Source: Eledone cirrhosa (lineage: Eukaryota). Taken from it: a stretch of 55,380 nucleotides of DNA. The DNA lies in the NCBI GenBank assembly GCA_964016885.1, contig CAXHJY010000792.1:1-55380 (forward strand). The letters are read 5' to 3'. The notes under the pieces are model-generated. The model ran no database searches and was not told the origin of the DNA. It saw nothing but the letters and a program-made list of their open reading frames with translations. The position numbers and the translations under genes are program-made. Position 1 is the stretch's first letter. Each line of letters starts with the position of its first letter. Positions 1 to 55,380 of the stretch are shown here, one piece after another.

Positions 1-116
1 CAGAGTTTTCAAGTCCCGGGCTGGACTAAAAGTCACACTCGTTCAGCGCATCAGTAGGGGTTCTCCTACATGGATATAAAGTAGTGGCCGTACTAGAAAA
101 CTAGTTGGCAGCCACC

Positions 117-117
<1 letters not shown>
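1..117 (+). mobile_element. 3' end of a non-autonomous RTE-derived retroelement (cut by the window edge)
   Basis: Matches the 3' end of the 30774-31383 copy: C2H2-finger remnant (..[10 protein letters not shown]), a terminal hairpin, then (TA)n. Confidence 0.7.
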
Positions 118-152
<35 letters not shown>

Positions 153-177
153 ATATATATATATGCATGTATGTATG

Positions 178-210
<33 letters not shown>

Positions 211-217
211 GTATATA

Positions 218-278
<61 letters not shown>

Positions 279-289
279 GTATATATATT

Positions 290-366
<77 letters not shown>

Positions 367-374
367 GTATATAT

Positions 375-428
<54 letters not shown>

Positions 429-450
429 GTATATATATATATGTATATAT

Positions 451-514
<64 letters not shown>

Positions 515-522
515 GTATATAT

Positions 523-598
<76 letters not shown>

Positions 599-622
599 AT
601 ATATACATATATATATATATAC

Positions 623-672
<50 letters not shown>

Positions 673-696
673 GTATATATATATATATGTATATAT

Positions 697-784
<88 letters not shown>

Positions 785-792
785 ATATATAC

Positions 793-872
<80 letters not shown>

Positions 873-876
873 ATAT
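118..876. repeat. Interrupted (TA)n microsatellite
   Basis: TA dinucleotide with TG/CA interruptions. Confidence 0.98.
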
Positions 877-1467
877 CTTTAAGTCGTTTGGAAGCCTCGA
901 CAATGCAGATGGGTAAATCTCCGGGTAACAAGATCCGGTGGTAGAGAGAGAGATGTAAGTGGGTGTACGTTGAGATGCGTGGTGTGTATAAGACGTCTAG
1001 AAGAATGAAGGAAAGAGTATAAAGGATAAAATAAAAATAACAATACGAGAGAGAGTTACCTTGAGAGAGATTTAATTGTCCCTATATATTTCGGATTCAC
1101 ATCCATCAACTGGGGTTTTTTTCCGGTGTGGGGGAAAGGTTGTCTGTCGGAAAGGTGCGAAACGCGTCCTCCGCTGTTTGTTATTTTGAATATCTGAGGT
1201 ATTCAGCAGAGGGCGCGTGCGCGTGAAATGGGGTCGGTCGGGCAGAGGTCAGCGGCCGAATGAGGGAGTGGGGTGTCGCTAGCTGTCAGTCCATTCTCTG
1301 CCTGTTTGTTGAATGTTACTGTGTGCGTGCGTGTATTGTTGTCTCGCTTGAGTGTGTGTGTGTGTTCGTGTGTTGTTGCCTTGTTCCTCTGTATTGGCAG
1401 TGTAGTATGTTCGTATGGTGGAATGCTACTGTGTGTGTGTGCGTGTGCGTGTGTAGTTGTCTACCTG

Positions 1468-3235
1468 TTAGATTAATCGCCCCCTCTAAATCAGATCTGG
1501 GGATTGTTATTAAAGCCATCTTAGATAGAATTATCCCACAGTTTCGTTCTAATTGCTCTTCTTTGAACTTAAGTTTATGGTTTGGTACTTTTGAAGTGAT
1601 TGGCTGGTTCAACAAATTGAATAATAAAAACAAACTAAAATTTGTTCAATTTGATATTGCCAGCTACTATTCTTCTATTTCGCCTTCACTTCTCAACAAT
1701 GCTCTATCTTTCGCATTTAAATATTCTGACATCACCACAGATGAACTTCACATCATTCTCACCGCACGTAAAACCATCCTAGAGTTCAACAATGAATATT
1801 GGACCAGAGCTGATACCTCTAACAACTTCGACATCACAGTGGGAGCATCCGATTCATCCCAATTGACAGATTTAATTGGTATCTTTATTTTGAACTCTTT
1901 GAGTCGGAAAATTCCTCAACTTCGCGGTGGAATTTATCGTGACGATGGACTCTTTACTATCTTAAATTGCAACATAGTTAACCTTAATATTATTAAGAAC
2001 AATATACGTAATCTCTTTAACCAACATAACCTAAAAATTGAATTTGATAACAGCATCAAACTAGCTAATTTCTTGGATGTATCTCTTAATCTTGACACTG
2101 GCCTATATTACTCTTACCATAAAAACAATGAGAACCTAAATTATGTTAATTTTAAATCTAACCACCCCACTAATATTAAGAATGCTATAGTTAGTAATAT
2201 TGGAAAAAGAATATCTAACCTATCTTCTAATAAAAACATCTTTGATGCTAACGCCAATTACTATAATAACGCGCTTTCTAAAGCCGGCTATCCTGATAAA
2301 ATCAAATATAGTAAAGAAACAAATTCTAGAAGATCTTACAGTCGAATAATTAATCATGATCATTCCAATAACTTTAATAAAAGACCTAGATACAAAAAAC
2401 ATAATCTGGTATAATGCTCCTTTCTCCATCTCTATTAATAATAATATTCCTAAATTATTCTTTACTGCCTTAAATAAATGCTTCCCTCCCTCACATATCT
2501 ATAGTAAAATATTTAACAAACACACTATAAAATTTTCCTATTCGACATCCTCCAATATTTCCAACATTATCTCTAAACACAACAATAAAATACTAAATAC
2601 TAAATCTCTTCCTTCCAACACTGAATATCATAATAATAGTAATAGTACTCCCGACGTCATTGTAAACTCTAGGCTAATTTCTGCAAACCCAAATACAACG
2701 TCAAACACAACTTCGCTAAATGTTCTTAATCCCATTCTAAATCAAGAAACAATTATTCCTATCGTAAATAACCTATACAATCCAATTCCTTCTATAGATA
2801 ACACTAGGTCACTCGTTAATAATCTCTCTAATCGCAATTATAATTGCCGTGTTAAAAATAAATGTCCTCTCAACAACCATTGTCTTGATAAAAACTTAAT
2901 CTACGAATGTAAAGTTATAACTGACACCAATTCCTTCACCTATTTTGGCTCCACTTCCACCTCTTTTTAAGCTCGTCTTTGAAATACCAACTTAAAAGAA
3001 CCAACACGGCTCTCTCAGAACTCATATGGTCCTTGAAAGACAAAAATATTAAATATAACATCTCTTGGAAAAAGGTTTCTTCTTGAACAGTTCTCTATCT
3101 AAGACTTGCAATCTCTGTCTAAATGAAAAATTTACCATTATATCTAATTTAGATTCTATAATAAATAGATGCACTGACTTGTTTTCTCTCTGCTTACATA
3201 AATTCCACAGAACATTCCATAAAGTATACAGCTAA
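1468..3235 (+). pseudogene. PLE reverse transcriptase / GIY-YIG endonuclease, frameshifted
   Basis: ORF 1260-2414 contains QFDIASYY, FDITVGA, GIYRDDG, NFLDVSL and SNHP. ORF 2356-2970 contains WYNAPF, NCRVKNKCPLNNHCL and LIY..YFG. Frameshift near 2400 and stop at 2968. Confidence 0.85.
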
Positions 3236-3662
3236 TATCCAATACTTTATCAATTTAGAATCCTTTTCTCAAAGGCACATATATATATATACTTCTTTAA
3301 AAATATACCCATCTTTCTACCTTATTTCAAAGTTATTTATTATACATTATATAATACTTGTTACTCATTCTATATCACTCCTATTTATCACTTCCCTTTC
3401 TTCCTTTTCCTTTTATTTTCTTTTTTCTTTTAATTTCTAACCCCTAATCTGTACCTTTTCTCACTGTGCCTAACATAGAAACAATTATTACACAATACAA
3501 TATATTCTTACTTTATATCACCTTGAAAAAATCCTTCGTAAACATAAACATTTTTTGACGTTAGATTATTCATCCTCAATTCATTATTTTTTTCTCCTTT
3601 TCATCCCATCTTCTACTTTTTTCACAATATATCCTTACTTACATTACCTTTGCTATTTTTAA

Positions 3663-3836
3663 TAATACATATCAACATTTTCTTTCCATCGTACATATTA
3701 TTAAACCCTTAAATATTATTCTTAATACATATTAACATTTTCTTTCCATCGCACATATTATTAAACCCTTAAATATTATTCTTAATACATATTAACAATT
3801 TCTTTTCATCGCACATATTATTAAACCCTTCAATAT
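3663..3836 (+). repeat. 60-bp tandem repeat (~2.9 copies) in the PLE #1 3' UTR
   Basis: taatacatat(c/t)aacattttctttccatcg..ttaaaccctt recurs at a 60-bp period. Confidence 0.9.
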
Positions 3837-4183
3837 ACAAACCTTAACTTTAGATTATTTTTCTCTTCGTTAATTTTCAAATTCTTTTAATTTATACATT
3901 AACTTCCAACGGTTTTTCAACCTCTCTATGTAAAACAATATATTTTTCTCAGTTATAAAAGCTATCTCTCTCTCTCTATCACCCATCTCTCCTCCTATCT
4001 CATCCTTCCTCATTATACTCCTCCCCCTCCACTTTTTACTCTCATCTCCTCCTCTTTTGCATCCTTTCCAACCTCCCCCCCCCCCTCAAATTTTTTTTCC
4101 CAATGTCACATATCAATCTAAAACTACTTTTCATATGTTGATTTAAAACTGCACTATCCACAAGTGTTTTTTAACCTTTATAT

Positions 4184-4268
4184 CATGTCTTCCTATTTTA
4201 CCTGATGAAAACACAAATGTTATTGCATGATGATATTTGTTTTTGAAATGCGCATAATAAAATACATG
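4184..4268 (+). ncRNA. Type I hammerhead ribozyme
   Basis: Stem I tatttta/taaaata; CTGATGA 4202-4208; stem II acaaatgtta/tgatatttgt; GAAA 4245-4248; palindromic ATGCGCAT stem III; AUA cleavage site. Confidence 0.75.
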
Positions 4269-4387
4269 GAACTCTTTTAACCATCTTTTGATCTTATATA
4301 TTATGTATACTCCAGTCCTACAAACTGTAGAGTGCTTCTTATCCGATATCTGCATTGCTTTATTGTACTACAATAAAACTCACCTCC

Positions 4388-4455
<68 letters not shown>

Positions 4456-4676
4456 ATACAATAACAGAGATAGTTTAAAGCTAAACTCTGTCAGGTAACC
4501 ATCTCACTCAACAAACATTAGGTTATATTAAAATATAAACCCAATTTAAGTGTTTGGGGTGCTAACAATATGTATAATGTGGAAAAACCAGTTGTATTAT
4601 TTTATGAGATATAATTAAAGTTAAAGTATATCTCTCTTTCCAAACAATTGTTTCATTATAAGTTTTCTACAAGTTT

Positions 4677-4767
4677 GGGAGAATGTTTCCAGTTTATGTA
4701 GAAGCCTAATATATATTCATGTAAGAATATATTTAGGTGGGCACTTATAAATCATCAGTGGAAGCCC
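4677..4767 (-). ncRNA. Degenerate hammerhead-like motif
   Basis: Minus strand has CTGATGA (4752-4758), a long hairpin cctaaatatattc/gaatatatattagg and GAAAC-ATT-CTC. Stems I and III pair poorly. Confidence 0.35.
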
Positions 4768-4806
4768 ATTAAACATTGATATAAGAAAACAATTTCTTAC
4801 CGCTGT

Positions 4807-5243
<437 letters not shown>

Positions 5244-5244
5244 T

Positions 5245-5990
5245 TTCGTTTCTGAATTTGTTTAGCAAGATTCTGCATACGGTGGATGAAGTGTTGTATG
5301 TGTCTCTCTAGTTCTTCGGGGTTGCACATGCGGGACACGTTTCTCATCACCCGTACCAAATCCGCAATCAGTATGTTGATTTTGGTATGGTCCGAAACAG
5401 CTGTGTTTCGGTGGATCAGATATTTGGAAGTCATGGGTTTGGCATAATGGGAATGGAGGATTTGTTTTTTGTTATTAATGGTATCTAACCAGAGCTCTGT
5501 CTCTAGTACAGGTAATCGGTGGTTGGGGTGTTTGCTTGGGTAGTCTATAGTAACTCTAATACTCTGGTGGATGGAGTTAGCTATTTGCTGGATGCTTTCC
5601 ATTGTGTTTTTCTCTAATTCCTGACTGTTCTCTGGTGGGGGTGTTTTAACTACGATGTTTATATCATCAACGTAGCGGAATACATTATCAGGGTTAAGGG
5701 GTCTTCTAATTGTTCTTTAAGTTTAAGTTTAAGTCTACTGTCCTACCATACCATGAATAAGTTAGCTATGTCGCCTGCAATGCTAACACCAATGGCTGCT
5801 CCCTCCTCTTGGGCATATGTTTTTCCATTAAATTTGAACATATGTTCCTTAAGGGTTAATTTTATGCTGGCCCCCACCGCATGTGCAACCATTTTCTTTA
5901 GTTCATCTTGGTTTTCGGGGGTCCGTATGGCTCTGGTCCACCCGTTCCATCTATCTGTGTGGGTTTTCTCAAACTTACCTATAGTAATAA
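5245..5990 (-). pseudogene. PLE reverse transcriptase fragment (inverted 5' part)
   Basis: Minus-strand translation gives [46 protein letters not shown] and [11 protein letters not shown]. Confidence 0.8.
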
Positions 5991-7210
<1,220 letters not shown>

Positions 7211-7211
7211 C

Positions 7212-7545
7212 GGTGGCTGCCAACTCGTTTTCGAGTACGGCCACTACTTTATATCCATGTAGGAGAACCCCTACCGATGCGCTGAACGAGTGTGACTTTT
7301 TGGTCCAGCCAGCAACTTGAAAATCTGGTACAAACACGACACTTGTGACAATTATTGGCACATAGTGCTGGGCCCATGGTATCATGTGACGACAAGTGCA
7401 GAGAGATCTCCAGATATAAAGCAATGCCTGTGCTGTGAAGCTTTTATAGTGAGCAAAGGCACTGCACCAAGCCAGTCCCACTCTCTTAACCAAGATGATA
7501 TTTAGCAAAAAGAAGAACAAGTCAACATCATTGGATCCATCAGGG
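7212..7545 (-). mobile_element. 5'-truncated RTE-derived non-autonomous element
   Basis: Reverse complement of the 3' half of 30774-31383. Confidence 0.75.
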
Positions 7546-7627
7546 AATATATATATATATATATACATATATATGGAACATTATATTATGTAACATTCTC
7601 TCATTGTTCTAATTTATATTCCGTTGA

Positions 7628-7749
7628 AGTTCCGATGAGACGCTCTGTCTTTTACATATGTTAATTATTTTCAACTGAACCAGATCAATTATGACATATA
7701 GTCATCTGATCGAGAAATATTATATGGAGTAACGAAACAATTGTAAACT
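7628..7749 (+). ncRNA. Hammerhead with variant core (CCGATGA) and ~95-nt stem II, in an isolated PLE-type 3' end
   Basis: Stem I agtt/aact; CCGATGA 7632-7638; gctctgt/atggagt; GAAAC-AATT-GTA 7734-7745. Confidence 0.6.
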
Positions 7750-7990
7750 GACATTATTATTATTAATATTATTATTATTATTATTCTCTACATTCCTTAC
7801 ATCAAACTAAAACATGTTGACAATCTTTTAATAATGTCTTCCTTGTGAAATTTGTGGTCTTGTTTTGCTTAACTAATGAATATATATATGAATATAGACA
7901 TAGAATATTCGAAAATATTCTGTATGTTTATAATAAACATTTTGAAGACCTAATCGCTATAGAATAGAATACGTCACGTATTACAATTAG

Positions 7991-8079
7991 ATTCTCGATA
8001 AAAGCAAGGGAAGTAATCTACGCGTTTCATTCTTGTTAGAAATCTTCAGGACTACATATCCAGTGCTTTTATCGAGAAT
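7991..8079 (-). ncRNA. Type I hammerhead, first of 8 minus-strand copies (period 310, last core at 10213)
   Basis: Reverse complement of 10534-10622. Confidence 0.85.
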
Positions 8080-10533
8080 GACACAGCTAGAGACTTATAG
8101 AATACTTAGATGTGTACAGGAACTGGTTTGAAAGAGCGGTTGCCGGTCCGGCAGAAATTAGAAATTGGAATAAATGCTCTGAAATAGCGATATATATGTG
8201 AATATAGACATAGAATATTCGAAAATATTCTGTATGTTTATAATAAACATTTTGAAGACCTAATCGCTATAGAATAGAATACGTCACGTATTACAATTAG
8301 ATTCTCGATAAAAGCAAGGGAAGTAATCTACGCGTTTCATTCTTGTTAGAAATCTTCAGGACTACATATCCAGTGCTTTTATCGAGAATGACACAGCTAG
8401 AGACTTATAGAATACTTAGATGTGTACAGGAACTGGTTTGAAAGAGCGGTTGCCGGTCCGGCAGAAATTAGAAATTGGAATAAATGCTCTGAAATAGCGA
8501 TATATATGTGAATATAGACATAGAATATTCGAAAATATTCTGTATGTTTATAATAAACATTTTGAAGACCTAATCGCTATAGAATAGAATACGTCACGTA
8601 TTACAATTAGATTCTCGATAAAAGCAAGGGAAGTAATCTACGCGTTTCATTCTTGTTAGAAATCTTCAGGACTACATATCCAGTGCTTTTATCGAGAATG
8701 ACACAGCTAGAGACTTATAGAATACTTAGATGTGTACAGGAACTGGTTTGAAAGAGCGGTTGCCGGTCCGGCAGAAATTAGAAATTGGAATAAATGCTCT
8801 GAAATAGCGATATATATGTGAATATAGACATAGAATATTCGAAAATATTCTGTATGTTTATAATAAACATTTTGAAGACCTAATCGCTATAGAATAGAAT
8901 ACGTCACGTATTACAATTAGATTCTCGATAAAAGCAAGGGAAGTAATCTACGCGTTTCATTCTTGTTAGAAATCTTCAGGACTACATATCCAGTGCTTTT
9001 ATCGAGAATGACACAGCTAGAGACTTATAGAATACTTAGATGTGTACAGGAACTGGTTTGAAAGAGCGGTTGCCGGTCCGGCAGAAATTAGAAATTGGAA
9101 TAAATGCTCTGAAATAGCGATATATATGTGAATATAGACATAGAATATTCGAAAATATTCTGTATGTTTATAATAAACATTTTGAAGACCTAATCGCTAT
9201 AGAATAGAATACGTCACGTATTACAATTAGATTCTCGATAAAAGCAAGGGAAGTAATCTACGCGTTTCATTCTTGTTAGAAATCTTCAGGACTACATATC
9301 CAGTGCTTTTATCGAGAATGACACAGCTAGAGACTTATAGAATACTTAGATGTGTACAGGAACTGGTTTGAAAGAGCGGTTGCCGGTCCGGCAGAAATTA
9401 GAAATTGGAATAAATGCTCTGAAATAGCGATATATATGTGAATATAGACATAGAATATTCGAAAATATTCTGTATGTTTATAATAAACATTTTGAAGACC
9501 TAATCGCTATAGAATAGAATACGTCACGTATTACAATTAGATTCTCGATAAAAGCAAGGGAAGTAATCTACGCGTTTCATTCTTGTTAGAAATCTTCAGG
9601 ACTACATATCCAGTGCTTTTATCGAGAATGACACAGCTAGAGACTTATAGAATACTTAGATGTGTACAGGAACTGGTTTGAAAGAGCGGTTGCCGGTCCG
9701 GCAGAAATTAGAAATTGGAATAAATGCTCTGAAATAGCGATATATATGTGAATATAGACATAGAATATTCGAAAATATTCTGTATGTTTATAATAAACAT
9801 TTTGAAGACCTAATCGCTATAGAATAGAATACGTCACGTATTACAATTAGATTCTCGATAAAAGCAAGGGAAGTAATCTACGCGTTTCATTCTTGTTAGA
9901 AATCTTCAGGACTACATATCCAGTGCTTTTATCGAGAATGACACAGCTAGAGACTTATAGAATACTTAGATGTGTACAGGAACTGGTTTGAAAGAGCGGT
10001 TGCCGGTCCGGCAGAAATTAGAAATTGGAATAAATGCTCTGAAATAGCGATATATATGTGAATATAGACATAGAATATTCGAAAATATTCTGTATGTTTA
10101 TAATAAACATTTTGAAGACCTAATCGCTATAGAATAGAATACGTCACGTATTACAATTAGATTCTCGATAAAAGCAAGGGAAGTAATCTACGCGTTTCAT
10201 TCTTGTTAGAAATCTTCAGGACTACATATCCAGTGCTTTTATCGAGAATGACACAGCTAGAGACTTATAGAATACTTAGATGTGTACAGGAACTGGTTTG
10301 AAAGAGCGGTTGCCGGTCCGGCAGAAATTAGAAATTGGAATAAATGCTCTGAAATAGCGATATATATGTGAATATAGACATAGAATATTTTCGAATATTC
10401 TATGTCTATATTCACATATATATCGCTATTTCAGAGCATTTATTCCAATTTCTAATTTCTGCCGGACCGGCAACCGCTCTTTCAAACCAGTTCCTGTACA
10501 CATCTAAGTATTCTATAAGTCTCTAGCTGTGTC

Positions 10534-10622
10534 ATTCTCGATAAAAGCACTGGATATGTAGTCCTGAAGATTTCTAACAAGAATGAAACGCGTAGATTAC
10601 TTCCCTTGCTTTTATCGAGAAT
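10534..10622 (+). ncRNA. Type I hammerhead, first of 11 plus-strand copies (cores 10564 to 13664)
   Basis: 16-bp outer helix attctcgataaaagca/tgcttttatcgagaat; stem I gtagtc/gattac; CTGAAGA 10564-10570; stem II ttct-aaca-agaa; GAAAC-GC-GTA, with predicted cleavage after 10594. Confidence 0.88.
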
Positions 10623-13600
10623 CTAATTGTAATACGTGACGTATTCTATTCTATAGCGATTAGGTCTTCAAAATGTTTATTATAAACATACAGAATATTT
10701 TCGAATATTCTATGTCTATATTCACATATATATCGCTATTTCAGAGCATTTATTCCAATTTCTAATTTCTGCCGGACCGGCAACCGCTCTTTCAAACCAG
10801 TTCCTGTACACATCTAAGTATTCTATAAGTCTCTAGCTGTGTCATTCTCGATAAAAGCACTGGATATGTAGTCCTGAAGATTTCTAACAAGAATGAAACG
10901 CGTAGATTACTTCCCTTGCTTTTATCGAGAATCTAATTGTAATACGTGACGTATTCTATTCTATAGCGATTAGGTCTTCAAAATGTTTATTATAAACATA
11001 CAGAATATTTTCGAATATTCTATGTCTATATTCACATATATATCGCTATTTCAGAGCATTTATTCCAATTTCTAATTTCTGCCGGACCGGCAACCGCTCT
11101 TTCAAACCAGTTCCTGTACACATCTAAGTATTCTATAAGTCTCTAGCTGTGTCATTCTCGATAAAAGCACTGGATATGTAGTCCTGAAGATTTCTAACAA
11201 GAATGAAACGCGTAGATTACTTCCCTTGCTTTTATCGAGAATCTAATTGTAATACGTGACGTATTCTATTCTATAGCGATTAGGTCTTCAAAATGTTTAT
11301 TATAAACATACAGAATATTTTCGAATATTCTATGTCTATATTCACATATATATCGCTATTTCAGAGCATTTATTCCAATTTCTAATTTCTGCCGGACCGG
11401 CAACCGCTCTTTCAAACCAGTTCCTGTACACATCTAAGTATTCTATAAGTCTCTAGCTGTGTCATTCTCGATAAAAGCACTGGATATGTAGTCCTGAAGA
11501 TTTCTAACAAGAATGAAACGCGTAGATTACTTCCCTTGCTTTTATCGAGAATCTAATTGTAATACGTGACGTATTCTATTCTATAGCGATTAGGTCTTCA
11601 AAATGTTTATTATAAACATACAGAATATTTTCGAATATTCTATGTCTATATTCACATATATATCGCTATTTCAGAGCATTTATTCCAATTTCTAATTTCT
11701 GCCGGACCGGCAACCGCTCTTTCAAACCAGTTCCTGTACACATCTAAGTATTCTATAAGTCTCTAGCTGTGTCATTCTCGATAAAAGCACTGGATATGTA
11801 GTCCTGAAGATTTCTAACAAGAATGAAACGCGTAGATTACTTCCCTTGCTTTTATCGAGAATCTAATTGTAATACGTGACGTATTCTATTCTATAGCGAT
11901 TAGGTCTTCAAAATGTTTATTATAAACATACAGAATATTTTCGAATATTCTATGTCTATATTCACATATATATCGCTATTTCAGAGCATTTATTCCAATT
12001 TCTAATTTCTGCCGGACCGGCAACCGCTCTTTCAAACCAGTTCCTGTACACATCTAAGTATTCTATAAGTCTCTAGCTGTGTCATTCTCGATAAAAGCAC
12101 TGGATATGTAGTCCTGAAGATTTCTAACAAGAATGAAACGCGTAGATTACTTCCCTTGCTTTTATCGAGAATCTAATTGTAATACGTGACGTATTCTATT
12201 CTATAGCGATTAGGTCTTCAAAATGTTTATTATAAACATACAGAATATTTTCGAATATTCTATGTCTATATTCACATATATATCGCTATTTCAGAGCATT
12301 TATTCCAATTTCTAATTTCTGCCGGACCGGCAACCGCTCTTTCAAACCAGTTCCTGTACACATCTAAGTATTCTATAAGTCTCTAGCTGTGTCATTCTCG
12401 ATAAAAGCACTGGATATGTAGTCCTGAAGATTTCTAACAAGAATGAAACGCGTAGATTACTTCCCTTGCTTTTATCGAGAATCTAATTGTAATACGTGAC
12501 GTATTCTATTCTATAGCGATTAGGTCTTCAAAATGTTTATTATAAACATACAGAATATTTTCGAATATTCTATGTCTATATTCACATATATATCGCTATT
12601 TCAGAGCATTTATTCCAATTTCTAATTTCTGCCGGACCGGCAACCGCTCTTTCAAACCAGTTCCTGTACACATCTAAGTATTCTATAAGTCTCTAGCTGT
12701 GTCATTCTCGATAAAAGCACTGGATATGTAGTCCTGAAGATTTCTAACAAGAATGAAACGCGTAGATTACTTCCCTTGCTTTTATCGAGAATCTAATTGT
12801 AATACGTGACGTATTCTATTCTATAGCGATTAGGTCTTCAAAATGTTTATTATAAACATACAGAATATTTTCGAATATTCTATGTCTATATTCACATATA
12901 TATCGCTATTTCAGAGCATTTATTCCAATTTCTAATTTCTGCCGGACCGGCAACCGCTCTTTCAAACCAGTTCCTGTACACATCTAAGTATTCTATAAGT
13001 CTCTAGCTGTGTCATTCTCGATAAAAGCACTGGATATGTAGTCCTGAAGATTTCTAACAAGAATGAAACGCGTAGATTACTTCCCTTGCTTTTATCGAGA
13101 ATCTAATTGTAATACGTGACGTATTCTATTCTATAGCGATTAGGTCTTCAAAATGTTTATTATAAACATACAGAATATTTTCGAATATTCTATGTCTATA
13201 TTCACATATATATCGCTATTTCAGAGCATTTATTCCAATTTCTAATTTCTGCCGGACCGGCAACCGCTCTTTCAAACCAGTTCCTGTACACATCTAAGTA
13301 TTCTATAAGTCTCTAGCTGTGTCATTCTCGATAAAAGCACTGGATATGTAGTCCTGAAGATTTCTAACAAGAATGAAACGCGTAGATTACTTCCCTTGCT
13401 TTTATCGAGAATCTAATTGTAATACGTGACGTATTCTATTCTATAGCGATTAGGTCTTCAAAATGTTTATTATAAACATACAGAATATTTTCGAATATTC
13501 TATGTCTATATTCACATATATATCGCTATTTCAGAGCATTTATTCCAATTTCTAATTTCTGCCGGACCGGCAACCGCTCTTTCAAACCAGTTCCTGTACA

Positions 13601-13864
13601 CATCTAAGTATTCTATAAGTCTCTAGCTGTGTCATTCTCGATAAAAGCACTGGATATGTAGTCCTGAAGATTTCTAACAAGAATGAAACGCGTAGATTAC
13701 TTCCCTTGCTTTTATCGAGAATCTAATTGTAATACGTGACGTATTCTATTCTATAGCGATTAGGTCTTCAAAATGTTTATTATAAACATACAGAATATTT
13801 TCGAATATTCTATGTCTATATTCACATATATATCGCTATTTCAGAGCATTTATTCCAATTTCGA

Positions 13865-14331
<467 letters not shown>

Positions 14332-14485
14332 ATGTGTCAATAATTGTCACAAGTGTAGTGTTTGTACCAGAGTTTTCAAGTCGCTGGCTGGACTAAAAAG
14401 TCACACTCGTTCAGCGCATCGGTAGGGGTTCTCCTACATGGATATAAAGTAGTGGCCGTACTCGAAAACGAGTTGGCAGCCACCA
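14332..14485 (+). mobile_element. 3' fragment of the RTE-derived element
   Basis: Encodes [23 protein letters not shown] (C2H2), followed by the terminal hairpin. Confidence 0.75.
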
Positions 14486-14487
14486 TA

Positions 14488-14552
<65 letters not shown>

Positions 14553-14660
14553 ATGCATATAAATATGTATGTATATACATATATGTATATATATATGTAT
14601 ATATCTATATATATATATATGTGTATATATATATGTATATATATGTATATATATATATAT

Positions 14661-14795
14661 GGTGTCTCGATCTCTTGTCCGGAAAGTCCTCAAGATCCAG
14701 CCAGCGAGTTGTCTGCACATTGTCGCCACTTTCATGATGTGTGAAGAAAAAGATGCATCATCGCTCATGTCTATGCCCAAGTCTCGTATCGAATG
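14661..14795 (-). mobile_element. CR1-type LINE RT fragment
   Basis: [33 protein letters not shown], homologous to the 53031 ORF. Confidence 0.75.
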
Positions 14796-14816
14796 GGAGT
14801 AGCAAACATAGTAACC

Positions 14817-16735
14817 TATGGGGGAACACTAAGGGAGTTATAGATTGGTTCTCCGGGATTAATAGACTTGAATCTAATAAGTTTATCCAATTCGATATTG
14901 ATGCCTACTACACATCAATTTCACCCATCCTCCTCAATAAAGCTTTAATGTTGGCCATGAGAGTGTCCAGCCTTACACGATCACAGGTAGATATTATACT
15001 AGCAGCCCGTAGAACTATTATTAATTTTGAGGACACATTTTGGACCCGTAAAAACACGCCCAATAATTTCGACGTTACAATGGGTTCGAGTGATTCGGCC
15101 CAGGTTACTGATCTTGTTGGGTTGTTCCTCCTTAATGAACTATATGCTACCTTCCCGCACCTTATAGGCGGACTATATCGTGATGATGCATTCTTTGTAA
15201 TAAACTCTAGCACCAACAATGTAGAACATAATAAGAAGAAGCTTTATAAGTTTTTTAAAAGCTATAACCTTTCGATCACGATAGATAGAAATGATAGAGC
15301 GGTTAACTTTTTAGATTTGACTTTGGACTTGGTCACTAATAGTTTTAAACCCTTCCATAAGCCTAATGAAATACTTTCTTATGTTAGTCCCAATTCTAAC
15401 CACCCCAAGTCTATGATAAGCTCTATAATTAAGGGTGTATCTAATAGGATTTCCACACTCTCTAAGGACGTAGGAACATTTAATGAACATGCGGAGTACT
15501 ATAATAATGCCCTAGCAAATTCAGGTTACTCTAGTAAAATACACTATAATAATAGTAACCTTAGAAAGTCTCCGTTTACTTTTAATAATAATAACATAAT
15601 ATCACATAACATGGCCATGAATGGGAGTAGCAAACATAGTAACCGTAAAAATTATATAGGTCTATCTGAACCCATCCATAAGTTAACCCACCGGACGCGT
15701 AATAGTTAATATAATACCTCTAGGAAACAAGTTGAACCCCCTGAGCGCTCACACATTGGTGATAATTTTGCTGAATCTTATTCTAATAATGTTGCTCCTA
15801 CTGATCCTATCATTGGCCCTAATCCTTATGATGGGATTCCGGACAGCAGCAGATCTACTGGAGGTAGAAACTGTAATAGACTTAATGAAATTTTGGCTGA
15901 TTCTATGAATGCGGCTTTAACTAATCCTTGTAGTAACCCTAGTCTCGATGGTGGGATATTTGATAATGGTAGAGTCGGTAAGAATAAAAATAGAAGGCGA
16001 TTAAATACTTATTTCAACCCGCCATATAATCAGGAAGTATCAACTAATATCCCTAGGTCTTTCTTCTCTATCTTAGAGAAAAATTTCCCCCCTTCTCATA
16101 AATACCATAGTATTTTTAATAAAAATGTTATTAAACTTTCATTCTCTACCACCCCTAATATTAGTTCTCATTTAGCTAGCACGAACAATAGGAAAATTAG
16201 GGATGGATTCTCCTCTCTACATACTACTCGTCTGAACAGATCTGGCAATGCATTACCACCAGAACAGTCCTTATCTAATAGCAATCCTACGTGTAATGCA
16301 TCACCACTTGAGCCAACCAATAACACCCGGAAGTGCAATTGTAGAGTGAGTGCTAACTGCCCTTTAAACGGTAACTGCCTTTCTAAGAACATTGACTATG
16401 CTTGCGAAGTTATAACTAATTCCTCTAATAGAACTTATATAGGCTCTACATCTAACACTTTTAAGACTAGGTTCAACTCTCATATCTCTAATTTCAAACA
16501 TGTTAAGTTTAAGAATTCTACTTCTTTAGCACATTATATCTGGGATCTTAAGGGAGCTAATATACCATATAGCCTTAACTGGCGTTTAGTAGCACGCTCT
16601 AACCACCTTTCTACGCATGCTAAGTTTTGTAATCTCTGTATCCTCGAGACACACTCTATAATTTTCTCTAGCGCATCCTTACTTAATAGAAAGTCTGAGA
16701 TATTCTCTTCTTGCCCCCACGCTATTTCTAATTAA
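14817..16735 (+). pseudogene. PLE RT / GIY-YIG ORF with one in-frame TAA (15707-15709)
   Basis: ORFs 14741-15709 and 15893-16735 share a frame and the gap is open. Motifs: FDIDAYY, GLYRDD, NFLDLTL, YFNPPY, CNCRVSANCPLNGNCL, YIGST, CNLC..E, LNRKSE..CPH. Confidence 0.9.
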
Positions 16736-18577
16736 TACTTTTATTATAAACCTAAACGTTCTAGTAGTACAAATTGTACCCATTAGCTGATATATTCCAT
16801 TATTTATTTTTTAGTTTAGGTTCTTTTGTTTGCCAACATTATTATTATCATTATTATTATCATTGGTTTTTGATGACTCTTTATTCTAGCTCTCATAATC
16901 TTTTGGCTACTGTACCATATCTATCTTCTTACGCATTAAATTTTCACTATTACACCTTATGAATGTATATATGATTATATATTTTACGCTATTTATTTTA
17001 TTTTATTCTTATTTTTATTTTTATTTTTATTCGGATTCTTCTTTGGATAACCCCCCCCCCCCCCATGCGCACATAAACTTATTGTCAACCCCTCCAAATT
17101 GACTATGATTATATTTAACCCCCCTCTTTTACGCTCCTTTCTATTATGTAATATAGTATATCGACTATATTTGATGCCCCTTTGCATCCTCCATATATTT
17201 CTTCATTTCTGTCCCTATTAGCCTACCTTAATTCTGCTGAAGTCAGTTTTTTAGATATCGTTATGTATATGATAGTAAAAAATGTTCATTCCTTTTTGTA
17301 AACATTTGTAACGAAATATTAACGTTTATAAACTTTAATGACTTAAACTATAGCTAATATTATACTGCCTTATTGGATAGTTTAAATATTTTTAATATTA
17401 ATTTATCAAATAGGGTTTTCGAGTCATTTACAGGGGTTGTTTCCTTAGTTTTTACTTAACTACTTAACTGCATGTGAGACCTAAATGTATACGTTTGTTT
17501 TTGTTTTTTAATTTCCGGTTGATTCTATTTATTTATTTTATTCTATATTTTATATTTTATATTTTATTTGTAATACTACTGTGCATTATATTTACCATCT
17601 GGCACTTACTCACTCATCCATATACATGTCTGTCTACCAACTTTGTAATTATAAGTAATTATATATTATATTATGTTAATTTATTTTATATAATATATTA
17701 TATTATATTGTATTTTTATTGTAATATTGCTCCTTATTACTTACCGTTAATTATATGTAACATTATGATACGTTAAACTTTATATATCATGTATATTTTT
17801 TGTACCATCAAAACTTTTTTTGGGGTATTGTACAATTTATTTTTCCTCACCTACTCTGTAACCCAGTATGAATTGATTTGTTAACTTGAGTACCATTATA
17901 TATTGTTTATTATAAATGTTAGTATATTGTATATTATAAATGTTAGTATATTATTATTATATTATTATTGTGACATCTATATTGTTTGTGTAAATTAACC
18001 GGAGATTATCTATTCTATTATATTGTATTATATAGTATATAATTGTATTGTTTATTATTTATTATATGTGCTACTTATAATTATATCATATTATTACCTC
18101 ATGTATATTGGGTAGATGTATTAGTATTATTATTATTATTATTATTTTCATTCCTATCATGCTTATTTTTATATTCAAACTCTTAATAAGGTTTAATTTG
18201 TGCAGTTGAAGATGGATGTGTGTATTGTTGTATGTGTATGTGTGTGTACGTGTGCGCACATATATACATATGCATATTGTACCTTTTGATTTTTATTGTA
18301 ATTTTAATGTTGGTAAAGGTATATTATATTATATTATATTATATTACATTGTATTATATATAATTACTGCTCTATATAACCACCTTTGTTTAGCTCTAGG
18401 TTTTTTGGCTTTGGACTATATTTGTAATATGGTTCTTAATGTTATATACATCCTTAGTAATTTTTATTATATATTTTTATTATTTTTATTATATATTTTT
18501 GCAATACTTTAGTGTATGTACACTCCATATTCTTCGGAGCTTCCGGCTTGTATCTGCCGATATTACTTCTTGTTGGT

Positions 18578-18627
18578 TTAATTGCCCTGATGAGTCCTTA
18601 ATAGAACGAAACATTGTCGGCTAATAA
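18578..18627 (+). ncRNA. Minimal type I hammerhead ribozyme
   Basis: gcc-CTGATGA-gtcct taat agaac-GAAAC-att-GTC-ggc, with one stem II mismatch relative to the 39639 copy. Confidence 0.85.
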
Positions 18628-18666
18628 AGACTTTTGATGTATTGAAGGCTTCTATGTTTTACTCTT

Positions 18667-18752
<86 letters not shown>

Positions 18753-18825
18753 CATACATATATATATATATACATACATATATATATATATATATACATA
18801 CATATATATATATATATATACATAC

Positions 18826-18991
<166 letters not shown>

Positions 18992-19076
18992 GCAAAAGTT
19001 CTATTTAAATTGTTGGGATACAACAAGCAAATATTATTATAACTGATATAAAGCACTCGACAAATATTTGGAGTAG

Positions 19077-19485
<409 letters not shown>

Positions 19486-19499
19486 TATATATATATATT

Positions 19500-19529
<30 letters not shown>

Positions 19530-19530
<1 letters not shown>

Positions 19531-21259
19531 GTAGTGACCTACATTTCGCGGGCTCACATACATTCTCTGTGCGTGATTTGGCTCAGTTCAGCCAATCAGC
19601 GCCAGTAGAAGAGGATGTATCCCTACGCGCCCTGAGGAAGACATTCCCCGCGAAGATTTGAAGAATCTCTCTCTTGTACCGGAAACTTCAAGCCAGCAAC
19701 ACGCATAATGTAACGGTGAGATCTTGCACCCTAGCCTCGCCGGCTTAACGGCGCAATGGCACATTCCCTTTTGTAACCTCTTTTTATCTATAACTTCAAC
19801 CATATAAGTTAACAAACATTGTTTGTACTACATCAAAAATAAACATACATTTCATCACATATTTCTTTGTAGAATGCATTTACTTGTTTTGTGCTCTTTT
19901 GCTATTTGCTTGCTAATGGTTTTTGTTCATTCACATTCTTTGCTGTATTACATGCCTGCATATGCACACATTTTTTTTATCACACACCAACATGTTGTTC
20001 TTGGTATATGTTCTTCAAACGTAATATTCTGCGAGTCCCTTTTCACCTGGTTGAGATGCTGTCACATGCTAGCAGCTCACAGAGCTTAATCCACTGGATT
20101 CAAACAGGCACCGCAACACGAGAATACTAATTGCAGCTGAACTCAAACAGCTTCGCATCTCGTTGCACACTGATCGTCCATGACGGCCATCCGTCTTGTT
20201 GTTTTTGCCCGACTCGCTGGGAAAGCAACAGATTAAACTGGACTTGTCAGCATTTCGGCCACTTCTGTGGATTCGCCCGAATTATGGAATTTACACTGCA
20301 ACCCACCTACAGATTAAACTTGCTTTTTTTTTCTTTACAAAGCAACCAGCCATTTTTTTCCTGGCTCCACAGCACATTCGACAATACATCTGGGAGCCAT
20401 CATTTTCTCGCCAGCACTGGTAAACTACCATAATAGCTTCGTTCACAGCTACTGGTACAACGCTTACCATTAACATTTAATGCGAGAACAGCAACTTCGC
20501 CCATGTCAGACTTTATCTGTTTTCTGGTAGGCCCTTGAGGGTCTGGTTTAAACTACAAAACAGCTAGTCATTTGACAGCGGCTCAACACGGCCCGTCGCG
20601 CCTAATTTTTTTTTGTTCTTGCATGAATCTTTCTGCTCAATTATTTTTTCACTAATGTGCTCTTTCAGCATTTGTTCTTGCTGATTCAATATGTGGGTCC
20701 TTGGTTTCTTCGTTATCGATTTTCGGCTGAAAATCTGGTCGGAGGTGATGTAGTGACCTACATTCCGCGGGCTCACATACATTCTCTGTGCGTGATTTGG
20801 CTCAGTTCAGCCAATCAGCGCCAGTAGAAGAGGATGTATCCCTACGCGCCCTGAGGAAGAAATTCCCCGCGAAGATTTGAAGAATCTCTCTCTTGTACCG
20901 GAAACTTCAAGCCAGCAACACGCATAATGTAACGGTGAGATCTTGCACCCTAGCCTCGCCGGCTTAACGGCGCAATGGCACATTCCCTTTTGTAACCTCT
21001 TTTTTTCTGTAACTTCAACCATATAAGTTAACAAACATTGTTTGTACTACATCAAAAATAAACATACATTTCATCTCTAATTACTGCTGTTGAAATCATT
21101 ATTATGTTACTCGTGTCTCAATAACATATATAACCCATGCTGCTGGAATTGGCGACCTGACGAAAGGAATATTGTAAATAGATGGTAAATAGATCGAGGG
21201 ACCTTCCCTCACGTCTATGTCAACAAGATAATCCAACGAGGATACTATCACTTACCACA
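19530..21259 (+). mobile_element. LTR-retrotransposon relic (partial LTR, internal segment, longer LTR)
   Basis: Near-identical direct repeat, 19530-19856 vs 20749-21075, starting TGTAGTGA. Purine-rich ggaggtga precedes copy 2. AATAAA present. Possible LTR end TTACCACA at 21259, followed by c-TGGCAAC. Confidence 0.55.
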
Positions 21260-21354
21260 CTGGCAACTAACGACCTTCAATCATCTACGCTGTTAAAGTG
21301 GCGACTACTCGATAGCCAATACTGCTAAATATATAATCATATATATATATATGA

Positions 21355-23995
21355 TATCATCGGTAATATCAGCAAAAAGATTATTGATCGTATCATTCCG
21401 CAAATTAAAAAATGTGTAACACTTCCACTATGGGATAACACTTCCCAAATTATTGAATGATTCACTAGCATTGGGAATACAAACTCAGCTTCATTCATTC
21501 AATTCTTACTATTCTTCGATTTCTCCAATTCTTTTAAACAAAGCCCTGATCTTCGCAAGAAATAGATCGGATTTCAACGTCATAACTCACGCTAGAAAAA
21601 CCTTACTAAACTTCCAAGAAGAATACTGGACAAGAATCACATATAACAACTTATTCGATATTACGATGGGATCCATGGACTCTGCTCAAGTTACAGACCT
21701 CGTTAGACTATTTCTCCTCTATAATATTCATGACTCTTTTCCCCACCTCAAAGGTCGTTTTTATCGGGATGATTGTCTATTGTTATCTAACAATCTTAGC
21801 AATTCCAATATAGAGAAAAACAAAAAACAAATTAGAAAATTCCTCAAGGACTATTACAGCCTTAGCATCACTTTTGAAAACACTTCAAAAGAAGCTAATT
21901 TCCTTGATGTTACCGTAGACCTCTCTACAAATACTTATCAACCTTACCACAAACCCAACCAGTATCTACATTATGTACATTCACGATCTAACCACCGTGG
22001 CTCTATACTCAAGAACTTAGTATATAACATATCTCTTAGACTTTCTAAATTATCTTCCAATGAAGATATTATTTTATAATAATTGTTTCTACGTTAGGCA
22101 CAAGGCCAGCAAATACTCAGTGTATTACTGGTACTTTATTTTATCGACCTCGTAAGGATGAAAGGCAAAGTTAACCTCGGCGGGATTTGAACTCAGAATA
22201 GCAAGGGTCGTAACTCTATGCGTCAAAGCATGGCGTCCGACTCTCTACCAATACTGCCAATCCACCGCAATTCTACAACGAGACCTTAACTAGAAGTGGG
22301 TATAAAGAAAAAAATCTCATATATCCCCAACACTACTATGAACCAAAATATAAAACCTAGCAGAAACTACAAACACCAAAAAATACCATTGAAACAAATA
22401 CTTAAAGTAGTTATTCCTATTACACCAAACAACCGAAAAACCACAACAACTATTACTACACGATCTATGACCAATGTTATCAACCCACATATGAATACCA
22501 AGCACACAAAATCTCATAATCTACCCAATAATAACACCAAATACAACCACGGTAATTTACAAAATTCCACAAATAAGGATACTAACCATAGGAATTATTC
22601 TATAACACAACACAATAATATAAGTGGTAATAAGAACTTAACTAAAAACCGCAAAAGAAACATAACATAGTACAACTCACCCTTCAACTGCAAACTATTG
22701 GACAAATCCCCAAAACATTCTTTGAAATTCTACATAAACTTTTTCCACCAAACCACAGATACCACCAAATATTTAACAGATATACTGTTAAATTCTCATA
22801 CTCTACATCAAGCAATCTCCAGCAAAGAATAAATAACTACAACATTTATAAACTTAAAAATAATATGACTACACCACCACAACATAATTTAAATAGGACT
22901 GCACCTTTTAAAAAAGCAAATAATACCATCCTTCAACCTAGAAAACACAACCACCCAAATCACCAACACAAAAACAACAGAACACAAAATCACAATACAG
23001 CCCTAGCACCAAACCACCCACAAAGCAACCTTCATTCTCCTGCTATCATTAATTACAATAGGAATAGCTCAAGGATTAATGAGAATAGTATAGGCACACC
23101 CAACAACCATCTTACGTATGGCTGTAATTGCAGAAATAGAAGCATTTGCCCCTTAAATGGAAACTGTTTGATTAATAATGTAATATATAAATGTACTGTG
23201 TCTACTACAGACTCCAACAAAACATATATAGGATCTACATCAAACACATTTAAAAGATTTTATGCACACTCTAGTAGTTTCAACAATACTAAACTTGCTA
23301 ACACCACATCTTTAGCTGAAGCGGCAAATAATTATAAAAAGAAAAAAATAAAGATTTCAAGTTATCGTGGAACACCATTCTACAAAGAACTCCATATCTT
23401 GGGAACAGGAGGGAATGCAGATTATGTTCAGGAGAGATCTTGGAAATTACTAAATCTAAGGACGATTTATGAAATAAAAGGCAGGAACTGATCATAGTTT
23501 GTAATAACCGTACACGGAGAACATTTAAATACTATAAACCTAATTAAATATTCTAAATAGCAACTCACTATAAGTCTATAACATTTATTAGTACCCCTTT
23601 CCCCTAATTATATGCATTCATGCTGATTTTTTTACCTTTTAATGTTTTAGCTTCCTTAGGTTTATGCGTTAATGACTAAAGGCAACAAGGTACACAACCA
23701 ACCGTAATTGCATGAGTAAACATATATCTATGTATGATATGGAAATATGTTTATGTGTGTGTATATGTATATTTATGTATATGTATATATGTATATATGT
23801 ATATATATATGTATATGTATATGTATGTGTGTGTGTGTATGTGTGTATATATATATGTCTGTTTGTATGTGTGTATATGTGAGTATATTTGTATGATTGT
23901 TTATATATGAGTGTGTGTACATGTATGAGGAGTGTACATACACACACATATATATATATGTATGTATATATATGTGTATATATATATATATATAT

Positions 23996-24080
<85 letters not shown>

Positions 24081-25036
24081 GGTATAGGTGTGTATGTGTA
24101 GATATAGATATGTATAGATATATGTGTATATGATTATGTGCACATGTGTAAATGTGTATTTAGGTTTGCATCTATTTGTGCGTATGTATATTTTTGGTTG
24201 GATATCAATATAACTGTACCTCTCTATTTATACATAAACATACTTGATAGTATTTTAGAGCGTATCATATGCTGTATTATACTAAGTGCAATTTACCACA
24301 TCGTACTATATTGTGTTGGTTATGCTGTATATTATCGCAATACTGTATTTCATTATCTTATTATAATTTTCATCTTTTAATATACTATCTTTCCTAGCCA
24401 TAACCTTAATTTATATTCACCTAAAAACCCAATACAACACTAATCACCATTTATTTTTACATTCCTTTTAAACTTCACTATACCAGATACATTCAACTAT
24501 CAGTTTGACATTCCCTTTCATCCTAATTGAGTTTTATCCCAATTCTACTATTAACACCATTCAACCATTCCTTTCAAAGGGTCATGACCTCAACTAAAGT
24601 GTATTACTTTTTATCTTAACACCATATGAAAAAAACAATTTGATTGGTTACTTCTTCAACTACCTTCAAATAAGGACATGATACTAACATACTACTAATT
24701 CTGAATAAAATTATTTTTGCTTTTGAAAACAGCTGGTGATATGCATGTAAGTAAATATTCTCTTTATCTGATATTTTGTAACTAACCTTACAGAGATCAA
24801 TAACGGAGTATAGATACAATGTATTATCATTAACCTAGAAACGATCGTAAAGCAGTAAAGTATATCTATAATGACTTGATGTTTTATTTCATTGTTTTAA
24901 CTTATATCATGACTCTGTTTTCCTTTTAATGTTTTATTGTTTTCCGGGATTTATCTTAACCTAAAACATTTTCAACATATGGATTACATCGAGTTCTTTA
25001 TACAGAATAGACCCCACAACTTACTGTGGATATCTC

Positions 25037-25047
<11 letters not shown>
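21355..25047 (+). mobile_element. Decayed Penelope-like element #3
   Basis: FDITMGSMDSAQVTDLV, FYRDD, NFLDVT, SNH, CNCRNRSICPLNGNCL and YIGST, with several frameshifts. The 3' UTR is homologous to 39900-41505. Confidence 0.85.
22076..22268 (-). mobile_element. tRNA-derived SINE inserted in PLE #3
   Basis: Minus strand has A-box TGGCAGTATTGG, B-box GAGTTCAAATCC and core gcctttcatcct..gtcgataaaataaagtacc. It interrupts the ORF between NEDII and FYNETL. Confidence 0.88.
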
Positions 25048-25111
<64 letters not shown>

Positions 25112-25122
25112 ATATATATATG

Positions 25123-25206
<84 letters not shown>

Positions 25207-25226
25207 TATATGTATATATATATATG

Positions 25227-25390
<164 letters not shown>

Positions 25391-25399
25391 TGTATATAC

Positions 25400-25433
<34 letters not shown>

Positions 25434-25438
<5 letters not shown>

Positions 25439-27045
25439 AACCAGTAAGACCCCGACAGCTGAGCTCAAGCCGTTTCGACGGCTAACACTGGACTAAATGA
25501 AAATTTATCCTGGTATTTAAATAGCCGATCTTCTCAAGGGGTAATTCCATATATGGTCAAAGTGATTGTCAAAAATCAGTAGTAATTCTGTGGTTGCAAA
25601 TTAGTAGGGGAGATGGTGGCTAAACCTGCCAGTAGGAGAAAGAGGGGAGGGGGTGGAGTAGACCCAATCAAGCGTTGGTAGTGCCAGCTACAGCTGGGCA
25701 TGAGGTCAAAGAAGATACAGGGGAGGGGGAGGGGGGGGAAGTCGGAACGGTAGGTAGAACAATGGGGGGTAGAAATAGGAAAGAAAAAATACTGAGAGTG
25801 AAGAAAAGCAAATAAGTGTAAAGAAAAAAGTAAAGTAAATTAAATTCTACGACCTAGGTGTCAGGCTATTGTTAGGCTAGAATAAAATAAAGAAAGAAAG
25901 AAAGAAGTAAATAAATAAATAAATAAATAAATAACGAAATAAGTAAAAGAACTAGGTGGGACGAAATAGGCAAGGACCCTTTTAAGAGGTATAAGTACGT
26001 AAATGATACGGTGACGGGTCAACAAAAGGGGCCAAAATACTAAAGAGACTACCACGAAATAAACAATAAAGGCTTCCATCCCGGGCCAGCAACGACCCAG
26101 TGCAGCAAAGTGAACTTGTACGAGATAATAATTCTGAGTCCCGAGAAAAATATATACTAATGCTAACTCTAAAAGATCTAAAACAAGCTACATGAAGGTT
26201 CGTACGAAATAAAGGTAGAATACGGAGAAATAAATTCAGAATCCACCCCGCCCAGAAGAAAAGCGAAGCAAGAAATACTGAAACGAAAAAATAAGGCATA
26301 AGTGCCACTAAGAAATATAGAGGGCACAGAGAATAGTGGGAGCGGTCGGAAAAAGGGGGCAAGTATCCGGGGTCTAAGCCAACTGCTATAAAGGGCGGAG
26401 TCCGCCAAATCTATCATAGACTAGGGTCCTTGCCTATTTCGTCCCACCTAGTTCTTTTACTTATTTCGTTATTTATTTATTTATTTATTTATTTACTTCT
26501 TTCTTTCTTTCTTTATTTTATTCTAGCCTAACAATAGCCTGACACCTAGGTCGTAGAATTTAATTTACTTTACTTTTTTCTTTACACTTATTTGCTTTTC
26601 TTCACTCTCAGTATTTTTTCTTTCCTATTTCTACCCCCCATTGTTCTACCTACCGTTCCGACTTCCTCCCCCTCCCCCTCCCCTGTATCTTCTTTGACCT
26701 CATGCCCAGCTGTAGCTGGCACTACCAACGCTTGATTGGGTCTACTCCACCCCCTCCCCTCTTTCTCCTACTGGTAGGTTTAGCCACCATCTCCCCTACT
26801 AATTTGCAACCACAGAATTACTACTGATTTTTGACAATCACTTTGACCATATATGGAATTACCCCTTGAGAAGATCGGCTATTTAAATACCAGGATAAAT
26901 TTTCATTTAGTCCAGAATTAGCCGTCGAAACGGCTTGAGCTCAGCTGTCGGGGTCTTACTGGTTCCTATTACCCACTCTACTACCTCAAGTATTGAGTAC
27001 TTTGGTGCGTTATGGTCCACCTGGTTCCTTACCACATTTCCTTCG

Positions 27046-27048
<3 letters not shown>
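25434..27048. mobile_element. Non-coding element with ~545-bp inverted arms and an ~80-nt one-sided tail (PLE-type insertion)
   Basis: 25434-25980 is the reverse complement of 26423-26969. Tail at 26970-27048. (TA)n on both sides. Confidence 0.75.
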
Positions 27049-27588
<540 letters not shown>

Positions 27589-27661
27589 GATAAGCAGAAC
27601 AAGTAAAATTCAATCAATTTTTCAAAATACATTAAAAAATATAATATGAATATTTACCTCT

Positions 27662-27766
27662 CCTAGTGGCCCTTACTGATCAGTTTCGCTTTGTAAAACC
27701 TCGTAAATCCGATGGATTTATGATGGAAAACCAAAGCTCATCAGAGAACCATTTTCCCTTCCTAGG
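27662..27766 (-). ncRNA. Type I hammerhead ribozyme in an isolated ~290-bp insertion (27587-27873)
   Basis: Stem I ggttct/agggcc; CTGATGA (27738-27744); stem II gctttg/caaagc plus taaatcc/ggattta; GAAAC-TGATCA-GTA. Confidence 0.88.
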
Positions 27767-27870
27767 GCTAAACGTCCCAGGAAGGACAAAATATACAACC
27801 TCCTGCCAGCTAATAAAGGTCTGAAAGGTCGTAAAATTGACCCGTATGTAAACTGGACCGAAGTATTAAC

Positions 27871-28633
<763 letters not shown>

Positions 28634-28635
28634 TG

Positions 28636-29230
28636 ACAGAACTTATGTTTACCGAAATCGCAGACCAGACCCCTTCTTCTTCCCCCCGTTAGACCTGTGC
28701 GAAATTCTTTCCTTGCTCACATTTCAACCAGGTTTGATGGTCCTTATTCTCTCGTTCACGATTTCACCGAGTTTATATTCATAGACATCTGGGACTTGTC
28801 TCTTTCTTCTCACTTTCTGTTGCTTAAACCATTTTGTTTGTTCACCCTAGCGTCCCCTTTATTTACGTGTCCCAACGACTTTTTTAGCCGTTGCTCGCAC
28901 CAACCTGAGGTATATGGCCTTTCAAGCGATGAAATGCCTACGACGGTTGGAAGGCCACTGATGAAGAACTTACTTTTTCATATGTAACACATTTGCAACG
29001 CCGCAGCTCCATTATTATCATATTTACACATATATTTTTTCTTCTGCTGCCACCCGTCTGTTTCGTTCTTTGTATCTTTACCGTTTCTAGCAGTCTCTCT
29101 CTCTCTGTTAGCCTCTTCCTCGACTTTCACTCACTCATTCTCTGTCACTACCTTTCCTCCTCCTCCTCTTTCTTCCCGTTTGACCTGTCCGAATTCTTTT
29201 CTCGCGCGTTCTGGGCCAAGCCGGTATGAA

Positions 29231-29289
<59 letters not shown>

Positions 29290-29733
29290 CTATCTATCTA
29301 TCTATCTCTCTCTCTCTCTCTCTCTCTCGTCTGCAACTTCACAGAACTTATGTTTACCGAATTCGCAGACCAGACCCCTTCTTCTTCCCCCCGTTTGACC
29401 TGTGCGAAATTCTTTCCTTGCTCACATTTCAACCAGGTTTGATGGTCTTTATTCTCTCGTTCACGATTTCACCGAGTTTATATTCATAGAAATCTGGGAC
29501 TTGTCTCTTTCTTCTCACTTTCTGTTGCTTAAACCATTTTGTTTGTTCACCCTAGCGTCCCCTTTATTTACGTGTCCCAGCGACTTTTTTTAGCCGTTGT
29601 TCGCACCAACCTGAGGTATATGGCCTTTAAAGCGATGAAATGCCTACGACGGTTGGAAGGCCACTGATGAAGGACTTACTTTTTCATATGTAACCCATCT
29701 GCAACGCCGCAGCTCCATTATTATCATATTTAC
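28636..29733 (+). mobile_element. Non-coding partial tandem element (period ~705 bp, ~393-bp direct repeats)
   Basis: 28636-29029 matches 29341-29733. (TA)n on both sides. A further fragment lies at 53745-53842. Confidence 0.65.
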
Positions 29734-30765
<1,032 letters not shown>

Positions 30766-30773
30766 ATGTATTA

Positions 30774-31383
30774 TGTCAGGTCACCAGTTGGTGCTACTGG
30801 TAACATGTATCCCAGTACAACCTGTCTCATGGTCGGGTCGTTGGCGACTAAACTGGCAACCCCACCAAGGTCTCTTGGTGAGGAGGGTGACTTTGGACAT
30901 CCTGCAGGACTAAAAACAAAACCTGTCAAAGGGCAAGGGAGCTCTTAAGAGTCAATAGCCATCCAAAATCACCGGGAGAGATGACCCCTTAGCCTTTGTC
31001 AAGGCAGAATTCTAGGAGAAGGAAAACTCTGATATAACACCTGCAACCCTGACGGTATCCAATGATGTTGACTTGTTCTTCTTTTTGGTAAATATCATCT
31101 TGGTTAAGAGAGTGGGACTGGCTTTGTGCAGTGCCTTTGCTCACTATAAAAGCTTCACAGCACAGGCATTGCTTTATATCTGGAGATCTCTCTGCACTTG
31201 TCATCACATGGTACCATGGCCCCTGCACTATGTGTCAATAATGGTCACAAGTGTAGTCTTTGTACCAGAGTTTTCAAGTCGCTGGCTGGACTAAAAAGTC
31301 ACATTCGTTCAGCGCATCGGTAGGGGTTCTCCTACATGGATATAAAGTAGTGGCCGTACTCGAAAACGAGTTGGCAGCCACCA
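30774..31383 (+). mobile_element. Full-length ~610-bp bipartite RTE-derived non-autonomous retroelement
   Basis: RTE-like GC-rich 5' leader, no RT, 3' C2H2 finger remnant and terminal stem-loop. Same boundaries as 32409-33006. Confidence 0.7.
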
Positions 31384-31418
31384 TATAAATGTATATATAT
31401 ATATATATATATATATAA

Positions 31419-31632
<214 letters not shown>

Positions 31633-31657
31633 GTATATATATATATTTATATATGTA

Positions 31658-31706
<49 letters not shown>

Positions 31707-31728
31707 GTATATATATATATATATATAT

Positions 31729-31816
31729 ATAGGAACGAGTAGGACGCTGGGGTCCTACTCGTTCCTATTACCCACTCTACTACCCTAAGTATTGAGTACT
31801 TTGGTGCGTTATGGTC

Positions 31817-31818
<2 letters not shown>
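31729..31818 (+). mobile_element. Mini hairpin-plus-tail element, relative of 25434-27048
   Basis: 17-bp hairpin ataggaacgagtaggac/gtcctactcgttcctat plus the shared tail. Confidence 0.7.
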
Positions 31819-31906
<88 letters not shown>

Positions 31907-31927
31907 CATACATATATATGTATATAT

Positions 31928-31972
<45 letters not shown>

Positions 31973-31997
31973 CATACATATATATGTATATATATAT

Positions 31998-32084
<87 letters not shown>

Positions 32085-32107
32085 CATACATATATATATA
32101 TATATAT

Positions 32108-32162
<55 letters not shown>

Positions 32163-32181
32163 CATACATATATATATATAT

Positions 32182-32232
<51 letters not shown>

Positions 32233-32257
32233 CATATATATATATATATATACATAC

Positions 32258-32348
<91 letters not shown>

Positions 32349-32408
32349 CATATATATATATACATACATACATATATAAATATATATATACATATATATA
32401 TATATACA

Positions 32409-33006
32409 TGGTGGCTGCCAACTCGTTTTCGAGTACGGCCACTACTTTATATCCATATAGGAGAACCCCTACCGATGCGCTGAACGAGTGTGACCTTTTA
32501 GTCCAGCCAGCGACTTGAAAACACTACACTTGTGAGAAATATTGACACATAGTGCTGGGCCCATGGTACCCTGTGACGACAAGTGCAGAGAGATCTCCAG
32601 ATATAAAGCAATGCCTGTGCCGTGAAGCTTTTATAGTGAGCAAAGGCACTGCACAAAGCCAGTCCCACTCTCTTAACCAAGATGATATTTACCAAAAAGA
32701 AGAACAAGTCAACATCATTGGATACCATCAGAGTTGCAGGTGTTATATCAGAGTTTTCCTTCTCCTAGAATTCTGCCTTGACAAAGGCTAAAAGGTCATC
32801 TCTCCCGGTGATTTTGGATGGCCATTGACTCTTAAGAGCTCCTTTGCCCTTTGACAGGTCTTGTTTTTAGTCCTGCAGGATGTCCAAAGTCACCCTCCTC
32901 ACCAAGAAACCTTGGTGGGGTTGCCAGTTTAGTCGCCAACGACCCGACCATGGGTCAGGTTGTACTGGGATACATGTTACCAGTAGCACCAACTGGTGAC
33001 CTGACA
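32409..33006 (-). mobile_element. Second full-length RTE-derived non-autonomous element
   Basis: Reverse complement of 30774-31383 with scattered substitutions and a small deletion. Confidence 0.7.
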
Positions 33007-33263
33007 TATATATACATACACATATATATACATACATACATATATAAATATATATATATACATACATACATATATATATATACATACATACATATATAAA
33101 TATATATATATACATACATACATATATATATACATACATACATATATAAATATATATATATACATACATATATATATATACATACATAAATACATATATA
33201 AATATATATATATACATACATATATATATATACATACATACATACATATATAAATATATATAT

Positions 33264-33319
<56 letters not shown>

Positions 33320-33394
33320 ATGTATGTATATATATATATATATGTATGTATATATATATATTTATATATGTATGTATGTATATATATCTATATG

Positions 33395-33432
<38 letters not shown>

Positions 33433-33588
33433 GTTAATTTGTATTCCAATGTTACTAAGTAGTTGCATTGGATGGAGTCAACTGACGTCAGAGATTGCTC
33501 AGCGTATAATAAAGCGTGTTTTAAAATCCGGAGAAAATATGGAGGAAAATTTTTTACGAAATGGAAATGCGGGTATATAGAATTTATT

Positions 33589-33705
33589 AGGTAACAATTG
33601 TTTCTATAGTGTATGAGTTACCTATACTTCGCTACTTGAATAATACACAAATATTATCAAAAACCGAAAGTACACTGTAAGCCAACACACCATGTCATCA
33701 GACCT
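33589..33705 (-). ncRNA. Type I hammerhead with ~90-nt stem II
   Basis: Mirror of 35827-35943. Confidence 0.75.
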
Positions 33706-34006
33706 TTGTATTAGAATGATATGAAAATATTTCATACACTAGATAAAAGATAAAGTAGGAGGTAGGAAGAGAAGGGGAAGAGGGAAGTGAGTGAGGTGGA
33801 GGGAGTCTTAGGGTTTAAGACTGTCAGACTAGTAGAGATTGTGAAGAGAGAATGTTTTGGCAGCAGTTAGCTTAATGAGGCGTGCTAAGGTTGGCTGGGA
33901 AGTAGATTCTTCTAGTGGTGTTGTTCGGACAAAATTTAGTTAGAGGGGTCAAAGTAGTACAGTGTCACAGACAAGCTATTAGGGCTATTATAGTAGCAGG
34001 TTATTT

Positions 34007-35239
34007 CTAAAGGGGTCCAGAAAAACAGTGTTTAGTACTATTATTATAGAAAGCCATATCTAGTGTATAAACATATAAGACAGAAATTCGCAAACGTTGG
34101 TGTAAAAAGGTAACATTATATGCATTTAAAAAAGAAAAAGTCGTTTTCAAACGATAGTTACAATATAGAGAACGTTCAATTTTGCTGTTCAAAAGTTTGT
34201 TTACCGACGTTAAAATGCAGTATATCTCTAAATTGCATAACTTGCAGAATCGATGATTTTGCTGATATGCAGGCGCAGCTGCAATAATTTGCCAATCAAG
34301 GGAGAACGCTTGATTGTTACTCCGAAGCTGCCAGGCTTTATCGGCGAGGGTTGTTACGGAGCGCATTTTCTCGTGCCTGATCGAAGATCGATGTTGGTAT
34401 AGGCGAGCCTTGAAAGAAGTTGCGGTACATCCGACGTAATACCATTTGTTGGTCCCGGAATTTATTGTACACCGGTAGACAATATTGCGTGCTAGGCACT
34501 GGTTATTCAGTGGGCACGTACCTGGTTTGGTGCAGTTACAACTATTTTTATGTTTTGCAGTAGAATCCTGGATAGTTTGGTGGGGTTGTGGTTGCGTGTT
34601 AGTGCGTTGTATGTTGCTATGCTGGTGCGCTGAGTCATTAGGGATGTACTTATTCAGTATTGCTGAGTTGAGTTTTCTAATTAGTTGTTCTATGTTAGGT
34701 GCAGTGGAGTATGAGAGTCTAATGGTGCGCGAGTTAAAGATTTTATAGTATTTATGTGAAGTTGTAAAGTGTTTATTGATTAGTGTATAGAATTGTGAGA
34801 TAATCTTAGTGCTAATAGAAGAATTGTACACGGGGTTATACCATATGTACTCTCTACGTCTGACTCTATTTGCTGGTTTGCACCTGTTAGTATGCCTATT
34901 GATGTGTGTGTGTGGTGCAATACTAGTTCGACTTAGATGTGTTTTATTCATAGTACTTATGTGGTTATCGTCTAGATATTCAATTTTCTCGCAGTAACTA
35001 GCTTTTCTAAGTGCGTCATTATAATATTCAGCATGCTCGTTGAAGGTCTGCAAATTAGACGACAGTCGGGAGATCCTTATGGATATATTTTTAGGGATAG
35101 ATTTTAATAATGGAATGAGGATGGTTCGATTTTACATTAACGTACTTAAGATTTTCATTAAGTTTGTGAAATGGCTCTATATTACCGTTATTAAGGTTGA
35201 AGGTGACATCCAAGAAGTTGACCACCTTAAGATTGTGTT
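34007..35239 (-). pseudogene. PLE RT-thumb / GIY-YIG ORF, 5'-truncated
   Basis: VNFLDVT, WYNPVY, LSYST, CNCTKPGTCPLNNQCL, IVY..YVG, RLYQH, CKLC..E, LN.K.E. Confidence 0.88.
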
Positions 35240-35826
35240 CAAATTATTGCAGCTGCGCCTGCATATCAGCAAAATCATCGATTCTGCAAGTTATGCAATT
35301 TAGAGATATACTGCATTTTAACGTCGGTAAACAAACTTTTGAACAGCAAAATTGAACGTTCTCTATATTGTAACCATCGTTTGAAAACGACTTTTTCTTT
35401 TTTTAAATGCATATAATGTTACCTTTTTACACCAACGTTTGCGAATTTCTGTCTTATATGTTTATACACTAGATATGGCTTTCTATAATAATAGTACTAA
35501 ACACTGTTTTTCTGGACCCCTTTAGAAATAACCTGCTACTATAATAGCCCTAATAGCTTGTCTGTGACACTGTACTACTTTGACCCCTCTAACTAAATTT
35601 TGTCCGAACAACACCACTAGAAGAATCTACTTCCCAGCCAACCTTAGCACGCCTCATTAAGCTAACTGCTGCCAAAACATTCTCTCTTCACAATCTCTAC
35701 TAGTCTGACAGTCTTAAACCCTAAGACTCCCTCCACCTCACTCACTTCCCTCTTCCCCTTCTCTTCCTACCTCCTACTTTATCTTTTATCTAGTGTATGA
35801 AATATTTTCATATCATTCTAATACAA

Positions 35827-35943
35827 AGGTCTGATGACATGGTGTGTTGGCTTACAGTGTACTTTCGGTTTTTGATAATATTTGTGTATTATTCAAGTAG
35901 CGAAGTATAGGTAACTCATACACTATAGAAACAATTGTTACCT
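35827..35943 (+). ncRNA. Type I hammerhead with ~90-nt stem II
   Basis: Stem I aggt/acct; CTGATGA 35831; atggtgtgt/atacactat; GAAAC-AATT-GTT 35928-35939. Confidence 0.75.
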
Positions 35944-35988
35944 AATAAATTCTATATACCCTCATTTCCATTTCGTAAAAATTTTTTT

Positions 35989-36014
<26 letters not shown>

Positions 36015-36019
<5 letters not shown>

Positions 36020-37565
36020 CTATATAATATTTTGAGAATAAGCTCTCAGTCCTTTACAATAATTAAGCTCCAGGAAAGGGTCATTTCCGAGCAGTTAAAT
36101 ACATTAAAATATATGATAAACACAAAACGTGTTTGCATTGCAACAGATAGTCAGCTATTAATGAAATAAACTAATTAAAGTGAATACAATTTGTCTGTCT
36201 CGATATAAGTCAATAAAGACAATGTTATATTGGCAACTGCCATGATTCCTGGACAGATTTAAATTTCAAAATCCAAACCTGTTCTGTAGACGAATTTGAA
36301 CCTCGAAACCTAAATCCGTTTCGCAATGGTGGTATGTGAATTTAAAAAATAAAGAGAATCGAAATGGAATTGAAATAAAAAGTGAAATATTCAAATCTTC
36401 TGTGCATATCAACAGGAATCCAGTAGAAATTAGTACATTTCACATCAAAAAATTTTGCAAGTCTGACTACACGTGTATAGCCAGACCAAACTAGCCGTCC
36501 CGCATTAACGGTGCTAGAAATAACAGCCATATATGCGGGATTAAAAATCAGCTCTAACATTTAAGGAGCAATATACTATATAATATTTTGAGAATAAGCT
36601 CTCAGTCCTTTACAATAATTAAGCTCCAGGAAAGGGTCATTTCCGAGCAGTTAAATACATTAAAATATATGATAAACACAAAACGTGTTTGCATTGCAAC
36701 AGACAGTCAGCTATTAATGAAATAAACTAAAGTGAATACAATTTGTCTGTCTCGATATAAGTCAATAAAGACAATGTTATATTGGCAACTGCCATGATTC
36801 CTGGACAGATTTAAATTTCAAAATCCAAACCTGTTCTGTAGACGAATTTGAACCTCGAAACCTAAATCTGTTTCGCAATGGTGGTATGTGAATTTAAAAA
36901 ATAAAGAGAATCGAAATGGAATTGAAATAAAAAGTGAAATATCCAAATCTTCTGTGCATATCAACAGGAATCCAGTAGAAATTAGTACATTTCACATCAA
37001 AAAATTTTGCAAGTCTGACTACACGTGTATAGCCAGACCAAACTAGCCGTCCCGCATTAACGGTGCTAGAAATAACAGCCATATATGCGGGATTAAAAAT
37101 CAGCTCTAACATTTAAGGAGCAATATACTATATAATATTTTGAGAATAAGCTCTCAGTCCTTTACAATAATTAAGCTCCAGGAAAGGGTCATTTCCGAGC
37201 AGTTAAATACATTAAAATATATGATAAACACAAAACGTGTTTGCATTGCAACAGATAGTCAGCTATTAATGAAATAAACTAATTAAAGTGAATACAATTT
37301 GTCTGTCTCGATATAAGTCAATAAAGACAATGTTATATTGGCAACTGCCATGATTCCTGGACAGATTTAAATTTCAAAATCCAAACCTGTTCTGTAGACG
37401 AATTTGAACCTCGAAACCTAAATCCGTTTCAAATGGAATTGAAAACGTTGTCTTTATTGACTTATATCGAGACAGACAAATTGTATTCACTTTAATTAGT
37501 TTATTTCATTAATAGCTGACTGTCTGTTGCAATGCAAACACGTTTTGTGTTTATCATATATTTTA

Positions 37566-37570
<5 letters not shown>
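36015..37570. repeat. ~555-bp tandem array (2.6 units) ending in an inverted partial copy
   Basis: Unit starts at about 36015, 36571 and 37123. 37444-37570 is the reverse complement of unit positions ~85-212. (TA)n on both sides. Confidence 0.9.
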
Positions 37571-37641
<71 letters not shown>

Positions 37642-37650
37642 ATGTATATA

Positions 37651-37715
<65 letters not shown>

Positions 37716-37720
<5 letters not shown>

Positions 37721-37834
37721 AACGAGTAGGACACTGGGGTCCTACTCGTTCCTATTACCCACTCTACTACCCTAAGTATTGAGTACTTTGGTGCGTTATG
37801 TTCCACCTGGTACCTTACCACATTTTCTTCGTTA
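37716..37834 (+). mobile_element. Mini hairpin-plus-tail element, complete tail
   Basis: Same structure as 31729-31818. The tail ends cttcgtta, as at 27048. Confidence 0.72.
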
Positions 37835-38054
37835 TATATATATATATGTATGTATATGTGTATATATATATATATATATGTATGTATATGTGTATATATA
37901 TATGTATGTATATATATATGTATGTATATATATATATATGTGTATATATATATGTATGTATATATATATATATGTGTATATATATATGTATGTATATATA
38001 TATGTGTATATATATATATGTATGTATATATATGTGTATATATATATATGTATG

Positions 38055-38085
<31 letters not shown>

Positions 38086-38148
38086 GTATGTATATATATA
38101 TGTATGTATATATATATATATATATATATAAATATGTATATATATATG

Positions 38149-38225
<77 letters not shown>

Positions 38226-38384
38226 GTATGTATATATATATATGTGTATATATATATGTATGTATATATATATATGTATATATATATATATGTATGTATA
38301 TATATATGTATGTATATATATATGTATATATATATATATGTATGTATATATATATGTATATATATATATGTGTATGTATATATA

Positions 38385-39835
38385 TTGCATCCTCCATATA
38401 TTTCTTCAATTCTGTCCCCATTAGCCTACCTTAATTCTACTTAAGTCAGTTTTTTTAGATATCGTTATGTATATAATAGTAAAAAATTTCATTCCTTTTT
38501 GTAAACATTTGTAACGAAACATTAAAGTTTATAAAATTTAATGACTTAAACTATAGCTAATATTATACTACCTTATTGTATAGTTTAAATATTTTTAATA
38601 TTAATTTATCAAATAGGGTTTTCAAGTCATTGACAGGGATTGTTTTCCTTTGTTTTTACTTAACTACTTAACCGCATGTGAGACCTAAATGTATATGTTT
38701 GTTTTTGTTTTGTAATTTCCGGTTGATTATATTTATTTATTTTATTTTATATTTTATATTCGATATTTTATTTGAAATACTACTGGGCATTATATTTACT
38801 ATTTACTATTCACTGTCTCGCACTTACTTACACATCCACATATGTCTGTCTACTAACCTTGTAATTATAAGTAATTATATATTATATTATGTCAATTTAT
38901 TTTATTTTATATAACATATTATATTATATTGTATTGTAATATTGATCCTTATTACTTACTGTTCATTATATGTAACATTATGATATTTAAACTTTATATA
39001 TCATGTAAGATATTTGTATTTTTCTGTACCATCATAATGTTTTTTTTAGTATTGTATAATTAACCGGGGATCATCTATTATATTGAATTATATAATTGTA
39101 TTGTTTATTATTTATTATATGTGTTTCTTGTAATTATATCGTATTATTACCTCATGTATATTGGGTAGATGTATTGGTATTATTATTATTATTATTTTCA
39201 CTCTTATCATGCTTATTTTTATATTCAAACTCCTAATAAGGTTTAATTTGTGTAGTTGAAGATAGATGTGCGTATTGTTGTATGTGTGTGTGTGTGTACG
39301 TGTGCGCACATATATACATGTGCATATTGTAACTTTTGATTTTTATTGTAATTCTAATGTTGGTAAAGGTATATTATTATAATGTATTATATTATATTAC
39401 ATTGTGTTATATATAATTCCTGCTCTATATAACCACCTTTGTTTAGCTCTAGGTTATTTGCTTTGGACTATAGTTGTAATATGGTTCTTAATGTTATATA
39501 CATCCTTAGTTATTCTTATTATATATTTTTATTATTTTTATTATATATTTTTGCAAGACTTTAGTGTATGTACACTCCATATTCTTCGGAGCTTCCGGCT
39601 TGTATCTGCCGATATTACTTCTTGTTGTTTTAATTGCCCTGATGAGTCCTTAATAGGACGAAACATTGTCGGCTAATAAAAACTTTTGATGTATTAAAGG
39701 CTTCTTTGTTTTACTCTCTTAATTTTTCGGCTCTGTTTAACTGCATTGAGCTATACCTTTTACTGTCATTTCTATAATACGAAGAGGGTGTTTAACTCCA
39801 ACACGCTCCAGTATTTTAATCCTTATTTTAATCCT
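38385..39835 (+). mobile_element. Solo 3' UTR/pLTR of the PLE #2 family with a ~115-nt extra tail
   Basis: Colinear with 17182-18670. Confidence 0.85.
39630..39679 (+). ncRNA. Minimal type I hammerhead ribozyme
   Basis: gcc-CTGATGA-gtcct taat aggac-GAAAC-att-GTC-ggc, with a perfect stem II. Confidence 0.9.
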
Positions 39836-39899
39836 TATATATATATATATATATGTATGTATATATGTTCATGTATGTGTATATGTGTATATATGTATA

Positions 39900-41640
<1,741 letters not shown>

Positions 41641-41916
41641 CGCGCGCGCGTGTGTGTGTGTGTATTGTCTGCAAAGCAGTCCATATGCCTGTTGTAAATC
41701 CACAAAGAAGAGGTGTAGGAAAAAAGCTCAGCAATGAACTATTGGGAGTTCATTGGCAGAGTTACTTCCTCCTGAACAGATATATATTTGGCGAACCAGG
41801 TCAAATTTTGCAACAAGTAGTCCAACAAGAAATGTTTCATTTTTCCTTCCCCCCTTTTTTTGTTTTTTCCTTTAATAGTGTGTTTTATTTTTATTAGATA
41901 GTGCTCAACTAGTTTG

Positions 41917-42047
<131 letters not shown>

Positions 42048-42282
42048 AATTAAAATGCGTATACGGGAAATTGAGACACGCATCTCTCGTATACCAACGA
42101 GAAATTCGTGGTTCGAATCCCCGCAGCCGTTTCTGTTCAACTTTTTTCCCTATACACAGATACTTTACCCGATTTGTTCAAAAAATATTTATAGTTATCA
42201 GCTATTATTACTACCATCTACAACGCAGCGACTGCACCTTGAAATTAATGTTTAACACACACACAAACACACACATATATAA

Positions 42283-42855
42283 GGGCGGTTGATTGACAGT
42301 AACGGTAGAGCGTCAGACACCATGCTTTGCAGCATAGAGATATGGCTCTTTACGTTCTGAGTTCAAATCCTGCCGAGGTTAACTTTGGCTTTCATCCTTA
42401 CGGGGTCGATAAAATAAAGTACTAGTCACGCTCTGGGGTCGATTTAATCGACTTCCCCTCCCCCCAAATTGCTGGCCTTGTGCCTATATAAGAAACCATT
42501 ATTACAATTATATAAGCGCGGTAGAGTAGCAGTATCGGTAGAGTGTTGGACGCGATGCTTTGCAGCATAGAGTTACGGCCCTTTATGTCCTGCGTTCACA
42601 TCCCGCCGAGGTTAGCTTTGCCTTTCATCCTTACGGGGTCGATAAAATAAAGCACTGGTAATACGCTGGGATAGATTTAAACGACTTTTCCCTCTCCTTG
42701 AAATTACTGGCCTTGTGCCTAAAGTAGAAACAATTATTACAATTATATAGGGGCGTTGGATTGGCAGTGTTGGTAGAGTGTCGGACAACATGCTTTGCAG
42801 CATATAGTTACAGTTATTTACGTATATGTTCAAATCCTGCCGAGGTTAGCTTGGC
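42283..42855 (+). mobile_element. Head-to-tail run of 2.5 tRNA-derived SINEs
   Basis: Copies start at about 42283, 42516 and 42750. A/B boxes and core as at 22076. Confidence 0.88.
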
Positions 42856-42859
42856 TAAG

Positions 42860-43635
42860 TTAAAAGGGATGTTGGTATGGGTGTGTGATGGATAAGATGC
42901 AAAAAGAAGGTAATGTCGGGAGTCAGTAGATTTTAAAATATATGTCAGCTTTTAATGTTCAGTTTCCTTTTGTCATTAGGATATCTAACAATGGAAGCTT
43001 TGTATTGTTAAAATCCATAATGAATTGGATATTCTGGTTTATATCATTGATGAGGGTTTGAAATGTCTTTAGTTGGTCAAGATTCTCCCTCCACAATATG
43101 AAGCTGTTGTCAAAGTACTTCTTCCAGTTTTCTTTTTTATAATCACCGAAATTATTCCTATGAATTTGTTCTTTTTTGTTTTGTTTTGGGGTTTTTTTTT
43201 TTGGGGGGGGGGGGGGGGTTGTAAATTTGTAATTCAAAGTATCCCATGATTCCCATGACTTTTGCTGGCGCAACGTTTGTCCACATGGCTATTTGATTTC
43301 TGTCCGCAAGCTATTTCATCGAAAATAAAATAATTGTTTTTTTAAATGAATTCATGTCCGTCTACGATGAACTTCTTAATAAAGCGGTCTGGTTGTTCAT
43401 AAGGGAATTAGTCTAGCAAATATTTGATGGATTCGATTTCGTAATCGTGTGGAATGTTACTATATAGTTTCACAACATCCAATGAGATCAAGTGATTTGG
43501 CTCACATTATCTTGTAGATGGTTGTGAAAATCTAAAGCATCTCGTATGAAACTCCGAATGTGTTTGAGGAGAGATTTCAATAAGATGTCTAAGAAATTTC
43601 TTAGGTGGTGTGTATCGCAGATTGGACCTGCTATA
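42860..43635 (-). pseudogene. Old PLE RT fragment (non-Hydra type)
   Basis: IAGPICDTHHL..FLDILL, SLDVVKLYSNIPH, W.KYFDNSFILW, LPLLDI and NIPFNLA, with many stops. Confidence 0.75.
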
Positions 43636-43691
43636 ATGCAAAAGGCCTGTCAATGCATTTTTCAAACACAATATATATATATATATATATA

Positions 43692-44115
43692 TGAATGTAT
43701 GTGTAGTATATTTGGCAATATACCGTATGTTTAATTAAAAACATTTAGAAGACCATACGTTATCAGTTTTAAAGTAGTGTCTATGTCACTTACTTCTTTT
43801 CGGTGAATGAAGGGAGAGAAGCTGACAGTCTGTTTCACACCTGTTTGGCGTTCATCAGAGTGACGCACTCCCCTGATTCCGCCGAAAATTATAGAAGCTG
43901 GATTCTTATAAAATTCCAGTAATAATCAGGGGCTGATTATACAGAGCGATTACCGGTCCAGCAAAAATTAGGTATTAGGATTGGTGTTCTGAAATAGCGA
44001 TGTATACATGGATGTATGTATAGTATATTTGGCAATATACCTTATGTTTAATTAAAAACATTTAGAAACCATACGCTATCAGTTTTAAAGTAGTGACTAT
44101 GTCACTTACTTCTTT
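43692..44115 (-). repeat. 317-bp HHR-bearing unit (1.3 copies), sister family of the 310-bp array
   Basis: tagtatatttggc occurs at 43704 and 44021. Homologous segments gagcg.tt.ccggtcc.gca.aaattag..tctgaaatagcgat and atgttta..aaacattt.gaagacc. Confidence 0.8.
43797..43888 (-). ncRNA. Type I hammerhead ribozyme
   Basis: CTGATGA (43852-43858); acgcc/ggtgt; GAAAC-AGACT-GTC; long outer helix, weak proximal stem I. Confidence 0.7.
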
Positions 44116-44881
44116 ATGTATATATATATTTAAGTTCTATGTTTATCTCGTAGATTAGTAATTTGACAAATAGGGATCGATTAAGTATGGACCAGGCATA
44201 AAAATAAGAACTCGGATCGATATGATCAATTAGATGTGCCCCAGCATAGCCTTACTCTAACAACTGAAACCACTATAAGTAGGAATGAATGTATATCAGG
44301 AACAACAAAAGTATAGCAGCTATTAATTTGCGCTGAAAGGAGGAATCAAAAATGATTTCAATGCTTCGGACATTTGTCTTTCGTCAAATAATACGTTTAC
44401 AATAAACACTTCATATTGAAAGAAGTAGCTTAACCGGATGGAGTTTCTCCATAAAAGGTCAACGGGTATAATAAATCTTCGGTGCATGCATTTGTGGTTT
44501 ATAGCCTGTGTATGTGTTATATTTCATCAAGGGACGTAAGGTACGAGAACATATGTTGAATGTCTATATAGGAGTGTACAAGTAAATGTGTGTGTTATCA
44601 AATCAAGGGAGATAAAATGCAAAATAAATTCTATGTGTATTTGTAGTTGAATATGTCTGTGCAAATTCCCACGAGAAGATTCACTACCAATATCTCGTAT
44701 CCATAATCCACCTATTAAACACGTACCAAGATGCCTCATTCATATCAACTACCCAACAGTTATATATGTATATATGCGTGTGTGTATATATATATATATG
44801 TGTGTGTGTGTAGAGAGAGAGATATGTATATATGTATATACGTGCGCATGCGCGTGTATATGTATATACACATGTATATAT

Positions 44882-44972
<91 letters not shown>

Positions 44973-45048
44973 GATATATATGTGTGTGTAGATATATATA
45001 TATATATGTGTGCGTGTGTGTGTGTGTGTGAGTGCATGCATGTGTATA

Positions 45049-45106
<58 letters not shown>

Positions 45107-45428
45107 TAGATAGTCATACGTATGGATGCATGTACATAGATGCATATATATGTATGTGTAACTACGTTCATGTGTGAGAGGTTTGAAGTGTGCGTGTATT
45201 TTTTAAAGAAGCAGGTGTTGAATACAATGCCACCTCCCGTGATTTCAACTTAACTAAGCAACTAATGCCTTCTATATAAACCTCTTATAAGTTCAGACTA
45301 GACAAGTGTGTCACTGTTGGAAGTTTTTGCAACAACTTAAGCTGCAGTAATCTATATTTATTGTTATTTCACTTTTGCTCTCGCCGGATTACAGATATTG
45401 AGCGACTACTTAGAAAGTTGCTTACATG

Positions 45429-46113
<685 letters not shown>

Positions 46114-46134
46114 AATAACAATAACAATAATAAC

Positions 46135-46168
<34 letters not shown>

Positions 46169-46842
46169 TAAAAAAAAAATGGCTATAAATGGAAGAAGAA
46201 CCCCCCCTCCTCTGGCTACACTATATAGGACAGCTAAACTCACCAACACCAGAAACTAGATACACCACCCACCCCATCATCTGTGTACACTAAACACAAC
46301 AGCCAGATAACGACACATTTTCACCTTCACCGCCACCGCTCACTACGGCCATCATTACCACCACTATCCCATCACCGCCGCCACCACCCCTTGACTCCGC
46401 TACAGCACCATCACTACAGTAATACGGTCACATCACCGCCACCACTGCCTCGGTATCGACATCGCCACCACCACTGTCTCAGTATCGCTAACGCCGCCAG
46501 TCTCCCACTTCCCCCTGTTGGCTGCTACTTCCACATTATAGAATTCCTACTACTAACAAAGAGGAAGGTATCAAAATATATAGATAGACTCAAAAGAAAA
46601 AAGAAAAAACAAACAACAAAACCAAAGCAGCACAGCAACAACAGCAAAAAACGAGAAAAACAAACAGAGAAAAACAAAAACAAAAAAAAGAAACCCCAAA
46701 AACGTAAAGAAAATAAGAATGAAGAGAGAAGCAGGCGGACGGACAGAGAAGGAGGGGGGAAAAAGTAAAACTTAAAAAACTAAAACTAAGTCAGACATTC
46801 GAACACTACATTACAATGAAACTTATGCTTATTCATTTTTGG

Positions 46843-49800
46843 GGCCCTTTCTGCCTGTGTGTTTGTTTGTTTATGTGTGTTCGTATACAGCGTGGTGATA
46901 ATGCCACACAAGGGCCAAGTGGGATGGCGGATCCACAGATGGCTATGTAAACATACATTCGCCAATCCTCGATAAGAGTGTTTAAATATCGAACATAAAC
47001 AGTTCGAATAACGGTGAAATGGAGACTAGAACGTCATGTGACAGACTCTCACCCAACAGGTGCCCCCTGGCTCAGCAGCAGGAACCTGACTGTCAACCAA
47101 ATACTGCTGATGTTGGAGGAAGGAGAAGAAGGAAAGGGGCCAGAACCAACTGGACGAAAGAATTGAATAGAACTGTTATGCAATGCTACCTGAAAAGTAA
47201 CCCCAAGGAGAGGGGCTACAGGAGACGGATGCATAACATCTGGAACGAGATTGGTTTATTTAAATTAGATGAACAAAAATTGGCCGGGCAGGCTCGGGTA
47301 ATAAGAACTAATGGGTGGATAAGCGAGCTGGAACTGGAGGAACTGAGCAGAGAGAATGGCTTGGAGATGGCGGGTGTAGTATGCCAGACAAGCGAGCCGG
47401 TGGGAAATGAAGGTGAGGAGGTCCTGAGAACGGAGGAACCACCCGAAGCAGACAATGATCTGAGTACTGAGATAAATAATACCTGGAACAGAGATACGGC
47501 CACTGAGGAGATGAATGCTGACGGGCTAGGACAAGATTCGGTTGACATCCTAAATTTAGTGGTAGATGAATTGAACAATGATAGTGGGAGACCTATGAAC
47601 CTAAGATTTGTAGACAGGAAAAAGTTAAAATAAACAACAGCTAAGGTAAACAAAGTCATCCCATACCTTGAGGCGAGGAGCCTTCACCAGTGCAACAATA
47701 TCCTCAGAGCAACAGCAAATACGGTGAGGAAACTACTTGGTATAAAAGCGAGAGGAAACAACAGACAAGAAAGAGCAGAGCCGTGGTGGAAGAAGCAACT
47801 GAGTGGGCAAATCGGGGAAATGAGAAATGACATAGGAAAGCTTGAGTCACTACTGAATGGGACACTAAAAAACATAGGCACTAAAAATAGACTGGAAATA
47901 AAATACAAAACTAGGAGTAAAAAGCTAAATATTATCATAGAGGAATTGAAGCAACGCATTGTAGCAAAGAGTGCAAAAATCAGGCGATACGAGAACAGAG
48001 TCAGTCAGTATAAACAGAACCGCATGTTCGACAACAACCAGAAGATGCTGTTTCGACAGCTTGAGGGCAAAGAAAGAGGCAACGACTTGATCCCTGGGGC
48101 GGAACAAACTAAAACATTCTGGAGAGGAATATGGGAGCAGGATGTTAGACACAATGCCCAGGCAGGGTGGATTGAGACAGTACAGAGGGAGATCGGTGAG
48201 CAGGCACAGCAACAGACTGATTTGAGTATCACAGTTGAAACTCTTAAGGGGCAAGCCAAAAAACTAACCAACTGGAAATCACCAGGCCCAGATGGTGTGC
48301 AGGGGTATTGGATTAAACATCTAACATCCCTCCACCCGAAGCTGACGGCCATGTTCAATGACTGCTTGGTGTCAGGTGAGGTGCCAGAGTGGTTGACAAA
48401 AGGTACCACAGTTCTGATAATGAAAGACCGAATCAAGGGTAATGATGCTACCAACTATAGACCTATCACATGTCTGCCCGTAATGTGGAAACTGTTGACG
48501 AGCATTGTGTCTGAGGAAATCTACCATCACCTCCACACAAACAACTTGTTACCGGACGAACAGAAAGGATGCCGAAAGAAGTCACGTGGTACAAAGGACC
48601 AGTTGCTTATTGATAAGATGGTAATGGGGAATTGCAGGAGGAGACACACTGATCTTGCCATGGGATGGATAGACTACAGAAAGGCATTTGACATGGTGCC
48701 TCATTCCTGGATCACCAAAAACCTGGAGATCTTCAGGGTGGCAGATAACATCAGACAGTTGCTAGGCAGGAGTATGGGGTCCTGGGAGACAGAGTTGACA
48801 TCAACTGGAGTATCCTTGGGAAGCGTGAAGATCAAGAGAGGTATCTTCCAGGGAGATAGCCTGTCCCCTCTGTTGTTTGTCCTTGCCCTGATGCCCTTGA
48901 CCATTATGCTGCGAAAAGTGAGAGCAGGATACAAGTTGGGAAGGGGAGAGCTTACCATCAATCACCTCCTCTTCATGGACGATCTTAAGCTCTTCGGGAA
49001 AAGTGAGAAGGAGTTGGATGTGCTTGTTGACACTGTCCGTATTTTCAGCAGTGATATATGTATGCAGTTTGGTATTGGTAAATGTGGAGTCATTGTGATG
49101 AAGAGGGGTAGGTTGAGCAGAAGTAACGGGATCCAGATACCAACAGGTGAGATGATAAAGGAAATTGACTCTGAGGAAGGATACAAGTATTTGGGCGTTC
49201 TGGAGGCTGATGGCATAAAGAACAAAAAAATGAAGGAATTGTTAAGAACTGAATACATTCGGAGAGTAAGGAGCGTATTGAAGTCACATCTGAACAGCAG
49301 AAATGCCATAAGCGCAGTAAATTCCCGAGCTGTGTCTATTATTAGGTACAGTGCGGGAATTCTGAGATGGAATGTTGCTGAACAAAAAGAAATGGATAGG
49401 AAGACTAGGAAGCTATTGACTATCTACAACATGTTCCACAAGAGGAGTGATGTCGATAGACTCTACCTAAGGAGATCTGAGGGTGGAAGAGGTCTTATCA
49501 GCATAGAGGACTGTGTTCAGATGGAGAAAAACAACCTATACAAATACGTGACCTATAGTAAGGAGCCAATGCTCAGAACTGTACTGAAGGAGGGGACAGT
49601 AGGCCAGGGGATGTCCAGGGGGGAAATAACATCAAGGAGGAAGAGCAGCCTTAAGGGAAAATCCCTTCATAGTACCTTCTTTGAGAAAACTGAATTTAGA
49701 GATCCACAGACATGGAACTGCTTGAGAAGAGGAGACCTCAAAAAGGCTACAGAAGGAATGCTAATGGCTGCGCAGGAGCAGGCCCTCAAAACGAAGTGGT

Positions 49801-50485
49801 TGAAGCACCATATCTACAAGGAGGAGGCTAGCCCACTGTGCAGGATCTGTGGAGAGAGAGAGGAGACTGTGGCTCACATTGTGTCCGAGTGTAAACACCT
49901 AGCCCAGACCCACTATAAGGGCTGGAGACACGATGTGATGGGCAGGGTGATCCACTGGCACCTGTGCAAAGTAAACAATCTACCACATTCTGAGAAATGG
50001 TATGAGCATAGGCCAGAGGCGGTGATGGAGAACAATCAGGTGAAGGTGCTGTGGGATTTTAGGATACAGACGGACAAAAAACTGGAACACAATAGACCTG
50101 ACCTGGTGGTTGTGGACAAAGAAAAAAGATCGTGCCTGATTGTGGATGTGGCCTGCCCGTTCGACACGAGAGTGCAAGAGAAGGAGAGGGAGAAAATTAA
50201 CCGATACAAGGACCTAAAGTGGGAGGTGAAAAGGATTTGGAACTGCCATGAAGTCAAAGTGATCCCGATTGTCATAGGCGCACTGGGGACTATCTCCAAA
50301 AGTTTCCAGGGATGGTTAAAGAAATTCGGCCCCTTCACGCTTTTTGGAACGCTTCAAAAGGCATGCTTGCTTGGAACAGCAAGAACCCTCCGATACGTCC
50401 TGAATATCTGAGGCTGCAGGTAGTGGCTTGATATTCAATCCAACGGACTTTCCAGTTAACCAACATCAATGACTGAGATTCAAGG
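46843..50485 (+). mobile_element. Dong/R4-clade RLE non-LTR retrotransposon, near full length (5' boundary uncertain, possibly about 46180)
   Basis: Single RT-CCHC-RLE ORF, 74-nt 3' UTR and (AAT)n 3' flank. Confidence 0.88.
47019..50411 (+). pseudogene. RT / restriction-like endonuclease ORF (1130 codons) with one in-frame TAA at 47631-47633
   Basis: ORFs 47019-47633 and 47724-50411 are in frame. Motifs: YRPITCL, DYRKAFD, QGDSLSP, FMDD, YKYLG, CRIC..H....C, RH, RPD..D..K. Confidence 0.92.
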
Positions 50486-50497
50486 AATAACAATAAC

Positions 50498-50527
<30 letters not shown>

Positions 50528-50528
<1 letters not shown>

Positions 50529-50815
50529 TTTTCTTTATTAACCACAAGGGTTTACATAAAGTAGACATTAAGGACAGTACAGGACAATACAGGACGGTAC
50601 AAATGGGCATTTCTGCGTGTAAAAAAAACAGAGGTTGAAATAAAATAACAAAGAAAAATTCCCCAATAGGGGGGAGACTTCCGAGGGACATTTGTGGAGA
50701 AAGCCCATTAAAAAGACCACAGTGGCCCTGACCACCAGGGCAAGTGCCCTCTCCCAGTTTTCCACCTTTAATTTACAGACACATACTCAGAGAAGGCCCA
50801 TTCATTCGGGCAATA
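50528..50815 (-). mobile_element. 3' end of another LINE (possibly L1/Tx1-like)
   Basis: Minus strand has an ORF end IARMNGPSLSMCL*, a pyrimidine-rich UTR and a terminal AATAAAG. The family assignment is from recall only. Confidence 0.4.
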
Positions 50816-50816
50816 C

Positions 50817-50857
<41 letters not shown>

Positions 50858-51210
50858 GTGCCTGATTGTGGATGTGGCCTGCCCATTCGACACGAGAGTG
50901 CAAGAGACGGAGTGGGAGAAAATTAACCGATACCAGGACTTAAAGTGGGAGGTAAAAAGGATTTGAAACTGCCATGAAGTCAAGGTGATCCCGATTGTCA
51001 TAGGCGCACTAGGGACTATCTCAAAAAGTTTCCAGGGATGGTTAAAGAAAATTGGCCCCTTCACGCTTTTTGGAACGCTTCAAAATGCATGCTTGCTGGG
51101 AACAGCAAGAACCCTCAGATACGTCCTGAATATCTGAGGCTGCAGGTAGTGGCTTGATATTCATCTCAACAAACTTTCCAGTTAACTAACATCAATGACT
51201 GAGACTCAAA

Positions 51211-51211
<1 letters not shown>
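50858..51211 (+). mobile_element. 5'-truncated Dong/R4 copy in (AAT)n
   Basis: Matches 50132-50485, with (AAT)n on both sides. Confidence 0.9.
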
Positions 51212-51291
<80 letters not shown>

Positions 51292-51293
<2 letters not shown>

Positions 51294-51885
51294 TTGAAGA
51301 CTAAAATCCAAAGAGGGCTCGATGAGGATAAATATATATCAGATATATGAGAGAACCGTAGAGCAAATATTTATTAAAATAACAGATTCAAGTTTAAGCA
51401 AAGAATCGCTGCTTTCACCCTTAACGGGATCTTCTGAAACTAAAAAGTCGTTCTGTGAACGAAGAAGTAAATATTTCAAAAAACGTTGCAACCGAAGGAA
51501 GACAGGAAGACGATACTTTGGTTCGTGGAAACGCATACTGGCAAAGAACGGAAAAAAACGAAGATAATACGTCATTATTTGGGGCGGTGAAAACAATTAC
51601 ACGCAGACAAAACCACGTTTATGGTATAAATGAAGTCGTAGACTAATATTCTATTAGGTGGTTCATGGAGACGTTCACTGGCAATGAACGGAAAAAACGA
51701 AGATAATACGTCATTATGTGGAGCGGTGAGAACAATTACACGCAAAGACAAAACCACGTAAATGGTATAACTGAAGTCGTAGACTAAAATTCAATTTAGG
51801 AAACCGAATGATTCTCGGCTTCAGAGTTAAGAATAAAGTAAATAAAAGCAGTGATTCTTTGCTTAAATTTTAATCTGTTATTTTA

Positions 51886-51893
<8 letters not shown>
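51292..51893. mobile_element. Small non-coding element with ~49-bp inverted repeats and an internal ~140-bp duplication
   Basis: Inverted 51367-51415 vs 51845-51893; direct about 51518-51647 vs 51659-51788. Confidence 0.55.
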
Positions 51894-51964
<71 letters not shown>

Positions 51965-52145
51965 AGCATACACATACATATATATGCCTATATATATAGT
52001 GGATAGAAGAGTTGGGTTGTGTAAATGCATGTGTGCGCGAAGACCGTAAGAGGAAACAGCAAGGCGAAATTTATAAGTAGCTGCCATTTTTTCTGATAGT
52101 AAATATATATATATATATATATATATATCGCTGATATATACATAT

Positions 52146-53478
52146 GAAACAACTGAGAATGGTAATATGTGTCGCATATCGGCTACCCGACGCCTCTAGT
52201 CATGAAGGTAAGTTTGAAGATAGCCTCAAAAGGTTGGAAGAAGTCCTTGACAAAATGGACCAGGGTCTCAACATTATTCTGCTGGGAGACTTTAACCTAC
52301 CAAAGGTCAAATGGCTTGAGGGCCACCCCCTCCCTGGAATGTCATCACTCGAACAGAGACTGACGGAGTCCATGCTGGTCCTTACACACAGGCTGTTCAT
52401 GGAACAAGCACTAGTCCTCTCAAAAAGAGGCGAGAATGTCCTGGATCTCTGCTTTACAAACAACGCAGTACTCATCCACAATGTAAAGGTGACACCAACG
52501 ATTTTCTCGGATTATAACTTAGTAGAACTAATGAGATATTGTCTGAGAGAGTCAGCAGAGACGCAATCATTAAGAAGCACCGGGAATTTATCCAGCCTAA
52601 ACATTCACAAGGCTAACTGGAAAAAGATTAAGAAAGAGATCCGGAAACAAAACTGGAACGACAACATGACCACACAAGACACCAACACACATTTTCAACA
52701 TTTCATGACAATACAAACTATACGCCATATGTTTGTCCCGGAGAAAAAGGCCAACGGACACAAAGATCTTATTCCCAGAGACAGGAAAATCCTTATCAGA
52801 CGAGGAAGTATGCTCTCAAACCAGTTAAATGCACAACAGAAGAACAAGAAGGAAACCTATGGAACGAATCATCAGTAAGAAACTGATCACGTTTCTCGAG
52901 GAAAATGACCGCCTAACTAGCATACATCATAGCTTTCGCCCAGGAAGAAGCTGCCTTACACAGCTGTTACAACATTATGATTGGGTACTGAAACAACTGC
53001 TGGAGAGCTCACATGTAGATGTGATATCTCTTGACTCGCTGCAGACGACTCGCTGGCTGGATCTTGAGAACTTTCTGGAAAAGAAACCGGGTGACTATAT
53101 TGATACTATGGAGGACATTTGTTCTAAGCCGACTGGACTACTGCTCCCAACTGTGGTCGTCCCATAGTATCAAACTAACCACGGAGCTTGAGGCAATCCA
53201 ACGAAGCTACACCAAGAGGATTGCCACGATGAAGGAGATGGGCTACTGGGAGAGGCTAAAAGAACTGAAACTCTACCCCTTGGAACGAAGACAAGAGAGA
53301 TACGCAGTGATATACATATGGAAAATCCTAGAAGGACTAGCACCAAACTTTGGCATTGAGAGCTGGACCAACCTACGAACAGGACGTCACTGTGTGGTGC
53401 CAAAGATCCCGTCTTTCACATCTAGAATAAGGAGTAGATATTGCAATAGTCTGGGGTTCAAAGGCCCTCAACTCTTAT
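52146..53478 (+). pseudogene. Internally deleted CR1-type LINE ORF2 (APE plus RT pieces)
   Basis: YRLP, LLGDFNLP, NVLDLCFTN, SDYN; FRPGRSCLTQL; GWILRTF, SRLDYCSQLW, YWERLKEL..LERR. Confidence 0.88.
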
Positions 53479-53482
53479 GTGA

Positions 53483-53727
53483 TATAATATAAAAAAAAGA
53501 AAAATCAGTGATGCATCTAGACCCAGTTTATTGCGCGTTACAATTGTTTCGCCGGCAGATAGCTCGAGACATGATCATTGTATAGATCTGCCTGATTCTA
53601 TAACTGTTATAGAATCAGGCAAATCCATACAATGATCATGTCTCGAGCTATCTGCCGGCGAAACAATTGTAACGCGCAATAAACTGGGTCTAGATGCATC
53701 ACTGATTTTTGGTTTTTTTATATTATA
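53483..53727. repeat. 245-bp near-perfect palindrome (centre 53605) of a PLE-type 3' end carrying half a hammerhead
   Basis: 122-bp arms with few mismatches; GAAAC-AATT-GTA in each arm; no CTGANGA. Confidence 0.85.
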
Positions 53728-53744
53728 TATTTATATATATATAT

Positions 53745-53842
53745 TTCCTCCCGTTTGACCTGTGCGGAATTCCTTCCTTGCTCACATTTGGACTAGGTTT
53801 GATGATCTTTATTCTCTCTCGTTCAGAATTTCACCGAACTTA
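53745..53842 (+). mobile_element. Fragment of the 28636-29733 family
   Basis: cccgtttgacctgtgcg.aatt..ttccttgctcacattt..aggtttgatg. Confidence 0.65.
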
Positions 53843-54447
53843 TATATCTAGTAACATATATATACATACAAATGCATATCGATGCTAGCAAATATATAGG
53901 TTTTGTCTTAATAACATTGTGGTTCAATGCATGGAGTTGCAGAACAATAATATAAGAGACGTAAGATAAGAAAATTATAAAATTAACTTACTTACTAAAA
54001 TATCACTTATTAACAACCCACTTTCCACCGATTGACCTCGATGTCACGTGTTCGATTCTTTTTGAATTTGCTACAAACACAGAGGCAGTGATTTTCTCAA
54101 TGGCTAGGAAGTAAGTCCACGCTTTGCTATTTCCTATTCACTGATTTATTTTTTAATAAGCTTCCAGAGTCCTCGCTTTGCCTGGAAACTTATATGAGAA
54201 TAGACTTTCCTGATGACGGGATGTTTCTCTACACCTTCTTCGGAAGATGTATCTACTCCATTCCAGAAACTAATTAGTTGGAAGTGATATTTTAGTAAGT
54301 AAGTTAATTTTATAATTTTCTTATCTTACGTCTCTTATATTATTGTTCTGCAACCCCATGCATTGAACCACAATGTTATTAAGACAAAACCTATATATTT
54401 GCTAGCATCGATATGCATCTGTATGTATATATATGTTACTAGATATA
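53843..54447 (+). mobile_element. PLE-type 3' end with HHR and a 166-bp inverted copy
   Basis: 53843-54008 is the reverse complement of 54282-54447. Confidence 0.8.
54204..54285 (+). ncRNA. Type I hammerhead ribozyme
   Basis: Stem I actttc/ggaagt; CTGATGA 54210; gggatg/cattcc plus taca-cttc-TTCG-gaag-tgta; GAAAC-TAATTA-GTT. Confidence 0.85.
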
Positions 54448-54472
54448 AATTCTTTATTATATATATATATAT

Positions 54473-54654
54473 AATTGTTTCTACTTTAGGCACAAGGCCA
54501 GCAATTACCCAGTGCATTACTGGTACTTTTTATTTTATCGACCCCGTAAGGATGAAAGGCAAAGTCAACCTCGGCGGGATTTGAACTCAGATCGTAAAGG
54601 GACGTAACTATGATGGAAAGCATGGCGTCCGACCCTCCACCGATACTGCCAATC
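54473..54654 (-). mobile_element. tRNA-derived SINE
   Basis: Same family as 22076-22268. Confidence 0.88.
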
Positions 54655-54714
54655 TGAGAGGTATACATATATATGTGCATACATACATATACATGTATAT
54701 ATATATATATATAT

Positions 54715-54777
<63 letters not shown>

Positions 54778-55380
54778 TCGCTAGCTAGATAGATATGCGA
54801 ATTTTTGTGCGATCGGCCACATGGCTTTCTGGTTTCGGCAAATATGTCGTTTCAAGTTCGCATCGTTCTCCTTGTGATTATAAGTGACATTGTATACTGA
54901 GCGTTCTTAGTATAGAGGCTGCGTTGTGTTCGAGAGTTGATAAAAAACAGTTATTCCAGAGGCGGTACGGGTTCGAATCTTATCGAATGTGTTGTGCTTG
55001 GCTGTTTCAATCATGCTTTTTCTTTTATTATAGGCTCATATCCTATCTGTGTTTAAGTTGGGTGGAGTCGGAGAGGGGAGAATAAACCTCGTTGTATTAA
55101 ATAAAATAAACCACAAGACGAAATATGTTGATGCGAGTTCGTATCATTTACATGTCAAAATTATAGTTTGTGTGTGTGTGTGCGCGTGTGTAAGTACGTT
55201 TATGCGCGCGCGCGCGTGTGTGTGTGTGTGTATATGTGCCTGTGTGTATGTGTGCATGCGTGCCTGTGTCTATATGTAGATGAATACCGGACATAAATGG
55301 CATATCGGTTAAACAATAGGATGAAAAAGATATATAGATAAAGAGAGTGAGAGAGAGAGTGTCAGTGAGCGAGAAAGAGT

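Follow-up and report, generated by a model that had tools for sequence, protein, structure and literature searches.

Two-armed arrays of a 310-bp hammerhead unit in Eledone cirrhosa and the insertion layout of PLEs

Related elements and the array in the window

Metazoan non-LTR retrozymes, as portrayed in the available text of PMC7229834 and of a 2026 preprint (Li, Clavereau and Pollet, 10.64898/2026.07.22.740005), consist of noncoding tandem units of about 310 bp with one type I hammerhead per unit and a weak helix III; they are low in GC, occur in thousands of copies, have target site duplications (TSDs) of >4 bp, and share their genomes with Penelope-like elements (PLEs). A circRNA-to-multimer model has already been put forward for them, and according to one review, their repeats carry no motif indicating their partner. 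In the available text of the preprint, the connection between retrozymes and PLEs is drawn from their co-occurrence and from similar pLTRs. Insertions of endonuclease-bearing PLEs (available text of PMC3846280; 10.1101/2021.04.23.441226; PMC11167929) comprise a head-to-head inverted, 5′-truncated copy, a one-sided 30- to 40-bp tail between two reverse transcriptase (RT) start sites, TSDs of 8 to 10 bp, and a hammerhead upstream of the start sites, and those of Hydra and Naiad PLEs are targeted to (TA)n. The PLE literature further describes the cutting and extension of both strands from two RT start sites, with a predicted dimer. The family examined here shares the features listed for both groups. 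Its inverted arms, tail, and two priming sites are undescribed in the available text of the two retrozyme sources, and where that of the preprint, which demonstrates retrozyme RNA, has arrays growing by local amplification, the present arrays were apparently born multimeric. Unlike endonuclease-bearing PLEs, the family has no ORF, both of its arms are long exact multimers, and a search for autonomous families with a matching pLTR found none. Chlamys nonautonomous elements such as MRC1 (Craig 2021, 10.1101/2021.04.23.441226, available text) differ in that they occur in green algae, mostly lack a hammerhead, target (CA)n, and are known to resemble an autonomous partner at their 3′ ends. Both retrozymes and the PLE signature had been described before, and no publication joining the two was found in the literature.

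The window, i.e., the whole stretch of 55,380 nucleotides that was analyzed, contains an array of 8.07 units on the minus strand followed by 11.23 units on the plus strand. A comparison at a period of 310 bp gave 0 mismatches, with identity continuous through both arms alike. The minus arm (7889 to 10389; 2,501 bp) carries 8 hammerheads, and the plus arm (10382 to 13862; 3,481 bp) carries 11. A reading made from the sequence only had placed 19 identical hammerhead units, 8 on the minus and then 11 on the plus strand, at 7881 to 13862; count, order, and identity held, while the left boundary had to be moved to 7889. The 310-bp unit lacks a substantial ORF, as that reading also stated (the longest ATG-started ORF has 30 aa), lies within the range of tandem noncoding retrozyme repeats (about 150 to 450 bp), and is without the RT plus GIY-YIG ORF of an autonomous PLE. 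All 19 units, in both arms, carry a locus-private T for G at unit position 219 (10503, plus strand, in the first plus unit).

The arms form a perfect inverted pair (7889 to 10389 and 10394 to 12894) with a spacer of 4 nt and meet head to head in an 8-nt overlap at 10382 to 10389, derived from hairpin H2. The outer (3′) end of the left arm lies at unit position 130, termed site A, and its inner (5′) end lies at position 110; for the right arm, these are position 168, termed site B, and position 98. The stretch from site A to site B (13825 to 13862, plus strand) closes the right arm only and is the same feature as the PLE tail. An 11-bp TSD flanks the element (7878 to 7888, identical to 13863 to 13873); it is not a pure TA run, and its right copy continues into (TA)n. 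The earlier description of the ends as lying “in TA” was correct for the outer ends and incomplete, having overlooked this duplication along with the A/B tail rule; it also missed that the palindrome is the textbook layout of a PLE insertion and not peculiar to the locus. The target was the 3′ terminus of an older, different PLE family (7570 to 7888, plus strand), which ends in TA, has 2,004 candidates in the genome that are 95 to 97% identical, and sits downstream of a GIY-YIG region in loci L097 and L099. No empty-site allele was present among the 40 scored of 2,004 candidates.

Hammerhead and twin hairpins of the unit

Motif, fold, and inspection revealed a type I hammerhead core with its helices in 19 of 19 units. 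The first plus copy (10558 to 10600, plus strand) is composed of helix I (10558 to 10563 paired with 10595 to 10600), the core (10564 to 10570), helix II (10571 to 10584), and helix III with a palindromic loop (10585 to 10594), and it is predicted to cut after 10594. A 16-bp helix (10534 to 10549 paired with 10607 to 10622) extends helix I according to sequence and fold. The region folds with a z score of −5.7, and 0 of 200 shuffles were equally stable. Helix III is reduced to 1 to 2 bp capped by a self-complementary loop, and helix II has a basal U.U pair, so that a “full” type I hammerhead, as initially claimed, is an overstatement, although the core, the perfect 16-bp helix, and all the hairpins named at that time are present. 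An Rfam search returned no hammerhead match at the gathering score or at E values up to 10, and the call thus rests on inspection. Two microRNA matches at E values up to 10 were attributed to chance. The satellite hammerheads of newt and axolotl, which act as dimers, resemble this motif in two features, a 1-bp helix III closed by a palindromic tetraloop and a basal U.U pair in helix II; in contrast to them, both weak features are united in one motif here, which may likewise act as a dimer.

Twin hairpins H1 and H2 (10673 to 10711, plus strand) lie 76 to 81 nt past the cut, a short distance before site A. This spacing is conserved in related families. The pairing of H2 is kept in 191 of 240 cells (30 loci), compared to 17 to 58% when slid, and the pairs themselves have changed between families. 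From these sequence patterns, H1/H2 are a candidate recognition signal for the RT. Among the haplotype-level substitutions, 0 of 23 fell in the catalytic core and 7 at tolerant hammerhead positions, numbers that are small and do not amount to a significant test.

The family and its insertion signature

The window array is an ordinary member, of above-average length, of a large family with about 16,100 units (16,109 exact 24-mers) at roughly 2,000 to 2,200 loci. The dispersed loci that the first reading had named as a check thus exist in large number (roughly 2,200), and they are very young insertions of a small parasite whose RNA is predicted to cleave itself. At unit position 219, the genome holds 53 T-form and 16,056 G-form 24-mers; all 53 exact matches were listed, and the window haplotype is found in no other array. 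We examined 66 insertions, 50 of which had been picked by similarity to the window unit or by the T219 variant. The two-armed layout was present in 53 of the 66, always minus then plus (0 reversed), and in 12 of the 15 belonging to the set not selected by haplotype. Outer ends of the arms cluster at unit positions 128 to 139 (site A) and 161 to 172 (site B), a two-site pattern also seen in the older sister family, and enter (TA)n or AT-rich sequence. Across 51 loci, the end pairs were A+B in 47, B+B in 1, A+A in 0, and other in 3, which places A+B at 47 of the 48 classifiable loci (P = 1.7e−13); locus L072, set aside from this count, has ends B+A too. The arms thus start almost always at different sites, whereas no strand difference was seen in the PLE in vitro study. 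A TSD of 7 to 13 bp was found in 9 of 57 insertions, corresponding to 9 of the 15 with flanks able to show one, versus 31 of 3,192 mismatched flank pairs; this strict test supersedes a looser one (20 of 57 versus 242 of 1,500 controls). The 51 two-arm junctions mostly have an overlap of 1 to 8 nt, a blunt join, or a short insert.

The insertions therefore combine the head-to-head inverted, 5′-truncated copy, the one-sided 30- to 40-bp tail, and the AT-rich target of PLE mobilization with the dispersed, multicopy state and TSDs of >4 bp of retrozymes. The family-wide layout, the A/B ends, and the TSDs favor what had been suggested from the single locus, namely, a retrozyme inserted in the PLE manner and primed from both sides of a (TA)n break. 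Satellite DNA, in the sense of a few long head-to-tail arrays devoid of insertion marks, or a single satellite locus with diverged units does not fit the dispersed, short two-armed arrays with TSDs. PLE RTs are abundant in the genome (44,972 candidates; open frames of up to 1,081 aa among 124 scored). A search over a minor fraction of the PLE families in the genome found no 3′ end shared with an autonomous PLE in 30 sister loci, 30 clan-pattern loci, endonuclease-proximal ends, and 29 Hydra-type RT loci; L127 and L166, considered as links to a partner PLE, proved to be separate neighboring insertions.

Between 61 and 86% of the sampled words were also contained in 20 sequencing runs (18 organism labels, 17 studies), with no RNA run among those listed. 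The occurrence under other labels may reflect contamination, close kin, or transfer, which are not distinguishable. In 4 of the 20 runs, reads were compared on unit plus flank, and these lend no support to horizontal transfer as the source of near-identical units elsewhere. Run X8 contains both the unit and the repeats beside it, which is what the same species or a near relative should show. Runs X15 and X20 each yielded one low-depth contig of the unit only (depths of 9.6 and 5.1), whose variants A284T and A295G also segregate in this genome, and lack the flanking RTE, though the latter accounts for 26,271 exact 24-mers here. Runs X23 and X24, which bear the label of holder X6, have next to no unit, and X21 (raw reads, 1,938 million letters, another sample under the label of holder X12) has 0 reads on unit and flank alike and is thus uninformative.

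Origin of the two arms

We consider it probable that the family is a young, very active non-LTR retrozyme that acts as a nonautonomous PLE and is copied from one circular monomer, with both strands primed. The circular template, also part of the initial proposal, is favored by haplotypes shared between arms, a monomer bottleneck, and the lack of stops at the cut. A non-reference variant fixed in one arm was also fixed in the other at 16 of 17 testable loci, and the 17th shares 12 of 13, where two random arms would match with a probability of 0.13. Within loci, 61 variants were confined to a single unit, 38 occurred in all units, and 12 were intermediate. Tandem hammerheads in array transcripts would excise 310-nt monomers, probably cleaving as dimers via the palindromic loop of helix III, and the monomers would then be ligated into circles, as the anatomy and other retrozymes suggest. 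A PLE protein would make a staggered cut of 7 to 13 nt in (TA)n, as read from the observed TSDs, and both DNA ends would serve as primers for reverse transcription of the same RNA. One would start at site A (unit positions ~128 to 139), which is TA-like and can base-pair with the target, and the second would start at site B (~161 to 172). Such an enzyme geometry would yield the observed end pattern of two outward-pointing arms with a one-sided tail. Because the template would be a circle, the number of turns per arm could vary at random, with a mean arm length of about 1 kb and a maximum of 30 turns, as the observed lengths and haplotypes suggest, and the truncated inner ends, to judge from the junctions, would be joined by microhomology or short inserts. 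By these steps, the palindrome would be formed afresh at every insertion. The narrower version, in which a paired PLE RT primes both cut ends on a single 310-nt circRNA at two fixed sites separated by ~30 nt and both copies go round this circle as many as 30 times, we rate at even chances. Two further ideas were not retained. Multimeric circles as templates lack support in that period-2 and period-3 patterns (L045, L046, L048, L071, and L076) span neither whole arms nor both, and a second arm generally produced by fold-back self-priming does not fit unequal arms with mostly asymmetric junctions.

An unlikely alternative is two-site priming by a PLE on a linear RNA that was transcribed at length from an existing array and left uncleaved. 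The anole PLE mainly used unprocessed RNA in vitro, with no difference in start site between the two strands, which counts against the circle model, as does the cleavage in vitro of only 1 of 9 Xenopus retrozyme dimers; helices II and III are weak, and homogeneous source arrays would also give arms of shared haplotype and no pileup of ends at the cut. However, rare variants are fixed across two-armed arrays that have no multimeric source in the assembly. Arms reach 30 units, and no equally long source array was found in this assembly, a single haploid representation with gaps, so that its absence is not proof. In L072 (42 hammerheads), one 30-unit arm is fixed for T146C and would require a source of at least 30 units, while the next longest T146C arm has 7, and a single-unit variant common to both arms occurs in this locus only. 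Somewhat less likely still are PLE-type insertions of 1 to 2 units that subsequently expanded at the locus through unequal exchange, as favored in the available text of the preprint (10.64898/2026.07.22.740005). Growth in place accounts for the fixed haplotypes and the 12 intermediate variants, and some local duplication does follow insertion, as seen from block duplications in L045, L048, L071 (a mosaic), L072, and L079 (junction duplicated). Yet 10 of those 12 variants occur in just 2 units, sporadic differences amount to 5e−4 per base, the older sister family (92 to 94% identity among copies) has only 1.0 to 2.4 units at 30 of 30 loci compared to a mean of 7.4 and a maximum of 42 in the youngest family, and the lengths of 57 unselected arms fit an exponential smoothly (Kolmogorov-Smirnov P = 0.81), without a step at 1 to 2 units.

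Template jumping is known for other RTs, and an enzyme that, on reaching the 5′ end of a cleaved linear monomer, returned each time to its 3′ end would give a monomer bottleneck without a ligase. Errors or stops would then be expected at the cut, but inner ends lie within 10 nt of it in 1 of 102 cases (6.6 expected), no indel break occurs there in 38 loci, and sporadic changes across loci show no error enrichment at the ligation site, the only ones nearby being 3 substitutions, all at position 6; we therefore regard this scheme as improbable. That the locus is an assembly or fold-back read artifact has a negligible probability. The window is an entire unplaced 55-kb contig, and its palindrome is near perfect, yet the same layout recurs at 52 loci on other, chromosome-scale contigs with different flanks, TSDs, and the A/B rule. 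The two arms differ in length by no more than 40 nt at only 2 of 49 loci, and near-symmetric junctions make up only 9 of 51 (P = 0.064), although the copy number at any single locus could still be wrong.

Copying from one circular monomer bears on two matters in the literature. The enzyme mobilizing retrozymes and the step from circle to array have been proposed, and these insertions now make the latter testable; for PLEs, the matter concerned is how the inverted arm and the tail arise. With some 2,000 recent insertions that carry natural barcodes, start sites that have been mapped, a hairpin as candidate recognition signal, and a strict A/B rule, the family defines substrates for in vitro work. 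If a paired RT does act on one circle, the insertions would document directly, in genomic DNA, that circRNA enters an animal germ line by rolling-circle reverse transcription, and the PLE tail and inverted arm would arise in one coupled reaction on one template. Near-perfect inverted repeats from this family also enlarge the genome by about 5 Mb and are likely to give rise to double-stranded RNA and instability.

The array in the window and its family

The window is an entire unplaced contig of a 3.0-Gb assembly, and the array in it is real and biological. Its minus arm (7889-10389, minus strand) comprises 8.07 units with 8 hammerhead motifs, and its plus arm (10382-13862, plus strand) 11.23 units with 11 motifs. 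These counts, together with the absence of any mismatch between array units in the window, bear out the sequence-only reading, which had described identical 310-bp hammerhead units, 8 on the minus and then 11 on the plus strand. The array is bordered by an 11-bp duplication (7878-7888 and 13863-13873). Units are numbered here from the base following the predicted cut. The hammerhead has a type I core and a helix I of 6 bp that is prolonged by a 16-bp helix; helix II contains a U.U base pair, and helix III spans 1-2 bp with a self-complementary loop. An Rfam search of the unit did not recognise this hammerhead. Related families keep this palindromic loop with changed letters, and the accessible text of PMC7229834 likewise describes one in amphibian hammerheads that act as dimers.

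Genome-wide counts of one exact 24-mer from the unit are 16,056 for its common form and 53 for the form seen in the window, amounting to about 5 Mb of units; at 7.4 units per insertion, as found in 15 loci, the family would have roughly 2,200 loci. Its sequence features mark it as a new and very active predicted retrozyme family. The 66 insertions studied comprise 39 at the 38 top-ranking BLAST loci, which were picked because they hold a perfect unit on the minus strand, 11 from 8 other loci having the window's variant (G-to-T at unit position 219), 15 from an unselected set (the first 15 loci of a listing, haplotype not being a criterion), and the window itself. The reference unit owes its top frequency in this sample solely to the selection by BLAST; A284T is present in 13/15 unselected loci.

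Insertion anatomy and the probable role of Penelope-like machinery

A two-armed layout was found in 53/66 insertions (12/15 unselected loci), always minus then plus, so that the RNA 3' side faces outward on both sides. Outer ends cluster at unit positions 128-139 (site A) and 161-172 (site B). Among 51 two-armed loci, 47 combined one A with one B end, one had two B ends and three had an end elsewhere; L071c and L072, duplicated or cut off, were set aside from this count, the right end of L040 was taken from L077, and L072 was subsequently found to be B+A. This near-strict pairing says that both primings are coupled in one event. Since single-armed insertions (excluding those cut by assembly gaps or within duplicated L071) end at A in 7/8 cases, site A is probably primed before site B. 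Site A is TA-like and able to pair with the target, and the target match of site B is 1-3 nt. Members of one subfamily (L073, L074, L083 and L047:6292-6628) share about 12 linked changes, several of them within sites A and B, and their ends nevertheless fall at equivalent places. Inner ends are evenly distributed across the unit (p = 0.32), and their joins show small overlaps, blunt junctions or short inserts. Target-site duplications of 7-13 bp were found in 9/57 insertions, that is, in 9/15 of those with flanks that are not pure TA, compared with 31/3,192 mismatched flank pairs.

As far as the available portions of 10.1101/2021.04.23.441226 and PMC3846280 describe them, insertions of Penelope-like elements (PLEs) carry an inverted 5'-truncated copy, a one-sided 30-40-bp tail and a (TA)n target. 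The array family matches this layout in its inverted truncated arm, one-sided tail and (TA)n target. According to the excerpted text of PMC11167929, an anole PLE protein, a predicted dimer, both cleaves and extends the two DNA strands, and it initiates at a pair of internal RNA sites delimiting the tail; no difference in start site was seen there between strands, whereas the array family shows near-strict A/B pairing. It is very likely that PLE machinery mobilises the array family. PLE enzymes, assigned to clade via the CxCX5C linker described in the consulted part of 10.1101/2021.04.23.441226, are abundant in the genome, so supply is not the problem; Pfam gave only a weak GIY-YIG match. Profile searches found no autonomous partner PLE and no related hammerhead family joined to a PLE ORF; among the Hydra-type PLEs examined, the ends are unrelated to those of the array family.

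The template of the arrays

Haplotypes vary among loci, while all units of a given locus agree across its two arms. At 16/17 testable loci, fixation of a variant in one arm was matched by fixation in the other, and the 17th shares 12/13 variants; 10 of the 17 come from the unselected set, where a random arm pair matches with probability 0.13. In loci with at least 5 covering units, 61 variants occurred in one unit, 38 in all and 12 in between, 10 of the latter in two units. The window's own variant is present in 19/19 array units. In the complete list of 53 exact window-form matches, it is also fixed in two arrays of other backgrounds and in one duplicated older locus, and found as single units in five loci, and no second array has the window's haplotype. 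Locus L072 (12 + 30 hammerheads) is fixed for T146C; elsewhere in the assembly, the longest T146C arm reaches 7 units. These fixed variants, together with the lack of another T146C arm in the assembly comparable to that of L072, indicate that a single variant monomer repeatedly becomes a long two-armed array. The 57 unselected arms have exponentially distributed lengths (mean 1.0 kb), the pattern expected if synthesis terminates at a constant rate on an endless template. Arms show no stop at the ribozyme cut, with inner ends within 10 nt of it in 1/102 cases (6.6 expected).

These data are best read as copying from a single circular monomer, which we consider reasonably probable. Multimeric cDNA made from circles, with PLEs named as candidates, has been proposed in the sections of PMC7229834 and PMC7761336 available to us. 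Against a circular monomer, the anole PLE protein preferred unprocessed RNA (PMC11167929, in excerpt) and 8/9 Xenopus retrozyme dimers remained uncleaved in vitro (10.64898/2026.07.22.740005, in its accessible part); moreover, source arrays may be missing from the assembly, which is a haploid, gapped representation. The same accessible part of 10.64898/2026.07.22.740005, which ties retrozymes to PLEs via distribution and pLTR similarity, explains retrozyme arrays by local amplification, and local duplication is indeed present at L045, L048, L071, L072 and L079. Growth with age is argued against by an older sister family (2,851 genomic candidates, with a stronger helix III), which has the same A/B ends and inverted layout yet stays at 1.0-2.4 units at 30/30 loci. 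The window's own copy of it (43683-44120, minus strand; 1.4 units, 74% identical over 141 nt) terminates in TA, at site A.

Non-LTR retrozymes and their circRNAs are known (PMC7229834 and PMC7761336, in the text available), as is, separately, the insertion signature; the new part is the long two-armed arrays, the A/B rule and the evidence for a single template. Inverted arms, tails or arm-shared haplotypes were not reported for retrozymes in the accessible portions of the literature searched, subscription journals being mostly outside its scope.

The G-to-T change at position 219 (window, L069-L076) occurs on at least three haplotype backgrounds. It is predicted to break a helix of the modelled circle (-67.8 to -61.1 kcal/mol), and the position is possibly a damage or error hotspot.

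Related hammerheads, other organisms and neighbouring repeats

Further hammerhead families of 310-350 nt emerged from profile searches of the genome. They form a related clan that shares the twin hairpin and tail (L135-L164, L063:2650-2854, L102:559-766, L107, L132 and L166:450-790), and one degenerate pattern had 882 matches. Clan families keep the array family's spacing from the cut to the twin hairpins (76-81 nt), and their second hairpin is paired. A small hairpin insertion at L065:5032-5150 consists of a hammerhead much like that of the array family plus its inverted copy. Several unrelated short palindromic insertions with a hammerhead at the centre (L032, L038, L044, L049 and L066) are stubs of other PLE-type families.

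The unit is also present in 20 sequencing runs of 18 organism labels. When four runs were compared, one was blank, one resembled the same or a close species, and two held a single low-depth contig with variants that segregate in the Eledone cirrhosa genome. Runs X15 and X20 contain the unit without the more abundant LINE end that flanks the array, so they do not derive from plain genomic DNA such as that of the assembly compared (G000); the source could be either carry-over derived from RNA or an element present at low copy number in those organisms. We give horizontal transfer of the unit little weight.

Within the window, the array lies between two oppositely oriented 3' ends of a TA-associated LINE family (7212-7545, minus; 14336-14486, plus), with 143/147 aligned letters alike; with 26,271 exact 24-mers in the genome, they are chance neighbours. 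Further along (47634-50411, plus), a LINE that we take to be RTE-like has a 925-aa open RT frame. Hydra-type PLE fragments lie at 1227-2970, 14738-16735, 21420-23491 (plus) and 33428-35986; the last has 594-bp inverted arms that are 99% alike, one being about 118 nt longer, a tail far longer than usual. Two minus-strand fragments of other PLE types, at 5270-5716 and about 42950-43660, are presumably Naiad-like and Neptune/Penelope-like by their motifs. Finally, an (AAAT)n array and an equally long (TTTA)n array stand face to face at 25885-26518 and are probably another inverted insertion.

What the first reader, a model, noticed from the sequence alone, without database searches (positions are those of the whole stretch)
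10381..10402. The array flips exactly at a hairpin encoded in the unit
Seen: every unit contains agaatatt-cgaa-aatattct. At the centre the sequence is tagaatatt-TTCG-aatattcta, so the strand switch occurs within this inverted repeat with no filler, giving ~2.5-kb perfect arms around a 4-nt loop. The right end runs ~30 nt further into the unit than the left end. Inference: fold-back or annealing of two cDNAs at the hairpin, which may be a programmed second-strand priming or joining site. So long a perfect palindrome should be unstable, implying very recent origin.
Basis: partly seen in the sequence, partly recalled or inferred. Interest (0 to 1): 0.7.

Follow-up and report, generated by a model that had tools for sequence, protein, structure and literature searches.

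The report
Hairpin flip: hotspot, not programmed join
This array is one of well over a thousand back-to-back insertions of a small ribozyme-bearing repeat, likely pasted in by a Penelope-type transposon enzyme copying one RNA from both sides of a DNA cut; the two halves join at scattered places and only rarely at this hairpin, which is conserved in related repeats and may instead help the enzyme find its start sites.

Summary
Observation confirmed: 2,501-nt perfect arms meet inside the unit's 8-bp hairpin. The reading 'programmed joining site' is refuted. The 310-bp unit carries a minimal hammerhead ribozyme (a non-LTR retrozyme) with about 2,000 insertions. Most are head-to-head, but 0 of 87 unselected junctions lie at this hairpin. 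Genome-wide it holds 6 junctions (~0.3%), against 6 at a 7-bp hairpin, 17 at a 16-bp inverted repeat and 3 at another 8-bp one: each inverted repeat tested is a similar microhomology hotspot. What is fixed are the outer ends: one at unit 128-139, the other at 161-172 (29 of 31), the Penelope 'tail' footprint, here inside a 12-bp target duplication. Both arms share one haplotype (78 of 79). Best model: twin priming by a Penelope enzyme on one RNA, then microhomology joining. Two further points: the loop comes from the tail-side arm in 6 of 6 hairpin joins, suggesting snap-back, and the hairpin is conserved with compensatory changes in sister families at the same distance from both start sites. 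No read bridging this junction was seen. The scan found this family before on other DNA of this genome.

The parts
7878..7889 (+). Left copy of the target-site duplication (11-12 bp, AT-rich, one informative G)
7889..10389 (-). Short-end (S) arm: 8.07 identical 310-bp units, outer end at unit 130, inner end at unit 110
10382..10401 (.). Strand-switch junction inside the 8-bp/4-nt-loop hairpin (8-nt overlap; loop from the right arm)
10382..13862 (+). Tail (T) arm: 11.2 identical units, inner end at unit 98, outer end at unit 168
10558..10600 (+). Minimal type I hammerhead motif (stem I 6 bp, CUGAAGA, stem II 4 bp, GAAA, short palindromic stem III; predicted cut after 10594); 11 copies on +, 8 on -
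   Evidence: motif scan and fold; no hammerhead family among the Rfam matches
10534..10622 (+). 16-bp inverted repeat (unit 250-265 with 13-28) that encloses the ribozyme; the largest junction hotspot tested (17 places)
10673..10711 (+). One unit's double hairpin (unit 79-95 and 98-117), conserved with compensatory changes in sister families, 13-22 and 48 nt upstream of the two fixed ends
13825..13862 (+). 'Tail': unit 131-168 present at the right end only
13863..13874 (+). Right copy of the target-site duplication, running into the (AT)n tract 13865-14333

Best explanation
The array is a young insertion of a 310-bp hammerhead retrozyme whose two oppositely oriented arms were likely made by a Penelope-type reverse transcriptase priming from both sides of a staggered cut on one RNA and were then likely joined through a short inverted-repeat microhomology, which at this locus is the unit's hairpin. 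Shown: head-to-head arms, a 12-bp duplication, one outer end near unit 165 and the other at 128-139, one haplotype per insertion, scattered junctions enriched for microhomology. Inferred: cutting and priming by a PLE protein in trans (partner not found); protein-directed start at 165 and AT-tract pairing at 130-139; repeated copying round a circular monomer; joining by host microhomology end joining. Both cDNAs have the same polarity, so they can only anneal through inverted repeats of the unit, and each such repeat tested is a 9- to 28-fold hotspot. At this hairpin the tail-side cDNA likely snaps back, is extended, and then anneals to the other cDNA. The hairpin's conserved role is more likely RNA recognition near the start sites than joining.
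For: Inverted pair in 32 of 38 set-A loci and 54 of 60 set-B loci. Outer ends S+T in 29 of 31 closed set-A pairs; 29 mixed against 1 same-site pair, p=6e-8. Junction in the hairpin 0 of 87; overlap of 5 nt or more 8 against 0.6 expected among 68 joins without inserts; 19 of 87 have inserted bases. Exact-junction counts 6 / 6 / 17 places / 3; the converging-polarity junction at the same hairpin 0. Arms agree at 13 polymorphic columns in 78 of 79 loci while 80.5% of between-locus pairs differ; 10 locus-private variants sit in every copy of both arms. Loop from the T arm in 6 of 6 joins here and 4 of 6 at the 7-bp hairpin (10 of 12, p=0.04); short mirror or duplicated pieces at L071, L069, L173, L098; a mirror-placed single-unit variant in L070. 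Hairpin pairs hold in 98.8% of cells, 5 of 8 pairs with two-sided change, over 10 sequences of 5 groups. A coding GIY-YIG copy (L217) has the same inverted layout with a one-sided tail. Poseidon starts at two RNA sites that bound the tail and extends both strands (PMC11167929).
Against: No autonomous partner sharing the unit or the double hairpin was found among 50 GIY-YIG stretches. No raw read or contig was seen to bridge this junction, and ribozyme cleavage, RNA and circles are untested. In L124 both arms switch haplotype after two units, and L107 shares a single-unit variant in register from the outer ends: this fits a linear multimer or fold-back copying better than one monomer circle. 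Some arms repeat a variant at 2- to 7-unit spacing (L044, L045, L047, L072, L069), so part of the array length arises after insertion or from multimers. One locus has two T ends (L051) and one an odd end (L050); 5 of 38 set-A loci have one arm only. T-arm junction positions are slightly non-uniform (KS p=0.037). The covariation rests on few related groups, group E is a weak hit, and the structure was drawn from the window's copy. For this locus alone (S shorter than T, no variants) pure fold-back cannot be excluded.
Confidence: 0.75

Rival explanations
1. The hairpin is a programmed second-strand priming or joining site.
For: 6 separate loci with unrelated flanks flip exactly here, about 18 times the uniform expectation, all with the loop from the T arm; the hairpin is conserved.
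Against: 0 of 87 unselected junctions (upper 95% bound 3.4%); about 0.3% genome-wide; other inverted repeats are enriched 9- to 28-fold; sister families also flip at scattered places.
Confidence: 0.03
2. Pure fold-back: one cDNA primed at the tail site snaps back, copies itself, and is joined to the other DNA end at the AT tract; there is no second priming on RNA.
For: Shared haplotypes follow automatically; loop from the T arm 10 of 12; mirror variant in L070; 5 of 82 loci are nearly symmetric against about 2.2 expected, p=0.07; this locus fits.
Against: The copy cannot be longer than its template, yet S exceeds T in 37 of 87 loci and in 3 of the 6 hairpin loci (L069, L071, L072).
Confidence: 0.08
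3. Same twin priming, but on a long linear multimeric transcript of a source array instead of a circular monomer.
For: L124 and L107 share unit-specific differences in register from the outer ends; Poseidon uses uncleaved RNA in vitro (PMC11167929).
Against: Locus-private variants fixed in up to 24 copies of both arms need a monomer bottleneck somewhere; 126 single-unit variants occur once only, and only 4 loci share such a variant between arms; arms reach 24 units or more.
Confidence: 0.2
4. A one-directional array was inverted after insertion by recombination or replication template switching at the inverted repeat.
For: Local micro-inversions of hairpin loops and unit duplications exist (L047, L175).
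Against: Both outer ends are 3' ends at two fixed sites inside a target duplication; the reciprocal junction is absent, 0 against 6; most insertions are two-armed.
Confidence: 0.03
5. Fold-back artefact of long reads or assembly on an unplaced 55-kb contig.
For: The window is a whole unplaced contig; no bridging read was seen; units are fully identical.
Against: Flanks are not mirrored, arms are unequal and a target duplication is present; the same junction lies at 5 other places, 4 on large scaffolds; contigs of run X1 show 11 strand-switch joints at scattered unit positions and loose ends into (TA)n near both fixed ends.
Confidence: 0.03

Closest known systems
Metazoan non-LTR retrozymes (Cervera and de la Pena 2020, PMC7229834; Li, Clavereau and Pollet 2026, 10.64898/2026.07.22.740005)
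   Same: Low-GC tandem units of about 300 bp, each with a type I hammerhead motif, dispersed, non-coding; PLEs proposed as the mobiliser and a circle as template.
   Different: Neither text describes two-armed insertions: 'inverted' occurs 0 times in the first and once, in a reference, in the second (supplements not seen). The 2026 preprint leans to local expansion by unequal crossover, whereas here most of an array seems to arrive in one event.
Penelope-like elements: inverted pLTR plus 30-40-bp tail (Craig et al. 2021, PMC8557442; Poseidon in vitro, Frangieh et al. 2024, PMC11167929)
   Same: Inverted 5'-truncated copy next to the 5' end, tail at one end only, (TA)n targets, two internal start sites bounding the tail, both strands extended, start in a stem-loop; non-autonomous Chlamys copies with head-to-tail multimers are described.
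   Different: No RT or endonuclease here; both arms are multimers of one unit; the strict one-S-one-T pairing and the junction spectrum are not reported in the passages read; one start (130-139) looks homology-assisted.
L1 twin priming (as described in PMC2837659)
   Same: [quoted passage not shown]
   Different: No poly(A); both starts are fixed internal sites 26-38 nt apart; the two junction ends are unrelated in position, where in L1 they flank an internal deletion.
Snap-back / synthesis-dependent microhomology end joining (PMC5728401)
   Same: Inverted repeats near a free 3' end prime short self-copies that then anneal across the break; matches the short mirror pieces at L071, L173 and L098.
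   Different: Described at nuclease breaks in Drosophila, not between two retroelement cDNAs; the enzyme here is unknown.

Membership tests
Non-LTR retrozyme | Tandem repeats of 150-450 bp, GC under 50% | tested here: met
   310-bp period, GC 0.33-0.35
Non-LTR retrozyme | Type I hammerhead motif in every unit | tested here: met
   Core, stems I-III found by motif scan and fold in 19 of 19 complete copies; Rfam returned no hammerhead family
Non-LTR retrozyme | Non-coding and dispersed | tested here: met
   No frame of 170 aa or more listed for the array; 1,034 exact tail ends genome-wide
Non-LTR retrozyme | Self-cleavage and linear/circular RNA in vivo | not testable with these tools
   No RNA holder listed
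Penelope-like element (autonomous) | ORF with RT and GIY-YIG endonuclease | tested here: not met
   Absent from the element; such ORFs lie elsewhere in the genome
PLE-mobilised non-autonomous element | Inverted copy joined at the 5' end | tested here: met
   32 of 38 and 54 of 60 loci
PLE-mobilised non-autonomous element | 30-40-bp tail at one end only | tested here: met
   29 of 31 closed pairs; 38 nt at this locus
PLE-mobilised non-autonomous element | AT-rich or microsatellite target | tested here: met
   Ends run into (TA)n in nearly all loci printed
PLE-mobilised non-autonomous element | Sequence shared with the pLTR of a coding partner | tested here: inconclusive
   None found among 50 GIY-YIG stretches, out of 10,596 first-look candidates
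L1 twin-priming insertion | Target duplication around two inverted pieces of one RNA | tested here: met
   12 bp here, 14-16 bp at L040; most other flanks are uninformative (TA)n
L1 twin-priming insertion | Poly(A) tail and junction ends that flank an internal deletion | tested here: not met
   No poly(A); position difference between the two ends is flat, 8 within 15 nt against 8.7 expected
Programmed hairpin join | Most insertions flip at the hairpin | tested here: not met
   0 of 87; 6 genome-wide

The most novel reading that the evidence does not exclude
The conserved double hairpin is the handle by which a dimeric Penelope enzyme grips a circular ribozyme RNA and sets two start sites, one per DNA strand; both subunits copy round the circle, and the tail-side cDNA closes the insertion by snapping back on inverted repeats. 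The ~2,000 insertions would then be a natural readout of how Penelope inverted-pLTR-plus-tail structures and retrozyme arrays form in one step.
Probability: 0.3. Interest if true: 0.72.

Novelty: new variant of a known kind. Interest (0 to 1): 0.48.

Why it matters
How PLEs make their inverted, one-tailed insertions and how animal retrozymes are retroposed are both stated as open in the papers read (PMC8557442, PMC11167929, PMC7229834). This family gives countable rules: one start site per DNA end, one template haplotype per insertion, joins set by inverted microhomology with a bias to the tail-side strand, and a conserved stem-loop pair at a fixed distance from the starts. Each can be tested with an existing in vitro PLE system.

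Tried and rejected
Rfam: only miRNA-like matches caused by the palindrome, all below the gathering scores; no hammerhead family. Sequencing runs: no RNA holder listed; no raw reads shown to be of this organism. X21 (raw Hi-C, organism J) laid 0 reads, which is no test. On the 114-nt junction stretch no listed piece of X1, X4, X5 or X8 bridged the centre; 411 pieces were not shown and contigs drop rare forms, so this is no evidence either way. Search for an empty site with the left flank returned only other repeat copies. Partner search by blastn/nhmmer over held loci, a covariance model over 54 stretches and a motif scan of 26 stretches found sister retrozyme families but no coding partner. 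Arms stopping at the ribozyme cut site: 4 of 87 S arms within 3 nt, about 2 expected (read), not pursued. The idea that coding PLE arms always end together was dropped: L217 and L211 are symmetric, but several other coding loci have unequal or no inverted arms. The 8-bp hairpin at unit 79-95 and two 8-nt palindromes were not counted genome-wide. Literature searches for a described two-armed retrozyme or PLE twin priming listed none by title or abstract start; most subscription papers and the supplements of the papers read were not seen and could hold such a description.

Full report
Observation. The window is a whole unplaced contig (C819) of a 3.0-Gb genome. A 310-bp unit forms 8.07 copies on one strand and 11.2 on the other. 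The arms 7889-10389 and 10394-12894 are perfect complements over 2,501 nt around TTCG. The switch is an 8-nt overlap inside the unit's hairpin; the loop is the right arm's own. A 12-bp duplication (7878-7889, 13863-13874) flanks the array at the edge of an (AT)n tract.

What the unit is. On the right arm's + strand each unit holds a minimal type I hammerhead motif with a predicted cut after 10594 (found by motif and fold, not by Rfam). Unit positions below count from 10595. This fits the non-LTR retrozymes of PMC7229834 (passages read) and 10.64898/2026.07.22.740005 (part 1 of 5, passages and Discussion read). An exact end motif occurs 1,034 times and in 19 of 38 loci not chosen for it, so there are about 2,070 insertions (95% range 1,550-3,100).

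Census of junctions. Set A is the 38 other loci that I could read from the listed hits (each has a full unit on the minus strand; 89 hits were not listed). Set B is 60 stretches covering 61 of the first 63 of the 1,034 end hits. Inverted pairs occur in 32 of 38 and 54 of 60 loci (55 elements); the rest are one-armed, broken by gaps or longer than the stretch. I left out the six loci chosen for the hairpin junction, a second element in L069 and a repeated junction in L076, leaving 87 junctions. None lies in the hairpin, positions cover the whole unit (KS p=0.037 for T arms, 0.065 for S arms), and the two ends of a junction are unrelated in position. Overlaps are enriched: 8 of 68 have 5 nt or more against 0.6 expected, 9 are blunt against 36 expected, and 19 of 87 have inserted bases.

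The hairpin against other inverted repeats. Both cDNAs of a head-to-head insertion have the same polarity, so any overlap is an inverted repeat of the unit (inference). Exact-pattern counts over the genome: this hairpin 6, the 7-bp hairpin at 37-51 6, the 16-bp repeat 13-28/250-265 18 matches at 17 places, the 8-bp repeat 59-66/138-145 3. Against uniform joining these are 18-, 21-, 28- and 9-fold enriched, and this hairpin's share is what its weight predicts. Exact patterns miss variant copies, so all four are lower bounds. The opposite-polarity junction at the hairpin occurs 0 times. The flanks of the six hairpin loci do not match one another. The hairpin is therefore a real hotspot used by about 0.3% of insertions, not a programmed site.

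What is fixed. The outer ends are: one at 128-139 (S), the other at 161-172, mostly 165 (T). Set A has 29 S+T pairs, 1 T+T, 1 odd and 1 open. PLEs are known to carry an inverted truncated copy and a 30-40-bp tail at one end and to favour (TA)n (PMC8557442, passages). Poseidon protein cuts and extends both strands and starts at two RNA sites that bound the tail (PMC11167929, parts 1-2 of 4 read; supplements not read). The genome has many GIY-YIG copies, and one coding copy, L217, is itself a 1,629-nt inverted pair with a one-sided tail. The S site coincides with the unit's AT tract, which could pair with an AT overhang; the T site has only about 2 nt in common with the target (read; roles inferred).

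One template per insertion. At 13 polymorphic columns the arms agree in 78 of 79 loci with both arms of 150 nt or more (L047 and L076 left out), while 80.5% of between-locus pairs differ; 10 locus-private variants, one of them in this window, fill every copy of both arms; 19 private changes lie in one arm only, mostly in single copies. This supports twin priming on one RNA (PMC2837659, passages) over priming on two. A circle explains fixation and long arms. Against a pure monomer circle: L124 and L107 share unit-specific differences in register, and five loci repeat a variant within an arm.

How the join forms at the hairpin. In 6 of 6 loci the loop comes from the T arm; at the 7-bp hairpin in 4 of 6. 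L071 and L173 carry a short mirror copy between hairpin and S arm, L069 a short duplicated piece, and L070 a single-unit variant placed symmetrically about the junction. This matches snap-back synthesis followed by annealing across the break (PMC5728401, passages; related self-annealing at L1 ends in 10.1101/2024.12.14.628481, passages). RT slippage on the S side could also give the short pieces. Pure fold-back cannot be general, because S is longer than T in 37 of 87 loci and 3 of 6 hairpin loci; for this locus it remains possible.

Why the hairpin is there. Sister families of about 65-80% identity, one in this window at 43683-44117, keep both this hairpin and its neighbour. Over 10 sequences of 5 groups 98.8% of cells pair, 5 of 8 pairs change on both sides, several through G-U, and slid controls pair 27-54% (few independent groups, group E a weak hit, structure taken from the window's copy). 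Family B ends about 22 and 49 nt after its hairpin, as the window's family does, and flips at scattered places. G-U pairs point to an RNA structure. A role in protein recognition next to the start sites is inferred and untested.

Reads. Contigs of run X1 (library not on record, organism coded) hold the unit at very high depth, 11 strand-switch joints at scattered unit positions and loose ends into (TA)n near both fixed ends, so inverted joins are not peculiar to this assembly. No listed piece bridges this particular junction.

Earlier notes. My reading was fixed, which showed eight notes on the same architecture at other places of this genome, six of them on a 310-bp unit; one prompted the target-duplication check. 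They are not independent evidence. A word search for the junction question returned nothing.

Verdict. Real feature; new variant of a known kind (retrozyme with a PLE footprint). Programmed hairpin join: not supported. The value lies in the family-wide rules and the conserved double hairpin. Interest 0.48.

Noticed in passing
window 43683-44117 (-); L141, L034, L176-L205; L064, L132, L112; L063:4520-4745: At least three older sister families (B, 317-bp period, 2,904 first-look candidates; C; D) with related units, the double hairpin and, for B and C, the same two ends.
   Followed up: partly
runs X1-X20; X2, X8, X12: Runs labelled with 18 coded organisms hold over half of the sampled words; in three the unit is a single 340-nt contig (closing on itself in X2 and X12, about 99% alike) at depth 26-365, while raw Hi-C reads of organism J laid none. 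Cross-contamination, diet or a mobile RNA are all open.
   Followed up: partly
L217:3260-6675; L211:1049-6218: Coding GIY-YIG copies that are near-perfect palindromes (1,629-nt arms, 8-nt spacer; 1,732-nt arms, 26-nt spacer); L217 has a hammerhead motif after the ORF and a one-sided tail.
   Followed up: partly
L124 (G000:C1:136718506-136726505): Both arms carry two outer units of one haplotype and inner units of another; the one exception among 79 loci.
   Followed up: partly
L047, L175: Single units in which a small hairpin's loop is inverted in place, repeated at 6-unit spacing in L047.
   Followed up: no
window 7210-7545 and 14331-14490; also near 31047-32731: Another dispersed repeat in AT tracts (3,114 first-look candidates for the flank query); two 96% alike copies face each other around the array.
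   Followed up: no
window 33537-35994: 756-nt inverted pair (99%) around a broken ORF with a GIY-YIG-like motif at 34010-35131: probably another PLE insertion.
   Followed up: no
window 14738-16732, 22646-23488, 4772-5716, 46986-50408: Broken PLE-like ORFs (a weak GIY-YIG match at 15710-16732) and a long RT-like ORF of another retroelement.
   Followed up: no
L216:8062-9056, L080, L121, L212, L213: Further hammerhead-bearing repeat families with periods of about 460-510 bp or single copies.
   Followed up: no
unit 284, 287, 294, 295, 276, 277, 2: Seven of the 13 polymorphic columns lie in the ribozyme (core N position, stem I, stem II and its loop), which suggests several active haplotypes.
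   Followed up: no
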